A stretch of 64,000 nt of DNA, taken from NCBI GenBank assembly GCA_041665485.1, contig JBAYIT010000002.1:261867-325866 (forward strand), read 5' to 3'. Shown piece after piece: positions 1 to 64,000 of this stretch. Each line of letters begins with the position of its first letter. Within the stretch, counting starts at the first letter, position 1. The position numbers were made by a program, and so were the translations under genes. The notes beneath the pieces are model-generated. The model was given only the letters and a program-made list of their open reading frames with translations. It searched no databases and was not told the origin of the DNA. Source of the DNA: Candidatus Shapirobacteria bacterium (GTDB lineage: Bacteria; Patescibacteriota; Microgenomatia; UBA12405).

Positions 1-542
1 ATCTTTACCTCCATTGAAAATCTCCAAACTCCATTAGCATAACTTAATGACTTCAATTCGGCTTGAGAAAAGTTGTCTAATTTACCACTGTTAATTTCCT
101 GCATTCTTTTTTCCACTGCATCCATTATCTCTCGGCTCTCAGCCAAACCTTCAATCTTTATCCCCGACCTTTCCATTAACTCTGATTTCTCTATCTTTAC
201 TCCGGAGGGCATTATTTCCTGGCGCATTAGCATTAAATACCGGCTATATTCAAATCTGTTTGCCAATACTCCGGCCACCACTTTTGCCTGATACTTTATC
301 TGTTGCGAAGTGTCAGCCCTGGCCGCCAACGGCACCAACCTAGTAGCTAGTCCCGCCATCTCCGCCTTAATTGACTTATTGATTCTCTCCGACACCAAAA
401 GCCAGCCTGTCACCGCCAACCCTAAAACCACGTAAACCATCCCCATCACTATCGATATTTTTTTTATTCTTTTTTTCCACCTCACCCTCGTCGCCTGAAA
501 TTTAGCACTACTGGGCAGTAAATTTAAACCAACTCTTTTCAT
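1..542 (-). CDS. pilN: Type IV pilus assembly protein PilN (partial; gene runs off the window start)
   Basis: Minus-strand ORF whose ATG (rc of 540-542) overlaps the pilM stop as ATGA. Translation is MKRVGLNLLPSSAKFQ...IVMGMVYVVLGLAVTGWLL..., with the PilN-type INLLP motif followed by a single TM helix. It is absent from the ORF track only because no stop codon falls inside the window. Confidence 0.55.
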   Translation of the reverse strand, partial: MKRVGLNLLPSSAKFQATRVRWKKRIKKISIVMGMVYVVLGLAVTGWLLVSERINKSIKAEMAGLATRLVPLAARADTSQQIKYQAKVVAGVLANRFEYSRYLMLMRQEIMPSGVKIEKSELMERSGIKIEGLAESREIMDAVEKRMQEINSGKLDNFSQAELKSLSYANGVWRFSMEVK

Positions 543-1570
543 TCCACCCCCCTCATTGCCAATCCCGCCGCCACTGTAAATCGGCAACCCTCACTGTCCA
601 AATCAAAGGGCACAGTTGCCACTCCTCGGTCAACTTTTAAAAATGGCTGTAACACCTGAACTTCTACTCCCAAAATTCTATTCAGTTCTTGCGACAAACC
701 CGGTAAATTCGCCCCGCCACCGCTCAAAATTAATAAGTTAATCATCCTATTCTCCTCCTCTCTAAAAAGCGCCATTGCCTTTCTTATTTCCTCCGCCATG
801 TTGGTAAAAACCGGCAAAATTGCGTTCTTAATTTTCCCTTCGAGCTCCGTTTCCCTCATCCCATAAACCTTTTTATATTCTTCCGCCGATGGCATATCCA
901 AACCCAAATTAACCGATATTGCCCGGGTTAATGATTCTCCTCCCACTGAAATCGATCTAGTGAAATAAACTTCGCCATCTTTTATTCCCACCATATCGGA
1001 ATATTTTTCCCCCATATCTATCACAATCGCGCTCTCTACCAAGTTGCCGACACTAAAATTAACTGCTCTCTTCATGGCAATCGCTGGCGATTCAATGGCT
1101 AGTAGATCGGTACCAATTATTTTAAACAGGTCAACGTATTTTTTAACTAAGTCATTTCGGGAGGCTATCACCAAAACCGCCATTTTTCCCGCCTCATCAG
1201 TCGACACTACTTCATAATCCATCGACACTTGATCCAAAGGGTAGGGGACAAAGGTTTCCGCCTCAAACTTCAAAGCATCCATTATCTCGGCCTCTTTTAG
1301 TGGTGGCAACCTCACCAATCGGCTAACAATTTTATCTTCCGGCAAACAGGTCACCGCCTGCCCGCCTTTAATTTTCATATCTGTCATTAGTTGTTTCACC
1401 ACTTCGGCCACTTCCCGCTTTGCCTTTTCGTCACTTGAGTCAGCCAGCCAGTCATTCCGTGGGCTTTTTACCTCTCCAATCGCCCCCAACACCACCTTCT
1501 CCTTTTCTTTAACCAAAGAGACTATTTTTACCGATCCCACACCAATATCTACCCCAAAAACTTGAGCCAT
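539..1570 (-). CDS. pilM: Type IV pilus assembly ATPase-like protein PilM (actin-like fold)
   Basis: 343 aa starting MAQVFGVDIGVGSVKIV, a typical PilM/FtsA-like N-terminus. It lies immediately upstream of the pilN-like ORF. Confidence 0.8.
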   Translation of the reverse strand: MAQVFGVDIGVGSVKIVSLVKEKEKVVLGAIGEVKSPRNDWLADSSDEKAKREVAEVVKQLMTDMKIKGGQAVTCLPEDKIVSRLVRLPPLKEAEIMDALKFEAETFVPYPLDQVSMDYEVVSTDEAGKMAVLVIASRNDLVKKYVDLFKIIGTDLLAIESPAIAMKRAVNFSVGNLVESAIVIDMGEKYSDMVGIKDGEVYFTRSISVGGESLTRAISVNLGLDMPSAEEYKKVYGMRETELEGKIKNAILPVFTNMAEEIRKAMALFREEENRMINLLILSGGGANLPGLSQELNRILGVEVQVLQPFLKVDRGVATVPFDLDSEGCRFTVAAGLAMRGVE

Positions 1571-1623
1571 AATTAAGTATCGAGCATTAAGTATTAACTA
1601 TCAAGTATCAAGTCTCTTATCTC

Positions 1624-1667
1624 TAATATCTAGGATCTAGGATCTAGGATCTAGGATCTAGGATCTA
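1624..1667. repeat. Heptamer tandem repeat (TAATATC)(TAGGATC)x4(TAATATC). The preceding ~50 nt (1571-1623) is built from related AAGTATC-like 7-mers.
   Basis: Direct reading of 1571-1667. Four perfect TAGGATC copies with degenerate flanking copies; each copy carries a GATC site. Confidence 0.9.
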
Positions 1668-2429
1668 ATATCCAATTCCTCCCATCGCCGACAAAGGCTC
1701 CAACATAAACGGCAAAATACTATACCGATCAAGTGTTCTCACCCGGCTTTTAACTGCTTCTCCTGTCAGATCTCCCGCCTGCCCCACCGCTGTTATTTGA
1801 TTGCCCTGTCCGGGAAAATTTACTGTTCCCCGTAAACTAAAATTAACCGAGGATAACCCCACCGGCGACACCGTCAACAACACCGGCACTCCCGTCAAAT
1901 TAACCGCCAGGCACCCGCCCGCCCCATCGAAATTAATCATTTCCCTTCTTACCTTAGAAACTCCACTTTCTCTATAGAAAAAATTAACGCTTGCTAGCCC
2001 GGTATAACTGCCAGCACAAACACTAACGCTACTCCCGCTGTAGTAGCCACTACTATAATTTAATTCTCCTCCCGCATCATGTCCGGCTAGCCAAAAATAT
2101 TGGTATTTACCGGGTAGAATTAGCTCATTAAAATCAAGTGTTGTTGAATTGCCAATCGTCTCAATCGTCACTTCCGCCCTACTTTTACCATCCGAGCTTC
2201 GATATTCTGTCTTTCCCAAAGAAGTCGTCGTCCCCGTTCCCAAAAAGTATTCAATTCCTGATTCGGCGGTATTAAACGCCTGTTTTTGCAATTCGTCATC
2301 AATATCGATCTTTGTTTCCAAAACAGTTTTTTTAGACAGCGACAACCCCAAAGTCGTAATTACCGCCGCCGCCAGCAATACCACCAGCGACACCTGCCCC
2401 TTATTTTTTGGAAATTGTGATTTTTTCAT
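1665..2429 (-). CDS. Hypothetical membrane-anchored protein in the pilM operon (N-terminal KGQVSLVVLLAAAVI hydrophobic segment; pseudopilin-like but lacking Glu+5)
   Basis: 254-aa ORF between the giant gene and pilM. It has an N-terminal TM/signal-like segment and no recognisable catalytic motifs. Confidence 0.5.
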   Translation of the reverse strand: MKKSQFPKNKGQVSLVVLLAAAVITTLGLSLSKKTVLETKIDIDDELQKQAFNTAESGIEYFLGTGTTTSLGKTEYRSSDGKSRAEVTIETIGNSTTLDFNELILPGKYQYFWLAGHDAGGELNYSSGYYSGSSVSVCAGSYTGLASVNFFYRESGVSKVRREMINFDGAGGCLAVNLTGVPVLLTVSPVGLSSVNFSLRGTVNFPGQGNQITAVGQAGDLTGEAVKSRVRTLDRYSILPFMLEPLSAMGGIGY

Positions 2430-2474
2430 TGGAACTTGTTTGGAAATTGGTTATTGGAAATTAGTAATTTTGCC

Positions 2475-5400
2475 TTAATTATAATTCCACCCCGACACTA
2501 TCCGTCCGATTATTGACGGCATACTAAACACAAAATCGGGTCGATATTTTATTGTCACTGCCGGGGCCTCGTTATTGTCTCCACTATCGCTAAACGATCG
2601 GTCGATTTTAATCTGGCTTGTCCCTCCGCTCGAATGTACTATCCCACTGATTGTCAAACCACTATCTAAATCTCCCCCAATATTAATATTTTTGTCGGCC
2701 ACAAAAACTCCTTCCGAATTTGTTACCTCCGATAAAAATGTCAAATCTCCACTACTTACCACCATTAAAAATTTATCTTGATTGACCGTATTATTTACAT
2801 CGATCGTCATGTTTCCGTCAACCAGAACTATTCCCGTTCCTCCAATTCCGGCTATCACCGAGCTCAAACTTGTTCCTGCCCCCACCACTTTAATTGAATT
2901 TAACTTTCCCACTAGACTTTGAGAGAAATAAGCATGATTATAAATACTCGATCCCATTAAGTTCCCACTTGGTCCTTTCCAAGACCAATTGTTGGGACTG
3001 CCAAAAAAAGCATTGTCGCCAGCCAACCCCTTGTTAATATCTATCGCTGTTACCAAGCCATTATCATTGGCCCCCGTCGCGCTTTCCACCGTCATTGCTG
3101 GCTTACAAGCGCTCGCCGATGCGCAAGTCATCGGAATTCGATTATTAATTGCACTACTCGCTCTAATTCCTCCTCCTACCACTTGATACCAAGCATCCTG
3201 GGTCAACACCACCGAAAAATCTACATCCAAATTTTGGCTAACCGCGTAAGCATCCAGGAAACCTGGAGTCAATACTAATCTAAAGTCCCCATTTACACAC
3301 ATCTGCGGTGACAAACGATTAACTCCGCTATAAATAAAAACTTCATATGTCCTGGCCCAATTAAGTTTTTCTCCGGCCGAGTCAGAGTAGTTTGGCGCCG
3401 ATACTGTCATTGTTTTATTACCATATCTTAGGCTGTAATCAATTGTCGACAAAGTATTAAATCCATTCCCATTGGCGCAGTTTGGTGTCCCAAAAGGAGC
3501 GTCCGACCCGTCATACAAACTCCCGGACACATTCACCTCGCAATTCCACACTTTAAAATCCCTATTAGTGTCCGTATTACTATTGGTTAGCCCCGATTTG
3601 TCAGTAATTGTCACCGATAGGGGATAGGTGCCAGTCCCATTATCGCTACCAGCAAAGTCCACTTCAGCCCGGGCAACTGCCCCGGCCAAAGTCATATTGT
3701 AATTTTTCCCGTTCCACCCCAACACCACCGAAGCAATATCCGCCAAACCATTACTGTCACTCACCCCTGCTTCAAATATCACTCTTCTCGGTATGTCTGA
3801 ATCCTGAAAAACTAACTCACAAATATGGTTTCGTCCGTCGCCAGTTGTTGCCACTGTTGCATCAGAATTCTTAATTGTAAACGACACCAGTTCTGGCGCA
3901 TTAGCCACCGGCGCCACCGGATGAGTTATCACAAAATAACGTGGCAAAGACCAAGCTGTTTCAACGCTACAGGTTTTGTTTTGTGCCGCTACTTGCCAGT
4001 AATAAACCACGTTATCAGAGAAAATCGAGCTGTTCACCACATACTGATTAGTCGCTATCCCCGCCAAAGTCATTTCTGTCACCATCACTCCCTCCCGATA
4101 AACAGCAAAGTAATAGCCATCAGTTAAAGCGTCAGTATTAGCGTTCCATCTAAAAGTTATTGTTGTTGCCGGATTAACAATTGTTTCCGGATCGCCCGAC
4201 GTTGTCCCCGAAGATACGGTTGTTGGTGTTGGCGGAATCCCTGCATCAGTGTTAGCGCAAAAATCACCACAGCCATTTTCCTGTCCGCAATAAGGAGCGT
4301 TACAAACACAGCTACAGCCACCGCAGTTATCACAACTAATTACCTTATTTGCCGTTGCCGACCAGCTTGAATCTTTACTGAAATTGTCCGTCGCTTTAAC
4401 CCGGCCGTAAACCGTTCCTTCACTCATCAAATTAGTGTAACTTTGCGAAGTTGCTGTTGTCACCGACTGCTGTAAACTTGTCCCCGAAAAATCGACAGTA
4501 TTGGCTGTATCTATCTGATAATTCTTCACCCCGGCGCAACCATTGTCAGACACTACCCCCCAGCTACCAGTTACATTAAATCTCCTCACCCCACCTACTA
4601 GTCCGTAATAAGAACAAGATAGTGCCAGCGACGGTGTCATTGGCCCCAGCGAGTCTGATTTCACCCACACTGGTGTAAACCCACTTCCAGTAGTTGATCC
4701 ATTTTTATATCTCGCCGTCACCGACACACAAGCATTTTGAGCCAAGCTCATCGGAACAGTGTAACTATCCACTTTTCCCGCCTTAATTACCGGGTCAGCT
4801 ATATCACTATTGGTAACATAAGTTTCTCTAATAGCGCACGCCCCAGCCACATCAACCCCCGTCCAATTCCAAGTCGGCGTCCCCGCCGACACGCAAGTAG
4901 CACTACTCCCGCCACAACTTGTTGTTCCGTTTGTACTTACCCCACTAATACTGCCAAACACTGGTGTCGAAGGTGGGGCACAATAGGTTGCCATCCCTCC
5001 GCAAATATCACTATCTACTGGCAAATTGGTGTTCCGATATTGAACACACATTTTCTTATCGCCATAAGTTGCTGAAACAGACTTGCTTTTTACTGCCACC
5101 ACTGGCTCCCAATCCTCCTGCCAGCGGGAATCATCAGCACTAATCCCAGCGCAACTTTCACTACTCCCCGGCTGCAAAAATCTCACCTGATTTACTCCCG
5201 TGTCATAGGCCAAGTTTATGCTAGCCGCCGGCGAACTCAAATAACAAGCACTATTTCTTGGGCTTGCGCTCCACTGGCTATAATTACAACCATTAAAATT
5301 GGCATCATTCCAGTCAACACACCTCGGCTTGGCGTAATACTGCGTCATCGCTCCGCATTTAGCCTTATCTTCGTTACTATTTTTGTATTCCACACACAAT

Positions 5401-8045
5401 TTCTTTTCCCCATACCCGCCAAGCGACAAGGTCCGGTTAACCGTTGCTGTCACCGGATTCCAAGTCGTCCAACCTGTCTGACTATCAGAAACCGAAGCGC
5501 AATCCCCACTGGCAATTTCTATAAATCGGTAGCTAGTCACTCCGGCGCTCCAACTTAAATTCACCGGCACGGTTGTCGAGGTAGTAAAACAAGCCGTATT
5601 TCTCGGGCTACTGTTCCACATCGCCCAACTACAATTATTAATTTTTATGTTTCCCCAGCTATCACACACCGGCAGGGCCACATAATACTCTGTCATCGCT
5701 CCGCATGGCAAGCTATTTCCATAGGTATTTTTGTATTGAGCACACAACTTTTTCTCCCCATATCCCGAACTCAAGACTTTATTTTTTGTTGCTGCCACCG
5801 TCTCCCAAGCCGACCACCGACTATCCTCCGAATCACCATCAACAATCACCGGAAAGCCGTCCACTGCACTACAGTTTTCGGCACCTCCTACTTCTGCAAA
5901 CCGAACATGAGTTGCCCCCAAATCCCAACTCAAATTTACCGGCACGGTGGTTGAAGCTGTCAAACAAGAAGCGTTCCTCGGACTAGAGTTATACATCGCA
6001 CTATCGCAGTTATTAATCTTCACACTGCTCCAACTATTACAACTCGGTGGACCTTCCACCAATTCATAACTCAACTCTGTTTCTACGTTGTATTGATTAG
6101 AAAAAACCACTTTGTGTGTCCCCAAGCTACTCGTCCCATTCCACATATTACTCGTCCCAGCCAAACAGGTGAAATTCCAGGTATAACTTCCACTTTTTGT
6201 TACCGTACAACCGTGTAAAAGTACATCTGCATTCTGTTGTATGGTTCCTCCGTCTTCTCTCCACACAATATTATTGTCATCATAATAGCTGGCATTACTT
6301 TCTCCACCCCGCGTCGTATCATGCAACCTCACTTTCGCCGGTACCCCATCTGCTCCGGCAACAGTCACCGTAAAACTCACACTCCCTCCCGGTAAAACTT
6401 TTGGTGTGTTCATCACTCCACTTGCCCTTCCTGGGTCAAAACAATTGGTTACAATATTCCCCACCTCCGTCCCTTTCACATAAGCCTGGGCGCAAACTTT
6501 CCCTCCACTGTATTTCCAATCTGCCCCCCAAGGCGCGCTTTGCGCCGGCTCACCATCTTCACCCGTACACATCACTCCTGAAACAGTACAACTTTCAGCA
6601 TATCCGCGGGGAGTGTACAAACTACTTGTAGAAGGGCCAATCTTAATCTGTGTTTCCAAATTACAACAACCGCTTGGATCAGCATCTCTCGCCGCCTCTG
6701 GGTTAGGTGAATAGCCAAATTTTGATGGAATATCCGCCACCCTAACATCAAACCTGTCAGAGTTACTTCTATTTGTCCTAATATTAGGGTTAATAACAAT
6801 TGTTGATCTGCTCGGGTAATCAACTGGGTTGCATGGGGCAAACGTTGGTAACTTTCCACAACAATACTGCGTTCCATTTCTTTCGCAATAATTATCACCA
6901 TCACTACTTTCACTACAATTTTGTCCGTCCAAACCTTTTCCCGAAGGGCACCATTCATGTTGTCCGGGAGCGTCTCCACACTGGCTATCCAAAAAACAAT
7001 CAGTGTTTCTGGCCGGGGCACAAGCCGGCGGGCCACAATCAACAGTACACGCATTATAACGACAACATTCTCCAGATGGACACTGAGAATCAGACGTACA
7101 TCCCGGTGGCACCGGTGTATTCGTCGCTATCGGCGCCACTCCTCCGCATGTCCCTCCACATCCATCACTCCCTCCATCCGCCACCCCAACGCAGTCAGGA
7201 GTACAAGTCCAACTACAATCTCTAATCGGGCAAGACGCCGAAGAACAGTGAGACATTTGGCAATCCTCCCGATTTGTAAATCCGCAAGATATCGCCCCCG
7301 ACCCTGCCCCCGCTACACAGTCTCGGGTACAAGTACCCAAGTCACCTAACCCACATGGTGCAGAAACATTGTCACAAGTCCCACCACCAGGAGTACAACT
7401 ATAAACATAACTTCCACACTCATATGTTCCCCAGCAAGTTCCTGCAGCCATCGCTGGTCTAACCAGTTTCCAGCCAACCTTCGACTTACGAACCAGGCGA
7501 ATAAATTGGCTCTCCCTGGAATATTTACCGGCAACCTGGTTACATCGGGTGTCATCGTCAAATCTGTCGTTATATCTCGACTGAAAACAAATCATTTTTA
7601 ACACGCCAAATGTCGTTCTCCGCCAAATGTACGGTATATTGTTTCGATCCGTCAACTCCACCAATGTCTCCGGTGAATAATAAATTCTGGCCTGATTAGT
7701 CAAAATTCTATTTTGATATCTAAAGCCAAAGGCTTGAAATGGCGGTTTATTAACATTCGAAAACAATTTATAATCATTTTCGACCTTACCACTCAGCACT
7801 ATCTCTAGTCGCAATGGCCAAACAATCTTTGGCCTACTAATTTGCTCTCGCACCCCACCACCCCAATAATTAATCTCTCCCAAAAAAGCATTAAATTGTC
7901 TCCAATCAATTATTTGTAATTCATATTCCTGTACTTCCGAAACCAGCTTCACTCGTGTTAACGTCACATAGCCAATAACCACCAACAAAAATACTAACAA
8001 CAAAACCAATAACTTCTTCACACACTCATAATAACAAAAAATCAA
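2475..8045 (-). CDS. Giant (1856 aa) cysteine-rich repeat-containing cell-surface protein, N-terminal TM anchor; putative T4P-associated adhesin
   Basis: Single uninterrupted ORF. TTG start directly after the TAG stop of the upstream lipoprotein gene. Residues 11-30 form a hydrophobic helix. Residues ~195-410 carry about 40 Cys. Three tandem ~115-125 aa repeats (motifs NNCSWAMWNSSPRN and GYGEKKLCxxYKNT). Gly/Ser/Thr-rich C-terminal beta-like region. Confidence 0.7.
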   Translation of the reverse strand: MIFCYYECVKKLLVLLLVFLLVVIGYVTLTRVKLVSEVQEYELQIIDWRQFNAFLGEINYWGGGVREQISRPKIVWPLRLEIVLSGKVENDYKLFSNVNKPPFQAFGFRYQNRILTNQARIYYSPETLVELTDRNNIPYIWRRTTFGVLKMICFQSRYNDRFDDDTRCNQVAGKYSRESQFIRLVRKSKVGWKLVRPAMAAGTCWGTYECGSYVYSCTPGGGTCDNVSAPCGLGDLGTCTRDCVAGAGSGAISCGFTNREDCQMSHCSSASCPIRDCSWTCTPDCVGVADGGSDGCGGTCGGVAPIATNTPVPPGCTSDSQCPSGECCRYNACTVDCGPPACAPARNTDCFLDSQCGDAPGQHEWCPSGKGLDGQNCSESSDGDNYCERNGTQYCCGKLPTFAPCNPVDYPSRSTIVINPNIRTNRSNSDRFDVRVADIPSKFGYSPNPEAARDADPSGCCNLETQIKIGPSTSSLYTPRGYAESCTVSGVMCTGEDGEPAQSAPWGADWKYSGGKVCAQAYVKGTEVGNIVTNCFDPGRASGVMNTPKVLPGGSVSFTVTVAGADGVPAKVRLHDTTRGGESNASYYDDNNIVWREDGGTIQQNADVLLHGCTVTKSGSYTWNFTCLAGTSNMWNGTSSLGTHKVVFSNQYNVETELSYELVEGPPSCNSWSSVKINNCDSAMYNSSPRNASCLTASTTVPVNLSWDLGATHVRFAEVGGAENCSAVDGFPVIVDGDSEDSRWSAWETVAATKNKVLSSGYGEKKLCAQYKNTYGNSLPCGAMTEYYVALPVCDSWGNIKINNCSWAMWNSSPRNTACFTTSTTVPVNLSWSAGVTSYRFIEIASGDCASVSDSQTGWTTWNPVTATVNRTLSLGGYGEKKLCVEYKNSNEDKAKCGAMTQYYAKPRCVDWNDANFNGCNYSQWSASPRNSACYLSSPAASINLAYDTGVNQVRFLQPGSSESCAGISADDSRWQEDWEPVVAVKSKSVSATYGDKKMCVQYRNTNLPVDSDICGGMATYCAPPSTPVFGSISGVSTNGTTSCGGSSATCVSAGTPTWNWTGVDVAGACAIRETYVTNSDIADPVIKAGKVDSYTVPMSLAQNACVSVTARYKNGSTTGSGFTPVWVKSDSLGPMTPSLALSCSYYGLVGGVRRFNVTGSWGVVSDNGCAGVKNYQIDTANTVDFSGTSLQQSVTTATSQSYTNLMSEGTVYGRVKATDNFSKDSSWSATANKVISCDNCGGCSCVCNAPYCGQENGCGDFCANTDAGIPPTPTTVSSGTTSGDPETIVNPATTITFRWNANTDALTDGYYFAVYREGVMVTEMTLAGIATNQYVVNSSIFSDNVVYYWQVAAQNKTCSVETAWSLPRYFVITHPVAPVANAPELVSFTIKNSDATVATTGDGRNHICELVFQDSDIPRRVIFEAGVSDSNGLADIASVVLGWNGKNYNMTLAGAVARAEVDFAGSDNGTGTYPLSVTITDKSGLTNSNTDTNRDFKVWNCEVNVSGSLYDGSDAPFGTPNCANGNGFNTLSTIDYSLRYGNKTMTVSAPNYSDSAGEKLNWARTYEVFIYSGVNRLSPQMCVNGDFRLVLTPGFLDAYAVSQNLDVDFSVVLTQDAWYQVVGGGIRASSAINNRIPMTCASASACKPAMTVESATGANDNGLVTAIDINKGLAGDNAFFGSPNNWSWKGPSGNLMGSSIYNHAYFSQSLVGKLNSIKVVGAGTSLSSVIAGIGGTGIVLVDGNMTIDVNNTVNQDKFLMVVSSGDLTFLSEVTNSEGVFVADKNINIGGDLDSGLTISGIVHSSGGTSQIKIDRSFSDSGDNNEAPAVTIKYRPDFVFSMPSIIGRIVSGWNYN
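4982..6041 (-). repeat. Three tandem coding repeats (~345-375 nt each) inside the giant protein gene (aa ~669-1022)
   Basis: The protein segments CNSWSSVKINNCDSAMYNSSPRNASC..., CDSWGNIKINNCSWAMWNSSPRNTACF... and CVDWNDANFNGCNYSQWSASPRNSACY... each end with a GYGEKKLC/YGDKKMC...YKNT/YRNT motif. Confidence 0.85.
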
Positions 8046-9755
8046 CTACCTAACTATCTTCAAAAGAGTTTTCATTGTCTCTAGAGACTCCATTTTCCCA
8101 TCCCACACCTTAGAGCTAATTTCTCTCAAAATACGTGTCGGTTCGCCAGAATTATCAACAGCCAAAACATCACCTCTTCCACTCAGGACGTTACCATCAT
8201 TATTAGTGGCAGACAACAGTAAGTGACCAACACGACTAGAAAGCTGCATATCGACCGCAGCACTAGCAACACGCTCCGGAACCTTATAGTCTTTTTGAAC
8301 AGAAACTTCTGTATCAAAAAACTGGCCAACAATAAGCAACTTTCCCCCAACCAAAACTAAATTAATATTGCTCTGTGTCGACAAATTAAGTGGTAAAGTT
8401 GGATATCCGCCTTCCACTGTCGCTATGTCAAAGACTACTCCTACATCCACTGTCGGCTTTCCATTCTTAACTTCTAATTTCCAATCACGAATTTGTCTGT
8501 CCTGGTTTTTATTGGGACTATCGACGCCACCATCAACTGCCGGAATCTTAAGAACCACCTCTCCTTTTTTCACCATCCCCACCCATTGATTATAAGTAAC
8601 ACTAGCTCGGCCGGTTACATCATCGCTCACCCACGACCGCCAAACCATTTTTAATGCCATCGCCACATGTTCTTTGGCTGCATCCTCTCTAGCCACCACA
8701 ATCCCTTTATAATCCCGCTCTGCCTCAAATCTATCAGTGTAACCAACCGATAAATTTACCTGTATTCCATCCACCTCCGCACTCAATGGCAGTTCAAAGG
8801 CTATCGGGTATAAAGCCATCTTTTGGCTTTCTACCTCTTTGTTTACCGCCGTTGGCGCCGCGTCGACTTTAGCTGGAGTAGGGGAGGCGGGTGGAGTCGG
8901 AGCAGAAGTTGGAGGAACCTGGGCGGTAGCCACCTGTGCCAACGCCACCTGTTCCCAATCTCTATCCAACGAGTCAAATCTCCAACTAATCTTTCCATCA
9001 ACCGAAACAATTGAGAGATTACCCAAAGAGTCAACCATCACTTTCTCTCCAGGCTTGAATTCTCTCCATCCCGCTAAAATTGGAGCTACTGCGTTTCCCT
9101 TTCCATCCCATGCTTGAACCATAGGACCATCGGCTCCTGTTGAAAATACTGCTACAGAAATGGCATAAGCTTCAGAGTCAACGTCTGTTGGTAACAAGTA
9201 TTCCTTCCCATCAGAACTCTTATATCTAGCCAAACCCCCACTACCCGTATGTTCTACAAAAGTGTATGTCTGTCCACCAAAAGAAAGACTATTCGGAGCG
9301 TCAAGTATTCTTGCACTTGTTCCGCCATCATAAAGCCTAGTTGAACCTTCACCGGTTCCCAGTGTCGCCAAAGTTCTCCCTTCTCCAAAATTAGTTGTTT
9401 GACCAATTTGGTCAGTACTCAAAGATGCAGACGCCACCCCCTCTGCTCCAATTGCTAACCTTTTTACATTGTGATCCAAAATTACTGGCCTGGTTGCCTT
9501 CTCCTTAACTGGTGTGTTCGCCACATAAGGAGCACTTATCGGTTTAACTTCTGTTGGTACTCCATTCGGTTCTCCTCTTGTCGGGCTTGGTGCTCCAGTC
9601 GCCGGTGGAGTTGTCGGTTCAAGAGACTTCACCGCCTCTTGCCCACCAGCACAACCACCAGTAAGATATGTCGTGGCCACAAAACCCAAGGCCCCTAAAC
9701 CCCTCTTCAAAACATTACCAAAAGATATCTCTGGACTCTTATTCATCCTATTCAT
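8046..9755 (-). CDS. Lipoprotein (lipobox LTGGC), two domains separated by Pro/Thr-rich linkers; translationally coupled to the giant protein gene
   Basis: N-terminus MNRMNKSPEISFGNVLKRGLGALGFVATTYLTGGC. PT-rich linkers (TTPPATGAPSPT, PPTSAPTPPASPTPA). Its stop codon TAG at 8046-8048 abuts the TTG start of the giant gene. Confidence 0.7.
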   Translation of the reverse strand: MNRMNKSPEISFGNVLKRGLGALGFVATTYLTGGCAGGQEAVKSLEPTTPPATGAPSPTRGEPNGVPTEVKPISAPYVANTPVKEKATRPVILDHNVKRLAIGAEGVASASLSTDQIGQTTNFGEGRTLATLGTGEGSTRLYDGGTSARILDAPNSLSFGGQTYTFVEHTGSGGLARYKSSDGKEYLLPTDVDSEAYAISVAVFSTGADGPMVQAWDGKGNAVAPILAGWREFKPGEKVMVDSLGNLSIVSVDGKISWRFDSLDRDWEQVALAQVATAQVPPTSAPTPPASPTPAKVDAAPTAVNKEVESQKMALYPIAFELPLSAEVDGIQVNLSVGYTDRFEAERDYKGIVVAREDAAKEHVAMALKMVWRSWVSDDVTGRASVTYNQWVGMVKKGEVVLKIPAVDGGVDSPNKNQDRQIRDWKLEVKNGKPTVDVGVVFDIATVEGGYPTLPLNLSTQSNINLVLVGGKLLIVGQFFDTEVSVQKDYKVPERVASAAVDMQLSSRVGHLLLSATNNDGNVLSGRGDVLAVDNSGEPTRILREISSKVWDGKMESLETMKTLLKIVR

Positions 9756-9776
9756 ATCCTATAATCTAACATCCAA

Positions 9777-9804
9777 ATTATACCCCATTTTCCCCCCAAA
9801 TCAA
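9777..9804 (-). promoter_or_regulatory. Near-consensus sigma70-type promoter (TTGATT-16nt-TATAAT) for the lipoprotein/giant-protein/pilMN operon
   Basis: Minus strand: -35 TTGATT (rc of 9799-9804), a 16-nt spacer, then -10 TATAAT (rc of 9777-9782). The ATG at 9755 lies about 15 nt downstream of the predicted TSS. Confidence 0.6.
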
Positions 9805-9838
9805 GCAGGAAAATATGTACATACCAACTGTGTATACC
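9790..9838 (-). promoter_or_regulatory. Copy 1 of a conserved ~49-nt intergenic element (minus-strand reading ATACACAGTnnnTATGTACATATTTTCCTGCTTGATTTGGGGG) containing the palindrome TATGTACATA and the -35 hexamer
   Basis: Nearly identical to 12740-12788. The palindrome sits immediately upstream of the -35. Confidence 0.6.
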
Positions 9839-9891
9839 TAATCATACTATTAGTCGTTTACTAATCTAAGTTACTAGAAGCAATATAAAAA

Positions 9892-11169
9892 CTATTTTGC
9901 CAGATCGATTTCTTTTTCGTTGATATCGCCACAGATGGCAAGCAATGATCTGGCCGGATCGAGGTATTTGGTTGCTGTAGTTTTGACCAGGTCGCAATCG
10001 ACTTTCTCAAGATCTTTAGTGTATTCTTGAACTGTCCACGGTTTGTTACTGTCGATAAATTGTTTGTAGGCATGGAAATTTACGATTGATTCAGATGTTT
10101 GAAGGTTAAGTCGGCTTGATTTAATAATCTTGTTTTTTACAAACTCAAGTTCTTGTGTTGATAAACCAACTTCTGTCAGAGTAGTTAACTCTGACTCGAT
10201 TAATTCGATGACTTTTTGAAAGTTGGACTTGGAAGTTGCAGTTTGAAAACCCCATACACCACCGTCAAATAACTGGTCGTGCCATGAATTGATACCATAG
10301 ATCAAACCATTTTCGTAACGAAGTCGGGTAATTAGCTTTGAAGAGCGACTGGATGCTAAAGCTTGTATCATAATAGATAAGGCAGGATTTAAGGAATTAA
10401 AAATATTACCAGTCCTAAAGGCATAGGAAAAAGTGATTTGGTCGTTTTGGCTAAACTTTTCAATCAGTACTCTTTTTTTTTGGTTTATCTCTAAATCTTT
10501 TTTGGGAGTTTTGATAATAAACTTTATCGATTCCAAAAATGCGAATTCATTTTTGATTACATCAATTGAAATGTCGCCACTGGTGACAAGAACCATCTGA
10601 CCAGTTAGTATATTATTCTGATAATAAAATAGGATGTCTTCTTTTTTAATACTTTTAATTGACTCCTCTGTTCCCAAAGTTGATCTGCCTAAAATGGTGT
10701 TTTGAAAAAATAGCTGACGATTTACGGTACCAATTGCCTTACTAGGATTTGATTTTCGATCAGAAAGTTCACGGTAGATTGCTTGGCGTTCGTTTTCAAT
10801 TATCTTATCTTCAAAGATCGGATTAAAGATTATTTCTTTTAGGACTTCCGAGGCAATGGGGATGTCGTGGGGATCACCAAGAGACAAATTGATGGTTAAA
10901 TTATCCATGCCAGTGACGGCACCAAGAATTCCGCCATTATTTTCAACGTAAGAAGCCAGTTTGTCTTTGGATGGATGTTTTTTAGTACCAGCTACCAATA
11001 GATGTTCTAAAAAATGAGAAGAACCTTCAATATCGTCAAATCGGGAGCCAGCAAAAAAAAGGCATCGTATGGCCAATGGTGCGCCACTTCGACGAAAATT
11101 AACAATTTTAATACCGTTTTTTAATTTGACTGTTTCGAGAGAAAGATTAAGATCACTTAATTTAAGCAT
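9892..11169 (-). CDS. M16 family zinc metallopeptidase (pitrilysin/insulinase-like, HxxEH motif)
   Basis: 425 aa containing GSSHFLEHLLVAGT, the inverted zinc-binding motif HFLEH of the M16 family. A TGCTATTAT extended -10 lies 10 nt upstream of the ATG. Confidence 0.75.
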   Translation of the reverse strand: MLKLSDLNLSLETVKLKNGIKIVNFRRSGAPLAIRCLFFAGSRFDDIEGSSHFLEHLLVAGTKKHPSKDKLASYVENNGGILGAVTGMDNLTINLSLGDPHDIPIASEVLKEIIFNPIFEDKIIENERQAIYRELSDRKSNPSKAIGTVNRQLFFQNTILGRSTLGTEESIKSIKKEDILFYYQNNILTGQMVLVTSGDISIDVIKNEFAFLESIKFIIKTPKKDLEINQKKRVLIEKFSQNDQITFSYAFRTGNIFNSLNPALSIMIQALASSRSSKLITRLRYENGLIYGINSWHDQLFDGGVWGFQTATSKSNFQKVIELIESELTTLTEVGLSTQELEFVKNKIIKSSRLNLQTSESIVNFHAYKQFIDSNKPWTVQEYTKDLEKVDCDLVKTTATKYLDPARSLLAICGDINEKEIDLAK

Positions 11170-11318
11170 ATATATGACAATAATAGCATTTGTGTGTGAA
11201 GAGCGGGAGGAATTGGAATAAAATTTTGTTTTGTTTTTTTTATTTTTGTTCCTCCCGCCCAGCGGGAGGAGTGCTTGGAATTTCTCCCAAACACTCCAAC
11301 CGTTACGGGTTGACCAGA

Positions 11319-11462
11319 CTAGCCTTCGTAGCTACCTGAGTCGTAGCTGCTGTCGCTGTCGCCGGCGCTTGAACCATCGCTCGATGGACCATTGCCCATA
11401 TCAGAGCCGGTATCGCCATCGCCTGGATCACATGCCATCAAAAACTTGTGAAGCTTGTACAT
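11319..11462 (-). CDS. Small acidic Asp/Ser/Gly-rich protein (47 aa), not in the ORF track
   Basis: Minus-strand ATG (rc of 11460-11462) preceded by AAAAGGAGAAAATC, a strong GGAG Shine-Dalgarno at 6-nt spacing that is rare in this window. Translation is MYKLHKFLMACDPGDGDTGSDMGNGPSSDGSSAGDSDSSYDSGSYEG* with a TAG stop. Upstream lie a TTGTAA-16-TAGAAT promoter and a ~190-nt leader. Confidence 0.4.
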   Translation of the reverse strand: MYKLHKFLMACDPGDGDTGSDMGNGPSSDGSSAGDSDSSYDSGSYEG

Positions 11463-11690
11463 GATTTTCTCCTTTTACTGGACTTGTGGTTTGATCGATC
11501 AACGAGATACTGAGGTGTGGTTTCTTGGTTGTTTTTTATCTTTCGATAAACAACTCCTTTCTGGGTTTAACCCGATTGTAAAAGAACCTTTGTCGTTTTG
11601 CATGCTGAGCGTTTTCAGTTGCACGACATCATATTCTACCATAAGATACGTAATTTACAATATATCTGGTTAGTATGTATCGTGTATGTA

Positions 11691-12515
11691 TTACTTAATC
11701 CCGTAATGGTCGAAAAATATTTCCATCGGAGAACGAAAAGATAAAACTCGGAGTGGAAAACAATCAACAAGTTGGTTTAGGTCGTTAGCTTTAGGTAATG
11801 ATTCTTGGAATTGTCGATATCTTTCTATGTTTACACCTCCATCATTGGACAAAAATTGTCCCCAAAGAGAATTGCTGCGAAAATTTAATTCAGGAGGTCG
11901 GACGGTTGTAGCATTATCAACGAAAGCAGATGGTAACGAGGCTATGACCCCTGGAAAGCTATTCATCCAAGAAACTAAAGTTACCCATTTAGGATTAAAT
12001 GAATTGTTGTTTTGAATTCGATTGCGGACAGATTGAAATAATCTAGTTAAATCTTGGATTCTATCCGATGTAAATTGCCTTGAAAAATCACTTTTGGGTT
12101 GACCTCGACGCTGGTTTACGAAATGTATTTCTACTTTTTGGTCGCCGGTTGGTCGGTCAATTGCCAGTTTTTGGACAAAGCTTCCAAAATATTCACCCTC
12201 AAATTGATTCGATTTGTCGTTATATATACTGTGAGGCTGTCTAGTATAAAATTGCCAAGTTTGATCGGTGGTGTCTTGATCTTCCGACAGTCCTTTGGCA
12301 AATTCGATCCATTTTGGGTCGGATCCTTTTGAAGATGGATTTCTGCCAACCAAATGACGGTATATAACTGTATAGTTGAGAATGGAACTCTGAATATCGG
12401 GTGACAATCCTAATTGTAATACTCTGTCTGCAAAAGATGTTTGTGCTTGAAAATAACCTTTTGAATACACGTAAAGTGTCGGTTGATACAATTCTATTTC
12501 TGAACTTTTGGACAT
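11691..12515 (-). CDS. Hypothetical protein (no recognisable motif)
   Basis: ORF track 11691-12530. The start is moved to the ATG at M6 (MSKSSEIELYQ...) because a TGATACAAT extended -10 (rc of 12521-12529) lies 5 nt upstream, implying a leaderless transcript. Confidence 0.5.
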   Translation of the reverse strand: MSKSSEIELYQPTLYVYSKGYFQAQTSFADRVLQLGLSPDIQSSILNYTVIYRHLVGRNPSSKGSDPKWIEFAKGLSEDQDTTDQTWQFYTRQPHSIYNDKSNQFEGEYFGSFVQKLAIDRPTGDQKVEIHFVNQRRGQPKSDFSRQFTSDRIQDLTRLFQSVRNRIQNNNSFNPKWVTLVSWMNSFPGVIASLPSAFVDNATTVRPPELNFRSNSLWGQFLSNDGGVNIERYRQFQESLPKANDLNQLVDCFPLRVLSFRSPMEIFFDHYGIK

Positions 12516-12739
12516 GACATATTGTATCAAATATCCTGTGGTTACGTAGATATTTTTAAGTTATCTGTCTTCCCAACCAAATCCATAATCTCGACAAACA
12601 TTTAGTAGTAACAATGGTTACTACCGGTAATTATATACTGGATTATAACCTTCCTCCTTCCTTAGGCTAACAAACTGAGGAAAAGGGGAGTAGATATTCC
12701 TTATCAAATTATATAGAGAAAAGAAAAATCATTTCACCC

Positions 12740-12788
12740 CCAAATCAAGCAGGAAAATATGTACATATTGACTGTGTATTAAATATCA
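12740..12788 (-). promoter_or_regulatory. Copy 2 of the conserved ~49-nt element (palindrome ATATGTACATAT + TTGATTTGGGGG)
   Basis: Direct comparison with 9790-9838. It lies in the intergenic region upstream of the 11691-12515 gene. Confidence 0.6.
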
Positions 12789-12801
12789 ATTCCCCACTTT
12801 T

Positions 12802-13119
12802 TTACCCACTAGCCAAAGTGTAATACCTATCCTCCAAATCTTGTGGCAACATCGCCACCGGCTCAATTAACACATTATATTTATTGCCAATCATTGCCAT
12901 TTTTACCCGATCGTCATATCTGTCTTTTATATTTTTAGAAATTACACAAACATCAATATCACTGTCTCTTGTTTGTTTGCCCTTAGCCCACGACCCAAAC
13001 AAAACACACCTCGCATCAGCACAGCCACTTTCCCTAATATCTTTTTTAAACAATTGCAGCATTTTTATTATTTTTTTAAAATTTGCCCTTTCAACCGCCT
13101 TTTTCTTTTCCATAACCAA
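12802..13119 (-). CDS. Minimal nucleotidyltransferase (MNT/Pol-beta superfamily) domain protein, antitoxin-like, no HEPN partner in cis
   Basis: 105 aa with GSWAKGKQTRDSDIDVCV, the GS...DxD nucleotidyltransferase signature. Confidence 0.65.
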   Translation of the reverse strand: MVMEKKKAVERANFKKIIKMLQLFKKDIRESGCADARCVLFGSWAKGKQTRDSDIDVCVISKNIKDRYDDRVKMAMIGNKYNVLIEPVAMLPQDLEDRYYTLASG

Positions 13120-13176
13120 TTATCTCTTATTTCTTATCTCTTACTGCACCCGTCTACTGACGGGTCTCTTATTTCT

Positions 13177-13185
13177 TAGTATAAT
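13177..13185 (+). promoter_or_regulatory. TAGTATAAT -10 element 6 nt upstream of the glycosyltransferase ATG (leaderless-type promoter); preceded by the hairpin ACCCGTC-TACTG-GACGGGT (13147-13165)
   Basis: Read directly from the sequence. Confidence 0.5.
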
Positions 13186-13191
13186 CATCCC

Positions 13192-14406
13192 ATGTCCCAC
13201 AAACGCAATATCTTAATGATCTGCCCCTATCTACCCCGCCTCTCCCAATCCGGTGGCCAAAGAAGTTCCTATTATTCAATCAAATATCTGGCTCCAAAAA
13301 ATAAAATCACTCTCATTTGTTTTAGTCGCGACGAAGACGGCCTGAAAGACATAAAACAGTTTTGTCACAAGGTTATCGTCGTCAAACGGGGAAAAACCTG
13401 GGACCTAAAAAAAGTTCTCATGGCCGCTTTTAGTCCTTACCCCTTCCTGGTTGTCAACTACATTAGCCAGGAACTAAAAACAACTATTCAAAACGAGCTC
13501 GATCACCACCATTTCGACCTCATTCACTGTGACTGTTTCTACCCTATGCCCAATATTCCCAAAACCGAGGTTCCCATCGTTTTAGTCGATCTTACCATTG
13601 AATATTCTGTTTATCAGCACTTTGTTGAAAGCCTTAAAGGTATTAAAAAACTCCTCACTCCCATTCTTCAGCTTGATGTTCTTAAATTAAAATATTGGGA
13701 AACCCATTATTGGAAAAATTCCCACACCGTTGTTGCCTTTGGTCAGGACGATCAAAAAATTATTTCTCAAGTCACCGGCCGAAAAGACATTCAATATTTC
13801 CAAAACGGTGTCGACCAGAAATATATTGATGCTTCCATTAAAACCCCAAAAACTAAAAAGCCATCCATTCTTTTTGGTGTTTCCAACATGAAGTGGATGC
13901 AAAACAGCGAATCAGTTGACCTAATTCTTAAAAAATACTGGAGTAAAATCAAAAAACAAATTCCTGCCTGCCAGCTCTATATTGTTGGCCGGTTTGCTCC
14001 GGAATTCTTTGGTAAATACCAGTCAAAAGATATCATAGTCACCGAAGCTGATATTGATGGAGAAGCCCACGATCCTCAGTTTTATTACCAGCAAAGTTGG
14101 CTTTTGCTCGCCCCCATGGCCAGTGGCGGCGGCACCCGCAATAAATTCCTCGAAGCCATGGCCTTTAGTCTCCCCATCATTACCACCAAAGACGGCATGG
14201 GTGGCATAAACATTGAAAATTATCGTCACGCCATTGTTTGTCCGGAAAAGGACATTGTCAAAAATGTCGTTAAACTGGTTAAAAATAAAAAGTATCGTGG
14301 GCAAATAGGGGATGATGCCAAAAAGTTAATCGCCGATAAATACAGCTTTGAAAAATGTGTTGAAGGCCTAAACCAAATCTACGACTCCATCACCACCAAT
14401 ATCTAA
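13192..14406 (+). CDS. Glycosyltransferase family 4 (GT-B, group 1)
   Basis: 404 aa. C-terminal GGTRNKFLEAMAFSLPIITTKDGMGG matches the GT1/GT4 EX7E-type motif region. Confidence 0.7.
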   Translation: MSHKRNILMICPYLPRLSQSGGQRSSYYSIKYLAPKNKITLICFSRDEDGLKDIKQFCHKVIVVKRGKTWDLKKVLMAAFSPYPFLVVNYISQELKTTIQNELDHHHFDLIHCDCFYPMPNIPKTEVPIVLVDLTIEYSVYQHFVESLKGIKKLLTPILQLDVLKLKYWETHYWKNSHTVVAFGQDDQKIISQVTGRKDIQYFQNGVDQKYIDASIKTPKTKKPSILFGVSNMKWMQNSESVDLILKKYWSKIKKQIPACQLYIVGRFAPEFFGKYQSKDIIVTEADIDGEAHDPQFYYQQSWLLLAPMASGGGTRNKFLEAMAFSLPIITTKDGMGGINIENYRHAIVCPEKDIVKNVVKLVKNKKYRGQIGDDAKKLIADKYSFEKCVEGLNQIYDSITTNI

Positions 14407-14430
14407 GATCTAGGATCTAAGAACTAAGAT

Positions 14431-14931
14431 CTAATTCCTCAGTGTTACTCTCGATTCAAAAACCTTACTAACAAAATCTTTGACCCCGCCACTGGCATTA
14501 CCCGCGCTCAATACAAATTTCACCACTATTCCCGACACTGGCCCTAGCGCCCCGTTCTCACATCTCACAAACTCATCACATCCCGACAATATTACCTCCC
14601 CTCCGGTTAATTTGGCCGAATTTGAAGCTACCCTTCCGGCATTATCACATTTGAGGAGTGTTTCCTCGCCGTCCCTAACACTATCAAAACTTAAGCTACT
14701 GCCCACCCCAACAGGGCAAACCACCGTCTCCTTATTGGCATTAAGTAAATTTTTTCTAATTTCTTCCAAAGCATAATTGCCGTTAGCCGACAATAAATCA
14801 GTCATCCTAGTTAAGTTTCTGGCCTGCAGGCTACTAAGTAAAATTCCCGTCACCGCCACCATCATCAATCCAATTATCCCCGTCACCACCACCATTTCAA
14901 TCAGTGTAAATCCCCGCCTATTTTTTTTCAT
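14431..14931 (-). CDS. Type IV (pseudo)pilin, prepilin-type N-terminal cleavage/methylation domain
   Basis: MKKNRRGFTLIEMVVV, a class III signal with G-F-T-L-I-E. Confidence 0.8.
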   Translation of the reverse strand: MKKNRRGFTLIEMVVVTGIIGLMMVAVTGILLSSLQARNLTRMTDLLSANGNYALEEIRKNLLNANKETVVCPVGVGSSLSFDSVRDGEETLLKCDNAGRVASNSAKLTGGEVILSGCDEFVRCENGALGPVSGIVVKFVLSAGNASGGVKDFVSKVFESRVTLRN

Positions 14932-14979
14932 TTTTTAAAATTTAGAATTTAAAGTTGTTTAGAAATTAGAAATTGGAAA

Positions 14980-15390
14980 TTAGAAATTTTTACTGAAAAA
15001 CCTCTTAACTTCTAAATAATTATCTTTTTTGTCTGTCCAACTTACTCCCACCGTTGCTTCAACACAGTCAGTCACTCCGATATTGCAACTCGGGCTAGCG
15101 CTGGACAAGGAAAAACCTATCGAATAAGTGTAATTATTAAAACTACTCATTGTTTGGGAACTAACTTCGTTCAATTGCCAAAAAATCGCCGGATTATTGG
15201 TTTTATCGTTAATTAAATTTTCCATTACCGTTTCTGCCAATCTCGTTGCCTTTTTTCTCGCCAACCCCTGGCTTCGAGCCGATACCGACATCAACAGAGC
15301 AATCACGGCCCCGGTTAAAAACAACACAATTATCACCACCGAAAATACCACCTCCACCAAACTCTGTCCTTTGTCTTTATTGGCCATCAA
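14980..15390 (-). CDS. Type IV minor pilin-like protein
   Basis: MMANKDKGQSLVEVVFSVVIIVL, with G-Q-S-L-V-E. Confidence 0.65.
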   Translation of the reverse strand: MMANKDKGQSLVEVVFSVVIIVLFLTGAVIALLMSVSARSQGLARKKATRLAETVMENLINDKTNNPAIFWQLNEVSSQTMSSFNNYTYSIGFSLSSASPSCNIGVTDCVEATVGVSWTDKKDNYLEVKRFFSKNF

Positions 15391-15865
15391 TTAGTCCATT
15401 AGAACTAATAACCACCGTCGCTGTTGTTCCCATTCCCGAAGTCACCGTTACGGTATAAGAATTTCCAAAATCAACCACTTTTCCTGCTCCATCAATCATC
15501 ACTAATTTAGTTTCATATGGCAAAAATAATATTCTTCCACTCGGTGTCTGGCTTATAGTAACTCCTTCCTGTGTCACATCTTTACTTACATAAGTAACCG
15601 CCTCTGAGTCATCAACCGCCAGAATTAACCCATTAGTCGCTATCGTCACCGCCACGTAATTAATTTCTCTATTTGTTGGCCCCTTGGCTGTTCTGGCCGC
15701 ATTCCTTGCTAGTCTTAAACTGGCCACCAACTCATCTCTGGCTGTCACTACTTTTTGTTTTTCGTTAAAAGTATTTAAAGCCACCCCGCCCCCTCCCGCC
15801 AGCACCATGATCAATGCCGTCACCACCACCAATTCAATCAAACTCATTCCTTTTCTTCTTTTCAC
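15377..15865 (-). CDS. Type IV pilin-like protein
   Basis: MKRRKGMSLIELVVVTAL. Confidence 0.75.
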   Translation of the reverse strand: MKRRKGMSLIELVVVTALIMVLAGGGGVALNTFNEKQKVVTARDELVASLRLARNAARTAKGPTNREINYVAVTIATNGLILAVDDSEAVTYVSKDVTQEGVTISQTPSGRILFLPYETKLVMIDGAGKVVDFGNSYTVTVTSGMGTTATVVISSNGLIDGQ

Positions 15866-15903
15866 TTTTTGGACTTTCTAACTTTCTAACTTTTTGGACT
15901 AAA

Positions 15904-16275
15904 TTATGGGTTCGTCACCCGATAGTTATATCCACCTCCATAATCTCCCGTCGTCGACCCCACATCCTCCATCGTTGCATCCAAAGTGTAGACATAACCG
16001 CCACCAGAATAAAGATAACTTCCACCTTTTGGATCTTTCGGCAGTGCCTGAATATAATCCGGCACCAAGCGATCATCATCACTTGGATAAGTCACTCCTA
16101 CTTGTCTAATCATCTCCAGCGCCACTCTAATTTTTTCCAAATCGGCCATTCTTCTCGAATCCCGGCCCCTCTTCCCCGCCCCGGCAAAGCTAACCGACAC
16201 TAGTGCCGTAATCACCGCCATAATTGTTATCACCACCACCAATTCAATCAAACTAAACCCTCTTTTGCTTTTCAC
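15904..16275 (-). CDS. Type IV pilin / GspG-like pseudopilin
   Basis: MKSKRGFSLIELVVVITIMAV...RDSRRMADL, a GspG/PilA-type motif. GTG start. Confidence 0.8.
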   Translation of the reverse strand: MKSKRGFSLIELVVVITIMAVITALVSVSFAGAGKRGRDSRRMADLEKIRVALEMIRQVGVTYPSDDDRLVPDYIQALPKDPKGGSYLYSGGGYVYTLDATMEDVGSTTGDYGGGYNYRVTNP

Positions 16276-16304
16276 CTTATAAACTTTATAAACTTTTAAC
16301 TTGT

Positions 16305-16730
16305 TTATTGTTGACTCTTAACACAAAAATAATTCTTTAATCCTGCCGATCTAAAACCACATACTGAATTCGCCGCATTCCCTTTACCCGCTTCTTCCAA
16401 CAGGGCACAAACACAGTAAATACCATCGGGAAAATTCGAAGTATAAACATAGTCACCACTATTTTTTGGATCAACCGGAAAATTATACATTATCGCCGTC
16501 CCGCTTGCCTCTGCCCAAGGCATCGTTATACTTGTTGGATAGGTGTAATTGTTAGCCGAATAATATTGTTCCGCCGCTTTTTGAATCGTGTTCATGTCGG
16601 TCACTCTCCGCGAATCCCTCGCCTTCTTTTGGGCGCTGGAAAATGAAAACGCCACCACCGCCGTCAAAATTCCAATAATCGAAATACTTACTAATAATTC
16701 AAATAACGTAAACCCATTCTTTCTTTTCAC
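16305..16730 (-). CDS. Type IV pilin-like protein
   Basis: MKRKNGFTLFELLVSISIIGILTAV...ARDSRRVTDM. GTG start. Confidence 0.8.
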   Translation of the reverse strand: MKRKNGFTLFELLVSISIIGILTAVVAFSFSSAQKKARDSRRVTDMNTIQKAAEQYYSANNYTYPTSITMPWAEASGTAIMYNFPVDPKNSGDYVYTSNFPDGIYCVCALLEEAGKGNAANSVCGFRSAGLKNYFCVKSQQ

Positions 16731-16763
16731 TTTATAAACTTTATAAACTTGTAACTTTATAAA

Positions 16764-17210
16764 CTAATTCCCGCATACAACATATAAATTAGTCTCCACT
16801 GTCAATCCAATCCCACAAACCTTGTGAGTTGCATCCTGGCAGTTAAGTTGCGATCGACTATTGTCTCCGCCCACCTCTCCTCCCAGCCCCACACACAGCT
16901 GAAATCCATCACCACCGTTAATCTGGCTATAAGTAAAACCGATTTGGCCAATATTAGGTAAATAAGGGGTTAGTGTCGCCCCGACATCAACACTGGAAAG
17001 GGGATAACCTTGGGTATCATTATAAAACATTCTTAGGGCATTCTTCACTGCCACCAGGTCTTCTTTCTTCTTGGCATCTTCTGCTCTTTGTCTTGCTCCC
17101 ATAAAGTTTGGCAACAAAATCGCACTTAAAACCGCAATAATCGATATTGCCACCAACAACTCCACCAACGTAAACCCTCGTCTATGTTTGATTAGTTTTA
17201 AAAATTTCAA
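16764..17210 (-). CDS. Type IV pilin-like protein
   Basis: ...KHRRGFTLVELLVAISIIAVLSAILLPNF. Confidence 0.8.
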   Translation of the reverse strand: MKFLKLIKHRRGFTLVELLVAISIIAVLSAILLPNFMGARQRAEDAKKKEDLVAVKNALRMFYNDTQGYPLSSVDVGATLTPYLPNIGQIGFTYSQINGGDGFQLCVGLGGEVGGDNSRSQLNCQDATHKVCGIGLTVETNLYVVCGN

Positions 17211-17254
17211 ATTAAAAATTGATTAAAAATTAAAAATTTCAAATTAAAAATTTT

Positions 17255-17767
17255 CTATTCAAGTTCCCCAGTACTTGAATTTAATCTCGCATTGGGGCTG
17301 GTTATTGCAAAACAATAATCATGTGTCCCGCATTTATCCTGATACAACGGCAAACCATCCTTTAGATGGCAATCCGAATCAGCCGTATTCTCCAACATCG
17401 TATAAATAGCAAATTTAGTCGGGTTAGTATCATCAACTTCATAGCAATAGGGAGCCCAACCACTTCGGCTTTCTCTGGGCATTACTTTCATATAAATATA
17501 TTGCTGATCATCCTTAAACTCATTCGCTTCCCCCGGACTCATCACCAACAGGGAGTTTATCGCCGATTTTTTTGGAAATTTGTTGTAATCGGCATAATAC
17601 ATTAACAATGCCTTACTTACTGAGTTTATGTCACCCTTTCTTTGGGCATCTCTTGCCTTCTTCCTGGCTGTTTCAAATTGCGACACCGTAATCACTGTCA
17701 AAATCGAGATAATCGCAATCACCACCAACAACTCCACCAACGTAAACCCTCTTCTTTTTTTATTCAT
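17255..17767 (-). CDS. Type IV pilin-like protein
   Basis: MNKKRRGFTLVELLVVIAIISILT. Confidence 0.8.
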   Translation of the reverse strand: MNKKRRGFTLVELLVVIAIISILTVITVSQFETARKKARDAQRKGDINSVSKALLMYYADYNKFPKKSAINSLLVMSPGEANEFKDDQQYIYMKVMPRESRSGWAPYCYEVDDTNPTKFAIYTMLENTADSDCHLKDGLPLYQDKCGTHDYCFAITSPNARLNSSTGELE

Positions 17768-17852
17768 CTTTTAAAACTTAGAACTTAAAATTTTCCAAAT
17801 TCGTTAATTCTAGATTCGTAGATTCTTGATTCATCATATACCAAATCTCTAC

Positions 17853-18524
17853 CTAGTTACAACCATCAGGCTCACCATCGCCGTTATTGTCACCACCGCC
17901 TCCACAGCAGTCAGTTTGGCAAAAAGGCGAACAGGCATCATCAGCGTAACAGGATTCACCCAAGCATCCAACCGCAACATGGCCACAACCCAAACCCCGC
18001 TTAATGTAGCATTGTGGCACTCCTTCCTGGTCGCCCGATCCGCCAAGTGTCCGCTTGCACCCCGCCAAGTCATACCACAATACATTGGTACTGGAAACAC
18101 CATAATTATAAGTCTTGTCTTCTCTTCCCGCCGGAATATCGGCGTCCTTTTTATTGTCAAGTTTAGTCAGAACCTTAAACCACTGGGGAAAGCTGTTTTC
18201 CTCCACCATTATTTTGTAAGGATTACCATGTGGGTCGCAGGGCCAACTATTTAGCCACGGAGCAAAAATACCGGTTCCGCAATTAGCTCTATCCATCAGC
18301 TTGTTCACTAAAAAATCAGGAGCTGAATTATTGGGAAAAGTTTTTTTATCATTTCTATATTCTTCAAAAGCCACTCTTATTCGGCTCAAATCTTTTTTCA
18401 TCCGGGCGTCAGTCCCTCTTTGTATCATCGCAATCGGGTTAATTGTCATCACCATAATCACCATCATGATCGCCAAAATCGCTATCACAATCATTATCTC
18501 CACCAAACTAAACCCCTTTCTCAT
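17853..18524 (-). CDS. Type IV pilin-like protein with Cys-rich / Gly-Asp-rich C-terminal tail
   Basis: MRKGFSLVEIMIVIAILAIMMV. C-terminus CGHVAVGCLGESCYADDACSPFCQTDCCGGGGDNNGDGEPDGCN. Confidence 0.75.
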   Translation of the reverse strand: MRKGFSLVEIMIVIAILAIMMVIMVMTINPIAMIQRGTDARMKKDLSRIRVAFEEYRNDKKTFPNNSAPDFLVNKLMDRANCGTGIFAPWLNSWPCDPHGNPYKIMVEENSFPQWFKVLTKLDNKKDADIPAGREDKTYNYGVSSTNVLWYDLAGCKRTLGGSGDQEGVPQCYIKRGLGCGHVAVGCLGESCYADDACSPFCQTDCCGGGGDNNGDGEPDGCN

Positions 18525-18528
18525 ATCT

Positions 18529-19359
18529 TTATTCTATCTTATTTAGAAAAAAAGCTACTAACACTCCTAAAAACAAAAATGGGCCAAATGGGATGGGTGA
18601 TTTTAGTTTCTTTTTATTAAAGGCCAACATCACCACCCCTACTATCGCTCCGGCAATAAATGCCACATAAAAAGCAATTATCAACCCCCGGCCACCCAAC
18701 AATAAACCCATAAACAAGGCTAACTTTACATCTCCTAGCCCCATTCCTTTGCCCTTAGTTATTAAATGTAACCCGCCCAAAAACGCCACTCCGCCTGCTC
18801 CTGCCAGCAATTTATCAACACTAAAGCCCATCATTAACGCCAAAATTATCAGCGCCACCGTCGCCCCATCCGGCAAAATCATATACTTCAAATCAATTAT
18901 TGTCGCAAACACTATTACTCCAATCATTACTAAGCTTAGCCCCAACAAAAGTAAATTTTGTAAATTTGGTAATTTGGAAATTGTTTGGAAATTGTATATT
19001 TGTAATTTGTAACTTATTAAAAAAAGCATCCCATTACCAAATTCGACTATAGGGTATTGAAGGGGTAGGGGAGTCTGGCAACACCTCGACCTTCCTCCTT
19101 GTATTAACCAAGAAATTACCGGTATATTTTCAAACCATCTCAACTGCCTCCCGCACCCATCACAAAACGACCTCTTGTTCGTCATTGCGATCCGCCGGCT
19201 GGCGGAGAAGCAATCCCGTTGAGATCGCCACGGCCTTCGGCCTCGCGATGACGTTAGTTTATTGTTTATCGCAAAGCGATAGACAGCCATATTCACAAAA
19301 CTCCCCACACACAATCCCAAAATAAAAACAATGAATTGAAAAAAAAGAATCACCACCAA
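18529..19359 (-). CDS. pilD: Prepilin peptidase (A24 family, PilD/GspO)
   Basis: TM1 LGLCVGSFVNMAVYRF. Zn-binding CDGCGRQ...GGRSRCC. Motifs YPIVEF, IDLKYMILPD and GMGLGDVKL (the two catalytic Asp regions). TTG start. Confidence 0.8.
   Translation of the reverse strand: MVVILFFQFIVFILGLCVGSFVNMAVYRFAINNKLTSSRGRRPWRSQRDCFSASRRIAMTNKRSFCDGCGRQLRWFENIPVISWLIQGGRSRCCQTPLPLQYPIVEFGNGMLFLISYKLQIYNFQTISKLPNLQNLLLLGLSLVMIGVIVFATIIDLKYMILPDGATVALIILALMMGFSVDKLLAGAGGVAFLGGLHLITKGKGMGLGDVKLALFMGLLLGGRGLIIAFYVAFIAGAIVGVVMLAFNKKKLKSPIPFGPFLFLGVLVAFFLNKIE
19180..19253 (-). repeat. 74-nt GC-rich nested-palindrome element embedded in-frame in pilD: outer stem CGTCATTGCGA/TCGCGATGACG; inner hairpins CCGCC-GGCT-GGCGG and GGCC-TTCG-GGCC
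   Basis: Read directly from the sequence. It encodes the cytoplasmic loop ...TSSRGRRPWRSQRDCFSASRRIAMTNK... The surrounding gene is AT-rich. Confidence 0.6.
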
Positions 19360-19361
19360 TC

Positions 19362-19607
19362 TTACCGTTTCTTGAAAATTTTATCCATTCCAACCCTTTT
19401 GTCATAATTCTTCATCGCTTCGGCCACTATTTTTTCCAACCTCTCTGTCGCTCTATAAATTTTTCCACTTTTTTCCTCTTTCTTCTCCACCAATAGATAC
19501 CTTATATAACTCGACACCGTCAATCCATTACTTTTAGCTTCCGCCAAAGCAAAATCTCTCAACTCAACCGGCAAATTAAATTTAACTTGAATTTGTTTTG
19601 TAATCAT
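19362..19607 (-). CDS. Ribbon-helix-helix (CopG/Arc-like) putative transcriptional regulator
   Basis: MITKQIQVKFNLPVELRDFALAEAKSNGLTVSSYIRYLL. The start is moved to the ATG at 19607 because TGTATAAT (rc of 19614-19621) lies 6 nt upstream. The ORF track start at 19625 would precede the promoter. Confidence 0.5.
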   Translation of the reverse strand: MITKQIQVKFNLPVELRDFALAEAKSNGLTVSSYIRYLLVEKKEEKSGKIYRATERLEKIVAEAMKNYDKRVGMDKIFKKR

Positions 19608-19655
19608 AAACCAATTATACACCAATAAAAGTACTTTTTAGTACTTTAATTTATA

Positions 19656-19694
19656 CCCCTTCTTGTCAAAGAAGGGGGAAAGGGGGAAGATTGG
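19656..19694 (+). repeat. Copy A of hairpin+AGGGGAGGATTGG intergenic element (CCCCTTCTTGTCAAAGAAGGGGGAAAGGGGGAAGATTGG)
   Basis: Read directly. About 85 percent identical to copy B at 25275-25312. Confidence 0.7.
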
Positions 19695-19700
19695 ACCACC

Positions 19701-19734
19701 AAAAACCCCCCCGACTTACGTCGGGAGGGTTTTT
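19701..19734. terminator. Bidirectional intrinsic terminator (AAAAA-CCCCCCCGAC-TTAC-GTCGGGAGGG-TTTTT) downstream of the major pilin gene
   Basis: A 9-10 bp GC stem flanked by an A-run and a T-run. Confidence 0.7.
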
Positions 19735-19754
19735 CATTTCCATCTAAATTCCCC

Positions 19755-20456
19755 CTACGGCACACACTTAAACAACGAAGTCGTTGGATTCGTAAAAGCA
19801 ACCACAGCATTTCCCGTAGTATCAAACATAGTTGAACCGGCATCCAACACAGCGCTTGGTATGCAAAGATTTGGATCAATAGAAGCACCTGTACACCCCG
19901 TAAAAGTAATTTGTTTTAAGTTGTTTGCCCGAGTGCGATTCGATTTCGCTTTGGGAACAAAACAAACATAAATAGAATTATGTCCTAATTGAGCATCGGC
20001 CTTGTACATATATAACAACTTATCAAACGATACTTGACCAGCTCCACCACCAACAACCTTGCCGTAACCTTTTTGTAAAAATGAATTTTTAAGTTCATCA
20101 GAAGAAACCAAAGCCCCCATTTGGTCATACGACGAACACTGAGTAGTGACATCTGCACCAGTAGACCCTTCACCCATTCCACACAATCCAAAACCAATCG
20201 TGTTACTAATCGCACCAAAAGCATCATCCGTCAAAATACTCGGATCAATTACACCCCATGGATAAGAACTATTGTTAGTGTAATACCTCTCATAAGCGTT
20301 CAAAACTTCACCGGCATCGTTGGAAGTATTAGCATCGGTTGCTTTATTCCTCTGCTCGATTGGATTAATGGTTGCCAGAACGCCGACGGACAGAATGGCA
20401 ATCAGCGAAATGACGATCAGAAGTTCGACTAACGTAAAACCTTTTTGGTTGTGCAT
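19755..20456 (-). CDS. Type IV pilin (largest, 233 aa; candidate major pilin)
   Basis: MHNQKGFTLVELLIVISLIAILSVGVLATINPIEQ. It has its own terminator and TTTATAAAG-repeat promoter region. Confidence 0.8.
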   Translation of the reverse strand: MHNQKGFTLVELLIVISLIAILSVGVLATINPIEQRNKATDANTSNDAGEVLNAYERYYTNNSSYPWGVIDPSILTDDAFGAISNTIGFGLCGMGEGSTGADVTTQCSSYDQMGALVSSDELKNSFLQKGYGKVVGGGAGQVSFDKLLYMYKADAQLGHNSIYVCFVPKAKSNRTRANNLKQITFTGCTGASIDPNLCIPSAVLDAGSTMFDTTGNAVVAFTNPTTSLFKCVP

Positions 20457-20504
20457 TTTTTCTTTTTACTTTATAAACTTTTTACTTTATAAACTTTATA
20501 CTAA

Positions 20505-21716
20505 TTAGAACGATGATGTCAAGTTATAGATTGGCATAATCACGGCGATTACCAAAAAAGCCACTCCAATCCCTAGCACTATCATAATCAATGGCTCAAT
20601 CGCCGAAGTCAAAGATTTAACCGACTGGTCTGCCTCCACCGAAAAATAATCAGCCACTTTCATTAAGACCTCATCAAGTTTTCCAGTCGATTCGCCGGTT
20701 TCTACCATCTGGTTAACAATCATTGGAAACACCGCTGTCTCAGCAAACGAATCAGCAATTGAAAAACCTTTCTGGACTCTTTCCGATATCCGCCCATAAG
20801 CCCGGTAGAAAACCTCGTTTCCCGCCACCTTGGCCACAATTTTTAGCGAATCCACCAGTTGCACTCCCGCCGACAACAACATCGACAACGTTCTGACAGT
20901 ATTAGCCACCACTGTAATTTTTACCAAATATCCGGCAATCGGTAACTTCATTAGCAATTCGTCTCGTTTTAACCGAAAATCCGGAATCTTGTCTCCCATT
21001 TTCATTCCCCAAACTAGGCCCAAAACCCCAATTGGTATCAAAAACCAAGTCTTGATCATAAAGTTAGAAAGCGTCATCAATATTACAGTTGCCATCGGCA
21101 ACTTCGAGCCAAAATCGGTGTAAAGGCTCATCAACTTTGGCACCACAAACACCATCATAATAATCGCCACCACCACCATTCCCAAAATTACGATAACCGG
21201 ATAAATCATTGCTCCTTTAACTTTTCCCCGAAATTCGGCATCTTTCTCTAAGTCATCTGCCAGCCTCACCAATACTTTATCGATCACCCCTCCTTCTTCT
21301 CCGGCTTCAATTGAAGCAATATAGGCCTCCCCAAAAACATCCTTATATTTGGCAAAGGCCTGCCCCAACGGCCTCCCTCCCCGAACAGAAGCCAATGAAA
21401 ATTCCATAATCTCCGTCATTTTTGTTCTCTTTGCCGATTGGCTCTTCAAAAGCTGTAATGCCTCCGTTAGTGGCAATCCCGCCGTCATCATCGTCGATAA
21501 TTGCCTTGTCATCATTGCCACCTCCTTCAAACCCACTCTTCCTGTCACCTTCGACATTAACTCTGAAAGAAAACTATCTTTTGACTCGCTTATCGATAGG
21601 GGAATCAGGCCACCACCCCTAATCGACTCCAAAACTTCCGCCTGGCTACCCATCTCAAGCTCTCCTGAAACTTGTTTACCCGTCCAATCTTTTGCTTTAT
21701 ATAAAAACTTTGTCAT
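20505..21716 (-). CDS. pilC: Type IV pilus inner-membrane platform protein PilC (GspF family)
   Basis: 403 aa with two GspF-type repeats and TM segments. Confidence 0.8.
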   Translation of the reverse strand: MTKFLYKAKDWTGKQVSGELEMGSQAEVLESIRGGGLIPLSISESKDSFLSELMSKVTGRVGLKEVAMMTRQLSTMMTAGLPLTEALQLLKSQSAKRTKMTEIMEFSLASVRGGRPLGQAFAKYKDVFGEAYIASIEAGEEGGVIDKVLVRLADDLEKDAEFRGKVKGAMIYPVIVILGMVVVAIIMMVFVVPKLMSLYTDFGSKLPMATVILMTLSNFMIKTWFLIPIGVLGLVWGMKMGDKIPDFRLKRDELLMKLPIAGYLVKITVVANTVRTLSMLLSAGVQLVDSLKIVAKVAGNEVFYRAYGRISERVQKGFSIADSFAETAVFPMIVNQMVETGESTGKLDEVLMKVADYFSVEADQSVKSLTSAIEPLIMIVLGIGVAFLVIAVIMPIYNLTSSF

Positions 21717-22785
21717 CTTTTGTTACTTTTCCAATCAGTCGATTTTGTAATTCCGTCGGCCTCAAACAATAACTTTCTGCCACCTCTTGAGTTATTTTAC
21801 CCTTCTTTACCAACATCGCCAAATATGCCTCCAGGCTAATCATCCCCGCATCAGCGCTGGTGGAAATAACATTGTCGATCATAAAAGTTTTCCCTTCCCG
21901 AATTATGTTTTTAATTGCCGGTGTCACTACCATTAATTCCAGCGCCGGTATTCTTCCTCCATCCACTGCCGGCACCAACCGCTGCGAAATCACCGCCGTC
22001 AACGTCTCGGCCAGTTGGACCCGAATCTGGTCCTGCGATCCTTCGGGAAACACATCCACAATTCTGTCAATCGTTTGTGAAGCCGAATTAGTGTGCAAGG
22101 TAGAAAACACCAAATGTCCGGTTTCTGCAATCGTCAGTGCCGAGCCAATTGTTTCTAAATCCCGCATTTCTCCCACAAATACCACATTCGGATCCTGCCG
22201 TAAAACTGATCGCAATGCCGGCCCAAAGCCATTAGTGTCAAAGCCAACTTCCCGCTGGGAAATCAACGCCTTAACTGGCTTAAGTTGATATTCGATTGGA
22301 TCTTCAATCGTCACAATATGAACATTTTTATTGTGGTTAATCGAGTCCAAAAGGCTAGCCACTGTCGTCGACTTGCCGTGCCCCGTCGGTCCGGTTACCA
22401 AAATAAAGCCCTGCTTTCTGTCAATTATATTTAGTAAAATGTCTGGCATATTTAATTCCGACAATGGCGGAACAACTGAGGCCACCACCCTCAAGGCTGC
22501 TGCCACCCGCCCTTGAACCAGAAACACATTAGCCCTAAACCGAGCCTCATCAATTTTTACCGAAAAATCAAGTTCTTTTTTACTTTCAAATTCATCCACT
22601 AAAACTTTGGGGGCCAAACTCAAAATTATTTGTGCCATTTCCGTCTCATTTCCAGCGCTAAAATTGGCAATTTCAATCATCTCACCATTAACTCTCAATT
22701 TTGGTGTCGCCCCCGCCAACAGATGTATATCTGACGCCTTATTGGCCACCGCCATTTTCAAAAGCTCTTCTATTCTTTTATCCAT
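21697..22785 (-). CDS. pilT: Twitching-motility/retraction ATPase PilT
   Basis: 362 aa. MDKRIEELLKMAVANKASDIHL... with Walker A GPTGHGKST. Confidence 0.8.
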   Translation of the reverse strand: MDKRIEELLKMAVANKASDIHLLAGATPKLRVNGEMIEIANFSAGNETEMAQIILSLAPKVLVDEFESKKELDFSVKIDEARFRANVFLVQGRVAAALRVVASVVPPLSELNMPDILLNIIDRKQGFILVTGPTGHGKSTTVASLLDSINHNKNVHIVTIEDPIEYQLKPVKALISQREVGFDTNGFGPALRSVLRQDPNVVFVGEMRDLETIGSALTIAETGHLVFSTLHTNSASQTIDRIVDVFPEGSQDQIRVQLAETLTAVISQRLVPAVDGGRIPALELMVVTPAIKNIIREGKTFMIDNVISTSADAGMISLEAYLAMLVKKGKITQEVAESYCLRPTELQNRLIGKVTKDDKVFI

Positions 22786-22865
22786 ATGTTAATACTACAA
22801 GAATTTCAATTTAAAATTTGAATTTAAAAATTGATTAAAAATTAAAAATTTAAAATTAAAAATTA

Positions 22866-24608
22866 TTAATATTGCGCTACTCGTAGCACTTCATCCAAAG
22901 TCGTTACTCCCTCCAAAACTTTCACATACCCATCCTGCTTCATCGTCAGCATCCCTTCTTCCATCGCCTGTTTTTGAATTTCCGAAGCCGCTACTTTTTC
23001 CACAATTAATTTACTCAACCTCTCTGTCACCGGCATTACCTCATAAATAGCGATTCTTCCTAGGTATCCAGTATTGTTGCATTTCTCACACCCCACAATT
23101 TTGGGCAACATTAGTTTTTTCCCGTCTTTTTGCCACCTCTCCTCAATCATTTTATAAATTGGCCCCAATGTTGTTTTAAGCTCACTTTCAATCTCCGGCG
23201 GAATCTCTGCTTGAGTCACACAATCGTGGCAAACCTTTCTCAACACCCGCTGGCCCACTACACAATTAAGAGATGACACTAACAAAAATGGCTCCACTCC
23301 CATATCCAAAAGTCTCGGTGGCACCCCCGAAGCATCATTAGTATGTAGAGTAGAGAACACTAAATGCCCGGTCAGTGCCGCATTAATTGCCAATTCTGCT
23401 GTTTCCGTATCCCGAATTTCTCCCACCATGATTACATTTGGATCCTGCCGCAAAAAAGATCGCAGTGCCGAAGCAAAAGTCAACCCTGCCTGAACATTTA
23501 CCTGAACTTGATTGACCCCTTTCATCTGATATTCCACCGGGTCCTCAATTGTCATCACGTTTACCTTCGACGTCGATACAATATCTAGAACCGAATACAA
23601 TGTGGTTGTTTTTCCCGATCCTGTCGGCCCGCAGACAATAATAATTCCGTGCGGCCTTTCAATACTGGTCATTAAATTCTTAAGGGCTAGACCCCTTAAG
23701 CCCAACTCCGGTAGTGTCGGCACTTTTTGCGATTTTTTTAGCAACCGCATTACAATTTTTTCCCCATAAGTTGTCGGCAAAGTTGATACCCGCAAGTCTA
23801 CATCATTACCATCCGAACTAAAGAAAAATCGTCCGTCCTGAGGAACTCTTTTCTCATCAATTTTCAAAGCTGACAGAATTTTAATTCTCGATGCCACCGC
23901 ATCATGAACATTCCGAGGTAATATGTATTTTTCTTGTAAAATACCGTCTATTCTATATCTAATCCGCACATTTTCTTCCTGGGGTTCAATGTGCACATCC
24001 GACGCCCTCGACTTAACTGCATATTCCAAAATCGTCGATACAATTCTGGCCACCGGAGCTTCAGAACTAACCTTTTTGCCTATTTCCACCGCCATTTTTT
24101 CTTCATCTTCTTTTCTCTCATCCAAAGCCCTGGTAACCTCCGACGTGATTCCTTTCTCTCTCTGGTACTTTTCCACCAAAAAGCTATTTACCTGTTTTTC
24201 CACCGCCATTGAAACTTTTACCTTAAATCCCGTTCTTTTTTCCAAAAATTCAATTGTTTCCAAGTCAAGCGGGTTAACCATCGCCACCATCAATGTCTGA
24301 TTTTTGGCATCCAGATCAAAAGGAACAACTCGATATTTTTCCGCCACACTCTCCGGAACCAAAGTAATTGCCTCCGGGGAAAAACCAATTGTTTCCAAGT
24401 CCACAAACGGCACCCGCAAAAACGCTGCCTTTGCCTTGACAAACTCAACCTCATTTACCACCCGCAACGACTTAATTATTTCTTCTTCTGCCTGCCCCGT
24501 TTTCACCACCGACAATCCAATCTCCTCAAACTTCTTCTGGTCAATCATTCCCCATTCAAGAAGCGCTTCCGCTATACTTCGATAGATCTTATTATTGGTA
24601 TCGGCCAT
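22866..24608 (-). CDS. pilB: Type IV pilus assembly ATPase PilB (GspE family) with N-terminal domain
   Basis: 580 aa with Walker A GPTGSGKTTT. Confidence 0.8.
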   Translation of the reverse strand: MADTNNKIYRSIAEALLEWGMIDQKKFEEIGLSVVKTGQAEEEIIKSLRVVNEVEFVKAKAAFLRVPFVDLETIGFSPEAITLVPESVAEKYRVVPFDLDAKNQTLMVAMVNPLDLETIEFLEKRTGFKVKVSMAVEKQVNSFLVEKYQREKGITSEVTRALDERKEDEEKMAVEIGKKVSSEAPVARIVSTILEYAVKSRASDVHIEPQEENVRIRYRIDGILQEKYILPRNVHDAVASRIKILSALKIDEKRVPQDGRFFFSSDGNDVDLRVSTLPTTYGEKIVMRLLKKSQKVPTLPELGLRGLALKNLMTSIERPHGIIIVCGPTGSGKTTTLYSVLDIVSTSKVNVMTIEDPVEYQMKGVNQVQVNVQAGLTFASALRSFLRQDPNVIMVGEIRDTETAELAINAALTGHLVFSTLHTNDASGVPPRLLDMGVEPFLLVSSLNCVVGQRVLRKVCHDCVTQAEIPPEIESELKTTLGPIYKMIEERWQKDGKKLMLPKIVGCEKCNNTGYLGRIAIYEVMPVTERLSKLIVEKVAASEIQKQAMEEGMLTMKQDGYVKVLEGVTTLDEVLRVAQY

Positions 24609-25260
24609 GTCTAATAATCATATTACCCCAAATTACATCTTCCCGGCTACTCTAATCGTCGGCCCCAGCCCACAGAGTCTAATTAACGATCTCCTCAAAC
24701 AACTTGGTCATCCCTCCCAAAACTCAAACCCAGACATTCTCACGATTAATGATTCGTCCGGCTGGTCAATTGAAACAATCCGTCAAATAAGGCTGTTTTT
24801 TAGTCAAAAGCCATTTTCCCATTCCACTCGCCTCTGCTTAGTTTTTAACGCGGAAAACCTGGAAAATCCAGCCCAAAACGCGCTTCTTAAAATCCTCGAA
24901 GAGCCCGGGGAGAACAACTACATTATCCTAAATAGCCAAAAACTAGGCAGTCTTCTTCCCACCATTCTTTCCCGTTGTCACGTCATTAATCTCAAATCAG
25001 AAATCACCACTAATTCAGTTACGCCCATTCCTCAAGAATTAAAACAACGCCTACTCTTATCAGACAAACTTGGATTCGATAAAACCACCATCAAATCCTG
25101 GTTAGAATCGGAATTGTCTGCCCTCCAAAAACTTTTAGTCAAACAGCCAACTCCGGAAATTTCTACCAACATTAAAAACATAATCAAGGCTATTGACATG
25201 ATTAACCACAGAGTCGACCCCCGCTCCGCCCTCGACTTCTATCTCTTGTCTTTTAAATAA
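24607..25260 (+). CDS. holB: DNA polymerase III delta-prime-like subunit (clamp-loader, short form)
   Basis: TILSRCHVINL, an SRC motif. The first ATG (MSNNH...) at 24607 overlaps the pilB ATG on the opposite strand within CCATGT. The ORF track TTG at 24595 is less likely. Confidence 0.5.
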   Translation: MSNNHITPNYIFPATLIVGPSPQSLINDLLKQLGHPSQNSNPDILTINDSSGWSIETIRQIRLFFSQKPFSHSTRLCLVFNAENLENPAQNALLKILEEPGENNYIILNSQKLGSLLPTILSRCHVINLKSEITTNSVTPIPQELKQRLLLSDKLGFDKTTIKSWLESELSALQKLLVKQPTPEISTNIKNIIKAIDMINHRVDPRSALDFYLLSFK

Positions 25261-25274
25261 AAAACATAAAATTT

Positions 25275-25312
25275 CCCCCTCCTTGTCAAAGGAGGGGTTA
25301 GGGGAGGATTGG
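25275..25312 (+). repeat. Copy B of hairpin+AGGGGAGGATTGG element (CCCCCTCCTTGTCAAAGGAGGGGTTAGGGGAGGATTGG)
   Basis: Read directly from the sequence. Confidence 0.7.
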
Positions 25313-25354
25313 ATTCTTATTCCCGCATTATCCCCTCATCGTCAAAACCAAAAG

Positions 25355-25363
25355 TGCTATAAT
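25355..25363 (+). promoter_or_regulatory. Extended -10 TGCTATAAT located 8 nt upstream of the Fic GTG start
   Basis: Read directly from the sequence. Confidence 0.5.
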
Positions 25364-25371
25364 AACCCAGA

Positions 25372-26499
25372 GTGTTTTCACCCATATTTACCATCAATCA
25401 CCGGATTTTAAAAAACATCGGCTCAACTGAAGCCGCTAAAGCGATTATAGAGGAAGCTCCACTGATTCCTGCCTACGAGAAACAATTCCAGCTCGACGCC
25501 GTTGTCAGAACCGTCCATTATGGCACCAGAATTGAAGGTAACGACCTTACTTTCCAGGAAGTTGCCAAATTAGTCGAAGGTAAAACCATCACCGCCACCG
25601 ACCGTGATATTCAAGAAGTTATCAACTATAGAAGCGTTGTTGCCTACCTTGAAGAACTCTGGTCCCTTTACGACGCTGGTATGCCCCTCCCCGAAGAAAA
25701 ATCGGTACCCACCACTGATTCCCGTCGCCCTTTCTTCTACAGTGAAACAATCATCAAAAGGATCCACTCCCTAACCACTCAAAAAATTATCCCCGAATCA
25801 GAAACCGGCAAATATCGCCACCAACAAGTTGTTTTGAAAAACACTAAAACCGGAGAAATCGCCCACCGCCCGCCACCGGCCCTCGAAGTTCCCTATCTCA
25901 TTGCCGATCTAGTCGCTTGGCTCAACTTTCCCGGAGCCAGAGAAATCCACCCCGTTATTCGCTCAGCTATCTGCCAATACCTCCTGGTTGCTATCCATCC
26001 CTTTATTGAAGGCAATGGTCGCACCAGTCGGGCTTTTGCCATGTTGCCACTTTATTCCGAAGGTTATGACATTAAACGTCTTTTTTCCCTCGAGGAGTAT
26101 TTCGATCGTAATGCTGAAAGTTACTACAATACCATTCAAGCCACCCACGAACTTTCTTCCGACATTTTTAAGCGTGATTTGACTGCCTGGATTGAATACT
26201 TTTCCGAAGCCCTAAGCATTGAGCTCACTCGGGTCAAAGAAAAAGTTCAAAGTCTTTCCCGCGACCTCCGCTTAAAGCAAAAGCTTGGTGGCAAACAAGT
26301 TCCTCTCACTGAAAGACAAATAAAATTAGTCGAATACATGCAACAATTCGGCGGTTTGCGTATGCCCGATGCACAGGAGCTTCTTCCCATGGTCTCCGAC
26401 GACACCATTTGGCGCGACCTGAAAAAACTGGTCGACGACAAAGTGGTTGAGAAAAAAGGCTCCACTAAAGGCGCCTACTACTGCCTCACCTCCGTCTAA
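25372..26499 (+). CDS. Fic/Doc (Fido) family protein with N-terminal inhibitory-helix-like IEGN motif and C-terminal wHTH-like region
   Basis: Active-site HPFIEGNGRTSRAF, the Fic motif HPFx[DE]GNGR. N-terminal GTRIEGNDLTFQEV. Confidence 0.75.
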   Translation: MFSPIFTINHRILKNIGSTEAAKAIIEEAPLIPAYEKQFQLDAVVRTVHYGTRIEGNDLTFQEVAKLVEGKTITATDRDIQEVINYRSVVAYLEELWSLYDAGMPLPEEKSVPTTDSRRPFFYSETIIKRIHSLTTQKIIPESETGKYRHQQVVLKNTKTGEIAHRPPPALEVPYLIADLVAWLNFPGAREIHPVIRSAICQYLLVAIHPFIEGNGRTSRAFAMLPLYSEGYDIKRLFSLEEYFDRNAESYYNTIQATHELSSDIFKRDLTAWIEYFSEALSIELTRVKEKVQSLSRDLRLKQKLGGKQVPLTERQIKLVEYMQQFGGLRMPDAQELLPMVSDDTIWRDLKKLVDDKVVEKKGSTKGAYYCLTSV

Positions 26500-26672
26500 A
26501 CTTCTTGTGTGGGACTTTTATTCCCAATTCATCAAGCCGATTGTAAATCCTAGTCATTAAATCAATCATATTTTCATCTATTATTCGACCAACCTTTTCC
26601 GAAATACATGCCACCAAAGCCTTAGTTCTCTCCGTGTCCATACTAAAATCTTATCATCAAATTATCTTTATT

Positions 26673-26726
26673 CCCCCTCTTGCCTGCCCGCCTCTGGAGG
26701 GTTAAAGAGGGAATAGGGGAGATTGG
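26673..26726 (+). repeat. Copy C of hairpin+AGGGGAGATTGG element with ~20-nt insertion in the loop
   Basis: CCCCCTCTTG[CCTGCCCGCCTCTGGAGGGTT]AAAGAGGGAATAGGGGAGATTGG. Confidence 0.6.
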
Positions 26727-26745
26727 TTTAATGTAAAATAGTCTC

Positions 26746-28686
26746 ATGTGGCTTGAATTAAAAGATATTGATCTTCAAACAACTACTCCTGAAGAAATCG
26801 GCCAGATTTTAATCGACGCTAAAAAGGCCTACTACACTTCCGGCAAACCGGTTATGTCAGACCACACCTACGACACTCTCGAGGCTATCTTACGTCAAAA
26901 AAACCCCCACCATCGGCTTTTCCAAAAAGTTGGTAATGCAAATTTTGACACCGGTTTTGCCAAAAAACACCATATCATGCCCATGGGATCCCAAAATAAA
27001 GTCACCAGTTTTCCTGATCTTGTTCACTATTTTGAATTAAAAAAAATTTCCACTGACACTGTATTTGTAATACAACCAAAATGTGATGGCATTTCTCTAG
27101 AAATTATTTATAAAAATGGTCAGCTCGTCCAAGCCATTACTCGGGGTGATGGGCAAATAGGGGATGTTATTACCCAAAACGTCGTCAAAATGCAAAATTT
27201 CGTGATGGGCCTACCAAACCATCTGTCATGTTCCGTTCGTTGCGAAATCGTCGTTACTCAAAAAGATTTTCAAAATCTTAATCAAATATCCGACGAAAAA
27301 TACAGTAATCCTCGCAATGCTGCCTCGGGTCTATCTCAACGACTAGATTCCAAATACTCAGAATTTTGTTCTCTCTTTGCCGTCGATATGTTCCCCAATT
27401 TAGCCACCATCAACGACGAAATTAATTATCTAAAATCATATGGGTTTACTACCATTGACTCCCACATCTGTAATAACTTTGACGCCATCGAAAAAATTTA
27501 CCAAAAATTTTTGGAAAAGGACCGGCTGACTTACCCCTTCGATATCGACGGCCTAGTAGTCAAAATCAATGATTTGAAACTTGCCCAAACTCTCGGTTCT
27601 CAAAATAATCGCCCCAAATTTCAAGTCGCTTATAAATTCCCCGCCTCCACCAATCAAACACAACTACTCGAAGTTAATTGGCAAACCGGCCCCATGGGCA
27701 CCATCACTCCCGTAGCCAAAATCGAGCCCGTCGAAATCTCCGGCGCCATTATTTCCTACGTCTCTTTAGCCAATTTTGATCTTGTCAAAGATTTAAACCT
27801 CAATCTAGGCGACATTGTCGAAGTTAGCCGTCGCGGCGACGTTATTCCCCATATCGATAAAGTTGTTAATAAAATCAAACCAGGTCATCTAGAAGCTCCA
27901 AAACTTTGCCCCACTTGTCACAGTTTACTGATCACAGATCACAAGTTTATAAAGTGTCCCAACAAATTCGGTTGCCCCGCCCAAACTCTTGGCCTCCTCC
28001 GTCTCTTTTGCCAAACACTAGAGATTAAAGGTATCTCCGACAAAACTATCGAAAAATTGGCTACTGCCGGCAAAATTCAACTTCCGGGTGACTTATACGA
28101 TCTAAAAATCGGCGATTTTATTGATCTGACTGGTCTTGGGCAAAAGTCCGGCGCCAATATTATCAATCAAATCCAAGCCAAAAAAATATTGAGCGTAGTC
28201 GAAATATTTGACTCCGCCATTATCCCCAATTTTTCTGCCAAACGCATCAAAGAAGTTGTGAATGCCGGTTTCGACACCCCCGAAAAACTAGAAAAATTAA
28301 ATCTGTCCGACTTAATTCAAATTCCCGGATTCAAATCCACCTTAGCCCAAAAAATCATCGACGGTCTAAACCAGCGCCAACCCGTTATAAAATCTATACT
28401 CGATAAAGTAGAAATTAAAAATTTAAAATTTAAAATTTCAAATTTAAAATTAGTCAACAAAACTTTTGTTATTACCGGCGATCTTTCCGTTCCCCGCAAA
28501 AATATCGAAAAACTAATTGAAGACAATGGTGGCCAAGTTCTTTCGGCCGTCAGCCAAAATACTTCTTATTTAATTACCAACTCACCCTCTAACTCAAGTA
28601 AGTATCTCACCGCTCAAAAGCTCAATGTTAAAATCATCACTGAGGCCGAATTTAGTAAACTCCTAAACAAAAATGGAAACTTTTGA
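26746..28686 (+). CDS. ligA: NAD-dependent DNA ligase LigA
   Basis: KxDG adenylation motif (QPKCDGISLEI), a Cys4 zinc finger, HhH and a C-terminal BRCT-like region. Confidence 0.85.
   Translation: MWLELKDIDLQTTTPEEIGQILIDAKKAYYTSGKPVMSDHTYDTLEAILRQKNPHHRLFQKVGNANFDTGFAKKHHIMPMGSQNKVTSFPDLVHYFELKKISTDTVFVIQPKCDGISLEIIYKNGQLVQAITRGDGQIGDVITQNVVKMQNFVMGLPNHLSCSVRCEIVVTQKDFQNLNQISDEKYSNPRNAASGLSQRLDSKYSEFCSLFAVDMFPNLATINDEINYLKSYGFTTIDSHICNNFDAIEKIYQKFLEKDRLTYPFDIDGLVVKINDLKLAQTLGSQNNRPKFQVAYKFPASTNQTQLLEVNWQTGPMGTITPVAKIEPVEISGAIISYVSLANFDLVKDLNLNLGDIVEVSRRGDVIPHIDKVVNKIKPGHLEAPKLCPTCHSLLITDHKFIKCPNKFGCPAQTLGLLRLFCQTLEIKGISDKTIEKLATAGKIQLPGDLYDLKIGDFIDLTGLGQKSGANIINQIQAKKILSVVEIFDSAIIPNFSAKRIKEVVNAGFDTPEKLEKLNLSDLIQIPGFKSTLAQKIIDGLNQRQPVIKSILDKVEIKNLKFKISNLKLVNKTFVITGDLSVPRKNIEKLIEDNGGQVLSAVSQNTSYLITNSPSNSSKYLTAQKLNVKIITEAEFSKLLNKNGNF
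28411..28450 (+). repeat. AAAATTT-type short tandem repeat lying in-frame inside ligA (encodes EIKNLKFKISNLKL linker)
   Basis: The same motif family fills several intergenic regions. Confidence 0.7.
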
Positions 28687-28941
28687 TCCTGACCGTTTGA
28701 ACAGAAACAACATTACAATCGAGCCCTGCCTAACTCTAATCAGACGTGGATGTCCCAACCCTGAACTTCCTTGCACTCTTTGCCCTTTTGCCCAAGCTGA
28801 CCACCAAAATATTCGTGAAGAATTTAGGCTTAGGGGCAATAAAACTAGGCGACCAAACAGAACGATTATCACTAGCACTCCAAGCATAATCATCTCTAAT
28901 TGCGACGGACAAGTTACAATAACTCCTCGGCGATAACATCT

Positions 28942-29391
28942 ATGGTTTTTAAAAACCGCTCTGAATCTGCCCAACTCCTTTCTCAAAAAATTAAGGAGGA
29001 AATCGGAGCCGACTTCGCCCTCACCTACATCAGTCCCGACTCCCAGTCCTTCGCCCAACTCCTCGCCAACAACTTAAAAACAAACCCCAAATTTCTTCCT
29101 GATCTTTTTTCAAATTCCGAAGCGAAGCGGAGTCCGTCTCAGACGGATAAATTCGTAGATTCGTTAATTCGTAGATTCGTAATAATCGATGAAGGTTCTA
29201 CCAATTCCCAAGAATACAACGAATTTACTGACAGAATTAGAAAGACTTTTCCTCAAACCAAAATAATCATTGCTATTCCTGTCATCCCCGAATCAGAAAA
29301 ATCCCAACTCGAAGCCAATTGTGATACCCTTATTTATCTTCATGCCGATCCTTATTTTTTCTCAATTAACCAATTCTACCAAGAAAACTAA
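28942..29391 (+). CDS. Putative phosphoribosyltransferase-like protein
   Basis: MVFKNRSESAQLLSQKI... resembles predicted PRTase N-termini. The VIIDEGSTNS PRPP-loop-like motif is present. The start is moved to the ATG at 28942. An internal TTCGTAGATTCG repeat is present. Confidence 0.4.
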   Translation: MVFKNRSESAQLLSQKIKEEIGADFALTYISPDSQSFAQLLANNLKTNPKFLPDLFSNSEAKRSPSQTDKFVDSLIRRFVIIDEGSTNSQEYNEFTDRIRKTFPQTKIIIAIPVIPESEKSQLEANCDTLIYLHADPYFFSINQFYQEN

Positions 29392-29478
29392 CTTAGCAGC
29401 CAACACAGTCGACTGCTAATACCTAGTCAAAATCTATTAATGCCTATCAATCCATATAATATATATACTAACTAGATC

Positions 29479-29955
29479 ATGAAAACACTTTTTATCGGTC
29501 TGGGAAATCCAGGCAAAATTTACCAAAATACCCGTCATAACATCGGCCAGACCATCATCGATAGGCTAGGGGATTCACCTCAAAACTCGCTCTTTTTAAA
29601 GACCGATCAATACATGAATAACTCCGGGCTGTTTGTCCAAAAAACTGTCAATTTTTACAAAATCACTCCCGACCATCTTTACATCATCCACGACGACCTC
29701 GACCTCGGGGTAGGGGAGTGGCGCTTACAATTTGACCGTGGCCCTGCCGGCCACCATGGCGTTGAATCAATTATTCAACATCTTGGTACCAGAAGGTTTT
29801 GGCGCTTCCGCATTGGCATCGGCCGTCCTCCGGAAAACATCCCGGTGGAGGACTACGTCCTCAAACCCTTTATGCCAGCTGAAAAAGTGCTTATTAAGGA
29901 AGTTGTTGATAAAATAGTCACTGAAATCGACAAGCTTTCCTCTAAGGGCCTATAG
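29479..29955 (+). CDS. pth: Peptidyl-tRNA hydrolase
   Basis: MKTLFIGLGNPGKIYQNTRHNIGQ. Confidence 0.85.
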   Translation: MKTLFIGLGNPGKIYQNTRHNIGQTIIDRLGDSPQNSLFLKTDQYMNNSGLFVQKTVNFYKITPDHLYIIHDDLDLGVGEWRLQFDRGPAGHHGVESIIQHLGTRRFWRFRIGIGRPPENIPVEDYVLKPFMPAEKVLIKEVVDKIVTEIDKLSSKGL

Positions 29956-30018
29956 TTAAACGGTATAACGTACCCTTCGCATGGGTATATTCTGGGTTCA
30001 ATTCCCAGTAGGTCCACC
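29946..30018 (+). tRNA. tRNA-Ala (anticodon CGC)
   Basis: Cloverleaf folded by hand. Acceptor GGGCCTA/TAGGTCC with a G3:U70 wobble, the AlaRS identity element. D-arm GTTA/TAAC. Anticodon stem TACCC/GGGTA, loop TTCGCAT. T-arm CTGGG-TTCAATT-CCCAG. Discriminator A. The 5' end overlaps the last 10 nt of pth. Confidence 0.85.
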
Positions 30019-30074
30019 GCATTCGCACTGCGCCCGCCGAAGCGATAGCAGAGGAGAGTTGCGGAAAGGTCCAC

Positions 30075-31220
30075 ATGATTAAACCTAACTATCAAAACGG
30101 CAGCATCGTCAACCTCATGGCTTCAATTAAAAACGCCTTGGGTGGAAAATCTCTCTACCAACCTCTCAAAGACTTTGAAATTTCCCAATCACAAAACATT
30201 ATTTTGGTAATAATCGATGGTCTGGGCTACGACTATCTCCTTAAATATGGCAAAGACAGCTTCCTATATAAAAACCTGAAGAGAAAAATGACTTCGGTTT
30301 TTCCGGCCACCACTGCCGCCGCCATCACCACCTATTTCACTGGCCTGCCTCCCCAGCAACACGCTCTCACTGGCTGGTACATGTACCTCAAAGAAATCGG
30401 TGCCCTGTCTCTTATCTTGCCCTTCACTACTCGAACAGGTAATCTTTCCCTCCACCAAGGCAACGTCAACTATCAAGATATTTACAATCAAAAAACCATC
30501 TTTGAAAATATCCCGGTAACTTCCTATTCCGTCAAAGACAAAGCCTATATCCATTCCGACTACTCCCGCCTGGTCGACAAAGGCGCTAATCAGTTGCCGT
30601 TTTCCAATCTCAATGGTTTTTTTAGACAGATACATAAGGCCCTAACCACCAGCCAAGACAAAAAATATATTCTCGCTTATTGGGCCAAATTCGATTATTT
30701 ATGCCACAAATACGGCACTGAAAGTTTGGAAACCAAAAAGCATTTTGACGAATTAGATCGTAAAATTAAACTTTTAGCCAAATCTTTGGTCAATAAAAAC
30801 ACCACTCTTATCGTTTCTGCCGATCATGGCTTAATCGATGTTAGTAAAGAAAAAATTATCGATTTAAAAGATCACCCTAAATTCACCGAAACTTTAGCCA
30901 TCCCACTCTCTGGCGAGCCACGGGCGGTTTACTGTTATGTTAGGCCGGCCAAAGTCAAACAATTCAAAAAATATGTTGCCACTAACTTCAAAAAATATTG
31001 CCGTCTCTTTAAAAGCGAAGATTTAATCAAACGTAACCTCTTTGGCCTCTTTGAGCCCAATCCAAAATTACAGGACAGAATCGGCGATTACGTTTTAATT
31101 ATGAAAAAAGATTATGTTATCAAAGACCAGGTTCTCGGAGAAATCCAACACGCCAACATCGGCCGTCATGGTGGCATGAGCCACCAAGAAATGTTCGTAC
31201 CGCTAATTATCATCGAATAA
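30075..31220 (+). CDS. Alkaline-phosphatase-superfamily metalloenzyme (type I phosphodiesterase / nucleotide pyrophosphatase-like)
   Basis: ILVIIDGLGYDYL and FPATTAAAITTYFTG, the Thr-nucleophile NPP-like motif. Confidence 0.55.
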   Translation: MIKPNYQNGSIVNLMASIKNALGGKSLYQPLKDFEISQSQNIILVIIDGLGYDYLLKYGKDSFLYKNLKRKMTSVFPATTAAAITTYFTGLPPQQHALTGWYMYLKEIGALSLILPFTTRTGNLSLHQGNVNYQDIYNQKTIFENIPVTSYSVKDKAYIHSDYSRLVDKGANQLPFSNLNGFFRQIHKALTTSQDKKYILAYWAKFDYLCHKYGTESLETKKHFDELDRKIKLLAKSLVNKNTTLIVSADHGLIDVSKEKIIDLKDHPKFTETLAIPLSGEPRAVYCYVRPAKVKQFKKYVATNFKKYCRLFKSEDLIKRNLFGLFEPNPKLQDRIGDYVLIMKKDYVIKDQVLGEIQHANIGRHGGMSHQEMFVPLIIIE

Positions 31221-31311
31221 AATCTACTACCCGCTCCCCTCCGTTTCTGCTTCAACAACTATATCCACTGTACATATATAATATATATTTCATCTGATAT
31301 AATTATAGGAC

Positions 31312-31905
31312 ATGAACACATTAGAGGGCCTGACTGTTCCTTCTGATAGAATCCCCATTGCCGTCGCCCTGTCTCAACTTGGAGTACCTTTGTCTCTTCT
31401 ACAACCTGACATTAATACCGCCATGGAAAAACTAATTGCAAGTAGTCAAGAACCCATTACTCTTCCCCTCCTTGTTACCACCATTGCCATCGCTTTACAA
31501 ATTGGCGCCGACACCGTTACTGCCACCAGAACCGGTCAAACAGCCAATCCATTTTCTCAAAAAGTTCTGGACGTAAACAACAACTGCCTTAAGGCAGCCT
31601 TAATCAATACAGCTTGCGGATTTATCAGTGGCCTGCCAATCATGTCTGCTATTTCCCGAGGCAACCCAAGCGAGCTCCCAAAAACCATTGCTAGTTATAC
31701 AATTGGCATCCTAGCTTTTACTTTAATCGTTGACGGTCTAATTAACCTCGGTCTTGCCGATAGAACTACCCAACTTATAGATAAAACAACGAGTATGGCC
31801 CGGACAAAACTAGAACAAGTTTTAAACCAGGGAATTGATATTTCTCTTCAATACCAAGAGTTTTTAGCGACAACAGCAATTCAACCCCGACCATTACCGT
31901 ACTAG
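31312..31905 (+). CDS. Hypothetical membrane protein
   Basis: Several hydrophobic segments and no motifs. Confidence 0.4.
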   Translation: MNTLEGLTVPSDRIPIAVALSQLGVPLSLLQPDINTAMEKLIASSQEPITLPLLVTTIAIALQIGADTVTATRTGQTANPFSQKVLDVNNNCLKAALINTACGFISGLPIMSAISRGNPSELPKTIASYTIGILAFTLIVDGLINLGLADRTTQLIDKTTSMARTKLEQVLNQGIDISLQYQEFLATTAIQPRPLPY

Positions 31906-31917
31906 TATAATTGATCA

Positions 31918-32208
31918 ATGTCCCTCACCAAACCCACCCTTCTAGCCGATACACTCTTTAAATTCAAAGACACCCTGGCCAAACGGAAAAAGTATGTCAA
32001 AAATCAGCATCAGGCCTACGGCCTAATGCTGGCCGAAGAGCTTGACGACTGGAAAAACCGCGCTCTTTACATTCGTCTGGCCAAAAACACCGATCAGCAA
32101 GTTTTAGAAAAAGCCCGTCTTTTTGTTAAAGACCAGCTTCGAGGAACAGTTAAATCTAAAGTCAAACTCTTTATGTGGAAATTAGGTCAACTCAACCACC
32201 CCCTATAA
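31918..32208 (+). CDS. Hypothetical small basic protein
   Basis: ORF only. Confidence 0.35.
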   Translation: MSLTKPTLLADTLFKFKDTLAKRKKYVKNQHQAYGLMLAEELDDWKNRALYIRLAKNTDQQVLEKARLFVKDQLRGTVKSKVKLFMWKLGQLNHPL

Positions 32209-32227
32209 TAGGGTATAATACTAACCT

Positions 32228-33283
32228 ATGGATTTCCTCAAGAAAAATTGGCTAAAAATTGTCGCGGTTATTGTCGTTGGTTTCTTGGTTTTTAATATTA
32301 TTAAAGCCAAAACAGCCAAACCAGATTCTCAAACCACTCTCACCCCTAAAGATGTCGTTGTCACTCCAAAAATAGCCGATATTTCCGAGAAATTAACTCT
32401 CGCTGGTTCAATTTCCGCCAATGATGTCGCTACCCTTCATTTCCCCACTGCCGGCAAAATGGTCTGGGTAGGCGTCAAAGTAGGGGATAGAGTCAAAAAA
32501 TGGCAAGCCATCGCCTCTCTTGACAAACAACAACTTAAAAAAAATCTCCAAGCTCAATTCAACAACTACCGCACCAGTCTTTCTCAATTTCAAGATACTC
32601 AAGATCAGTATCAGCAAACTCGCGACAAATATTTAGTCACCGACACTATTAAGAGAATTCTCGAACGCACCAATTATTCTCTTGATAATTCGGTTATTAA
32701 TTACGAAATCGCCGATATGGCCATTGCCGATTCAACTCTCACCACCCCTATCGCTGGTGTAGTTATCAGTATCGACAAACCTCTGGCCGGCGTCAATGTT
32801 AGTCCAACCGACACCTTTGTTATTATCAATCCCGAATCGATTTATTTTCAGTCCGACATTGATCAGGAAGAGGTTTCCCAAGTCAAAATAGGAGACTCTG
32901 CCACCATTACTCTCGATAGCTTTCCCAGCCAAGTTCTGGAATCAAAAATTACCTATATTTCCTTTGTCCCAGTTGCCGGCCAATCTTCAACCGTTTATCA
33001 AGCCAGATTTAATCTCCCAATCATTAGCAACCAAGATTTATCTTACCGCCTCGGTATGAGTGGCGATGTCACCACCACCCTCAAACAAGCCGCCAATGCC
33101 CTCACTATCCCTCTTGATGCTCTCTACACCGACGACACCAGTGCTTCTTCATACGTTCTTATCAAAGATACCCTAACCGAACTTTCCCGTCGCCCTGTCA
33201 AAACCGGTATTGAAAACGACACCGATGTTCAAATTTTAGAAGGCTTATCTCCCAATGAATCCATTGTCATCAAGAAAAAGTAA
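32228..33283 (+). CDS. Efflux periplasmic adaptor (HlyD/MacA membrane-fusion family)
   Basis: N-terminal TM, coiled-coil and beta-barrel signature TTPIAGVVISI. Confidence 0.7.
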   Translation: MDFLKKNWLKIVAVIVVGFLVFNIIKAKTAKPDSQTTLTPKDVVVTPKIADISEKLTLAGSISANDVATLHFPTAGKMVWVGVKVGDRVKKWQAIASLDKQQLKKNLQAQFNNYRTSLSQFQDTQDQYQQTRDKYLVTDTIKRILERTNYSLDNSVINYEIADMAIADSTLTTPIAGVVISIDKPLAGVNVSPTDTFVIINPESIYFQSDIDQEEVSQVKIGDSATITLDSFPSQVLESKITYISFVPVAGQSSTVYQARFNLPIISNQDLSYRLGMSGDVTTTLKQAANALTIPLDALYTDDTSASSYVLIKDTLTELSRRPVKTGIENDTDVQILEGLSPNESIVIKKK

Positions 33284-33953
33284 ATCTCCTCCGGTCCTCG
33301 AACTTCGCCATATTGTTAAGACTTACACCTCTGGCAACACTACTTTCAATGCTCTTGATGGCGTCTCCTTAACTATCTGTAAAGGTGAATTTATTTCTAT
33401 TACCGGTCCCTCCGGCTCCGGCAAATCCACTCTAATGCACATTATTGGCCTTCTTGACAACCCCACCTCCGGAGAAGTTCTCCTCGAGAGTCAAAATATC
33501 TCCCATCTTAAGGAACATGAAATGGCTCGAGTCAGAAATGTTACTCTCGGCTTTGTCTTCCAACAATTCAACCTTCTTCCCAAAACTTCCTCGCTGGAAA
33601 ATGTCATGCTTCCACTTCTTTATTCTGATATTCCCAAATCAGAACATAAACGGATAGCCACCGAACTCTTAACCAGAGTTGGTCTCGAATCAAAACTCAA
33701 AAATACGCCCGCTCAGCTTTCCGGCGGCCAACAGCAACGGGTAGCCATTGCTCGAGCCTTGGTCAATAATCCCAAAATCATTCTCGCCGATGAACCTACT
33801 GGCAATCTCGACTCTAAATCCGGCAAAGAAATTATTGCCCTTCTTCACGAACTAAATAAAGAGGGGAGAACCATTGTTTTAGTCACCCACGACATAGAAT
33901 TAGCCAAACAAGCTCAAAAAATCGTTATTATCAAAGACGGCAAAATTGCCTAA
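33255..33953 (+). CDS. ABC transporter ATP-binding protein (MacB/LolD type)
   Basis: [10 protein letters not shown] and [15 protein letters not shown]. Confidence 0.85.
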
Positions 33954-33955
33954 CC

Positions 33956-35188
33956 ATGTACCGCTTCAAACCCTCAATCAGTGATCTCGTCAAAAGCAGT
34001 GTTCAATCTATTCTCAAAAACAAAGGTCGCACCATTCTTACTTCTCTTGGCATAATTATTGGTGTAACTTCAGTCATTCTTTTAACCTCAATTGGCAATG
34101 GTCTAACCATCTACGTCAACTCTCAATTTGAAAGTTTAGGCTCCAACAGCATTTTTGTTTCTCCAGGCAAAATTTTCAATGACAATGGCGGTTTTAACAG
34201 TCAAGGTGGCGGTGGCCGGCTAGTTTCTACTAGTTTTGATCAAAAGAACATTACTAGTCTTGAAAGAGGTCTCCGCGGTTCTCAAATTGTTCCTATCTCT
34301 GTCGCCCAGGTTGACATTAAGTCGCCAAACTCTACTAAAAAGGGGCAGAGTGTCATCGGTTCAACCTACCGATATGGTCTGGCCACCAACAATTTTCCCT
34401 CCAGTTCTAATGGTCGCTGGTTCTCCCAAGAAGAAGAGAGCAAAAAAAGTAAAGTTATTGTTTTAGGTAACAAAATCGCTACCGATCTTTTCCCAAGTGG
34501 CAACGCTCTCGGTAAAAAAGTCATTGTCAAAGGCAAGAATTTAAAAGTAATAGGTATTAACGATAAAAAAGGTGGTTCTTTTGGCGGCCCAGACACTGAT
34601 AGTCAATCATTTGTTCCCATTGGCCTGGCCCAAGAATTCTCCGGTAGTGAAAAAATCCAGCAAATTCTTATCAAAACCCCCACTAAAGACCAAGTCACCG
34701 CCACCAAAACCAAAACTGAACAGATTCTTCTCAAAACTTTCGACAAAGACGCTTTTTCTGTTTTTGATAGCAGTCAACTCTTAAGTTCTATCAATTCTAT
34801 TATTGGCACATTAACAATTGCCCTCACTGGCATTGCCGCTATTTCCCTTGTTGTCGGCGGTATCGGCATTATGAATATCATGTTGGTCACCGTCTCCGAA
34901 AGAACCCGAGAGATAGGTCTGCGCAAAGCCGTTGGCGCTTACCCTCGAGCCATTTTACTTCAATTTCTGTTTGAAGCCGTTATTCTCTCTTCCGTCGGCG
35001 GCACTATTGGCATTTTACTCGGTTTTCTTGGCACTCTGGCCATTAATAATTTCTTCCCCGCTCAAGTTACTGTCGGCTCTGTCCTCCTTGCCTTCGGTGT
35101 CTCCTCACTTGTCGGTATAGTTTTTGGCGTCACCCCCGCCCGCAAAGCCTCTCAGCTCTCTCCCATCGAAGCCCTCCGCTACGAATAA
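33956..35188 (+). CDS. ABC transporter permease, FtsX/MacB family
   Basis: N-terminal TM, a large extracytoplasmic domain and three C-terminal TM helices. Confidence 0.75.
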   Translation: MYRFKPSISDLVKSSVQSILKNKGRTILTSLGIIIGVTSVILLTSIGNGLTIYVNSQFESLGSNSIFVSPGKIFNDNGGFNSQGGGGRLVSTSFDQKNITSLERGLRGSQIVPISVAQVDIKSPNSTKKGQSVIGSTYRYGLATNNFPSSSNGRWFSQEEESKKSKVIVLGNKIATDLFPSGNALGKKVIVKGKNLKVIGINDKKGGSFGGPDTDSQSFVPIGLAQEFSGSEKIQQILIKTPTKDQVTATKTKTEQILLKTFDKDAFSVFDSSQLLSSINSIIGTLTIALTGIAAISLVVGGIGIMNIMLVTVSERTREIGLRKAVGAYPRAILLQFLFEAVILSSVGGTIGILLGFLGTLAINNFFPAQVTVGSVLLAFGVSSLVGIVFGVTPARKASQLSPIEALRYE

Positions 35189-35210
35189 GCGCCCGTGTTA
35201 ATATTTAGTA

Positions 35211-35774
35211 GTGAAATCGGAAATTAAGCGCCATTTTTTGCCCCTATTGGGTATTTTTACCCTAACCTCTCTTTTTTGGGTTTTTGGCAAAGTTTCCTGG
35301 TTTCACTTTGTTTTTCTATTTTTTGGCCTAGCCTTCGGTTCTTTCTTTCTTGATCTTGACCATCTTATTTACTGGTTTTATCTTCGCCCCAATCTTGATG
35401 AAAGTCGCCAAGCCAAAATCCTCTGGAATAGTCGTGATTTTAAAGGCTTAATCAAACTTCTTGAACTTACCCATAAACAACACATTAGCCTCATCTTTCA
35501 CCATTATTTTGCTCAAATTATTCTCGTCCTCATCTCTCTTTTTGTCTTCACCTCCTCTAATAACGAATTTACTCAAGGTTTCCTTATTGCCATGAATCTT
35601 CATCTTCTTGTCGACGAATTCGAAGACTATCAGCACAACAAACACCACCTTCAAGACTGGTTGTTTGCCAGAGAAAACCGCCAAATTCCCCAGAAATACC
35701 TCCGCTATTATCTCGGACTGTTTTTTCTTACTACTCTTCTTTTTACTTTTCTTCTTATCCGATCCAAAATATGA
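35211..35774 (+). CDS. Hypothetical integral membrane protein
   Basis: Multiple TM helices. Confidence 0.4.
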   Translation: MKSEIKRHFLPLLGIFTLTSLFWVFGKVSWFHFVFLFFGLAFGSFFLDLDHLIYWFYLRPNLDESRQAKILWNSRDFKGLIKLLELTHKQHISLIFHHYFAQIILVLISLFVFTSSNNEFTQGFLIAMNLHLLVDEFEDYQHNKHHLQDWLFARENRQIPQKYLRYYLGLFFLTTLLFTFLLIRSKI

Positions 35775-36286
35775 CCGATATTTCTACTAGTAATATTCTC
35801 GCTGCTCAAAAGTTTCTTAATCCTGCCCAAAAACTTCTCATCAATGACATCGAAATTGTTCTCAGTCGAATTGAAAACTTTGACCATATCAGTGATTATT
35901 CTTTCCTTGTTGCTCCCGCCGCCAAGGCCTACGAAGGCTATCTTAAAGATTTTTTCCTCAAAATCGGCCTCATCGATAAATACACCCACCAAAGCGACCG
36001 CTTTCGTGTTGGTAAAACTCTAAACCCTTCTCTTCGCTATAAACGTTTCTCCATCTTCCAAAAATTGGCCGATATTGACAACAACGGTGAAGCCCTAGCC
36101 GAAACTCTCTGGGACGCCTGGAAGTTTGGCCGCAACCAAATATTTCACTATTTTCCCAACAGTCTTCAAAGCCTCGATCGCCCTGAAGCCGAAAACCGCA
36201 TCGGCCTAATTCTTAAAGCCATTATCGAGTCAGGAGAATTCTACGCTCGTCACCAAAACGACCGCTCTATCTTACTTAACAAATAG
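35771..36286 (+). CDS. Hypothetical protein with HEPN-like Rx4H motif (KFGRNQIFHYFP)
   Basis: Motif only. Confidence 0.3.
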   Translation: MTDISTSNILAAQKFLNPAQKLLINDIEIVLSRIENFDHISDYSFLVAPAAKAYEGYLKDFFLKIGLIDKYTHQSDRFRVGKTLNPSLRYKRFSIFQKLADIDNNGEALAETLWDAWKFGRNQIFHYFPNSLQSLDRPEAENRIGLILKAIIESGEFYARHQNDRSILLNK

Positions 36287-36317
36287 ACGTATCACGGTTC
36301 ACGTATTACGAATTACT

Positions 36318-36326
36318 TGTTATAAT
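36318..36326 (+). promoter_or_regulatory. Extended -10 TGTTATAAT 6 nt upstream of the ferredoxin ATG (leaderless)
   Basis: Read directly. Preceded by ACGTATCACG-GTTCACGTAT-TACGAATTAC 10-mer repeats. Confidence 0.5.
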
Positions 36327-36332
36327 CTCGAT

Positions 36333-36554
36333 ATGAAAAAAATCATCGTCATCAATCAAGATAAATGTATTGGTTGCAACACCTGTCCACTTTTAGACCC
36401 CGACGTTTTTGAGCTCGATCAAACCAGCTATAAAGCTAAGGTCAAACAACAGCCCGACCCAATATCCGACAACACTAAAAACACCATTTCTTCTTGTCCA
36501 GTTGGCGCTATTTCTATTGAAGAAGTCATCGAAGATGAAAAAACTTCGGCCTAG
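36333..36554 (+). CDS. Small 4Fe-4S ferredoxin
   Basis: CIGCNTCPLLDP...SCPVGAIS. Confidence 0.65.
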   Translation: MKKIIVINQDKCIGCNTCPLLDPDVFELDQTSYKAKVKQQPDPISDNTKNTISSCPVGAISIEEVIEDEKTSA

Positions 36555-37197
36555 AATAGTCCTAACTTTAGTTTTATTCCTGATTTTTATAACCAGCATC
36601 TATTTACTTCTCCCTAAGAAAACAAACGGCCAAAAATTAGAATTTGTTTTTTTCCTTTCCAGTCTTAGCCGTAATGAAAACACCCAAGTCGTCGAATTCA
36701 TCACCAAGCACTTCGGTAATGAAATAAAATTTACCCCTGTCTATCTTTTTAGTAAAACCAATAGTCTTGAATTCAGTAACGGCCAGTACTACACCGCTAC
36801 CAACGGCCGTAGTGAAGCTAATCAAAACATTCGCGAACTTTGCGCTTTTGATTTAGCCAAAAATCTCTCCCAATGGTGGCAATTTATCACCGACTTTTCC
36901 GCTAATTGCCAGCCAGGTCACGGAAATCCGGATACCTGCTGGGTAGACTCTGCCTCTAAATCAGGATTTAATCCCAATACCATCACCGACTGCTTTAATC
37001 AACAAGCCCAATCTCTAATCGAATCTCAATTAGCAATTACCTCTAAATTAGACGATCCACAACCTAATACCGCTCTTTTAAATAATCAAATTGTTATCAC
37101 TAACTTTCAGCTTGATAATCTAAAGTTAGTCATTTGTCAAAGTTTTGCTATTACTCCCAAAGTTTGCCACCAGTCTCTAGACACCTATGATTACTAA
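36535..37197 (+). CDS. Hypothetical secreted/membrane-anchored protein
   Basis: Internal start MKKLRPRIVLTLVLFLIFITSIYLL taken as the signal anchor. The ORF track 5' extension overlaps the ferredoxin gene. Confidence 0.4.
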   Translation: MKKLRPRIVLTLVLFLIFITSIYLLLPKKTNGQKLEFVFFLSSLSRNENTQVVEFITKHFGNEIKFTPVYLFSKTNSLEFSNGQYYTATNGRSEANQNIRELCAFDLAKNLSQWWQFITDFSANCQPGHGNPDTCWVDSASKSGFNPNTITDCFNQQAQSLIESQLAITSKLDDPQPNTALLNNQIVITNFQLDNLKLVICQSFAITPKVCHQSLDTYDY

Positions 37198-37729
37198 ACT
37201 AAATTCTCACCAAATCAGAGCCAGTCGCCCCCAAAAGGCGTTAATCGATAGATTAAGTCTCAAACGCCAGCCAATTATTTTTGTCCTCGACAACATTGTT
37301 GACACCTATAATATAGGATCGTTTTTCCGTTTAGCCGACGCCCTGTCTATTCAGAAAATATATCTCTGCGGACCAGTCGTCACTCCGCCCAATATTAAGA
37401 TTCATCGTAGTAGTATCGGCACCTGGAAATGGGTCGACTGGGAACAAGTGGATAGGGTAGGGGAGTGTCTAAAAAAGCTAAAATCCAAAGGATACAGTAT
37501 TTACACCTGTGAACAGGCTAAAAATAGTCAGAATTATTTAAAAGTCGACTACCACCCACCACTGGCCCTAGTATTTGGTAGTGAAACTAACGGTGCTTCA
37601 CCGGAGTCTATTAAAATTGCCGATAAAATAGTTGAAATACCAATGTTTGGCATTAACAAATCTCTTAATGTTTTAGTTTCTGCCGCCGTCATTGGCTACC
37701 ACCTTTCCAGCCGTCTAAAAACGAACTAG
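37187..37729 (+). CDS. SpoU/TrmH-family RNA 2'-O-methyltransferase
   Basis: SPOUT-type motifs (IIFVLDNIVDTYNIGSFFR, LVFGSETNG). Confidence 0.6.
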   Translation: MITKLNSHQIRASRPQKALIDRLSLKRQPIIFVLDNIVDTYNIGSFFRLADALSIQKIYLCGPVVTPPNIKIHRSSIGTWKWVDWEQVDRVGECLKKLKSKGYSIYTCEQAKNSQNYLKVDYHPPLALVFGSETNGASPESIKIADKIVEIPMFGINKSLNVLVSAAVIGYHLSSRLKTN

Positions 37730-37815
37730 ATTATACCTATACATAGGTTATATTTGCTTATTGCTAAGCTGTTCTTTTCTGCTACAATGAATTGTTAACT
37801 GAAAATCGGCCAAAG

Positions 37816-39756
37816 ATGCCAGATCCCAACAATTACACCAGTCAATCAATTATCGTCCTCGAGGGCCTTGAGCCGGTCCGAAAAAGGCCAGCCATGTACA
37901 TTGGCTCTACCGACACTCGAGGTCTCCATCATTGCGTCTACGAGCTCATTGATAATAGTAACGACGAAGCCCTGGCTGGCTTTGCTAAAAACGTCTGGGT
38001 TTTGATTAACACCAACGGTTCTGTTACCGTCGCCGATGACGGCCGGGGCATTCCCGTAGATATCATGCCCAAATACAAACGCCCCGCTGTTGAAGTTGTT
38101 ATGACCACCCTCCACTCTGGTGGCAAATTTGAAGGTCAAGCCTACCAAGTTTCCGGCGGACTTCATGGTGTTGGTGCCGCTTGTGTCAACGCTTTATCCG
38201 ATAAATTCCAAATTGAAATTTGTCGCGATCAAAAAATTTACTCCGTCGAATTTTCCCGAGGCAAAGTTACTAAGCCACTGACTGTCGTCCCCCAAACTTC
38301 CAATCCTCGCCTTGCCAAATTAGTTCCTCAGAACACTACCGGCACCACGGTTACTTTCTTCCCTGACGCTGAGATCTTTAAAGAAACCACTGAATTTGAT
38401 GCCAAAACAATCATTGATTCACTTAAAGACCGCGCCTATCTTACCAGTAAGATTTACTTTCACTTTTATGACGACCGAACCGGTTTGATTAAGCACTTCT
38501 ATTTTGAAGGTGGAATTATTTCTCTACTTTCAGAGCTAAACCTCGGTAAAGTTGTTGTCCATCAACCTATTTACCTCCATCGAGCCCAAGACGGTGTTGA
38601 TGTTGAAGTTGCCATTCAATACAACGACACCTTCAAAGAAAACACACCCTCTTTTGTTAATATCATCAACACCCACGAAGGTGGCACTCACCTCACTGGT
38701 TTTAAGATTGCTCTCACTAAAGTTGTCCGCGACTACGCTATTAAGAAAGAATTAATTAAAGGTAAAGACGACGCCATCACCGGCGATGATGTTCGTGAAG
38801 GTTTAACGGCCGTTATCTCCATTAAGATGGGTAGTAAAAACCTTCAGTTTGAAGGTCAAACTAAGGGCAGGTTAGGCAATTCTGAAGTCCAGCCGATTGT
38901 CAATAAAATTGTCAAAGAAGAGCTCGAAATCTTTTTTGAAGAACATCCTGATGTTGCCAAAGCAATTGTCGGTAAATCACTTCTCGCCATTCAAATCCGT
39001 AAAGCTGCCAAAGCTGCCAAAGATGCTATCATGCGCAAAGGTGCTTTTGATTCTCTCGGTCTGCCGGGAAAACTGGCTGATTGTCAATCAAAAAATCCGG
39101 CCGATAGTGAAATTTTTATTGTTGAAGGCGACTCTGCCGGTGGTAGCGCCAAGCAAGCCCGTGATCGCAAGTATCAGGCCATCTTGCCCTTATGGGGTAA
39201 GGGGCTTAACACTGAAGGCATGAGACTCGATAAAATTGTCGGCTCAGAAAAATTCAAAGACCTAATTATTGCCCTTGGCATGGGAATAGGGGAGACACTC
39301 GATGCCGGAAAACTCCGTTATCACCGCATTATTCTCATGGCCGACGCCGACGTCGACGGCTCCCACATCAACACTCTCTGGCTCACCCTCCTCTTCCGTC
39401 ATCTCACTCCTTCAGTTGAAAAAGGTCACGTTTATATCGCCATGCCTCCGCTTTACGCTATTAAACAAGGCAAGAAAATCAAGTATGCCTACACCGAAGA
39501 AGAAAAAGAAAAGTATCTTCGGGAGCTTCCCGCCGGTGAAAACGTCAGTGTTCAACGTTACAAGGGTTTAGGTGAAATGAATCCTCAACAGCTGTGGGAA
39601 ACTACTATGGACCCTCAAACCAGAATTCTCAAACGGATTGATATTGCTGATGCCCAAAGAGCCGACGAAGTCTTTCGGACACTTATGAGCGAGGAAGTTC
39701 CTCCCCGCAAAAAATTTATCACCACCCACGCCCATTTAGCCAATTTGGATGTTTAA
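37816..39756 (+). CDS. gyrB: DNA gyrase subunit B
   Basis: MPDPNNYTSQSIIVLEGLEPVRKRPAMYIGST. GHKL ATPase and Toprim motifs. The start is moved to the ATG after the TGCTACAAT -10 at 37781-37788. Confidence 0.85.
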   Translation: MPDPNNYTSQSIIVLEGLEPVRKRPAMYIGSTDTRGLHHCVYELIDNSNDEALAGFAKNVWVLINTNGSVTVADDGRGIPVDIMPKYKRPAVEVVMTTLHSGGKFEGQAYQVSGGLHGVGAACVNALSDKFQIEICRDQKIYSVEFSRGKVTKPLTVVPQTSNPRLAKLVPQNTTGTTVTFFPDAEIFKETTEFDAKTIIDSLKDRAYLTSKIYFHFYDDRTGLIKHFYFEGGIISLLSELNLGKVVVHQPIYLHRAQDGVDVEVAIQYNDTFKENTPSFVNIINTHEGGTHLTGFKIALTKVVRDYAIKKELIKGKDDAITGDDVREGLTAVISIKMGSKNLQFEGQTKGRLGNSEVQPIVNKIVKEELEIFFEEHPDVAKAIVGKSLLAIQIRKAAKAAKDAIMRKGAFDSLGLPGKLADCQSKNPADSEIFIVEGDSAGGSAKQARDRKYQAILPLWGKGLNTEGMRLDKIVGSEKFKDLIIALGMGIGETLDAGKLRYHRIILMADADVDGSHINTLWLTLLFRHLTPSVEKGHVYIAMPPLYAIKQGKKIKYAYTEEEKEKYLRELPAGENVSVQRYKGLGEMNPQQLWETTMDPQTRILKRIDIADAQRADEVFRTLMSEEVPPRKKFITTHAHLANLDV

Positions 39757-39762
39757 AAAATT

Positions 39763-42378
39763 ATGGCTGATAATTTAAAACCAACTCCACCAGTCTCAAA
39801 CAATCCCATCGGTAAGGTACTTTCGGTTGATATCGTTCCCGAGATGGAGAAGTCTTATCTTGACTACGCCATGTCAGTCATCGTTGCCCGGGCTCTACCC
39901 GATGTCCGTGATGGTCTTAAGCCTGTTCACCGCCGAATTATCTATGCCATGGAAAAAATGGGGCTAGGCCCCACCGGCAGAAATGTCAAATCGGCCGCCG
40001 TAGTTGGTGAAGTTCTCAAAACTTATCACCCTCACGGCGACATTGCCCTCTACGGCTCTCTAGTCCGCATGGCTCAAGAGTTTTCTCTCCGTTACCCACT
40101 TGTCCACGGTCAAGGAAATTTTGGCTCAATTGATGGCGATCCGCCCGCCGCCATGCGTTACACCGAGGTAAAAATGAGCAAAATCATGCCGGAAATGGTC
40201 ATCGACATCAACAAAGAAGTTGTTGACATGGTCCCCAACTACGATGCTACTACAGTCGAACCTTCCGTTTTACCTTCCAGAATCCCCAACCTTCTCCTTA
40301 ACGGTGCCGACGGTATCGCTGTTGGCATGGCCACCAGAATTCCCCCCCATAATCTTAAAGAGATCTGTGAAGCCCTAAACTTTGTTCTTGACCATTGTCG
40401 GCTAGAAAAAGTTGAAGAAGAAATCGCCATATCCGCTATCAAAAAACCCACCACCCTCGACCTGGTTCTCAAACCAATCTACGAACTAGAAAAAATAAAA
40501 TTCAATTTTGAAACCTCCGCTACTGTCGAAGATCTAACTCAAATCATCACTGGCCCCGATTTCCCCACCCGCGGTGAAATATTTGGTAAGAAGGGGATTA
40601 TTGAAATGTATACCACCGGTCGGGGAAAATTCATGCTCCGTGGCAAAGCCGTTATCGAAGAAACTAAATCCGGCAAGATCAGGATTATCATTTCCGAAAT
40701 CCCTTACCAAGTAAACAAATCCGAATTCGTTAAAAAAATCGCCGACCTGGCTAAAGATAAAAAAATCATTGGTATCTCCGATCTTCGTGATGAATCAGAC
40801 CGTCATGGCATTCGTGTCGTCGTCGAAATGCGCAAAACTGCCAAACCAAAAAGTGTTCTTAATAAACTTTATAAATACACTCAGCTTCAAACTTCCTACT
40901 CTGCCAATATTTTAGCTCTAGTTGACGGTGTTCCTCAAACCTTGAATCTCCGCCAAATTCTCCTTCTTTTCCTCCGTCACCGTCAAACTGTCGTCCGTCG
41001 CCGGTGCATCTTTGATCTCAAATCCAATTACCTTCGCTCTCATATTCTCGAAGGTTTGAAAATCGCTCTCGACAATATGGACGAAGTCATTAAAACTATC
41101 CGAGCTTCGGCTACCGTTGAAGTCGCCAAAGATAATCTTATTTCTAAATTCAAATTTACCGATCTCCAAGCCCAAGCCATCCTGGAAATGCAACTTCGTC
41201 GCCTGGCTGCCCTCGAACGCCAAAAAATCGACGATGAATACAAGGCTGTCCAAGCCACCATTGAGGATCTAACCAGTACTATTACCAAATCGGAGAAAAT
41301 GATTAATACCTTAAAATCGGAAAACAATCAGGTCATTGAAAGTTACCAGGACCCCCGCCGAACCAAAATCTATACTCGCGAACTAAATGATTTTACTGAA
41401 GAAGATCTGGTTCCCAACGAACCTACTCTGGTCATGCTCACTCACGGCGGTTACATCAAAAGAATGTCCGGCGACAGTTACCGCAATCAACAGCGTGGTG
41501 GTGTTGGTGTCTTGGGCATGGCCACCAAGACTGAAGACGAAATTGAAAATATGTTCTCTGTCAACACTCACGACTTTCTCCTCTTCTTTACCAATCGTGG
41601 CCGAGTCTTTAAAACCAGAGTCTGGGAAATTAATGAAAGTACCCGTCAGGCCAAGGGTCAATCCATCATCAATCTTATCAACATTGTCCCCGGCGAAACC
41701 ATTCAAGCCGTTTTACCTCTAACCAAAGAAGTCGGTGTCAAGTATATCCTCCTTGCCACCAAAAGTGGCACCATCAAAAAAACATCTATTGAAAAATTCG
41801 CCAATATCCGTCAAAATGGCCTAACTGCTATTAAGTTAGACCAAAACGATCAGCTTATTTGGGCCAAGTCAACTTCTGGTAACGATCAGATATTTCTCGT
41901 TACTCACCTTGGTAAATGCATCCGCTTTAATGAAACTGACACCCGCCCCATGGGTCGTAATACCCGCGGAGTCCGTGGAGTCACTCTCAAGCCAAACGAC
42001 TACCTTGTTAGCCTAGATATTGTTCCCCAAGCCACTAAAACTTTCCGTCATCTTCTAGCCGTCACCGAAAAGGGGATAGGCAAACGGTCCAATGTCTATC
42101 TTTACCCTCTCCAAAAACGTGGTGGGATCGGAGTTAAAGTTGCCAATCTTAACGATAAAACTGGGCTCATCGCCGCCGCTCAAGTCGTCTCCGAAACCGA
42201 TAATCAGGTTATTCTTGTTTCCAAAAAGGCTATCGCTATCCGCATGTCTCTCTCCAATATTCCCACTCTCAATCGCAACACCCGCGGAGTCATTCTCATG
42301 CGCTTTAAAGATAAAGATGATAGATTAAGTACTATGACGGTACTTTCCAACAATACTACAAACGAGTCAGCTTCCTAA
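39763..42378 (+). CDS. gyrA: DNA gyrase subunit A
   Basis: AAMRYTE active-site Tyr motif and C-terminal beta-pinwheel repeats. Confidence 0.85.
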
Positions 42379-42680
42379 CATATTATAAGACACCAGCCAT
42401 CTAAAACAGGGTAGGGGATATATAAGATATTATAAGATAACAGGCAAACCTAACCCACGACTAGCAGTTAATTAGTCAGATTGCTAACAAGGTATATAAA
42501 GTTTTTATTACCTTATAACAGGCATAATTTACGATCTTACTTGCTCAACTATATCACACTCTGACTACTCATCCTCTACACTCAAATATCTTCAATTTAA
42601 GCCTATCCTTTGGCCTACCTATATAAATCAATTTTGAGGCTCCGTAATTTTAGAGCCGAATCCGCCGAAGCGGAAAGTTA

Positions 42681-43619
42681 TTAACTCTTCCGCAAAGGAG
42701 GATTACGAAAATGAAATTTCTCGTGTACCTCTCTTAATCTAGCATCGGTTACGTGAGTGTAAATTTGAGTAGTAGCAATATTCTTATGCCCCAACATTTC
42801 TTGAACCGAACGTAGATCAGCTCCATTTCTCAATAGGTCCGTTGCCATTGAGTGTCTCAAGGTATGTGGTGTTGCTTCTACTGGCAACCTTGCTCCCAAT
42901 ACGTATTTTTTCACCAACCGCTGAATTGATCTGGCTGACAATCTCACCGAATTATCATCACTCACCAAATCAGTCTTCCTTAAATTTCTAATGAATAGGG
43001 GAGTATAGTGGTCAACTCTCCCGCGTAGATATTTCATCACCGCTTCCCCTGCCCGAGGAGATATAAAAATCACCCGAAATCTACCACCCTTTCCCATTAC
43101 GCCAAACTCTCGGGTTTTCAAATTAATCTGTTCCCTGTTTAAGCTTACTAGCTCCGATACTCGAAGTCCTGTAGAAAACAATAATTCCAAAATTGCTCTA
43201 TCTCTTGGGCCATTATTTTGCGACGTCATCAGTTGGTTAAGTAAACGCTCCATTTGCTCGGCTGTTAGAAACTTAAGGCTGTGATCACGAAACTTAGGTA
43301 CTTCCAGCTTTTCTGGCCCCATAGCTTTAATGTCATTTTTAACTAAATACTTCAGTAACGATCTTAGGGCAATAATATAATACCCTTGAGTCGACACCGC
43401 CAAATCTCTGTTAGCTAAATTCAGTCTAAATCTTCGAATACTTTCTGAATCGATATCTGAAATCAACGGCACTGATCCTCTCGCTTTTGTCAAAAAAATC
43501 AACAATTCATTTAAATAATGGCGATAGTTTCTAATTGTCAGCCGAGAACAGTTTCTTTCAACTACTAAATACTCCAAGAATCTATTTACAAACGTTTCTA
43601 GAGGCTCTGGTGAAGCCAT
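42681..43619 (-). CDS. xerD: Tyrosine site-specific recombinase XerC/XerD family
   Basis: HTLRHSMATDLLRNGADLRSVQEMLGHKNIATTQIYTHV. Confidence 0.8.
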   Translation of the reverse strand: MASPEPLETFVNRFLEYLVVERNCSRLTIRNYRHYLNELLIFLTKARGSVPLISDIDSESIRRFRLNLANRDLAVSTQGYYIIALRSLLKYLVKNDIKAMGPEKLEVPKFRDHSLKFLTAEQMERLLNQLMTSQNNGPRDRAILELLFSTGLRVSELVSLNREQINLKTREFGVMGKGGRFRVIFISPRAGEAVMKYLRGRVDHYTPLFIRNLRKTDLVSDDNSVRLSARSIQRLVKKYVLGARLPVEATPHTLRHSMATDLLRNGADLRSVQEMLGHKNIATTQIYTHVTDARLREVHEKFHFRNPPLRKS

Positions 43620-44285
43620 ATTAAATATTACCTATCTTAAGGAATAACCTATCTATACCCTGCCAACTTCTGGTTGGAGAAGTCCAAAAATCGGCTTTGA
43701 GCCTAAAAACAAATTTTTTCAACCAACCCCCAAACCGGAGAATTATGGTCATTTAATTAGTTAATTATAAAATTTTATTTTTTAATAATTGAAAATTGTA
43801 AATTGAAAATTGAAAATTAGTTTTTGTGTCCTCCCCTCCCTTTCTATTTTAACATACGTCGCAAAACATACATTGTGCGACATACCATTTTAGCATGCTA
43901 GGGCCCCGGGGGAAAGAGCAGAAAACATTTACTCACCTATCCTAAAATAAATAATGACAATTCATGTATTACGGATCACGATTTACGTATCACGAACTAC
44001 CATCCCCTTAACCTAGCACTCTCGCATCTTCTCTGGCGACAAATTAACTTTTCCACAAGACTGTATCACTCTATATCACCTATCCTATAATTATTATAGG
44101 TCCCACCCTGTGAAAATTATAGGATAAAACGTGAAAATCGACTTTACCCACCTCCCCTCTCCCCCACCCCCCCACCACCTAAGAAAAATTCTTAAATCCT
44201 AATTTCTAATTTCTAAATTATTTTTTAAATTCTTAAATTTTTCTAAATTCTAGACTCGTAGATTCTTAAATTCCTGATTCCAAGC

Positions 44286-45068
44286 TCACCATTCCACCAC
44301 CAACAGTAACGACAACAAGGCTGCGCCGGCCATCCAAGCCGCCATTAACCAATTCTTATTAAAGAGCCTACCACGTATTTCAGCCCAAATTAAGCCGGAA
44401 AATAGATATATTGCCACCACCAAATACATTGATCCCTTAAAAATTCCCAACGGCCAAAAAGAAAATATCAACGACAATTCAGCCAACAGCCAAGATGGCA
44501 CCAACAAAAACGGCCACTTCTCAATATCTTTACCATCATCGGGTAATTCAATTGCCACCGACCAAAAATGATAGGCAAAAATCACCACTCCCACCCCTCC
44601 CACCGCCAGCATATTTATCCAAAAGGGCCACCTGTAAGACAAAATAGTATTAAACAAAAAAAAGCTGGCCAAAAGCAAAACTACCAGGCTTATAGTGTAA
44701 GCTGCCCGATATAATGGCACAGTCTTAAAGCCCAAAGCTACCATAAACACGTTCTCCGCCAGAAAAACAAAATAATTAATCACTCCATAAATCGCCGTTA
44801 AACCCAAATTCCACCACCATTCTAGTCCCAAAAGCGACACAAACATTCCAAACCCCAAAAAAAGCAATAATGGCAACAATACCACCCATAGCCGAAGCCA
44901 ATAATCAGTGCTAAAAATAAGCCCCAAACCAAACCAAAAACAAAAAACAGTTAAAGTCAACCCAACCAATACCCCGTATTGTCTCGATTCGTAGGGCAAA
45001 CCAACAAAAAAAATAAAACCCAAAGAAAGGATTAAGGATAGAATTACATACTTAAGTCTTTTCGACAT
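44286..45068 (-). CDS. Hypothetical polytopic membrane protein
   Basis: Seven or more TM helices. Confidence 0.4.
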   Translation of the reverse strand: MSKRLKYVILSLILSLGFIFFVGLPYESRQYGVLVGLTLTVFCFWFGLGLIFSTDYWLRLWVVLLPLLLFLGFGMFVSLLGLEWWWNLGLTAIYGVINYFVFLAENVFMVALGFKTVPLYRAAYTISLVVLLLASFFLFNTILSYRWPFWINMLAVGGVGVVIFAYHFWSVAIELPDDGKDIEKWPFLLVPSWLLAELSLIFSFWPLGIFKGSMYLVVAIYLFSGLIWAEIRGRLFNKNWLMAAWMAGAALLSLLLVVEW

Positions 45069-45741
45069 ATTCTCCTCCCAAGTGAACCGCCACTACGTCT
45101 TGATGTTCTTCAAGTTCCTCTACAAGATCGGCAATTTTTAAGGCAACTTCTTCATCAGTAATCGGAAGTGGTAGTTTAACTTTCATAATTGGCGTCAAAG
45201 AGTTTATTTCTATCCCCAAAGCCACCATTTTTTCTTTTAGAAAAGGCACCCTGTCCTTAGTCATAAATAGCGACACCCCGTCGATTTCTACCACCCCCAG
45301 GTCAATCATCTCCAATTGTTCCAAGTCGCTAAGCTCTCTTTCCACTTCCATCTCCATTAACCGATCAAATAAATAAGCCACACTCCCCTCTTCCCCCAGA
45401 CTCCCGCCATGAGTTTTAATAATTAGCTTAATTTCCGATAATGATCTATTTTTATTATCAGTCTCCAGTTCGATTATCATCGGCACTCCGGAAATCGCGT
45501 AGCCCTCAAGCGTCAGGCTAATCAAATTTTTTTGCCTTTCAGCAAAACTCGATAAGAGCCGATCAATATTATCTTTGGGCATATTAGCCATCCTCGCCTT
45601 TTCAATGGCTGTTTTTAATCCACTGTCTTGTCTGATGGCCGTAATTATCCCTCTGGCCAATTTAGTAAAAGTCTCACTTCTTTTTTTATCAACAGACCCT
45701 TTTCTGTTTTTGATATTCGCCCACTTAGAATGACCGGACAT
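45052..45741 (-). CDS. yebC: YebC/PmpR family DNA-binding regulatory protein
   Basis: MSGHSKWANIKNRK. Confidence 0.8.
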   Translation of the reverse strand: MSGHSKWANIKNRKGSVDKKRSETFTKLARGIITAIRQDSGLKTAIEKARMANMPKDNIDRLLSSFAERQKNLISLTLEGYAISGVPMIIELETDNKNRSLSEIKLIIKTHGGSLGEEGSVAYLFDRLMEMEVERELSDLEQLEMIDLGVVEIDGVSLFMTKDRVPFLKEKMVALGIEINSLTPIMKVKLPLPITDEEVALKIADLVEELEEHQDVVAVHLGGEYVEKT

Positions 45742-46570
45742 AGTTATTGTATTTTAACATCTGGCCCCAATCCTTGCCCAACTCAACCACCACTTCAGTA
45801 ACATTTTCGTCATCAATAATTTCCAAATCACAGCCAAGAATGCTATTAATAGAATTAACTATTTGTTCATCTGTCTCAGTTAAATTGTTAATCATTTTTA
45901 CCCTACAATTAGTATTCGTTTCCATATCATTGACAACTCCCGACACCAATACTCCTGCCCACTCCAACCGCTTCGCCACCATCGTTGCCAATCCGCTCAA
46001 CCCCGATCGATTAACCACTACCCATCTTAAATTACTCAAAGACAACCAATCAATATTGGCATATTCCCTCTCCATTCTTTCTCCTGTAAATTCTGCCATA
46101 ACCTCGTTTTTTTCTAACATCACCCCCCGAGAAACTTGCCAATTCCACCACCATCTTAAGTTTGACAAATTAGCCAGAGCCAATTTTCCCCGCCACCAAT
46201 CAGGATCATCTCCTATCATAATTTTGTCCGGTATTAAGCCAAAGTTAAAGAATAGAATTTTGTTTACTAAACCACTCCCCTCTTTAGCTACCACCAACAG
46301 TTTCCCCACTTTTCCTGCTTCATACCAGCCGTAGCCACCGGGAATCCAAAGTTTAAAATCGGCTGGCAATCGCGACACCGACACCAGCCTCCTCTGAATT
46401 GATATATTTACTAATTCCACTCCCCAATCACCAAAACTGGCGATTCTTAAATCTCCGTCGGCCCGGCCCCAAGCTAATCTCAAAAAACCAATTCCTACTA
46501 AAAAGATTAGCAATAACCACCAACTAACCTGCCATTTCTTCATATTTTTCCTGTTCTTCCATCCAGTCAA
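45725..46570 (-). CDS. LytR_C (LCP-associated) domain-containing membrane protein
   Basis: N-terminal TM. C-terminal NRSGLSGLATMVAKRLEWAGVLVSGVVN resembles LytR C-terminal domains. Confidence 0.4.
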   Translation of the reverse strand: MTGWKNRKNMKKWQVSWWLLLIFLVGIGFLRLAWGRADGDLRIASFGDWGVELVNISIQRRLVSVSRLPADFKLWIPGGYGWYEAGKVGKLLVVAKEGSGLVNKILFFNFGLIPDKIMIGDDPDWWRGKLALANLSNLRWWWNWQVSRGVMLEKNEVMAEFTGERMEREYANIDWLSLSNLRWVVVNRSGLSGLATMVAKRLEWAGVLVSGVVNDMETNTNCRVKMINNLTETDEQIVNSINSILGCDLEIIDDENVTEVVVELGKDWGQMLKYNNYVRSF

Positions 46571-47249
46571 CCCCTAACGGTGACTCAAATTCTAATCTTT
46601 CTCCAGAAATCGGATGATTAAATTTCAACCTTTTCGCGTGTAACATAATTCTCCTCCCCTCTCCCTTACCATAGAGACTATCTCCCACCACCGGCCAACC
46701 AAGATAACTCAAATGAACCCTAATTTGGTGAGTCCGGCCGGTTTCTATAAAAATGTTAAGCAGACTAAATAAAAGTTCGTTCTTTTGGTACAATCTCTCT
46801 CTTTTAAATTTCGTTACTGCCATCTTCCCTTCAATTGTAACTCCAAATCTTCCCCATGTTCCAAATCTTTTTCGGCCAATTGGCATTTTGATTTGGCCCT
46901 CCACTACTGTCTTCCCGCATACTAACGCCAAATATTCTTTACTAACCCGTCTTTCCTTAAAATCACCCTGCAGTTGCTTTAAAATCGACTCTTTTTTAGC
47001 CACCACCACCAAGCCTGTCGTTCCTTTATCCAAACGATGAACAATCCCCGCCCTGGCTAATTTAGCATTTCCCCCGCGATTCAGTAAAAGCCACGATTCT
47101 AAAGTCTCCCCTGCTCTCTTTCCCTCATTTGTCACCACCAAACCGGCCGGTTTATCAACCACCATCAAAAAATCATCTTCAAAAATTATTCTCTCTTCTT
47201 CCATATTTCTCCTCCAATAATTAACACCATTCCCCCAAATATCAACCAA
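46524..47249 (-). CDS. RluA-family pseudouridine synthase
   Basis: HRLDKGTTGLVVVAKK catalytic Asp motif. Confidence 0.75.
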   Translation of the reverse strand: MVDIWGNGVNYWRRNMEEERIIFEDDFLMVVDKPAGLVVTNEGKRAGETLESWLLLNRGGNAKLARAGIVHRLDKGTTGLVVVAKKESILKQLQGDFKERRVSKEYLALVCGKTVVEGQIKMPIGRKRFGTWGRFGVTIEGKMAVTKFKRERLYQKNELLFSLLNIFIETGRTHQIRVHLSYLGWPVVGDSLYGKGEGRRIMLHAKRLKFNHPISGERLEFESPLGVDWMEEQEKYEEMAG

Positions 47250-47494
47250 TCAAAAACGTTATTTTTAATTGGCAAAAAAGGAACACTCAAATTATCAATC
47301 ACGCATCCACCACCCAGCCTTTGACCAAAATTAGCCCATCCTCCCAAAGTTAAAATCCCCCACCCCAAGGGTAATCTTTTATTTTTTAATGTCAAAAACA
47401 ACAAATAGATAGTTAAAAATATCAAAATCAAGCCAATAATCCAAAAAAGACCGTCAAACTTAAAACCAAAACTAATTCCGCAATTTTCCACCAT
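47186..47494 (-). CDS. lspA: Lipoprotein signal peptidase II-like, short form lacking the N-terminal third
   Basis: NCGISFG and VIDNLSV...FNVFDWLIFGG match LspA C-terminal motifs. Only 102 aa. Confidence 0.45.
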   Translation of the reverse strand: MVENCGISFGFKFDGLFWIIGLILIFLTIYLLFLTLKNKRLPLGWGILTLGGWANFGQRLGGGCVIDNLSVPFLPIKNNVFDWLIFGGMVLIIGGEIWKKRE

Positions 47495-47499
47495 TAATA

Positions 47500-47865
47500 C
47501 TAGCTCTCTATTTCTCTCTCACAAATGATGCAAATAGTCGATTCTGGTCTTGCCGCCAGCCTGTCGGTATCAATCATCTTGCCACACTTTTCACAAGTTC
47601 CATATTTACCAATCCTCAATCTTGTTAACGCTCGTCGAAATTGAACCACCTGTTTTTTAACAAAATTAACCTTGATTGTTGATTCAAAATGGCCCAATTG
47701 CTCATTTACATCCTCGTCTGAAGAATTCTCCACCAGCCTTTCTTCATTATTAAAAGGGTCTGCATTTCCCAAATTTTTCTCTCTTCTTTTTAGTCTAACG
47801 ACCTCTCCTTCCAAAAATTTTTTTATCGGCACTAATAATGAATTGGGAAACTTTAGATTGTTCAT
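47500..47865 (-). CDS. DksA/TraR-family C4 zinc-finger protein
   Basis: CEKCGKMIDTDRLAARPESTICIICE. The start is moved to MNNLKF so that it no longer overlaps the upstream gene. Confidence 0.6.
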   Translation of the reverse strand: MNNLKFPNSLLVPIKKFLEGEVVRLKRREKNLGNADPFNNEERLVENSSDEDVNEQLGHFESTIKVNFVKKQVVQFRRALTRLRIGKYGTCEKCGKMIDTDRLAARPESTICIICEREIES

Positions 47866-48482
47866 TGTTCTCTCCCAAGCATAATTAATCCCAAGAGAAA
47901 AAGCAACCCGGAAATCGCTTCCACAGAAACCAACCAAGCTCTCCCGCCCATAATCATCTCTGCAACTGCCAACAATTCCAACACCAGAAAGCCCAAAAAA
48001 AAGAAAATAAAACCTTTTTTACCACTTCGATACCATCCAATACTTCGATACCTTTTTCCTAGCCAAGCGGCAATAATCAAAGCAATTATCATCTCCAAAA
48101 CTAACACCACCTGCTTCCAGTCAAAACTGATGAATAATCTCTTTACCTCAAACCAAACCATCAACCCCACCACTGCCCCAATCACATCCTCACCCAATTG
48201 AGAAACCTTCCAGTTATTCACCCAAGCCCACCAACTAGCCACCCCTACCGATAAAAACCAGCCACCCAACGGTTCAAAAGGAACACTTACCCATCCCTTC
48301 CACTCAAATCCCTGACTTAACCCAGTCAAAACTAATCCCATTAGTTTGCCTCCGACAAAAAAAGCCAATATCATCAACCATCCCAACGCCACCACTCCAA
48401 TCCCATCGTAATCATCCTTTAACCCCCGCCAAACAATATACATAAACATCGCTATTCCCACAATATCCATTATCCACATCAT
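47862..48482 (-). CDS. Hypothetical membrane protein (possibly Lgt-like given the adjacent lspA)
   Basis: Polytopic. The Lgt assignment is weak. Confidence 0.3.
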   Translation of the reverse strand: MMWIMDIVGIAMFMYIVWRGLKDDYDGIGVVALGWLMILAFFVGGKLMGLVLTGLSQGFEWKGWVSVPFEPLGGWFLSVGVASWWAWVNNWKVSQLGEDVIGAVVGLMVWFEVKRLFISFDWKQVVLVLEMIIALIIAAWLGKRYRSIGWYRSGKKGFIFFFLGFLVLELLAVAEMIMGGRAWLVSVEAISGLLFLLGLIMLGREQ

Positions 48483-48542
48483 AATTTAGTATTTTAAATC
48501 CACAACCTAAGATCTACGATCTAAAATCTAACAACTAACCTG

Positions 48543-48626
48543 TGCCGAGGCTGGGACTTGAACCCAGATGGTGTTGCCACCACACGATTTTGAGTCGTGC
48601 GCGTCTACCAGTTCCGCCACGTCGGC
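48543..48626 (-). tRNA. tRNA-Leu (anticodon CAA), type II with long variable arm
   Basis: rc reads GCCGACG-TG-GCGGAACTGGTAGACGC-G-CACGA-CTCAAAA-TCGTG-TGGTGGCAACACCAT-CTGGGTTCAAGTCCCAG-CCTCGGC-A. There is one C6:C67 acceptor mismatch. CCA is not encoded. Confidence 0.8.
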
Positions 48627-48714
48627 TTAAAAAACTCTCTTATTATCTCACGTCCCCTCCCCGATTTTAAGTACTTTTCCAATCTTATCTCTTAGTTCAC
48701 ATCTCTTAGTTCTT

Positions 48715-50022
48715 TTACCCCTTCTTCTCCACGTCAAAAAAACTTACTTGTTTGCCATTAAAGTACAAGTTAAACTGCCCGGTGGGGCCATTACGGTGCT
48801 TCTCAATGGCGCAAGTCACTATCTCCCTCACTTCCTCATCTTCTCGATGTAAAAACATCACCACGTCGGCGTCTTGCTCAATACTCCCCGACTCTCTCAA
48901 ATCCGACAACCGCGGTTTACCACCCCTCGCCTCCATTGCCCGCGATAATTGTGCTGCTGCCAACACTGGTACTCCCAACTCTCTGGCTAAATTCTTTAGT
49001 CCCTGGCTGATTTCCGACACCTCCTGAACCCGATTATCCCGAGTCGTTCCATGCATTAATTGCAAGTAATCAACCAATATAAACTTTATCCCCTTATCAA
49101 CTTGCAATCTTCTCGCCTTTGTTCTCAACTCGGTCACCGTCATCCCCGGGGTATCGTCTATATATAACGGCGCTTCAGCCAATACCCCCATCGACTCCGA
49201 CAATGAATTAAAATCGTGTTCCGAAAGTTGGCCTGTCTTTAACTTCCAAGCATCAATCATCCCCTGTCGAACCAATAAACGGTCACCCAGCTCCTCTTTA
49301 CTCATTTCCAAGGAGAAAACACAGGTTGGTATCTTTTGCTCCACTGCCACATATCTGGCAATATTCAAACAAAACGCTGTCTTTCCCACCCCAGGCCTTG
49401 CCGCCACCACCAATAAATTACTGTTTTGCATTCCTGCCAACATCGAGTCTAGAGCGCCAAAACCAGTCGGAACTCCCCTAAGCCCGCTCCCCATCTTTTG
49501 TAATTCGTCTAGTCTGTCAAAGCTTGCCGTCAAAATTTCCTTCATCGACACCGGAATATTTTTTAAATGTCTTTGAGACAAGGTAAAAACCTCTTGTTCC
49601 GCCATATCTAACAGTTCTTCGGCTGCCAAACCTTCATCAAACGCCTTCTCCGTAATTCTGGCCGCCGCCGTCACTAGCTCTCTTTTCGCCGACAAAGCTT
49701 TAATGATTCTCCCATAACTTTCCACATTAGCACTAGTTGGCACTTCATTGGCCAGCCCCACCAAAAACGCCTTACCTCCGATTCTCTTTAGAACTTTCAA
49801 CTCTCTCAATCTCTCTGTTACTGTCACCAAATCCATCGGCATCCTTTTTTCATAAAGGTCAATCATCGCCTGATAAACTAAGCCAAAATTTGAATTATAA
49901 AAATGCTCCGGCCGTAAAAACTCCGACACTTCCACCATTGCATCGTTATCAATTAAAATCGCTCCCAAAACACTTACCTCTGCCTCATACGAATTTGGCG
50001 GGATTCTTATTTGTTCAGCCAT
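48715..50022 (-). CDS. dnaB: Replicative DNA helicase DnaB
   Basis: 435 aa with an N-terminal domain and a RecA-like core with Walker A. Confidence 0.85.
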   Translation of the reverse strand: MAEQIRIPPNSYEAEVSVLGAILIDNDAMVEVSEFLRPEHFYNSNFGLVYQAMIDLYEKRMPMDLVTVTERLRELKVLKRIGGKAFLVGLANEVPTSANVESYGRIIKALSAKRELVTAAARITEKAFDEGLAAEELLDMAEQEVFTLSQRHLKNIPVSMKEILTASFDRLDELQKMGSGLRGVPTGFGALDSMLAGMQNSNLLVVAARPGVGKTAFCLNIARYVAVEQKIPTCVFSLEMSKEELGDRLLVRQGMIDAWKLKTGQLSEHDFNSLSESMGVLAEAPLYIDDTPGMTVTELRTKARRLQVDKGIKFILVDYLQLMHGTTRDNRVQEVSEISQGLKNLARELGVPVLAAAQLSRAMEARGGKPRLSDLRESGSIEQDADVVMFLHREDEEVREIVTCAIEKHRNGPTGQFNLYFNGKQVSFFDVEKKG

Positions 50023-50569
50023 TCAAGATGACCACTTCTAAGCCTTCCGGTAAACTTTCTGCCTCTATTTTAACTTTGTCTTGTCGGAGGCTTTCCAAAT
50101 CAAACTCATCAGCAAACTTCTTTAGCGCCTCACTTTCTCCCCACAAAATCAAATAATTAACCCCCATCTTCTTCACTATTTCTTTACATCTCTTCACCGT
50201 CATTTTATCCACTCCCAACACTAGAACATCATTACTTCCCAATTTCTCAACTCTTTTATCGTCCCACTTATCAGAAAAGCTATTAGCCAAAACAATTCCT
50301 AAACTATCGGCTCTAACCCGATAAATTGTCTCCAAAGTACCTTTACCGCCGGAAAAACCCTTAACTTCCACCCCGCCCACTTCATAATCTCCCGGTCCTC
50401 TTATTATTAATTTCCCATAAGCTACATCAGATGCATCCAGCTCTCCACTTGAAAACAACAACCCGGCAACGCCGGGGTCAACCGATTTCTCAAGCAGTGG
50501 GTCAACCCACCACAAGCCTTTCTTTGTTTTAAGCCACAATCCAGATTTCTCTAATTTACCTATCTCCAT
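50015..50569 (-). CDS. Hypothetical protein co-transcribed with dnaB
   Basis: ORF overlapping the dnaB start by 8 nt. Confidence 0.4.
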   Translation of the reverse strand: MEIGKLEKSGLWLKTKKGLWWVDPLLEKSVDPGVAGLLFSSGELDASDVAYGKLIIRGPGDYEVGGVEVKGFSGGKGTLETIYRVRADSLGIVLANSFSDKWDDKRVEKLGSNDVLVLGVDKMTVKRCKEIVKKMGVNYLILWGESEALKKFADEFDLESLRQDKVKIEAESLPEGLEVVILNG

Positions 50570-50617
50570 AATTAGCTAATTGTAACATCAAGGTTGTGTT
50601 ATTATAACTTCGACATC

Positions 50618-51073
50618 ATGATAAAAGAATTCCTTATTGCTATTTTTCTTGGAGGCCTACTTGGATTGGGACTCACCGGTAGCCTAATTACCCTTAATCG
50701 TCGCCAAAATAATCCCCCTCCCACTCGGGAAGTTTCTCCAACTCCCACCACAACCATTTCTCCAGCTCCATCCCCCGGGCTTACTGCCAACCAAAACAGC
50801 TCTTCCTCAACCATTAAGATTTCATCCCATCAAAACGGCCAAATTGTCAATCAAAATAAAACCACCCTCATCGGCACCGCTCCAAGCAACAGCACCATCA
50901 TTGTGGCCATCAACAGCCAGTCAACCACTACTCAAAGCAAAGCTGATGGCTCTTTTTCTGCCACCATTGAACTTGAAGCCGGATATAATCTAATCTCTAT
51001 TAGTGCCATCGAACCAAACGATAATATTTCTGAAATCCAAATCAATTTAACCTATTCCACCGCCTCTTTTTAA
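50618..51073 (+). CDS. Hypothetical secreted protein with TM anchor, Pro/Thr linker and Ig-like beta domain
   Basis: Start taken at MIKEFLIAIFLGGLL. Confidence 0.45.
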   Translation: MIKEFLIAIFLGGLLGLGLTGSLITLNRRQNNPPPTREVSPTPTTTISPAPSPGLTANQNSSSSTIKISSHQNGQIVNQNKTTLIGTAPSNSTIIVAINSQSTTTQSKADGSFSATIELEAGYNLISISAIEPNDNISEIQINLTYSTASF

Positions 51074-51077
51074 AATT

Positions 51078-51809
51078 ATGACCAGATTTAAAATTAAAAA
51101 TTTAAAATTTAAAATTTTGTTTTTACTGTTTACGGTTAACGGTTTACGGTTTACGACGTTAATAATTGCTCAATCTCCGATTCCTACCTCCACAACTGAA
51201 GGTAAGGTGGACGAAATTCAGCAGATTAGAGAGGCAGTTCAACAAAAAGTCAAAGAAAAAATCTCTGACATTGTTAAGCCAACCACTATTCGTAAAGCTA
51301 TTATCGGTACTGTTTCTGCCATCACTAGCAACAATCAAATCACCATAACTTATCAAAACAAAGACATAACCGCCAACATTGATCCAGAAGTTGTTTACAT
51401 TGACGCCAAAAAAAATAAAAGCAAAATTACTAACCTTAAAACCGGCCAAGAAGTTCTAATTTTAGGTAACTACCAAACTGAAACCGATCTCTTCACTGTT
51501 AAGCGGATTATTGCCATCAAACTCGCCACCGACATTCTTCCCGCTCCGATTACCGTCATCGGTCAAATTGTTGATACTTCCAAAACTTCAAATGTTTTTT
51601 CTCTAATTCCCACCAAAAACAAAAACCAACAACTTCAAATATTTTATACCGATAAAACAAAAATTACCCTACTCTCAGGAGAAACAGTCAAAAGTGAAGA
51701 CATCAAAAATGGCCAGAAAGTCATAGTTGTTCTTATTCCCAAAGACAACAAAGCCAACAACTTCACCGCCATCCGACTAATGCTCCAAAATCCCCAAATA
51801 ACCCCTTAA
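51078..51809 (+). CDS. Hypothetical secreted protein (5' end uncertain)
   Basis: The first ~30 codons are encoded by AAAATTT/TTTACGG tandem repeats. Confidence 0.4.
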   Translation: MTRFKIKNLKFKILFLLFTVNGLRFTTLIIAQSPIPTSTTEGKVDEIQQIREAVQQKVKEKISDIVKPTTIRKAIIGTVSAITSNNQITITYQNKDITANIDPEVVYIDAKKNKSKITNLKTGQEVLILGNYQTETDLFTVKRIIAIKLATDILPAPITVIGQIVDTSKTSNVFSLIPTKNKNQQLQIFYTDKTKITLLSGETVKSEDIKNGQKVIVVLIPKDNKANNFTAIRLMLQNPQITP

Positions 51810-51884
51810 TTTCTTGTTTTAAAATTTAGAATTAAAAATTTAAAATTTCAAAAAATAGATTTTGGTTGTTTTTTTATTTTTTGA

Positions 51885-51893
51885 TGTTATAAT
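51885..51893 (+). promoter_or_regulatory. Extended -10 TGTTATAAT 7 nt upstream of the His-leader ATG
   Basis: Read directly. Confidence 0.55.
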
Positions 51894-51900
51894 AACCCCA

Positions 51901-51939
51901 ATGACCAAAGCATTCGCTGCTCATCATCATCGCTCCTAA
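51901..51939 (+). CDS. Putative His leader peptide MTKAFAAHHHRS (12 codons, three consecutive CAT His codons)
   Basis: ATG ACC AAA GCA TTC GCT GCT CAT CAT CAT CGC TCC TAA. Leaderless-type promoter upstream and an intrinsic terminator 28 nt downstream. tRNA-His and hisS follow. Confidence 0.5.
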   Translation: MTKAFAAHHHRS

Positions 51940-51967
51940 CTGGCGGTGCTGATTTGGTCAAAAACAA

Positions 51968-51990
51968 GCCCCGCCGAAGCGGGGTTTTTT
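51968..51990 (+). terminator. Intrinsic terminator GCCCCGC-CGAA-GCGGGG-TTTTTT (candidate attenuator)
   Basis: A 7-bp GC stem with a T6 run. The upstream GGCGGTGC (51942-51949) can pair with the left arm as an alternative antiterminator. Confidence 0.65.
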
Positions 51991-52080
51991 AGTTTCTTTA
52001 AATCAACATCCTTTTTTAATTGGAAATTGAAAATTGGATATTGAAAATTTTAAAAAATTGTATTGTACAATTTTTTACAT

Positions 52081-52158
52081 GGTGGTATTAGCTCAATTGG
52101 TTAGAGCGCCGCTCTGTGAAAGCGGAGGTTGCCGGTTCAAATCCGGTATATCACCCCA
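52081..52158 (+). tRNA. tRNA-His (anticodon GTG) with encoded G-1 and CCA
   Basis: Folded by hand. G-1 pairs with C73, the His identity feature. Acceptor GTGGTAT/ATATCAC. D-arm GCTC/GAGC. Anticodon loop CTGTGAA. T-arm GCCGG-TTCAAAT-CCGGT. 3' CCA present. Confidence 0.85.
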
Positions 52159-52310
52159 AATTCTTAATTTAGAAATTTAAGAATTTAAAAAATTACTTTA
52201 TGAACTTTATAACTTTTAACTTTAAAACTAGTTTTCATCATCCCCATACCGTGGCCCTTACCCCGCGGGGTGGTAACGCGACCTAAAACTTTTTTATTTA
52301 ATTATCTAAA

Positions 52311-52334
52311 GCCCCGTAAACCGGGGCTTTTTTT
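52311..52334. terminator. Intrinsic terminator GCCCCG-TAAAC-CGGGGC-TTTTTTT after tRNA-His
   Basis: Read directly. Confidence 0.65.
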
Positions 52335-52353
52335 ATGCTCCAAATTATTACTT

Positions 52354-53973
52354 ATGAAAACAAAAAATATTATGTCACCAGATAGACTTAAACCAATAGA
52401 AAAAAAGGGGTCTGATTTACTCTCAACCTTATTAGGTCGTCAACTCTATCCAAAAGACGGGGTTACTTCAACTGTGGGTGAAGCTGTTAGGGCGGATTCA
52501 TTATTAATGGCTCAACAAATCGTGACTGAATTAAACGAAAATATATCATTAAACCCAAGCGATGTTACTGCCAAGGTTCTCCCTAGAGCCGAAAGTTGGA
52601 ACTATCAAGCTCAAGCCAGTTCATACAACGGTTCTACCTCTTTAGCCTCACTTTTAGAAACTTCCCAACAAGAGGAGGCTGTCGTCAAAGAAATAATCGA
52701 CAATCAAGGTCCAAACGATCCCGTCAACGCAAATCTTATCGCCAGGCAGTGGTGGGCCAATACTATTGGTTACGAAACTAGAGCCGCCGTCAAAAAGCAA
52801 ACAATGGCCACTACCCGCAAGTTAGCTTACCAACAAGAAATCGCCGGATATAAAATTAAACAGCTTCAACGTACACCAGACACAGAGTACAGCAGTGCCT
52901 ACAATCGCCTAGTCTATCAACGAGCTGATCAATTGAGCACCGCCGAGCTAATATCCATCAATCGGCAGATTGACCTTGAAATAGCCAATCAAGTCAGTGA
53001 TGCCGAAATTATTGACATGTTATCAACCAGAGAAGCAACAAGACAGCAACAATGGCTATCCCAACTTCTAAATGCCGGCCTACGAGAGTCACTTTCTCCT
53101 GACACTGCAGTTAAATTCGCTACCATGTACTATGAAATTAAGCGCCGACAAACCGATGAAATTTGGGGTAGCAAACAGCTTCAGACTATTATTGTTAATG
53201 GGCTAAGAGGTGGAAACATCAACTTTATAACTATGCTTTGTACCATCAATGAATTTGACTACCAGGGTGGTTACACTCTCAACCCAGACCTCGACACCTA
53301 CAAAACCAACCCCAAGGTCGAACCGGTTCCATTGATAATTGACGAAATAGCAGACTTCATATTTTTATTTAAATACTATGGCGTTAGTTGCCAATTAACT
53401 ATGTACGTCGCCGACACCGACTACACCGAAATTGGTGCCAATGGTCCAGTCACCACACCAAATTTAACAAACCTTAAACTATATTTAGAAAATCTCCAAA
53501 GATATGTGGTCAAATTTGAAGGATGTGTTTCAGTCGCCCCAATTTCCTCACTTACCAATAATAATCCAACTTACCTTGCCACTAAGCAACGCGTCCTTGG
53601 GTGGGTTACCGCCCGAAGGGATGTTGGTTTTAATAGTAAGTGGGGCAATAAATGGGAAGAAGATGTTGAAAGAAGAAATGAAACTTTTGGCAAGAAAAAG
53701 TTATGCTCTCCCAACCGAGTCAGACAAGAATCATTAAGGGTGGCTCAAAACATCTGGGCTGTTAATGCTGCCCAAGGAGCCACTTTTAGTAACCTGGGTC
53801 CCAACACTGTTCTCATCAGTAGTGAAAGGCGCGACCGAGACATGAATTATGTCGTTGACCAACAAGCCACCAAAAACTTCCCTCCAGTAATTTATGTCCT
53901 CAAAGCCGCCGAGGATTGGAACCGCAAAGTTGTCAATAAAGCCATATTTCAAGCTGACGATGTTACAATCTAA
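52354..53973 (+). CDS. Hypothetical protein (~540 aa), no recognisable domain
   Basis: ORF track 52270-53973. The start is moved to an ATG downstream of the terminator (MKTKNIMSPDRL...). Confidence 0.45.
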   Translation: MKTKNIMSPDRLKPIEKKGSDLLSTLLGRQLYPKDGVTSTVGEAVRADSLLMAQQIVTELNENISLNPSDVTAKVLPRAESWNYQAQASSYNGSTSLASLLETSQQEEAVVKEIIDNQGPNDPVNANLIARQWWANTIGYETRAAVKKQTMATTRKLAYQQEIAGYKIKQLQRTPDTEYSSAYNRLVYQRADQLSTAELISINRQIDLEIANQVSDAEIIDMLSTREATRQQQWLSQLLNAGLRESLSPDTAVKFATMYYEIKRRQTDEIWGSKQLQTIIVNGLRGGNINFITMLCTINEFDYQGGYTLNPDLDTYKTNPKVEPVPLIIDEIADFIFLFKYYGVSCQLTMYVADTDYTEIGANGPVTTPNLTNLKLYLENLQRYVVKFEGCVSVAPISSLTNNNPTYLATKQRVLGWVTARRDVGFNSKWGNKWEEDVERRNETFGKKKLCSPNRVRQESLRVAQNIWAVNAAQGATFSNLGPNTVLISSERRDRDMNYVVDQQATKNFPPVIYVLKAAEDWNRKVVNKAIFQADDVTI

Positions 53974-53979
53974 CTAACC

Positions 53980-55188
53980 ATGAACCAAAATAAATCACAG
54001 CCATTACGGGGTTTTCGAGATTTTTTACCTATAGAAGCCAGCAAAAGACAATGGCTCAGAAATAAACTATCGCAAATTTTTGAGAAATGGGGTTACGAAC
54101 CTCTTGAAACTCCCACTCTTGAACCATTGGAAATTTTTGAAAATCAAATTGGTGAAGGTGAAAACATGTTCTTTAAATTTGAAGACAACGGTGGCAGAAA
54201 AGTAGCCTTAAGATACGACCAATCAGTGCCAACTGCCCGAGTTGTTGCCAGATTTGCCAATGAAATCGCCTTTCCCTTCAAACGTTACCAAATACAGTCG
54301 GCCTTCCGTGCCGAAAAACCTCAAAAGGGAAGGTATCGCGAATTTGTTCAATGCGACGCCGACATTTTTGGAGTTAAAGATATCAGCGCTGACGCCGAAG
54401 TTATCGCCTTAGCCATATCCATCTACAAAGAACTTGGCTTTCCCCAAGCCAAAGTATTTGTCAGCGACAGAGATTTACTAAAAAATCTACCTTATGAAGC
54501 CATAATCGCCATAGATAAACTGGAAAAAATCGGCGAAAAATCAGTAATTGAAGAGATGGTTAAAAAAGGAATTGACAAAAATGAAGCAGTAAAGTATCTA
54601 AACCAAGCAACCAACCTAAAACCAAACAATAATATCGAATATATCCTCAAATATCTAAAAGACAGTAATATCGACGAAAACTGGTTTTCTTTCGAACCAA
54701 CCCTGGCCAGATCATTCTCCTATTCAAACGGACCAATTTGGGAAGTAAAAATACCAGGCTTTGTCAGCGGGTCAGTTCTCGGCGGTGAAAGATTTGACAG
54801 TGTTGCCAAAAAGATTTCCGGGCTAGACATCGCCGCCACTGGTTTTGGCCTTGGGTTTGACCGTACCATCGAAGCAATGGAACAGTTTAGCCTTCTTCCA
54901 AACTCCAAAACCAACACCAAAGTCCTAGTCACCGTCTTTTCTCCCGACACTCAAACCGAAAGCATTAAACTCGCCAACGAGCTTCGCCAAAGCAATATCA
55001 ACACTCTCCTCTACCCTACTCCAGAGAAACTTAGCAAACAATTTAAATATGCTTCTGACAAAAATATCCCCTACGTCGCCGTTCTCGGCCCCGACGAGTT
55101 AAAAAACAACACCATTACTCTCAAAAATATGATCACTGGTGAACAAAAACAGCTCAATTTATCAAGTCTCTTGGTTCAACTCTCTTAA
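53980..55188 (+). CDS. hisS: Histidyl-tRNA synthetase
   Basis: Class II motifs including GFRDFLP, plus a C-terminal anticodon-binding domain. Confidence 0.8.
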   Translation: MNQNKSQPLRGFRDFLPIEASKRQWLRNKLSQIFEKWGYEPLETPTLEPLEIFENQIGEGENMFFKFEDNGGRKVALRYDQSVPTARVVARFANEIAFPFKRYQIQSAFRAEKPQKGRYREFVQCDADIFGVKDISADAEVIALAISIYKELGFPQAKVFVSDRDLLKNLPYEAIIAIDKLEKIGEKSVIEEMVKKGIDKNEAVKYLNQATNLKPNNNIEYILKYLKDSNIDENWFSFEPTLARSFSYSNGPIWEVKIPGFVSGSVLGGERFDSVAKKISGLDIAATGFGLGFDRTIEAMEQFSLLPNSKTNTKVLVTVFSPDTQTESIKLANELRQSNINTLLYPTPEKLSKQFKYASDKNIPYVAVLGPDELKNNTITLKNMITGEQKQLNLSSLLVQLS

Positions 55189-55546
55189 TTCCCGGCAACT
55201 TGTCAAACTCCTTGTCGTAGGAAACAACCACCCCGTCTCCACCCATCACCGACCAAATCACACAATCGTTAAATTTTGCCTTGACCTTTTCAAATAAATT
55301 CAAGGCGTCTTCCATATTATATTCATATACTATCTCTCCCAAAGTTGTTACCGATCTCTGAAACTCAATAATCTCTTTCTTCGACGACTTGTAAAACCTA
55401 CTCATAAGCCAAACCATTTCTTCCACCACTACAGCGGGGATCAATACCTCATCAACCCCCTGTCTCAAAAAATTAACCAAACTTTTTGTCTCACCAACCC
55501 CCTCATACAATCTCGCTAAAATATTCGTATCGACATAATACCTCAT
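55154..55546 (-). CDS. PIN-domain ribonuclease (VapC-like toxin)
   Basis: MRYYVDTNILAR... Confidence 0.6.
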   Translation of the reverse strand: MRYYVDTNILARLYEGVGETKSLVNFLRQGVDEVLIPAVVVEEMVWLMSRFYKSSKKEIIEFQRSVTTLGEIVYEYNMEDALNLFEKVKAKFNDCVIWSVMGGDGVVVSYDKEFDKLPGIKRVEPRDLIN

Positions 55547-55791
55547 ACTCTATCGTAGTTTTCTTCCATGTATTTTCTAAAATCAAAATCAGCTGGCGCC
55601 TTTATTTTCGATTTTCCGGCAAATTCCATAATATCCTTAATCGGTTGTATTACAAATTTTCCGTTTTCCTCAACAATCCTCATTTTGCCCGGACTTTTTA
55701 CTTTCAACTTCTTTAATAAAATTTCAGGAAAATAGGCTAATTTTCTACTTGAAACCGAAACTAAGTATGTCATAAAATCATCATAATACAT
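55543..55791 (-). CDS. Putative VapB-type antitoxin (swapped-hairpin/AbrB-like)
   Basis: 4-nt overlap with the PIN gene. ...GKFVIQP... Confidence 0.45.
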   Translation of the reverse strand: MYYDDFMTYLVSVSSRKLAYFPEILLKKLKVKSPGKMRIVEENGKFVIQPIKDIMEFAGKSKIKAPADFDFRKYMEENYDRV

Positions 55792-55874
55792 AATTTTTGT
55801 ATTGTCAATAATTAGTGCACAAATTATGTATTTTTCTATCTTGATTCTTAGCTCTTATTTCTTGATTCGATTTT

Positions 55875-55883
55875 TGTTATAAT
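55875..55883 (+). promoter_or_regulatory. Extended -10 TGTTATAAT 7 nt upstream of rpmE ATG
   Basis: Read directly. Confidence 0.5.
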
Positions 55884-55890
55884 CCTCCCT

Positions 55891-56151
55891 ATGAAAGCTA
55901 ACACTCATCCCAAATATTACGACAATTGTCAGGTCACTTGTGCCTGTGGCAACAAATTCACCACCGGTTCGACTCTGGAAAAAATCGAAGTCGAAGTTTG
56001 TTCAAAATGTCACCCCTTCTTCACTGGCCAGCAAAAGTTTGTTGACATCAAAGGAAGAATTGACAGGTTCCGCGAAAAACAAGCCCAAGGCGCTTCTTTT
56101 GTCAAAAAATCCACTCGCAAATCTGCCACTAAAAAAAGTAAAGATAAATAG
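55891..56151 (+). CDS. rpmE: 50S ribosomal protein L31
   Basis: MKANTHPKYYDNCQVTCACGNKFTTGST...CSKCHPFFTG. Confidence 0.85.
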   Translation: MKANTHPKYYDNCQVTCACGNKFTTGSTLEKIEVEVCSKCHPFFTGQQKFVDIKGRIDRFREKQAQGASFVKKSTRKSATKKSKDK

Positions 56152-56196
56152 CTTCCTTCGCTTTTAACTTTTAACTTTATAACTTTAAACTTATTC

Positions 56197-56913
56197 GTGC
56201 CAACTATTGACCCTAATATTGCTGTTCTCGAATTTCGTCCCGGACCCGGTGGCGAAGAATCCCAAATCTGGCTTCAGGATCTGATGAACATGTACACCCG
56301 CTATGCCACTAAAGTTGGCTGGAAATCCAGCCTCCTCGACGATGATGTTGTCAAAATAACTGGCGTTGACGCCTACGAACAACTCAAGTGGGAAACCGGC
56401 ACTCACCGGGTTCAACGTATTCCCGTCACTGAAAAACACGGCCGAATTCATACCTCCACCGCTGCGGTGGTGGTTCTCCCCTACGTCACCAGCAACGACA
56501 TTACCATCAACCCCGATGACCTGGAAATGACCGCTTCCCGGGCCGGCGGTCATGGTGGCCAAAACGTTAATAAAGTCTCCACCGCCGTCCGTCTGCTTCA
56601 CAAACCCACCGGCATCACCTTCTCCGTCCGCCAAGAACGCTCTCAACAGCAAAATCGGGAAATTGCCATGAATTTACTTAAAGCCAAATTGTGGCAAATG
56701 GAAGAAGACAAGAAAAACTCCGGCGCCTCCTCCACTCGAAGCTCAATTGGCCAAGCCCTTCGCTCCGACAAAATCCGCACCTACAATTACGCCCGCAACC
56801 AAATCAAAGACCATCGCATCGACAAATCTTTTAATCTCAAAAACTGCCTTGACGGCGACCTAGTCGACCTCCTCCTCGAACTCACCGTCCTCAACTCCCC
56901 TCCCCAACCCTAA
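56197..56913 (+). CDS. prfA: Peptide chain release factor 1-like protein lacking N-terminal domain 1 (GGQ and PVT motifs present)
   Basis: 238 aa. RIPVTE (PxT tripeptide) and [12 protein letters not shown]. Alignment starts at roughly residue 107 of E. coli RF1. No upstream ORF encodes domain 1. GTG start. Confidence 0.65.
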
Positions 56914-57050
56914 CCATAAATTATCTCGTCGTCCTCACTTAATCCCATTGGTTTATCTCCAACTATCTTTATGGTACTAAAATCCATCAAAGACATCTTC
57001 TTTCCTTTTTTCTTGATCTTTTTCGCTCTCATTATTATTATTCTACTACA

Positions 57051-57422
57051 TCAACCCCGCCGACTAATCACCATCACCGCAGGCTCAGTTTCACCGTTAG
57101 ATTTATTCCCAACACTAAAACCAACAAAGTCAACATGTTGCCCACGTGCCACCAAAGAAATCTCTACCTCGCCATAAACGCGAGTATGCGATCCATCTCC
57201 AGAATAATAATCAAACCCACCTTTTCCAGAATTCGCATCAACAAACACCCCATCGTCGCTTTCTGACCCACTGACTTCAACGCTTAAATCCACGGGGGCC
57301 TCCGACCCACGAACTAGAATAACACCTAATTCACTCAAGCCATCAGTTATCTCTTTCAGCCCCAACCTATCCCCCTCCTCCACAAATAACGGTTTATCAG
57401 CAATCAAGATTTCCGCTCTCAT
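57051..57422 (-). CDS. Hypothetical protein co-transcribed with htrA
   Basis: ATGA overlap with the htrA stop. Confidence 0.35.
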   Translation of the reverse strand: MRAEILIADKPLFVEEGDRLGLKEITDGLSELGVILVRGSEAPVDLSVEVSGSESDDGVFVDANSGKGGFDYYSGDGSHTRVYGEVEISLVARGQHVDFVGFSVGNKSNGETEPAVMVISRRG

Positions 57423-58546
57423 ACCCTCTTCTCCAACCTCGCCCTCAAATTAACCTCTGATTTGTCTCGCCAGAGTTTGATGGTAACCTCATCACCAATT
57501 TTTTTCTTATTTATCAAACTTACAATCGATATATCCTTATTATCAACCAATTTTACCCCGTCAATTTCCGTAATTATATCCCCCACTTTAACCCCCGCTT
57601 TAGCCGCTGGCCCATTGTCCGTTAGTGCCTGGACATAAGCTCCGGCGGGGACTTCGTTTAACAGCGCCGCTTGTTTCGTAATCATTTGGTACGACACCCC
57701 CAAATACGGCCGTTCAAATCCGCCGGTAGTTTTAAAGTTATTAATCGAGTCTCTAATCAAATTGATAGGCAGGGCAAAGCCAATGCTTTGGGCGCCCTGG
57801 CTCACCGCCACATTCACTCCAATAACCTCTCCTGCCGAATTAAATAATGGCCCGCCTGAATTACCAGGATTTATCGCCGCATCGGTTTGAATTACATTCT
57901 CCAATTTTTCCGACCCCTCAAACGGATTCCCCGCCGTTATCCCCCGCCCCAATCCAGAAATCACCCCTTTAGTCACTGTCGACCGAAATTCTCCCAAGGC
58001 CGTCCCAATCGCAATCACCGTTTGCCCTACTTTTAGTTTATCCGAATCTCCCAACTTCACTGGCGTCAATCCTTTTTTATCCACCCTCAAAATCGCCAAA
58101 TCGTTTTCCGGATCGCGATAAATCTCTTTAACCTCCACTACTTCATCTTTACCAATTACTACTTTATATTTGGCCGTTGTATCGGAAACTACGTGTTTAT
58201 TAGTCACTATCAACCCATCGTTACTTATCACAAATCCCGTTCCAATGTCCTGCTCGATCTTCTGTTCTTGTTGTTGCTGTTTGGGTATCTGCATGCCAAA
58301 AAAGTCACCAAAAATATCAAAGCCCGGGAACAAATTATTATTAATAATATTTGTTTTACTAATAGAAACTGTCACCACACTCGGTGTTGCCTCTTCCACT
58401 ACCTTTGTCACCACCGACTCCTCATCAACCACTTCAAGTGGCTTGGTTATTGGTTTCTCCACTACTGCCCCACGTAACGCAAAAGCCACCAAAACTCCGC
58501 CCAAAACCAATCCCAAAATAAAATTTCTAATCGTCTTCGTCTCCAT
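57419..58546 (-). CDS. htrA: HtrA/DegP-family serine protease with PDZ domain
   Basis: GTGFVISNDGLIVTNKHVV and GNSGGPLFN. Confidence 0.85.
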   Translation of the reverse strand: METKTIRNFILGLVLGGVLVAFALRGAVVEKPITKPLEVVDEESVVTKVVEEATPSVVTVSISKTNIINNNLFPGFDIFGDFFGMQIPKQQQQEQKIEQDIGTGFVISNDGLIVTNKHVVSDTTAKYKVVIGKDEVVEVKEIYRDPENDLAILRVDKKGLTPVKLGDSDKLKVGQTVIAIGTALGEFRSTVTKGVISGLGRGITAGNPFEGSEKLENVIQTDAAINPGNSGGPLFNSAGEVIGVNVAVSQGAQSIGFALPINLIRDSINNFKTTGGFERPYLGVSYQMITKQAALLNEVPAGAYVQALTDNGPAAKAGVKVGDIITEIDGVKLVDNKDISIVSLINKKKIGDEVTIKLWRDKSEVNLRARLEKRV

Positions 58547-58551
58547 AAAAA

Positions 58552-59754
58552 CTATTTTAGTAGCTCCTCTACCGCCTTGTCAAATTGGTTGTCAACCTTA
58601 CTTTCGGGATTCTTTGGTGCCTCATATTTGACCACCACATCCGGATCAACCCCAACTCCATGAATGTTTTTCCCATCCGGTAACAACCATTTAGCTACCG
58701 TCACATGAAGCCCGGATCCGTCAGGCAACTCCTCCGGCTGTTGCACTGTTCCCTTGCCAAAGGTTTTCTCCCCAACCAACTTTCCCCGGCCGTAATATTT
58801 CAAAGCTCCGGCCAAAATTTCTGCTGCTGAAGCCGAACCGCCATTGACAAGCACCACCAATTTTGGCTTAGTTAACTGTCTTTTTGTTTCATCAACCTTA
58901 TATTGTTCTTCTTTTCCTCCGCTCGACGCCTGGGTCACCACCACTCCACTCTCAAGCAAGTCCGAAGCTACCACCACACTGGCTTGTAAAAACCCTCCCG
59001 GATTATTTCTTAAATCCAACACCACCCCGGCTAAATTCTTCTCTCCGTTAATTTCTTCGACCACTGTCGGCCATTCTTCATAAATCCTCTCCGAAAATTT
59101 ATAGAGTTTTACCCAAGCCACCGATTTATTATTTTTCGTCACCATTTCTAGCTCCAAGCTTGGTACTACAATATTTTCTCGCTTCAAAGTTACCTCAAAT
59201 GGTTCATTCTTGCCTTCTCGATATATTTTCAAAACAACCTCTGTCCCTATTTTACCTCTAATCAAATTAACCGCTTCATCCAATGAAATTCCTGTCGTGT
59301 CTTTGTCCACACTGTTATTTTTGTCTATAATTTTGACAATTAAATCCCCTGCCCTAAGCCCCGCTTTTTCCGCTGGAGTTTTTGGTAATGGCGACATTAC
59401 CGCCAAATTTTTGTCCTTGTAACCAAGGCTTATCCCCACTCCTCCAAACTCACCAGCCAAATCTTGAGTCGATAACTTATTTTCTTTCGGGGGCAAAAAA
59501 ACAGTATAAGGATCATCCAAAGATGCCACCAATCCCTCGATTGCTCCATAAGTCATTTCCTTATCTTTTATTTTTTCTTTATCGAGATATATTTCCTTTA
59601 ATCTGTCCCTCACCTGCCACATTAGCGATAAATCTAAAACGTTGTTTGTTGAGGAATTCGCCGGAACTAACCGCTTCTCACCTAATCTGTAACCACCGGC
59701 AAAAAACACCGCCCCCACCGCCATCAATACTAATAAGTTTCTTAAACTTCTCAT
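58552..59754 (-). CDS. ctpA: Carboxyl-terminal processing protease (S41 family)
   Basis: LDLRNNPGGFL plus a PDZ domain. Confidence 0.8.
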   Translation of the reverse strand: MRSLRNLLVLMAVGAVFFAGGYRLGEKRLVPANSSTNNVLDLSLMWQVRDRLKEIYLDKEKIKDKEMTYGAIEGLVASLDDPYTVFLPPKENKLSTQDLAGEFGGVGISLGYKDKNLAVMSPLPKTPAEKAGLRAGDLIVKIIDKNNSVDKDTTGISLDEAVNLIRGKIGTEVVLKIYREGKNEPFEVTLKRENIVVPSLELEMVTKNNKSVAWVKLYKFSERIYEEWPTVVEEINGEKNLAGVVLDLRNNPGGFLQASVVVASDLLESGVVVTQASSGGKEEQYKVDETKRQLTKPKLVVLVNGGSASAAEILAGALKYYGRGKLVGEKTFGKGTVQQPEELPDGSGLHVTVAKWLLPDGKNIHGVGVDPDVVVKYEAPKNPESKVDNQFDKAVEELLK

Positions 59755-60509
59755 TTGCTTTTTGATTCTACCACCAACAATCGTCCTGCCGTAGCATTAA
59801 GTAAACAACGATAAATTTTGTCTTTTTCAAATTCCTCCACCAGCTTTATCCAATCTTTATTATTAACTTTTAGTACAGGCAAATCAGTCTCTATTTCTTC
59901 AACTATTTCCTTGGCCACCACTCCCACCACTCCAACTGCTTCCATTTTCAAAATTAGTAATTGATCAAGTTTTGAAACCAACACCACCCTTCCGTCAAAC
60001 TCAGCCGAAACGTCAGATAACTTTTCCACTATTTTTTGTCCACCAATCGTTCCCCAGGATTTATCCGACCCCACCCCTTCTCCCTCAATCTTAACTGCCC
60101 TAAATTCGATTACTACCTTCCCCTTTTCCGGTATCTTCACCACCCCATCAACCGGCGAATCCACCCCTATTTCTTTTCCCCTAATCTCATAAATCAAATT
60201 ACCAAACTCATCAATTCCCTTAATCACCGCATTCTCTCTTGCCAACAAGGGCTTCCTCTGTTTCCAAAACCCGCCCCCGCTCCTTAACTCCTCCCCTGCC
60301 GTTATCTCCTTACCAACCCATTTTCGTAACCAATCTTCCTTTTCTCCGGATCTCCACACTAAAGCCACCGCCGATGAATCCACCACATCGGTCCGTTCAT
60401 TTAGTTTGACAATTGTTTCCCCGTGCTCAATCTTCTGACCATCCTTTACCAAAACCCGGCCCCCATCCGGCACCTCCACCACCCATTTAGCTAAAACCGA
60501 CAACTTCAT
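59751..60509 (-). CDS. Hypothetical protein
   Basis: ORF only. An N-terminal lipoyl/barrel-sandwich-like segment is possible. Confidence 0.35.
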   Translation of the reverse strand: MKLSVLAKWVVEVPDGGRVLVKDGQKIEHGETIVKLNERTDVVDSSAVALVWRSGEKEDWLRKWVGKEITAGEELRSGGGFWKQRKPLLARENAVIKGIDEFGNLIYEIRGKEIGVDSPVDGVVKIPEKGKVVIEFRAVKIEGEGVGSDKSWGTIGGQKIVEKLSDVSAEFDGRVVLVSKLDQLLILKMEAVGVVGVVAKEIVEEIETDLPVLKVNNKDWIKLVEEFEKDKIYRCLLNATAGRLLVVESKSK

Positions 60510-60523
60510 AAAGCCATTATACC

Positions 60524-60784
60524 CTAAGCTCTAGTCGTAAACGGCATTAAGCCCAAATGCCTTGCCTGTTTTATCGACCTGGCTATTTGTCTTTGATGCT
60601 TAGCACAAACTCCGGAATAGTTTTTTCCAATTATTCTTGCCCTACCCGACAAATATTCTCCAAGTTTTTCATAATCAGTCCACGAAGGAGTTGTCTTTTC
60701 CGCACAAAAATAGCAAACCTTAGACTTAGCTAAAGCTCTTTTCCTGGCTAAATTGGTTTCTTTAATCGATCTCTTTGTGGCCAT
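60524..60784 (-). CDS. rpsR: 30S ribosomal protein S18
   Basis: CYFCAEK...RQIARSIKQARHLGLMPF. Confidence 0.85.
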   Translation of the reverse strand: MATKRSIKETNLARKRALAKSKVCYFCAEKTTPSWTDYEKLGEYLSGRARIIGKNYSGVCAKHQRQIARSIKQARHLGLMPFTTRA

Positions 60785-60789
60785 ATTTT

Positions 60790-61344
60790 TTAAAAAGGCA
60801 TTTCATCACTTTTATCTTCTGGTTTTTTCTCCCCTGTTCCCTCTTCGGTTGGAGTTTCTGCTATCGGCTCCACTACTGATGGCATCGGTTCGCCTAAATC
60901 GTCAGGGATAGTGATATCACCAATTTCTCCCCCAGCCACTAAACTCGGTTCCACCGGAGCCGCCAAATCAACATTTTGTTCCTCTCTATTATTGTTTGAA
61001 GCAAATCCTTTATTATCTAAAATCATCATATCATCAATAACAACTTCAGAAATCTGTTTCCTCTGACCTTCCTGATCGGTAAATTCCCGATATTGGATTC
61101 TTCCTTCAACGTAAACCCTCCTGCCCTTACCCAACAACTGAGAGCACAATTCGGCAAGCTTGTTCCAAGCCACAATTCGATGAAATTGAGCGTCTTCTTT
61201 TCTTTCTCCTTGTTTGGTCACCCAAACTCGGTTAGTTGCCATTCCGAAGCTCACTACCGCCATCCCGCCGGGTGTATACCTCAACTCCGGATCGCGGGTA
61301 AGATTCCCTATTAACATTACTTTGTTTAAGCATCTGCTTGGCAT
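60790..61344 (-). CDS. ssb: Single-stranded DNA-binding protein
   Basis: OB-fold N-terminus and an acidic C-terminal tail ending DEMPF. Confidence 0.85.
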   Translation of the reverse strand: MPSRCLNKVMLIGNLTRDPELRYTPGGMAVVSFGMATNRVWVTKQGERKEDAQFHRIVAWNKLAELCSQLLGKGRRVYVEGRIQYREFTDQEGQRKQISEVVIDDMMILDNKGFASNNNREEQNVDLAAPVEPSLVAGGEIGDITIPDDLGEPMPSVVEPIAETPTEEGTGEKKPEDKSDEMPF

Positions 61345-61359
61345 ATTGTTTTCCTTTTG

Positions 61360-61641
61360 TTAGTTCTTTAATACTAAATAACGAATAATATCAGTATTGC
61401 GGTTTAAGTATAAATTAATTTCGGAAAAATTGATATCTTCCTTTCCTTCAGCTTTAAACATCCAAAAATCACCTTTATTCTGGTCGGCAATTGGGTAAGC
61501 CAGAGGTTTAACTCCCAAATGTTCCATCTTACCGTCTTTCCAACCAAATTTTTTAAATTGTTCGGCCACCACCTCCACCGGTTTTTCTCCGGCCTTGGGG
61601 GAAAAAACCAAGACAATTTCGTATTTTTGTTTCTCTGCCAT
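61360..61641 (-). CDS. rpsF: 30S ribosomal protein S6
   Basis: MAEKQKYEIVLVFSPK... Confidence 0.8.
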   Translation of the reverse strand: MAEKQKYEIVLVFSPKAGEKPVEVVAEQFKKFGWKDGKMEHLGVKPLAYPIADQNKGDFWMFKAEGKEDINFSEINLYLNRNTDIIRYLVLKN

Positions 61642-61673
61642 ATTTAATGCTAGTTAGCTTACCACGGTATAAT

Positions 61674-63056
61674 CTATTTTACAACGGCTTTCAATTTCGA
61701 TCCATTACTAGTATCCTCCACCTCCCAGCCCAGGTCTTTGATTTCCCCTCTTATTCTATCTGACTCTGGCCAGTTTTTCTCACTTCTAGCTTTCTCCCGA
61801 AGAGCCGTCAATTTCAAAACCTCTGGAGGGATTTCTTCCTTTTCCTGTTTTTTATCAAGTTTTAACCCCAACACTCGGTCAAAATCCAAAATCGTCGCCC
61901 TTTTGTCTTTATCATTTATTTTTTCATCCTTTGTTAATTTCCACACCAACGCCAATGCCTCCGGTGTTGCCAAGTCATCACCAATTTTTCTTGCAAACTC
62001 TTTTTTGTAATCCTGATTTACTTCTCCCCCACCCTCCCAGTCCGCCACCAACTCTCTTAACTTAAACAAAGCTGTTTGTGAGGCTTTTAAAGATTCTAAC
62101 GAAAATTCTAATCCCTTACGATAATGCGACGTTAACACTAAATATTTATGCGCCAGTGGATCATACCCCATCTCCACCAACTGCTCTGCTGTATACCCAT
62201 TCCCTAAACTTTTGCTCATTTTCACTCCACCTTTCATTACCAACCAAGCATTGTGAAGCCAATAATTAGCCGTTTGATGACCAAAAGACCCAAAGCCTTG
62301 GGCAATTTCATTAGTATGGTGCACCCCAATATGCTCAATCCCACCTGTATGAATATCAAAAGTCTCTCCCAAATATTTTGTTGACATCGCCGTGCACTCA
62401 ATATGCCAACCCGGAAAGCCCTCACCCCAAGGGCTACCCCACTTCATAATATGATTAGGTTGATTAGTCACCCACAACAAAAAGTCCCATGGGTTTTTTT
62501 TCTCCTGATCTATCTCCACCCTAGCTCCAGCATCCATTTCATCCAATTTTAAATTGGCAAACTTAGCATAATCGATAAATTTAGCCGTATCAAACACTAA
62601 TCCTGTTTTAGTCATATAGGCAAATCCATTGGCTTCAATTCTTTTAGCAAGTTCTATTTGCTCACTAATATGTTCCGTCGCCCGGCAAACCACATCCGGC
62701 CGGACAATATTAAATCTATCCAAACTATCCAAAAATTGACTTTCATATTTTCTAGCAATTTCCCACACCGTAAGTCCTTCTCTTTTAGCTCCTTTCTCCA
62801 TTTTATCCTCACCTGTATCAGCATCAGATGTCAAATGCCCAACATCGGTCACGTTCATTACCCAGTTTACTTCGTTACCAATATATCTCAAAAAATTTAC
62901 CAATGTCCCCCATTGAGTGTAGGCATACATATGGCCAATATGTTGATTCCAATATACTGTCGGTCCGCAGGAATAAATCCCTACTTTTCCCTCCACTATT
63001 GGCTTAAATTCCTCTTTTGTCCTCGTCGCCGTGTTATAAAGTTTCATCTTTTCCAT
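61674..63056 (-). CDS. cysS: Cysteinyl-tRNA synthetase
   Basis: HIGH-like GHMYAYT and KMSKSLGN. Confidence 0.85.
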
Positions 63057-63429
63057 TATACATCTTCAACCCCCTCACCTTCTCAAAATGCTTTTTATTC
63101 AATGTTGCCAGTTTAGCTTTTTTGACAAGGCAACTGGCCGCAATCCAAGCATCGTTGCCAAAGGCTTGTTCTTTTCTCCTTATTTCCCCATATTTAGCCG
63201 CAATTGAAACATTAATATCAACGATTTCCATACCCTTAAACATTGACACTAATTCCCGCCGGAACTTTTCCGTTTTCATTGATTTACCTGCCAATAGTTC
63301 ACCAACCACCACCACCGGCACCACCAACTTTCTCTCACCCTTACTTGCCCATTTGATTAAACTTGGCAATATTTCCCCACGGCGAATATATTCAATAAAA
63401 ATAGAAGTATCGACAACAAAATTTACCAT
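63034..63429 (-). CDS. PIN-domain toxin (VapC-like)
   Basis: MVNFVVDTSIFIEYI... Confidence 0.6.
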   Translation of the reverse strand: MVNFVVDTSIFIEYIRRGEILPSLIKWASKGERKLVVPVVVVGELLAGKSMKTEKFRRELVSMFKGMEIVDINVSIAAKYGEIRRKEQAFGNDAWIAASCLVKKAKLATLNKKHFEKVRGLKMYNGKDETL

Positions 63430-63689
63430 TTTGGGAACCTGTCAACTTTTGACTCCTCTCTGATTTTTTCTACATCCGACCAATCAAATCTATTCAAATA
63501 TTTTCTCGCCCTTTCCATATCTTTCCCATATTTCTCCCAATCAAATTTCTTTGTCTGTTTTGGCCTAATCTCTGCCACCACCTCACCATGCAACATGATG
63601 TTGGTAATTTGTTTGTTAATTTTAGCCGCCGCCACCACATCAAACAACTCTTTTCTCAATTCCGTTACCGTCATTGTTTTTACAATCAT
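63423..63689 (-). CDS. Phd/YefM-family antitoxin
   Basis: MIVKTMTVTELRKELFDVV... Confidence 0.6.
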   Translation of the reverse strand: MIVKTMTVTELRKELFDVVAAAKINKQITNIMLHGEVVAEIRPKQTKKFDWEKYGKDMERARKYLNRFDWSDVEKIREESKVDRFPKW

Positions 63690-63733
63690 AACTTAGTGTA
63701 CATCAACGTACGTTCCTCTGTCAATATCTGCTT

Positions 63734-63997
63734 TTAATCCACCTTTCCCTTAAATTCACTCGTCTGGCTTAGTTGATCAATTGTCGGTTGCATCTGTTTC
63801 TTCTTGCCTTGAGGCATCAGAGCACTCCCTCTTTGCTTCTTTCTTTTAGCCGGATTGGTCGACTCACCTCCCGACAATGCTTGTCTCTCGGCCATTTCCG
63901 CTTCTCTCTGCCGTCTAATTTGCTCTAGAAACTGCTTCTCTTTTTCCTCTTCCTCTTTTTCCTTCTCTTTTCTTATCTCTTCAATTTCTGCCTCCAC
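63734..63997 (-). CDS. Hypothetical Glu/Lys-rich protein (may extend beyond window end)
   Basis: ORF only. Confidence 0.3.
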   Translation of the reverse strand: MEAEIEEIRKEKEKEEEEKEKQFLEQIRRQREAEMAERQALSGGESTNPAKRKKQRGSALMPQGKKKQMQPTIDQLSQTSEFKGKVD

Positions 63998-64000
63998 GTT

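Follow-up and report, generated by a model that had tools for sequence, protein, structure and literature searches.

A conserved promoter-like intergenic repeat brackets a block of opposite strand composition in a Shapirobacteria genome

Patescibacteria (CPR) have tiny genomes with few regulators, and pili are central to their episymbiotic lifestyle. To our knowledge, almost nothing is known about the cis-regulatory DNA of these organisms. Att-flanked integrase-less islands (cis-mobilisable elements) and integron cassettes are characterized by direct repeats of tens of nucleotides, an atypical composition of the enclosed block and varied genomic contexts. Sigma-70 promoters that depend on class I or class II activators, or that are assisted by UP elements, form another class with which promoter-proximal palindromes can be compared. 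Putative mobile promoters (PMPs) were reportedly described by Matus-Garcia et al. in NAR in 2012. To count as a PMP, a stretch of 50 nt or more must be at least 80% identical between copies and lie within a window of -150 to -50 relative to the start codon (PMC3575422). The small repeats that carry promoters include the Correia elements of Neisseria, ERIC and REPIN (PMC3575422).

A repeat comparable to these systems, here called element E, occurs twice in the window, i.e. the whole 64-kb stretch of DNA analysed, which is part of a 334-kb contig. The two copies (c1 and c2; Table 1) share 43 nt that are identical except for a 3-nt spacer, which reads TGG in c1 and CAA in c2. A scan of the window with the consensus ATACACAGT(N3)TATGTACATATTTTCCTGCTTGATTTGGGGG returned exactly two matches, both on the minus strand, against a chance expectation of 0.00 in dinucleotide-preserving shuffles, even with three mismatches tolerated. 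The original prediction of two near-identical copies is thereby borne out; its coordinates were right for the first copy, whereas those of the second (12740-12788) were about 3-9 nt off. Gapped alignment prolongs the similarity of c1 and c2 to a common TATAATTTG with one 13-nt indel. The copies are 90% identical over 50 nt, and their differences are gathered at both ends of an identical 31-nt centre. The copy c2 begins 23 nt past the stop codon of a nucleotidyltransferase (NTase) gene. No third good copy was found in the window and 2.3 kb beyond it, and the dozens of randomly oriented copies that had been named as evidence for a mobile repeat did not appear in the sequence examined. An E-like stretch at 44375-44424 shows borderline similarity (1 of 40 null sequences reached its score) and was rejected; it lies within the conserved part of a full-length conserved membrane-protein family and is therefore not an insertion. 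Including three copies from a relative (La, Lb and Lc), five distinct copies have been found in two genomes. All of them are intergenic, and three of the four with known downstream sequence point toward a same-strand downstream gene; at Lc the contig ends. Both stretches are genuine copies of an intergenic repeat that is lineage-specific and promoter-like.

Table 1. Coordinates of element E, its putative promoter motifs and the bracketed block (window positions)
Feature	Coordinates	Strand	Basis or remark
Element copy 1 (c1)	9793..9835; extended repeat 9835->9774	-	43 nt shared with copy 2
-35-like TTGATT of c1	9799..9804	-	16 nt before TATAAT
-10 TATAAT of c1	9777..9782	-	16 nt after TTGATT; predicted operon promoter
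Palindrome TATGTACATA in c1	9814..9823	.	sequence scan
Element copy 2 (c2)	12737..12779; extended repeat 12779->12705	-	43 nt shared with copy 1
TTGATT of c2	12743..12748	-	29 nt from TATAAT, beyond the 15-19 nt sigma-70 spacer range
TATAAT of c2, homologous to c1 -10	12708..12713	-	alignment with c1
13-nt stretch in c2 only (absent from c1)	12717..12729	-	between AAATG and -10
Palindrome TATGTACATA in c2	12758..12767; widened to ATATGTACATAT at 12757-12768	.	sequence scan
Opposite-composition block	9877..12565	-	boundaries are maximum-likelihood estimates
M16 peptidase gene, in block	9892-11169	-	ORF
Small ORFs, in block	11499-11642; 11319-11462	-	ORF
274-aa gene, in block	11691-12515	-	ORF
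Proximal extended -10 TGaTACAAT of 274-aa gene	12521..12529	-	ends 6 nt before the ATG at 12515

The closest relative found (L040) has an M16 peptidase that is 86% identical in amino acids and 71% identical at third codon positions. The 24-nt core of E (GTACATATTTTCCTGCTTGATTTG) is perfectly kept in L040 at the orthologous position downstream of M16, in intergenic DNA that is otherwise unalignable between the two genomes. The chance of 24 straight matches at about 0.71 identity per neutral site is ~3e-4. The core therefore appears to be under selection, and its conservation in a second genome makes a sequence-specific function likely. Concrete candidates for protein-binding sites are rare in CPR, and an intergenic core that is identical amid neutral divergence is one of them. 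The copy La, which runs antisense into a NUDIX gene, is the most degenerate, with three core substitutions. A nhmmer profile detected no E in the M16 relatives at up to 83% identity (L041-L045, L062 and L063). One of these, L041, is 82% identical to the block stretch 9907-12542, and no flanking repeats were found around the same block there. The M16 neighbourhood differs in each of six genomes. A homologue search with the L040 Ham1 gene returned no orthologue from the source genome.

Several searches for E in other collections gave only negative results or rejected candidates. The 18-mer TTTTCCTGCTTGATTTGG had 38 single matches in unrelated taxa in a scan of genome contigs, but identity to E in the flanks of these matches is only about 25%, and they are all put down to chance; the final GG of this 18-mer shut out L040-type copies. 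A 26-mer gave no match in metagenome contigs, and the degenerate pattern TANGTANNNATTTNCCTGNTTGATTT gave 15 loci there, all in coding or unrelated DNA. Absence from this metagenome collection is weak evidence because the collection lacks JGI sample 3300037810, an E carrier. Of the 15 loci, the one that scored well against the profile (L056) lacks long open reading frames and looks eukaryotic. No E was found in viral contigs or in phage and plasmid collections. A coding remnant (e.g., a degraded HEPN partner of the nucleotidyltransferase) was dismissed for want of an open frame, and a tRNA fragment serving as an att site was dismissed on the lack of a tRNA-like match at c1 or c2. By eye, none of the consensuses of dif, attC, NrdR-box, LexA-box, FNR half-site, IHF and Ter fits E. 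So far, E has not been found outside this Shapirobacteria population and the nearest relative sampled.

The two copies enclose genes whose strand composition is opposite to that of their surroundings. Plus-strand GC3 skew is negative in 40 of 40 other genes examined, whatever their strand, and is +0.36 in the M16 gene and +0.28 in the 274-aa gene. The third-position G:C counts are 166:81 in the block and 303:669 and 72:225 in the flanks (p ~1e-24). Where replication-strand bias is extreme, recent relocations are recognisable from GC3 skew at single-gene resolution, and both ends of the discordant block seen here are flagged by a dispersed repeat. In L041 the 274-aa/M16 block lies in another genomic context, and its composition is discordant there too. 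The L040 NUDIX/Ham1 block between the direct copies La and Lb differs from its flanks (p = 7.5e-5 and 2e-4), which are mutually alike (p = 0.69), but this skew signal is weak and an all-base two-breakpoint fit gives another partition (1347-4952). The skew boundaries of the block in the window do not coincide with the E copies but lie 42 nt and 172 nt inward of them. Promoters naturally lie at operon borders, so E could border the block without having caused its move. Polarised third-position substitutions in M16 gave too weak a signal to date the relocation. Should the pattern extend across the genome, it would reveal how gene order is reshuffled in these organisms; otherwise, E would be an ordinary duplicated promoter.

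The hexamers of c1 (TTGATT-16-TATAAT) show sigma-70 geometry, with 10 of 12 consensus matches, a perfect TATAAT and a spacer inside the applied range of 15-19 nt (PMC12641261). They are located 22-31 nt before the lipoprotein ATG, and the c1 span is about -47 to -89 relative to this start codon. No second promoter-like site was called on that strand in the 145-nt intergenic region of c1. The genes behind c1 encode a 566-aa lipoprotein, an 1848-aa giant protein, a PilX-like protein and PilM/N/O. The copy c1 is predicted to be the sigma-70 promoter of this operon; the geometry agrees with the earlier proposal that it supplies the -35 of the giant-protein/lipoprotein promoter. The E core thus precedes a type IV pilus-associated surface-protein operon. 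The only homologue found for the lipoprotein is partial and lies on a GC-rich contig without E. No Pfam domain was detected in either the lipoprotein or the 274-aa protein, nor any similarity between them.

The other copies do not share this arrangement. The distance between TTGATT and the -10-like hexamer is 16 nt in c1, 29 nt in c2 and 23 nt in Lb, and La has no -10; TTGATT is therefore not the -35 in every copy. Sigma-70 spacing is found only in c1 and so does not characterize E as a family. The sole -35 at a usable distance from the c2 TATAAT is GTGAAA (12737-12732, 18-nt spacer). The copy c2 is 222 nt upstream of the 274-aa gene (span about -222 to -264), and the proximal TGnTACAAT of this gene is conserved in L041, which lacks E. 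The transcript of the 274-aa gene is probably leaderless, judging from the position of this motif. The claim that both copies lie next to promoters stands in that they are intergenic and run in the same direction as their downstream genes, but the geometry of c2 differs.

The explanation that we tentatively favour, while holding it to be somewhat short of probable, is that E is a conserved promoter/operator-type repeat and that its copies served as recombination junctions for the 274-aa/M16 block. E would be a dispersed intergenic repeat, about 45-75 bp long and specific to this lineage, with a 24-26-nt asymmetric core kept by selection as a putative protein-binding promoter/operator-type site. 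The TTGATT would be contacted by RNA polymerase sigma, and the upstream A/T-rich palindromic part either by a regulator or by the alpha subunit of the polymerase (alpha-CTD). Transcription of the lipoprotein/giant-protein/PilX-like/PilMNO operon would start from c1, acting as a complete sigma-70 promoter. The copies c1 and c2 would be direct repeats because the 274-aa/M16 block moved in by recombination between E copies, possibly when circular or incoming DNA with one E recombined with a resident E. The copy c2 would then be the second junction and at best an auxiliary upstream promoter (GTGAAA-18-TATAAT); given the separate proximal promoter of the 274-aa gene, it may be redundant. Such redundancy fits the degenerate state of La and the 13-nt insertion in c2, which breaks the -35/-10 spacing.

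The differences at both ends of the identical centre are as expected from a crossover between already diverged copies; when c1, c2, Lb and Lc were compared arm by arm, left and right, the specific hybrid pattern predicted by a simple crossover model did not appear. E is present on both sides of M16 in both the window and L040, so an old E-M16-E arrangement followed by gene conversion between c1 and c2 is also possible. Within the set of five distinct copies from two genomes, c1 and c2 resemble the junctions on either side of a relocated two-gene block and are less convincing as proof of a shared regulator. Their pairing can be explained by a history of recombination or relocation, with no shared regulon needed, because the copies bracket a block of opposite composition.

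The original prediction had proposed a shared operator. In this model, the surface-protein/pilus operon and the 274-aa gene would be under joint control of a dimeric regulator on the TATGTACATA palindrome just upstream of the -35, and the duplication would have no further meaning. This reading appears doubtful. The palindrome is perfect in c1, c2 and La, its position beside the -35-like hexamer is conserved, and the core is conserved between genomes, whereas the palindromes of Lb (TATGTAACCA) and Lc (TACGTACATA) are broken although the asymmetric 3' part is exact. The asymmetric ATTTTCCTGCTTGATTTG is exact in four of the five copies and thus better conserved than the palindrome, and conservation within E is highest over an asymmetric 18-nt segment that contains the -35. 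If the TATAAT at 12713-12708 is taken as the -10, the c2 palindrome would be centred at -61.5, the classical class I position; however, with start sites assumed, the centres in c1 and Lb would be at -48.5 and -55.5, so that the positions are neither constant nor helically phased, and the copies differ by 13 and 7 nt in the spacing between palindrome and -10. A dyad at a fixed, helically phased distance, as for a class I activator or dimeric operator, was thus not found in the E copies. The 10-nt palindrome with at most one mismatch has 2 matches in the 64-kb window (1.3 expected), and TGTACA has 11 (9.5 expected), so there is no enrichment of the palindrome. La points at the 3' end of a gene transcribed toward it, and a shared operator leaves the discordant composition of the block unexplained. 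The class I placement is not retained, and the co-regulation of the surface-protein operon and the 274-aa gene, which has its own proximal promoter conserved in the E-less relative, is unproven.

An improbable alternative is that E is an att-like site at which a recombinase acting in trans excises and integrates integrase-less E-bounded cassettes, as for cis-mobilisable elements or integron cassettes. The 2.9-kb block of foreign strand composition is enclosed by direct repeats with 31-43 identical nt, L040 has another discordant block between E copies, the context of M16 is different in every genome examined, and the strongly conserved asymmetric core has a short central palindrome. The candidate recombinase would be a Xer-like tyrosine recombinase (42681-43619) or one encoded elsewhere; the former is the only one in the window and lies 30 kb away, with no recombinase in or beside either block. 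Tyrosine-recombinase core sites typically have a pair of inverted binding arms on either side of a 6-8-bp overlap; by inspection, E has no such arms, being asymmetric apart from its 10-12-nt palindrome, and it is unlike the dif or attC consensus (by eye). Four assembled contigs carry the NTase gene; two have the same arrangement and two (L069 and L070) stop inside c2, and none contains an empty-site or circle-junction sequence. Ordinary homologous recombination between repeats would account for the same facts. It is equally improbable that E serves a cassette-shuffling system of CPR as its recognition site, in which small integrase-less blocks such as 274-aa/M16 here and NUDIX/Ham1 in L040 hop between E sites with the recombinase supplied in trans. 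If so, E would double as a promoter, and insertions would bring, or land behind, a ready-made promoter.

Slightly less credit is given to a functionless origin of E, either as a small mobile element of the MITE/REP type or as a neutral leftover of segmental duplication homogenised by gene conversion. E is multi-copy, intergenic and confined to one lineage, and c1 and c2 are more alike than the orthologous copies across the two genomes; yet the core is identical despite ~29% neutral divergence, which gene conversion within a genome cannot explain. Three Logan contigs end in E or 8-11 nt after it (L069 and L070 inside c2, L040 after Lc), as short-k-mer assemblies do at repeats. A mobile element is further opposed by the lack of terminal inverted repeats, target-site duplication and stable hairpin, by a number of just 2 copies in ~66 kb and by the absence of related sequence from phage, plasmid and viral collections.

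An RNA-level element (a conserved 5'-leader, small RNA or small-peptide ORF encoded by E) is highly improbable and was rejected. In its favour, a local hairpin (UUUUCC...GGGAAAA) can form in c1 (z = -2.0), with weaker versions in c2 and Lb, and tiny ORFs preceded by AGGAAAA-ATG occur on the opposite strand. Against it, the consensus fold amounts to a mere -0.95 kcal/mol and has no covariation term, folding of c2 and of the downstream leaders does not surpass that of shuffled sequence (z = +0.24, -0.17 and -0.12), the tiny ORFs are unconserved (3 to 21 codons) and the sense frames lack start codons or are interrupted, and the Rfam covariance models gave only tRNAs above the gathering threshold in the window and only an unrelated Rhino_CRE match (11189-11260, 23 bits against a threshold of 45) at E <= 1 in 9500-13200.

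Compared with class I/II or UP-element-assisted promoters, c1 is alike in having an A/T-rich palindromic segment directly upstream of the -35, canonical spacing and a perfect -10, whereas this geometry is not kept in the other E copies. E shares with att-flanked islands and integron cassettes the direct repeats around a block of atypical composition in differing contexts, but the block has no linked recombinase, attC-type R''/R' boxes or dif-like 11-6-11 structure, and no excision products were observed. Correia elements, ERIC and REPIN are, like E, short dispersed intergenic repeats able to supply promoter elements to neighbouring genes; E differs from them in having no terminal inverted repeats, overall dyad symmetry, stable hairpin or target-site duplication, and in its low copy number in the sequence covered. 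PMPs (Nijveen, Matus-Garcia & van Passel 2012) are likewise highly similar non-coding sequences upstream of non-homologous genes in one genome. E has the identity required of a PMP (90% over 50 nt) upstream of non-paralogous genes, and PMPs include the -35, as the E stretch does, with no known IS association. With respect to the PMP window, c2 (about -222 to -264) lies outside, and c1 is at about -47 to -89. Unlike PMPs, the E copies additionally bracket a block of discordant composition, which hints at recombination between copies as the origin of the pair.

The dispersed intergenic repeat (E) is real: the consensus of the original prediction has two exact matches in the 64-kb window (c1 and c2), and no match was found in shuffled sequence even with three mismatches allowed. 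The 10-nt palindrome alone is not significant in the window, whereas the 43-nt repeat is. Within this 43-nt match, c1 and c2 differ only in three spacer bases (TGG versus CAA). The palindrome is longer (12 nt) in c2, and gapped alignment extends the similarity via GAAAATG/TGAAATG to TATAATTTG, which is identical in both copies and is preceded by 13 extra bases in c2. The differences lie on either side of a central stretch of 31 nt that is identical in the two copies. The element is described by the degenerate pattern TANGTANNNATTTNCCTGNTTGATTT and a five-copy nhmmer profile, and contains the segment TTTTCCTGC, distinct from the palindrome.

The window lies in a 334,682-bp contig (ENA ERZ27249449 k141_819467) of Candidatus Shapirobacteria (CPR/Patescibacteria); the NCBI assembly of this genome holds locus tag WCV93_03415. 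The same E copies occur in a JGI contig (3300037810, 99.7-99.9% identical) and in contigs of two Logan samples. Searches of species-representative genomes and JGI metagenomes gave chance matches only, the JGI collection searched omitting at least one sample (3300037810) known to carry E. A type IV pilus cluster fills the minus strand from ~22.8 kb down to position 1, with an interruption that includes c2, c1 and the genes between them. No domains were found in the 274-aa protein and no Pfam domain in the 566-aa and 1848-aa proteins. A search of 5.8 billion proteins gave the 566-aa protein only one homologue, a partial one, and the two form a putative near-orphan pair of surface proteins within the pilus cluster. 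In several genomes, a conserved 47-48-codon ORF directly upstream of the M16 peptidase gene encodes an acidic Gly/Ser/Asp-rich peptide (MYKLHKFLMACDPGDGDTGSDMGNGPSSDGSSAGDSDSSYDSGSYEG), a possible peptidase substrate or partner. Many intergenic regions just 5' of start codons are filled by 7-nt units repeated in tandem 4-6 times (ATCTAGG, TTAGAAA, AAATTTA, AATTGAA, TTTAAAA and others), which are absent from both c1 and c2. The release-factor ORF carries PCRF and RF-1 domains without the N-terminal part; a misplaced start or programmed frameshifting of the prfB type may account for this.

Features of the window and of two M16-bearing relatives (L041, L062), with plus-strand third-position G:C counts of the window segments
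Feature	Position (nt)	Strand	Remarks
c1, 43-nt match	9793-9835	-	full unit ~62 nt (9835->9774)
c2, 43-nt match	12737-12779	-	full unit 75 nt (12779->12705)
Palindrome TATGTACATA	c1 9814-9823; c2 12758-12767		
TTGATT, 3' of palindrome	c1 9804-9799; c2 12748-12743	-	
Predicted -10 (TATAAT) of c1	9782-9777	-	
Homologous TATAAT of c2	12713-12708	-	
TGaTACAAT of 274-aa gene	12521-12529	-	ends 6 nt before ATG at 12515
TGtTACAAT-ATG in L041	L041:6615-6645		
Discordant segment	9877-12565		two-breakpoint likelihood fit
L041-homologous stretch	9907-12542		
Block between copies			G:C 166:81
Flank: giant protein, lipoprotein			G:C 303:669
Flank: NTase, GT, pilin			G:C 72:225
Discordant block of L041	L041:6529-9369		274-aa gene, 48-aa ORF, M16
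Pilus cluster, first part		-	PilB, PilT, PilC, pilins, prepilin peptidase, minor pilins
Interruption, in order			plus-strand glycosyltransferase, 103-aa nucleotidyltransferase, c2, 274-aa protein, two 47-codon ORFs, M16 peptidase, c1
Pilus cluster, after interruption		-	566-aa lipoprotein-like protein, 1848-aa protein, PilX-like protein, PilM/N/O
566-aa and 1848-aa proteins	2475-9746	-	
47-48-codon ORF upstream of M16	11319-11462	-	L041:7713-7859; L062:2-115
81-aa protein	19362-19607		
Xer-like tyrosine recombinase	42681-43619	-	Phage_integrase and SAM-like N-terminal domain
E-like stretch	44375-44424	-	inside ORF 44286-45068
YebC	45052-45741		
Release-factor ORF	56197-56913	+	
Period-7 repeats	1572-1667, 13120-13143, 14401-14434, 14959-14988, 17198-17253, 22802-22869, 28412-28451, 43787-43818, 44186-44273, 51086-51155, 51818-51852, 52018-52049, 56161-56192		

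The composition of the bracketed genes provides the most interesting by-product of the analysis, namely strand-skew evidence for relocation of the block. The window shows extreme replication-strand asymmetry: third-codon-position GC skew of the plus strand ranges from -0.18 to -0.74 in 40 of 40 other genes examined, in either orientation, which places the whole window in one replichore, in which relocated genes are individually visible. Only the M16 gene (+0.36) and the 274-aa gene (+0.28) depart from this, and these are the very genes that c1 and c2 enclose. Third-position G:C counts of the block differ from those of each flank (p ~1e-24), and the fitted discordant segment matches the stretch homologous to contig L041, a more distant relative. 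The block appears to be a recent arrival in its present orientation to replication, because it has not yet acquired the local composition. In L041 the corresponding block also has a skew opposite to all neighbours (G:C 70:148 versus 542:207, p ~1e-26); its neighbours are different and it is the sole plus-strand unit amid minus-strand genes, as would follow from an inversion or insertion at that site as well, and no flanking repeats were found. The skew of M16 is concordant with its surroundings in three other relatives (L043, L062, L063), and the M16 neighbourhood is different in six of six genomes.

Relatives were found with M16 homologues as anchors. The second genome concerned, besides this one, is that of the organism of Logan SRR22387951. 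The closest relative, contig L040 (86% amino acid identity in M16), contains three same-strand E copies within 8.4 kb: La between CYTH and NUDIX, Lb in the divergent Ham1/M16 region 290 nt upstream of M16, and Lc on the downstream side of M16, where the contig ends 8-11 nt further on. No copy was found in relatives at or below 83% identity (L041-L045, L062, L063). Invariant positions in all five copies are TA.GTA...ATTT.CCTG.TTGATTT, and ATTTTCCTGCTTGATTTG is exact in four. At the orthologous position 3' of M16, c1 and Lc share 24 consecutive identical bases. The core is thus probably under purifying selection, because these bases are kept while M16 third codon positions are only 71% identical between this genome and L040 and the rest of the intergenic region is unalignable; such conservation suggests a sequence-specific function. 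Assemblies built with short k-mers should break wherever a sequence is repeated. Two independent Logan contigs (L069, L070) stop inside the 31-nt identical stretch of c2 and L040 stops just after Lc, as assembly graphs would at a repeat of at least 31 nt. These contig ends, from three Logan samples, are independent evidence that E is repeated in those populations, and they hint at further copies in the L040 organism. A 40-nt E-like stretch in the window, CAATAT..TATTTTCCgGCTTaATTTGGG.TGAAAT, has an alignment score of 39; null scores were 27.9 +/- 3.0, and one null sequence in 40 scored as high. It encodes IYLFSGLIWAE within the conserved C-terminal region of a membrane-protein family (260 aa) whose homologues align over their full length. 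The stretch is therefore native coding sequence, and its resemblance to E is probably due to chance.

The simplest function of E is that of a predicted promoter/operator-type protein-binding site. The promoter geometry of the original prediction holds for c1, which carries a complete predicted promoter (TTGATT-16-TATAAT, with the -10 placed 22-31 nt upstream of two candidate lipoprotein ATGs), but not for c2. There TTGATT lies 29 nt from TATAAT, and no hexamer other than GTGAAA (18-nt spacer) is suitably spaced to serve as a -35. Promoter models across bacteria, one CPR species included, use 15-19 nt between the two hexamers (PMC12641261). La, Lb and Lc all lack a canonical -35/-10 pair; Lb has a -10-like TAAATT 23 nt from TTGATT. 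A class I activator site of fixed geometry is not supported, since Lb and Lc carry an imperfect palindrome and the distance from TTGATT to the -10 varies among c1, c2 and Lb. The 81-aa protein proposed as an RHH-type binder has no Pfam hit. The 274-aa gene begins 222 nt downstream of c2 and has its own predicted proximal TGaTACAAT inside a 2.66-kb stretch 82% identical to L041; the same arrangement occurs in L041 with no element. Judged from these motifs, the gene appears to be leaderless in both genomes, transcribed from TGnTACAAT 6 nt before the ATG. The pairing of c1 and c2 is poor evidence for the co-regulation of the surface-protein operon and this gene, since the copies end a block of discordant composition. 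The observation itself stands, and its interpretation is supported as to the conserved core and the promoter geometry of c1 but not as to co-regulation or fixed activator geometry.

c1 and c2 are direct repeats and look more like the two ends of a relocated block than like a pair of shared operators, a reading drawn from five E copies. Recombination between E copies would yield direct repeats around a discordant block. By one route, a DNA circle or incoming DNA with one E would integrate at a resident E and leave one redundant copy. This expectation fits La, which is the most degenerate of the five, faces a convergent gene from its 3' side and is decaying in L040, and it fits c2, whose -35 and -10 are 13 nt further apart and which lies far upstream of a gene with its own promoter. 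Differences at both ends of the identical centre are the expected trace of a crossover between copies that had already diverged. Promoters sit at operon borders regardless, so that E may lie at the block ends without having caused the move, and the skew boundaries fall 42 and 172 nt inside the E copies. An older E-M16-E arrangement followed by gene conversion is also possible, M16 being flanked by E in both genomes. For relocation by recombination at E, L040 offers a similar signal in its NUDIX/Ham1 block, enclosed by La and Lb, against the flanks (p = 7.5e-5 and 2e-4), with no difference between the two flanks; it is weaker than in the window, and an all-base fit favours another partition.

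No Rfam family matches E, no significant or conserved RNA fold and no conserved ORF in either orientation were detected in it, and phage, plasmid and viral collections contain nothing similar. A site-specific cassette system using E is possible, direct repeats and discordant blocks being the whole of its support; the linked recombinase and inverted arms of dif, attC and classical att sites are absent, no tRNA-like sequence was found at c1 or c2, and the sole recombinase seen in the window (Xer-like) is 30 kb from the element. Terminal inverted repeats are lacking, and the defining features of MITE, REP and Correia-type repeats are absent from E. In its similarity, the element falls within the criterion used for putative mobile promoters (PMC3575422), among which it is best filed as a candidate new lineage-specific example.

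Follow-up and report, generated by a model that had tools for sequence, protein, structure and literature searches.

What is the role of a reading frame of only 12 codons, three of them consecutive His codons, that lies between a promoter and an intrinsic terminator and is followed by tRNA-His and hisS? We address this question in the window, the whole 64-kb stretch of DNA that was analysed. On computational evidence, we consider it likely that the element, referred to as leader 1, attenuates transcription in response to histidine by the ribosome-mediated (leader-peptide) route.

Leader 1 is about 90 nt long, and its promoter agrees with the sigma-70 consensus (Table 1). Its reading frame, ORF 1, consists of the codons ATG ACC AAA GCA TTC GCT GCT CAT CAT CAT CGC TCC TAA. 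The T1 hairpin is a 9-bp GC-rich stem, AAGCCCCGC/CGAA/GCGGGGTTT, at 51966-51987, and a T-run extends from there to 51990. A sequence-only reading of the same DNA had described the extended -10 TGTTATAAT, the His mini-ORF 7 nt behind it, a strong GC hairpin with a T-run after the ORF, and tRNA-His followed by a second terminator. All of these are found in place, the hairpin with its T-run at 51966-51990 and the tRNA at 52081-52158. That reading also had the order of the next two genes right. It gave the first of them 540 aa; the probable start at 52372 yields 533 aa. A probable second His leader at 52200-52286 was missing from its description of the locus.

Table 1. Features of the tRNA-His/hisS locus in window coordinates.
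Feature	Position	Strand	Remark
Extended -10 promoter TGTTATAAT	51885-51893	+	Read from sequence
Leader peptide ORF 1, MTKAFAAHHHRS and stop	51901-51939	+	ATG at 51901; His codons 51922-51930
P0 5' arm UGACCAA	51902-51908	+	Includes 2 start-codon bases; partner 51954-51960
Region 1, AUCA.CAUCGCU	51923-51934	+	Overlaps the His codons; partner is region 2
Region 2, UGGCGGUGCUGAU	51941-51953	+	Partner is region 1 (anti-antiterminator) or T1 5' arm and loop, 51967-51976 (antiterminator)
P0 3' arm UUGGUCA	51954-51960	+	
Intrinsic terminator T1 (regions 3 and 4), AAGCCCCGC CGAA GCGGGGUUU UUU	51966-51990	+	Hairpin -14.6 kcal/mol
Possible weak secondary promoter, -10 TACAAT	52066-52071	+	10 nt before tRNA-His; uncertain; this genome only
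tRNA-His, anticodon GTG	52081-52158	+	G-1 at 52081, C73, CCA encoded; first regulated gene in the proposed scheme
Probable leader peptide ORF 2, MNFITFNFKTSFHHPHTVALTPRGGNAT and stop	52200-52286	+	His codons 52236-41, 52245-47
Intrinsic terminator T2, AAAGCCCCG UAAAC CGGGGCUUU UUUU	52308-52334	+	
533-aa protein gene, function not assigned	52372-53973	+	Probable start 52372; between T2 and hisS
hisS, histidyl-tRNA synthetase	53980-55188	+	PF13393 at 4e-37; PF03129

In each of the 13 leaders of this type, 6-8 nt separate the end of a -10 hexamer from the ATG. TGn is present in 9 of the 13 and a -35 of TTGACA or TTGACT in 7, and no Shine-Dalgarno sequence precedes the leader ORFs. Based on the -10-to-ATG spacing, transcription would start at the ATG or 1 nt before it, and we infer that the leader 1 mRNA is leaderless. 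The same spacing occurs at 16 of the 63 large ORFs in the window, compared with 4.2% of all ATGs (about 6-fold enrichment), and hisS in L165, one of the related loci, likewise shows it. The promoter spacing gives ORF 1 a credible translation start, and its translation is predicted.

The sequence-only reading held three adjacent His codons to be improbable by chance. A HHH run alone is not rare, as three short ORFs in the window carry CAYCAYCAY. The conjunction of a -10 hexamer, 6-8 nt, an ATG, 5-35 codons and a strong terminator, however, has a single instance in the 64 kb, both strands included, and in this wider form the argument stands.

In Microgenomates, a leaderless mini-ORF with three consecutive His codons and a terminator lies 5' of tRNA-His in six further loci (L161, L163, L164, L165, L166 and L001), which span about four lineages beyond the window, or about five with it. 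The window and these relatives share one architecture: -35/-10, 7 nt, ATG, 7-11 codons, HHH, 2-4 codons, stop, region 2, T1 and tRNA-His. The orthologs of ORF 1 are MTKAIVAHHHRF (L161), MTIVLVVHHHRF (L163), MNTALMNTTHHHTSK (L165), MNIASMNSNTHHHTSK (L166), MLNQVCFSNHHHTNF (L164) and MNKSARVGQFAHHHQLKP (L001). Identity of the flanking protein ranges from 71% down to 40% among five of these relatives, so that their ORFs are not assembly duplicates of one sequence; in L001, the HisRS is 60% identical. The sequence-only reading had tied its proposal to conservation of the mini-ORF, which indeed recurs before tRNA-His in the six loci and, in related forms, before hisS operons in seven more, including L010, L081, L005, L007, L084 and L087. 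By type of run, 7 further loci have HHH or HHHH, and another 5 have HHxH-type runs. Many related genomes have no such leader near hisS. A covariance model (R1) search of 45 loci returned no new members beyond the seeds, and it matched L087 and L081 weakly, both already known from the ORF scan.

The leader ORFs carry a coding signature. The His codons vary only between CAU and CAC in the tRNA-His-linked leaders and in L010, the flanking codons vary freely, and the peptide sequence beyond HHH is not conserved. The ORFs have 12-18 codons and no internal stops, the ATG is in frame with the His run, and length shifts are whole codons (L166 is one codon longer than L165). Region 2 begins directly behind the stop codon in all seven leaders linked to tRNA-His. 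A short His-rich ORF, as expected of a ribosome-mediated attenuator, is thus present in the window and its relatives, although the window leader has only three His codons; a terminator separates the ORF from the gene in the window and in all relatives.

The leader RNA offers alternative pairings. The pairing of 51902-51912 with 51947-51960, already proposed from the sequence, is confirmed as a P0-region duplex of -12.7 kcal/mol, which 4 of 1000 shuffles reach. The P1 duplex between regions 1 and 2 has -13.3 kcal/mol, reached by 18 of 1000 shuffles, and among 8 leaders the P0 and P1 duplexes are each matched by 0.3-5% of shuffles. A P0-like stem of unrelated sequence occurs in L165, L166, L164, L001, L081, L007 and L084. 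For the antiterminator, the sequence-only reading had paired GGCGGTGC with GCCCCGCC with one mismatch, which is not the best register. By folding, UGGCGG (51941-46) pairs with CCGCCG (51971-76), and GCU (51948-50) with AGC (51967-69). When 13 leaders were each compared with 500 dinucleotide shuffles, only 0-18 shuffles per leader matched the antiterminator; that of the window (18/500) is only modestly better than shuffles. The whole leader 1 RNA folds into a compact Y-shape (z = -3.65).

Comparing the leaders with one another revealed that the antiterminator helix is 87.5% paired in 7 sequences, compared with 26-66% when slid; in the tRNA-His-linked sub-family, its sequence is conserved and double compensatory changes are absent. 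In the model-guided alignment, whose pair counts come from re-alignment of the leaders with the covariance model, 74.6% of cells pair, as against 33-54% with the partners slid, and 7 pairs show compensatory changes. The sub-families reach the same 1:2 / 2:3 / 3:4 scheme via unrelated sequences, as in L081 with ACCAGCCA / UUGGCUGGUU / AACCAGCCAA / GGCUGGUU. MAFFT/RNAalifold on 7 leaders recovered P1 and T1 and missed P0 because the registers were misaligned.

Do these pairings respond to the ribosome? In nascent-transcript folding of the window leader with a ribosome on the His codons, region 2 captures 7 of the 9 terminator-arm nucleotides (-15.6 kcal/mol). Across 8 leaders, 7/9, 7/8, 7/8, 8/8, 8/9, 8/10, 6/6 and 9/9 arm nucleotides are captured in this state. 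Capture falls to 0-3 nucleotides in most leaders when the ribosome stands at the stop codon, with 6/9 in L081, and to 0 in most leaders when the ribosome is absent. In full-length equilibrium folding of the window sequence, the terminator wins in every ribosome state (P 0.75-0.96), and the window switch can therefore only be kinetic. The ribosome-dependent folding on which the sequence-only reading depended is thus seen on the nascent transcript, but not at full-length equilibrium. On the nascent transcript, and with shuffle controls, the pairings exclude each other kinetically, as is usual for regulators of this family. We also tried equilibrium folding with a local ribosome mask, in which P0 formed around the ribosome and the terminator formed nearly always; this is physically unrealistic, and nascent-transcript folding was used instead.

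On the basis of these pairings, we propose the following mechanism. Transcription would start at the ATG of the leaderless 12-codon ORF, and a ribosome would load on the 5'-terminal AUG of the nascent RNA, coupling translation to transcription. When His-tRNA(His) is plentiful, the ribosome would reach the UAA at 51937 and cover region 2, allowing T1 to form. If no ribosome is loaded, P0 and P1 would fold, and T1 would form again. When His-tRNA(His) is scarce, the ribosome would stall on CAU CAU CAU, with region 1 covered and region 2 free. While the 3' arm of T1 is still to be transcribed, region 2 may then pair with the 5' arm and loop, and polymerase would escape the predicted termination and read into tRNA-His. 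Transcription of the 533-aa gene and hisS probably depends on the second, similar His leader (HHPH) together with T2. In this feedback loop, the level of charged tRNA-His would set transcription of the tRNA-His gene and, via two serial terminators, of its synthetase.

The second leader, between tRNA-His and hisS, is probable. After its His codons, CCGUGG (52249-54) and CCGCGG (52263-68) form a hairpin, and its orthologs carry HHRH (L161), HHAH (L163), HHTH (L166) and HRH (L164). It is less certain than leader 1 because its antiterminator does not stand out from shuffles; neither a promoter nor a Shine-Dalgarno sequence can be recognised for it. The 'HHPH' ORF of L085 and L139 was rejected as a homolog, as it overlaps the TTGACA-17-TACCAT promoter of a different RNA element. 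Downstream, the 533-aa gene ends 6 nt before the hisS start, a gap so short that the two genes are likely co-transcribed. The 533-aa protein has no Pfam, NCBIfam or PDB sequence match, and L161 holds an ortholog in the same place. Behind the leaders, hisS is present in all loci, histidine-racemase-like genes in L163 and L010 (NF033599 at 3e-18, NF052224 at 7.5e-13), and HisG in L164. These downstream genes may form a histidine-related regulon.

How far does the tRNA gene depend on the leader? In L161, L163 and L165, tRNA-His starts 3-9 nt past the U-run of T1. This leaves no room for a promoter, so that the tRNA must come from read-through, and the possible secondary promoter (TACAAT) of the window has no counterpart there. 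In the window, part of tRNA-His expression may bypass the leader because of the possible extra -10 TACAAT before the tRNA. Of the two tRNA-His copies in L164, one has its own TATAAT and the other lies behind the leader. We lean, with some reserve, towards a broader reading for Microgenomates (CPR): tRNA-His is transcribed only via read-through of a leaderless His attenuator, and a serial second attenuator gates hisS and histidine-salvage genes (racemase, HisG), giving a two-step graded response, while sister lineages appear to use an undescribed structured RNA there instead. Charged tRNA would then control the synthesis of its own gene, since under this reading tRNA-His is transcribed only by attenuator read-through.

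In some relatives, this genomic position is occupied by a structured RNA of quite another kind, which has a GUCACGA loop; loci with the structured RNA are L082, L003, L085, L092 and L004. This RNA, and the conserved structure made by P0, P1 and T in the leaders, would fit a sensor that works independently of translation, in which the anticodon of tRNA-His reads CAU/CAC directly, in a T-box-like manner, or another ligand binds, and the ORF is incidental. CAY does code for His, and the U/C variation seen in the leaders would be compatible with a GUG anticodon. Such a sensor, however, needs neither the fixed 6-8 nt from -10 to ATG nor an in-frame His run, freedom from internal stops, whole-codon length changes or a stop adjoining region 2. 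The T-box and all other Rfam families fail to match, and no UGGG bulge for the CCCA end of the tRNA is present. We regard it as improbable, and the same holds for an independent small gene, in which promoter, ORF and terminator make a stand-alone small RNA or 12-aa peptide, T1 is a full stop and tRNA-His is separate. The own promoter, the strong terminator, the compact fold and the possible TACAAT 10 nt before the window tRNA agree with this idea, and other bacteria provide cases in which the terminated RNA of an attenuator acts in trans (PMC6614838). Yet only HHH is conserved in the peptide, the unit always precedes tRNA-His or hisS operons, a promoter is impossible in the 3-9 nt of L161, L163 and L165, and a trans role of the terminated RNA would be additional to attenuation.

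The slightest probability falls to coincidence, in which T1 simply serves the 243-aa gene upstream and the HHH mini-ORF stands there by chance. T1 is indeed the first terminator after the end of that gene (51809), and CAYCAYCAY runs in short ORFs are not unique to leader 1. T1 may stop upstream transcripts too, yet this leaves the ORF unexplained. Chance is largely refuted by conservation: about five lineages, and related families besides, share the ORF, its His codons and the spacing of the promoter; the conjunction of features is unique in the window, and the shuffle tests back the pairings.

Leader 1 is thus predicted to be a classical attenuator whose setting is new: its mRNA is leaderless, its host belongs to the CPR, it would gate a tRNA gene, and a probable second attenuator stands in tandem with it. 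CPR bacteria (Patescibacteria) have tiny genomes and few recognisable regulators, lack amino-acid synthesis and offer no cultured model of gene regulation. We found nothing relevant in the literature on CPR leader peptides, CPR T-boxes or attenuated tRNA genes, and no earlier description of what is predicted as new here, a tRNA gene as the target of ribosome-mediated attenuation, and the CPR setting. If true, CPR bacteria use coupled transcription-translation sensing via leaderless mRNAs, and what they regulate is the supply of tRNA and synthetase to translation, not the synthesis of amino acids. A tRNA behind a leader-peptide terminator would tie transcription of the tRNA gene to the charging level of its own product. 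The arrangement of a -10 hexamer, 7 nt, ATG, a codon-run short ORF and a terminator provides a search template for unannotated CPR intergenic regions, and the sigma-70-like promoter and small size make the element testable without culturing the host.

Among known systems, the his operon leader (hisL, RF00514) and the trp, phe, leu and thr attenuators of Proteobacteria resemble leader 1 in their short ORF with a run of cognate codons, exclusive 1:2 / 2:3 / 3:4 hairpins and intrinsic terminator. In classical attenuators, polymerase reads through once a shortage of charged tRNA has stalled the ribosome. Leader 1 differs from hisL in having three His codons instead of seven, a leaderless mRNA without a Shine-Dalgarno sequence, an extra stem (P0) that sequesters the start codon, a target of tRNA and aminoacyl-tRNA synthetase (aaRS) rather than a biosynthetic operon, and a CPR/Microgenomates host. 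Rfam scans of the window and 12 relatives returned tRNAs only; the His leader (RF00514) had no match in the window at the gathering threshold, and relaxing the cut-off to E <= 10 for 51700-52500 yielded none either. The Leu, Phe, Thr and Trp leaders matched weakly, far below threshold, and these matches were due to the terminator.

The hisS T-box riboswitches of Firmicutes share with leader 1 the signal (tRNA-His charging), the hisS target and the terminator/antiterminator read-out. T-boxes bind tRNA directly, with no ribosome. Their Stem I, specifier loop and T-box sequence are absent from the window element, in which the T-box family (RF00230) likewise gave no match at the gathering threshold (window) nor at E <= 10 (51700-52500), and no UGGG motif was found. 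Mycobacteria use leaderless polycysteine short ORFs to sense the amino acid by ribosome stalling (Canestrari et al., bioRxiv 10.1101/834739). As in leader 1, the sensory ORF with its codon run lies at the 5' end of a leaderless transcript. These 'ribulon' ORFs unmask a downstream ribosome-binding site, whereas the window element ends in an intrinsic terminator, and its first target, being a tRNA gene, lacks a ribosome-binding site.

The pheST leader (pheM) of E. coli is an experimentally characterised case of leader-peptide attenuation of an aaRS gene. Classical attenuators have been predicted for trpS and leuS in Streptomyces (PMC1262725), and an upstream His leader peptide for a Bacillus hisS paralog and hisZ (PMC2965389). 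The sequence-only reading had called such control of a tRNA/aaRS locus unusual. For aaRS genes it is known or predicted in these cases; it is for the tRNA target and the CPR setting that no earlier description was found. No sequence relationship was detected between the window leader and the pheST, trpS/leuS or Bacillus leaders. All of them place leader-peptide attenuation on an aaRS, and the Bacillus case is also histidine-specific and concerns the hisS family. These leaders precede protein genes only, whereas in the window the tRNA comes first and hisS follows behind a second terminator.

In a Candidatus Shapirobacteria MAG (Microgenomates, CPR), a 12-codon ORF with three consecutive His codons (leader 1) and a terminator (T1) lie ahead of tRNA-His and of hisS, the histidyl-tRNA synthetase (HisRS) gene. 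We consider leader 1 likely to be a His-specific ribosome-mediated attenuator. The sequence-only reading had proposed a leader-peptide His attenuator here, which conservation in relatives and the switch logic of the nascent transcript support. The features it listed (-10 element, HHH ORF, hairpin with T-run, tRNA-His and second terminator) were found in place; its 540-aa gene becomes 533 aa with the most likely start.

The end of TGTTATAAT is separated from the ATG by 7 nt. When folded, the 101 nt from 51895 form the terminator and a Y-shaped domain (-36.2 kcal/mol, z = -3.65). An Rfam scan of the leader region at gathering thresholds and at E ≤ 10 matched the tRNA alone, and the element belongs to neither the His_leader nor the T-box models. 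The stop codon of the 533-aa gene ends 6 nt ahead of the hisS start. Its product had no match in Pfam, NCBIfam and PDB sequence searches, is not obviously a membrane protein, and has a counterpart at the equivalent position in two relatives' loci, L161 and L162 (539 aa). Below, region 1 denotes the segment overlapping the His codons, region 2 their downstream partner, and regions 3 and 4 together T1.

Table. Features of the window and of the relatives' loci (L numbers, own numbering)
Feature	Position	Strand	Remark
Extended -10 element TGTTATAAT	51885-51893	+	sequence inspection
Leader 1 ORF	51901-51939	+	ATG ACC AAA GCA TTC GCT GCT CAT CAT CAT CGC TCC TAA
P0 (start-codon stem)	51902-08 / 51954-60	+	UGACCAA / UUGGUCA
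P1 (regions 1 and 2)	51923-34 / 51942-53	+	AUCA.CAUCGCU / GGCGGUG.UGAU
Antiterminator	51941-46 / 51971-76		UGGCGG / CCGCCG, plus GCU with AGC
T1 (regions 3 + 4)	51966-51990	+	hairpin AAGCCCCGC-CGAA-GCGGGGTTT 51966-51987; T-run continues to 51990
tRNA-His(GTG)	52082-52158	+	encoded G-1 at 52081, discriminator C, encoded CCA
Leader 2 ORF MNFITFNFKTSFHHPHTVALTPRGGNAT	52200-52286	+	…FHHPHTV…; between tRNA-His and T2
Second terminator T2	52308-52334	+
533-aa gene	52372-53973	+	52372 most likely start
hisS	53980-55188	+
L161 leader peptide			MTKAIVAHHHRF; before tRNA-His
L163 leader peptide			MTIVLVVHHHRF; before tRNA-His
L165 leader peptide			MNTALMNTTHHHTSK; before tRNA-His
L166 leader peptide			MNIASMNSNTHHHTSK; before tRNA-His
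L164 leader peptide			MLNQVCFSNHHHTNF; before tRNA-His
L001 leader peptide			MNKSARVGQFAHHHQLKP; before tRNA-His
L010 leader peptide			MLIKDVQNQLRHHHHAI; before hisS operon
L081 leader peptide			MNKSFSKLVHHTSH; before hisS operon
L005 leader with peptide	5742-5850		MNKSFWSHHTYFNHSFGRV; before hisS operon
L087 / L097 leader with peptide	L087 4834-4943 (= L097)		MSKFVFAIHHAYWNHSFGGV; before hisS operon
L007 / L098 leader with peptide	L007 5823-5934 (= L098)		MSKFVCAYHHAHWNPIIGRV; before hisS operon
L084 leader with peptide	4366-4476		MSKLNGAIHHTHLNPNSERA; before hisS operon
L164 tRNA-His genes	4516-4591; 6853-6929		2.3 kb apart
L164 HisG domain gene	7082-7774		behind leader
Racemase-like genes	L163 5039-5800; L010 1816-2502		by hisS
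L013 His-rich mini-ORF	515-644		MILNFPHFHLHHYRIILDYIFR
Structured RNA	L082 2745-2925; L003 4608-4812; L085/L139 4390-4570; L092-L094 2512-2690; L004 2901-3060		~180 nt

The HHH run had been called very unlikely by chance. That fails for the run alone, which is present in three short ORFs of the window, but holds for the conjunction: a -10 hexamer, 6-8 nt, an ATG, 5-35 codons and a strong terminator follow one another exactly once in the 64 kb, both strands included. The decisive evidence against chance is comparative. Relatives' loci L001-L160 came from scanning GTDB genomes and JGI metagenomes with hisS as the anchor, and L161-L166 from contigs with homologs of the upstream 243-aa protein. 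Conservation of the HHH mini-ORF unit was looked for and found: it recurs ahead of tRNA-His at six further loci (L161, L163, L164, L165, L166, L001), about four lineages beyond the window. Identity of the flanking protein to the window's ranges from 71% to 40% (L161-L166), and L001, located via hisS, encodes a HisRS 60% identical. Related His leaders also precede tRNA-free hisS operons (L010, L081, L005, L087/L097, L007/L098, L084). Among these, L005, L087, L007 and L084, from other Microgenomates, form a distinct family of leaderless 19-20-codon ORFs (MSK/MNK…HHx(H/Y)..N(H/P)…) directly 5′ of hisS, in which the ORF extends through region 2. Many other relatives scanned have no His leader near hisS.

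If the unit were an RNA-only element, there would be no need for every lineage to have a transcript-start ATG sharing the reading frame of the His run. Among the seven tRNA-His-linked leaders (the window's and the six above) and L010, the His codons vary only between CAU and CAC, their neighbours diverge freely, and ORF lengths of 12-18 codons differ by whole codons (L166 is L165 plus one codon). The stop codon lies immediately 5′ of region 2 in 7/7 tRNA-His-linked leaders; conservation fails at some His positions of the hisS-proximal family. In 13/13 leaders, 6-8 nt lie between the end of the -10 hexamer and the ATG (7 nt in 8/9 of the HHH type); a TGn extension is present in nine of the 13 and a TTGACA or TTGACT -35 in seven. 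Since a Shine-Dalgarno sequence was found in none of the 13, their mRNAs would be leaderless. Leaderless mRNAs seem common in this Shapirobacteria genome, because such spacing between promoter and ATG is seen at 16/63 large ORFs of the window versus 4.2% of ATGs overall. Large ORFs with a TATAAT-like hexamer 6-8 nt before the ATG include those at 13192, 31312, 32228, 60509(-) and 63047(-), and hisS in L165 has a leaderless-looking start.

A separate His-rich mini-ORF was seen in L013, a record labelled 'uncultured Cytophagia' with a merely 39% identical HisRS. It has a GGAG Shine-Dalgarno and a strong terminator ~60 nt before hisS, and possibly serves that gene as an independent His leader.

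We folded the nascent RNA as far as the terminator loop, i.e. with the 3′ arm not yet made, and modelled a stalled ribosome as having a His codon in its A-site and leaving the RNA free from A+13. In the stalled window leader, region 2 pairs with the T1 5′ arm and loop, capturing 7/9 arm nt at -15.6 kcal/mol. When the stop codon occupies the A-site, the ribosome covers region 2 and 2/9 arm nt are paired; without a ribosome, P0 and P1 form and 0/9 are paired. The same three-state behaviour is seen in L163, L166, L164, L001, L007 and L084. Stalling also captures the arm in L161, L010, L081, L005 and L087. A ribosome at the stop codon leaves the arm free in four of these (L161, L010, L005 and L087) and 6/9 nt paired in the exception, L081; in those four the arm is captured in the ribosome-free state too.

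The ribosome-dependent folding expected by the sequence-only reading thus appears on the nascent transcript but not at full-length equilibrium, where the window's complete leader forms the terminator in every ribosome state (P 0.75-0.96). The equilibrium fold itself switches with ribosome position in the hisS-proximal family and also in L161 and L010. Because the window's terminator wins in all states, its switch would rely on folding order during transcription, which our model assumes. Such dependence is normal in classical attenuators.

Dinucleotide shuffles of the spacer reached the antiterminator in 0-18/500 per leader (13 leaders; window 18/500, L161 1/500, L166 0/500), and the P0 and P1 duplexes were each matched by 0.3-5% of shuffles (8 leaders). 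Aligned with guidance from the model, the seven tRNA-His-linked leaders show pairing in 74.6% of cells versus 33-54% with slid partners, with compensatory changes at 7 pairs versus 1-3. The antiterminator helix of these leaders is 87.5% paired versus 26-66% when slid; its sequence is conserved, with zero double changes. Between sub-families the sequences of the four regions are unrelated and the pairing scheme is kept, as illustrated by L081 (ACCAGCCA / UUGGCUGGUU / AACCAGCCAA / GGCUGGUU) and L005 (UUUGGGAGG against CCUCCCAAA). P0, an extra stem relative to the textbook attenuator model, is found in most leaders with differing sequences and joins the start-codon region to a segment 3′ of region 2. 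It would close the 5′-terminal AUG once the leader is complete, and would enforce termination where no ribosome has loaded.

In L161, L163 and L165, tRNA-His follows the T1 U-run at 3, 3 and 9 nt and, for this reason, can be transcribed by read-through alone. Of the two tRNA-His genes in L164, the first lacks a leader and is preceded by a TATAAT of its own, and the second stands behind a His leader and terminator. In the window, ~90 nt separate T1 from tRNA-His, with a possible TACAAT at 52066-71, and some leader-independent expression is possible. Leader 1 probably gates tRNA-His transcription in the window; gating in L161, L163 and L165 is more probable still.

Leader 2, a His-rich ORF with a conserved hairpin and T2 (52200-52334), lies upstream of the 533-aa gene and hisS. 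Its orthologs read HHRH (L161), HHAH (L163), HHTH (L166) and HRH (L164); across them the flanking CAU codons are retained, with substitutions at several positions of the middle codon. The hairpin CCGUGG/CCGCGG is conserved, an extension pairs the His codons with GGUG, and the hairpin's 3′ strand CGGGGU is able to pair with the T2 arm GCCCCG. This antiterminator did no better than shuffles (292/500 in the window), and neither promoter nor Shine-Dalgarno was found upstream of the ATG. On balance we slightly favour leader 2 as a second His attenuator in series. In L001, which has no second leader, a gene with a Shine-Dalgarno directly follows the tRNA; in L165 only a terminator and the leaderless hisS do.

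hisS is downstream of the leaders in every locus. Genes by hisS in L163 and L010, the latter in frame with hisS, show distant similarity to the histidine racemases CntK and Fusobacterium HisR, with NF033599 at 2.7e-18 and NF052224 at 7.5e-13, both below curated cut-offs. A HisG domain gene (L164) and a GNAT-like gene (L081) also follow leaders, as do genes for unknown proteins, including the 533-aa protein. The racemase-like and HisG genes near hisS suggest a small histidine-salvage regulon.

In other relatives, a conserved structured RNA occupies the place of the leader peptide, preceding tRNA-His (L082, L092, L004) or hisS operons (L003, L085), with a promoter (TTGACA-17-TACACT/TACCAT) upstream. 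One of its hairpins covaries and carries a 7-nt loop that never changes, GUCACGA, within which CAC is a His codon; a second is capped by CAAAAU, and more covarying stems are present along with a terminator that varies. RNAalifold on five sequences gave 34 pairs, 13 with compensatory changes; three copies end in GAUGGGACCGCGGG, resembling the T-box UGGN-ACCGCG. An Rfam search with this RNA gave no match. A role as a hitherto undescribed sensor of tRNA-His or of histidine is possible.

Full-text searches turned up no work on CPR/Patescibacteria leader peptides or T-boxes, nor any on a tRNA gene as a target of leader-peptide attenuation. Leader-peptide control of an aminoacyl-tRNA synthetase gene is known for pheST. 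It has been predicted for Streptomyces trpS and leuS (PMC1262725), and His leader peptides for a Bacillus hisS paralog and hisZ (PMC2965389) and, with 3-5 His codons, for Firmicutes his operons (PMC9413887). Leaderless sensory sORFs have been shown in mycobacteria for cysteine, acting on translation (bioRxiv 10.1101/834739). Leader 1 would share its mechanism with the classical amino-acid attenuators.

Follow-up and report, generated by a model that had tools for sequence, protein, structure and literature searches.

A release factor 1 without domain 1 in Shapirobacteria and related Microgenomates, probably a canonical terminator of translation

The 238-aa release factor homolog encoded in the 64-kb stretch of Shapirobacteria DNA that was analysed here (64,000 nucleotides, hereafter the window) is very probably the product of an orthologous prfA gene, which works as a canonical terminator at UAA and UAG, has lost domain 1 by deletion in the ancestor of its clade, and is likely the sole RF1 of its host. 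In bacteria, class-I release factors canonically include domain 1, as outlined in PMC6514570. Its role, in coupling to RF3 and in contact with the L11 stalk, has so far been studied via engineered deletions only, so that a natural, lineage-conserved RF1 devoid of this domain, in lineages where RF2 keeps its own, would amount to an evolutionary knockout and a natural test of domain 1 function. Sequences of the short RF1s are already public, under such names as "peptide chain release factor 1", "release factor-like" and "PCRF domain-containing"; the loss of domain 1, however, seems to be undescribed, and we found no account of a domain-1-less RF1 in Microgenomates in the literature searched, including PMC6514570, a review of release factor evolution, and PMC9297842, on the ribosomes of Candidate Phyla Radiation.

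The gene, its start and its neighborhood

The RF1-like open reading frame begins with GTG, ends with TAA, and lies directly downstream of rpmE. The features of this region, all in window coordinates, are as follows.

55891..56151, + strand: rpmE, encoding bL31 (86 aa, the C-terminal tail being rich in Lys; PF01197 Ribosomal_L31, E = 3.7e-28, residues 1-63)
56152..56196, + strand: 45-nt spacer from the rpmE stop (TAG) to the RF1 start (sequence reading)
56197..56913, + strand: putative prfA ortholog without domain 1, consisting of domains 2, 3 and 4 only (NCBIfam prfA, PDB, AlphaFold2)
56209..56469, + strand: C-terminal half of the PCRF region, residues 5-91, codon-recognition domain 2 (PF03462, profile positions 98-194 of 194, E = 1.4e-30)
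56338..56343, + strand: site of a 10-residue deletion in domain 2 (alignment with E. coli RF1 and T. maritima RF1)
56422..56430, + strand: P-x-T "anticodon" tripeptide of RF1, here PVT, residues 76-78, part of [18 protein letters not shown]
56494..56817, + strand: RF-1 (GGQ) domain 3 and the start of domain 4, residues 100-207 (PF00472, profile positions 3-116 of 116, E = 3.2e-34)
56554..56562, + strand: GGQ catalytic motif, residues 120-122, within [10 protein letters not shown], a context typical of the lineage

The reading frame of rpmE is also that of the RF1 gene. No ATG, GTG or TTG codon in this frame occurs within the 45-nt spacer, so that the GTG at 56197 is the earliest possible start; no terminator-like hairpin is seen in the spacer, which is too short to code for domain 1. 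The GTG start is further supported by the consensus N-terminus of the family, MPTI..., in which P2 is invariant and M1 nearly so in an alignment of 67 sequences.

The extent of the homology gives the same picture. The Pfam RF-1 profile is matched to its last position, whereas the PCRF profile is matched in its C-terminal half only, and the NCBIfam prfA model (TIGR00019) at positions 113-343 of 361. In a sequence search of PDB, residues 5-229 of the protein correspond to residues 107-343 of E. coli RF1, and in the alignment the N-terminus falls at the "DPxD" junction, around residue 103 of the E. coli protein. These profile and structure-database alignments bear out what an earlier note had read from the DNA alone, namely a GTG-initiated protein of 238 residues that matches E. 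coli RF1 from about residue 107, contains PVT and GGQ, truly lacks domain 1, and is separated from rpmE by 45 nt with no frame that might encode the missing part.

The window and its relatives have the same gene order, hisS-rpmE-prfA, followed by htrA-ctpA on the opposite strand; in the window, the neighbors of the short RF1 gene are hisS, a PIN toxin, rpmE, htrA and ctpA. The rpmE gene directly precedes the RF1 gene in four relatives (L001-L004), and the gap between the two in the relatives' called genes is 9-21 nt, compared to 45 nt in the window. An rpmE gene is also found immediately upstream of full-length RF1s of 331-343 aa, of RF1s of 288-318 aa, and of the short forms of Shapiro/Woese type, though not in most of the Roizman-type short clade. 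Because the rpmE-adjacent locus is common to full-length, ~300-aa and Shapiro/Woese-type short forms, the short RF1s are, judging by sequence and gene order, orthologs of prfA and not its accessory paralogs. Adjacency of rpmE and prfA is also a gene neighborhood of Firmicutes.

Assignment to RF1 rather than to RF2 or rescue factors

The 238-aa protein scores 277 bits with the prfA model, 199 with prfB (cut-off 370), 72 with PrfH (TIGR03072, cut-off 167) and 51 with ArfB (cut-off 100), the last match being confined to residues 98-135. The prfA score is itself under the curated cut-offs (423 for TIGR00019 and 400 for NF001859), as expected for a truncated sequence, and by NCBI's rule the protein is no "equivalog" of prfA; a full-length RF1 from Microgenomates (L081), by comparison, is above the cut-off, with 425 versus 400. 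Curated prfA models thus miss the short RF1s, which could bias estimates of genome completeness that rely on marker genes. The best match in PDB is RF1 of T. maritima (1RQ0, residues 87-320, E = 5e-65). RF1 chains as a group are matched at E-values from 1e-65 to 1e-44, RF2 chains at ~1e-40 or weaker, and PrfH chains at 8e-14 and 5e-10 only, over ~100 residues in the region of the GGQ domain. The top PDB matches are RF1 structures both by sequence and by fold. The AlphaFold2 model of the protein (pLDDT 76.6, pTM 0.72) superimposes on the 1RQ0 crystal structure with a TM score of 0.81 over 237 columns, and the predicted fold is a compact body of domains 2, 3 and 4 with nothing extra.

The sequence motifs are those of RF1. 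The protein keeps the GGEE tip of helix α5 (residues 18-21, within domain 2, aligned with the tips of the E. coli and T. maritima factors), the switch-loop region, and the GGQ motif, along with Q73, P76-V-T78, I84 and T86, which we take, from the termination complexes of T. thermophilus RF1, to be the residues with which RF1 reads bases 1-3 of the stop codon. The tripeptide is PVT and not the SPF of RF2 type. In the alignment of 67 family members, where the mean column identity is 80%, the decoding and catalytic residues are all invariant, P76, T78 and GGQ among them, and P-x-T is present in all 81 proteins from the loci under study; the context of GGQ is identical in RF2 of Microgenomates. 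The 10-residue deletion in domain 2 removes a hairpin that corresponds to approximately residues 150-160 of E. coli RF1 and is present in T. maritima RF1 as well. The same deletion is found in ~300-aa and full-length RF1s of Microgenomates (e.g., L023, L081 and L035), and therefore it predates the loss of domain 1.

These observations bear on the most serious competing explanation, in which this protein would be an accessory paralog or a specialized rescue factor, akin to PrfH or ArfB/ICT1, coexisting with a full-length RF1 encoded elsewhere in the genome; a specialized rescue factor was one of two alternatives named in the earlier note. PrfH is likewise devoid of domain 1 while retaining a codon recognition-like domain and GGQ, according to PMC6514570, and in this respect the comparison is apt. 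When the protein was aligned to the PrfH and ArfB families, however, both scores were far under the cut-offs given above, whereas the prfA score was several-fold higher, and P-x-T and the other decoding residues of RF1 are all retained. The position in the genome points in the same direction: the gene occupies the rpmE-adjacent prfA locus, which in sister lineages holds a full-length RF1, and the protein is nested within the tree of orthologs (see below). No gene for RtcB is found within 10 kb, either in the window or in the relatives L001-L004, the window contains no second release factor gene, and none of 84 loci has one within 10 kb; nor does any assembly occur twice among the best 80 RF1 loci. 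The rescue-factor assignment is thus unsupported, and we regard an accessory role as improbable. The 238-aa protein is most likely the only RF1 of this organism.

Loss of domain 1 across Microgenomates and its restriction to RF1

Short RF1s are widespread. In a collection of 5.8 billion proteins, the best 120 matches to the window protein are all 229-257 aa long and 70-100% identical to it; they come from metagenome-assembled genomes (MAGs) of Shapirobacteria, Woesebacteria and Patescibacteria, obtained from many samples, and several reside on contigs of 0.66-0.95 Mb (up to 949 kb). We also scanned one genome per GTDB species and collected the best 80 loci, all of them from MAGs of Microgenomates type, which represented Shapiro-, Woese-, Ames-, Levy-, Chisholm-, Roizman-, Blackburn- and Curtissbacteria. 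Many of the TPA bins among these 80 loci are mislabelled as "Gammaproteobacteria". ORFs were re-derived at the loci, and the residues ahead of the shared core were counted, which gave the following classes; as motif patterns (HGGQNVNK, for example) served to choose the loci, the class frequencies should not be taken for an unbiased census.

N-terminus of ~0 residues: 227-248 aa, ~45 loci
N-terminus of 8-17 residues: ~250 aa, 5 loci
N-terminus of 55-78 residues: 288-318 aa, ~30 loci
N-terminus of 89-105 residues (full length): 331-343 aa, 5 loci

Among the 84 loci examined, the ORFs of the short class have the previous in-frame stop codon 0-23 codons 5' of the conserved start, so that there is no longer reading frame in this class. 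One apparent exception within the short clade, a protein with a seeming N-terminus of 72 residues (L075), is due to a spurious Cys/Arg-rich extension of the ORF, the true start being MHTNPD. Two proteins of 477 and 481 aa, each with two release factor stretches (P0122 and P0126), were considered as candidate fusions and set aside as internal duplications, that is, assembly artefacts.

In a simple neighbor-joining tree of the shared core, most short forms, from Blackburn-, Woese-, Shapiro- and Roizmanbacteria, make up one large clade, which is nested among the RF1s with N-termini of 55-78 residues and the full-length RF1s. Amesbacteria, with an N-terminus of 18 residues, are placed apart from this clade, beside a sister with 65 residues. 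The tree suggests that domain 1 was lost progressively from the resident prfA, and at least two independent times.

A gene split, in which domain 1 would be encoded by a separate small ORF elsewhere and would join the core in trans, is conceivable in that domain 1 is helical and independent in structure. The tblastn comparison of all frames of the window detected no domain-1-like coding sequence, in agreement with the view, also expressed in the earlier note, that neither a prfB-like frameshift nor a split gene is hidden in this stretch. The best of eight domain-1 queries, drawn from full-length and ~300-aa RF1s of Microgenomates, from RF2 of Microgenomates and from E. coli RF1, produced E = 1.1 against the window and 10 loci of Shapiro type, a negative result that is weakened by the fast divergence of domain 1. 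A tblastn match to the GGQ region at 19359-19589 (+ strand, E = 0.002) is antisense to a real gene of 87 aa, contains no ORF, and is thus a chance match. The N-terminus, moreover, is graded across lineages (~105, ~65, ~15 and 0 residues), which argues for progressive loss over fission, and we consider a split gene very improbable.

Reduction of RF1 has to be viewed together with the state of RF2, as TGA stop codons are in use and RF2 is therefore needed: the stops of 50 long ORFs in the window are TAA in 28 cases, TAG in 14 and TGA in 8. Across loci, TAG accounts for 12-21% of stops in the lineages with short RF1 versus 19-25% in those with longer RF1, and, because the two ranges are close, RF1-only termination is in normal use in both.

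RF2 was sought in two ways. A DNA pattern on metagenome contigs, consisting of GGQNVNK followed by the RF2-specific Trp-Gly ~62 codons further on, identified 120 loci among the matches listed, nearly all of which encode RF2 of SPF type; several encode RF2s of 335-375 aa with domain 3 of Microgenomates type ([23 protein letters not shown]). We then took the core regions of these RF2s as seeds for two homology searches, which produced ~240 Microgenomates RF2 proteins among the matches listed, almost all of them 330-345 aa long. The NCBI name "peptide chain release factor 2" is attached to proteins of this kind in MAGs of Roizmanbacteria, Levybacteria, the Microgenomates group and Patescibacteria. 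Two representatives score above the prfB cut-off (410-418 bits versus 370) and contain SPF, and the gene neighborhood is dnaG/rpoD, prfB, ftsE, ftsX. None of the ~240 RF2 proteins among the matches listed carries a Shapirobacteria label. In Roizmanbacteria, RF1s of 229-235 aa (L029, L046, L060 and L068) and RF2s of 330-337 aa are both present, the link between them being at the level of the candidate phylum. Because the RF2s recovered from Microgenomates keep the N-terminal domain, the loss of domain 1 is, as far as these sequences and their pairing at the candidate-phylum level indicate, specific to RF1.

Several other RF2 candidates were discarded. A "short RF2" of 239 aa (L217) proved to be an ordinary RF2 broken at both ends and not a domain-1-less form; a seed selected by GC skew as Shapiro-type (L181) turned out to be Levybacteria-like; and a scan of viral contigs for an RF2 seed from Candidate Phyla Radiation found only distant release factor homologs, at most 44% identical, many of them on contigs of >200 kb. 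In 1.57 Mb of Microgenomates loci (loci, not genomes), no PrmC gene was found, including the position next to prfA, and matches to RF3 covered the generic GTPase domain only.

The restriction of the loss to RF1 might also be read as a sign of a shifted role, where the short protein would be a slower or regulated terminator, or would be fitted to an altered L11 or stalk of the reduced ribosome, while RF2 ends most of the UAA-terminated genes. Besides the retention of domain 1 by RF2, the further 10-residue deletion in domain 2 is compatible with this proposal, and so are the unusual ribosomes of Microgenomates, which, according to PMC9297842, are devoid of uL30 and for the most part of bL9, and in which uL1 is altered. 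On the other hand, PMC9297842 contains no report on uL11 in Microgenomates lineages, and TAG use is not lowered where RF1 is short, so that the load of RF1-only termination is still heavy. We see only a slight chance of a shifted role, which in any case overlaps with a canonical terminator that lost domain 1 instead of excluding it.

The remaining explanation, that the short gene is an artefact of assembly, of a frameshift or of a wrongly called start, or else a decaying pseudogene, is prompted by the fact that single MAG contigs may hold errors and GTG starts are sometimes mis-called, and it is effectively refuted by more than 120 independent clusters, spread over many samples and assemblers, that agree in length and in the N-terminus MPTI..., by the upstream in-frame stop in every locus of the short class, by strong purifying conservation and by the confident predicted fold.

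Termination by the short RF1 and comparison with known systems

The preferred reading, an orthologous RF1 that acts as a canonical terminator, implies the following course of events. Domain 1 would first have been shortened to ~60-70 residues, the state that persists in other Microgenomates, and the N-terminal helical domain would then have been deleted altogether in the ancestor of a large clade, whose lineages are labelled Shapiro-, Woese-, Roizman- and Blackburnbacteria. The remainder is a complete decoding and catalytic module, in which domains 2 and 4 hold the decoding elements and domain 3 carries GGQ. The short RF1 is expected to bind the A site at UAA or UAG, to open, and to hydrolyse peptidyl-tRNA in the same way as any RF1; being unable to form the domain 1 contacts with the L11 stalk and RF3, it would leave the ribosome either spontaneously or with the help of other factors. 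UGA stops would be read by RF2. Release free of the stalk and of RF3 would suit organisms that grow slowly and have reduced genomes and simplified ribosomes (PMC9297842).

The closest experimental parallel is the engineered deletion of domain 1 in E. coli RF1 by Mora, Zavialov, Ehrenberg and Buckingham (2003), as summarized in PMC1586002: the truncated factor has unchanged codon specificity, promotes peptide release in vitro and is functional in vivo, but has lost the stimulation of nucleotide exchange on RF3. Because the E. coli factor without domain 1 releases codon-specifically and without RF3 exchange stimulation, we infer, reasonably in our view, that the short RF1 would be RF3-independent. 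By the same analogy, biochemical activity and independence from both RF3 and L11 are the most likely properties of the Microgenomates protein.

Whether this extends to a large part of Microgenomates, i.e., to many hundreds of genomes in which mini-RF1 would be the sole RF1, serving all UAG and part of UAA codons next to an RF2 that keeps domain 1, is in our estimate an evenly balanced matter. If it does, RF1 turnover in these lineages needs neither RF3 nor L11 contact, and RF1 and RF2 have come to differ in their dependence on the stalk and the RF3 system. Several questions become testable with such a system: the in vivo need of RF1 for domain 1 and for RF3-assisted recycling, the reasons why RF2 might depend on domain 1 more than RF1 does, and translation termination on the reduced ribosomes of Candidate Phyla Radiation. 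If fully functional, an RF1 of 230 aa would also offer cell-free translation and structural work a compact tool.

Among known factors, canonical RF1, as in E. coli and in T. maritima (1RQ0), shares with the 238-aa protein domains 2, 3 and 4, the P-x-T, GGQ and GGEE tip motifs, and the Q, I and T residues that read the third base of the stop codon; it differs by having domain 1, some 100 residues (1 to ~102 in E. coli), by a domain 2 that is 10 residues longer, and by scores that are not under the curated prfA cut-offs. Other RF1s of Microgenomates, with N-termini of 55-78 residues, show the same trend of domain 1 trimming. A similar trend is seen in the other paralog, in RF2s of Terrybacteria type, which are ~290-300 aa long with an N-terminus of ~50 residues, and domain 1 is missing from one RF2 of 242 aa that is encoded on a metagenome contig.

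PrfH resembles the short RF1 in the lack of domain 1 and the presence of GGQ. Its recognition domain, however, has diverged, its gene is rtcB-adjacent and sporadically distributed by horizontal transfer, and it rescues damaged ribosomes, whereas in the short RF1 of Microgenomates the RF1 motifs are intact, no rtcB is nearby, and inheritance is vertical. ArfB, ICT1 and C12orf65 have the GGQ domain in common with it, but they contain no domains 2 and 4 and probe the empty mRNA channel with a basic C-terminal tail, while the 238-aa protein includes both of these domains and a complete stop-codon reader. The engineered E. coli RF1 is the nearest likeness, as it consists of domains 2-4 only; it is, however, a laboratory construct in a host that has RF3, whereas the short RF1 of Microgenomates, with its predicted activity, is natural, conserved in its lineages, and presumably optimized.

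The surroundings of rpmE and prfA

The interval between hisS and rpmE is interrupted in the window by an inserted pair of genes, a PIN-domain toxin and an overlapping antitoxin-like reading frame, and a further small reading frame lies downstream of the RF1 gene, convergent with it and overlapping the start of htrA by 4 nt.

55154-55546, minus strand: PIN-domain toxin, 130 aa (Pfam PIN, E 1.9e-10)
55543-55791, minus strand: antitoxin-like ORF, 82 aa, overlapping the toxin gene
57051-57422, minus strand: ORF of 123 aa, no Pfam match

Of the relatives with a short RF1, L001 and L002 carry the toxin/antitoxin-like pair; it is missing from L003 and L004, where hisS directly adjoins rpmE. No terminator-like hairpin was found between the RF1 gene and the convergent 123-aa ORF. 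Ribosomal protein bL31 (55891-56151) carries a Lys-rich C-terminal tail that extends 23 residues past the Pfam domain, in agreement with the enlargement of bL31 in the Candidate Phyla Radiation that is described in PMC9297842.

Other genes and strand asymmetry of the window

Two long reading frames without a Pfam match, which directly adjoin each other, are neighbours of a type IV pilus cluster, and a Fic/DOC gene is flanked by ligA and a gene resembling DNA polymerase III delta-prime.

~539-24608: type IV pilus cluster (PilM, several N-methyl pilins, prepilin peptidase, PilC-like T2SSF and two T2SSE ATPases)
2475-8045, minus strand: giant ORF, 1856 aa, no Pfam match
8046-9755, minus strand: ORF of 569 aa, no Pfam match
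25372-26499, plus strand: Fic/DOC-domain protein with C-terminal DeoR-like HTH

GC skew of the plus strand is very strong and uniformly negative, ranging from -0.12 to -0.44 in all 4-kb windows of 1-64000, independently of gene strand. This asymmetry looks unusually large. Similar absolute values (0.25-0.34) are seen in the Shapiro-type loci (L001-L012), in the Amesbacteria locus L014, in L017, and in L035, which encodes a longer RF1; in most other Microgenomates loci the absolute skew is below 0.15.

Release factor homologs elsewhere

Trimming of domain 1 also affects RF2, in other Candidate Phyla Radiation bacteria (L199, L190, L218, L231, L235, L242). The metagenome contig Ga0209541_10156010 (L199) encodes an SPF-type RF2 of 242 aa that is devoid of domain 1 and has the same domain-2 deletion as RF1 from the window. 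An RF2 family of ~290-300 aa retains an N-terminus of only ~50 residues; one cluster member, labelled Candidatus Terrybacteria, is annotated as 'hypothetical protein'.

Class-I release factor homologs or GGQ-domain proteins are encoded on 77 contigs of the IMG/VR viral collection (L087-L163), many of them longer than 200 kb, and share at most 44% identity with the query. The representative search matched an RF1-like protein of 261 aa (P0161), with ~19 residues before the core, in a EukProt transcriptome labelled Digyalum oweni; an organellar RF1 devoid of domain 1 is one possible reading, bacterial contamination the other.

RF2 of Microgenomates: gene neighborhood and likeness to RF1

The prfB gene of Microgenomates resides in a conserved cluster (L284, L286-L288), in the order LytR_C protein, prfB, a protein of 142-148 aa that Pfam does not match, ftsE, ftsX, and a peptidase resembling either PcsB/M23 or C39; rpoD and dnaG, which precede these genes, are encoded on the other strand. 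Similar linkage of prfB to ftsEX occurs in Firmicutes and Actinobacteria.

In domain 3, RF1 and RF2 of Microgenomates are 64-79% identical across 70 residues, and a lineage-specific stretch of 23 residues is common to both (L170, L179, L181, L182, L191, L233, L244, L278, set against the RF1 loci). Such sharing resembles the situation in E. coli, where RF1 and RF2 likewise have motifs in common, and would fit either concerted evolution or gene conversion (compare PMC4530459).
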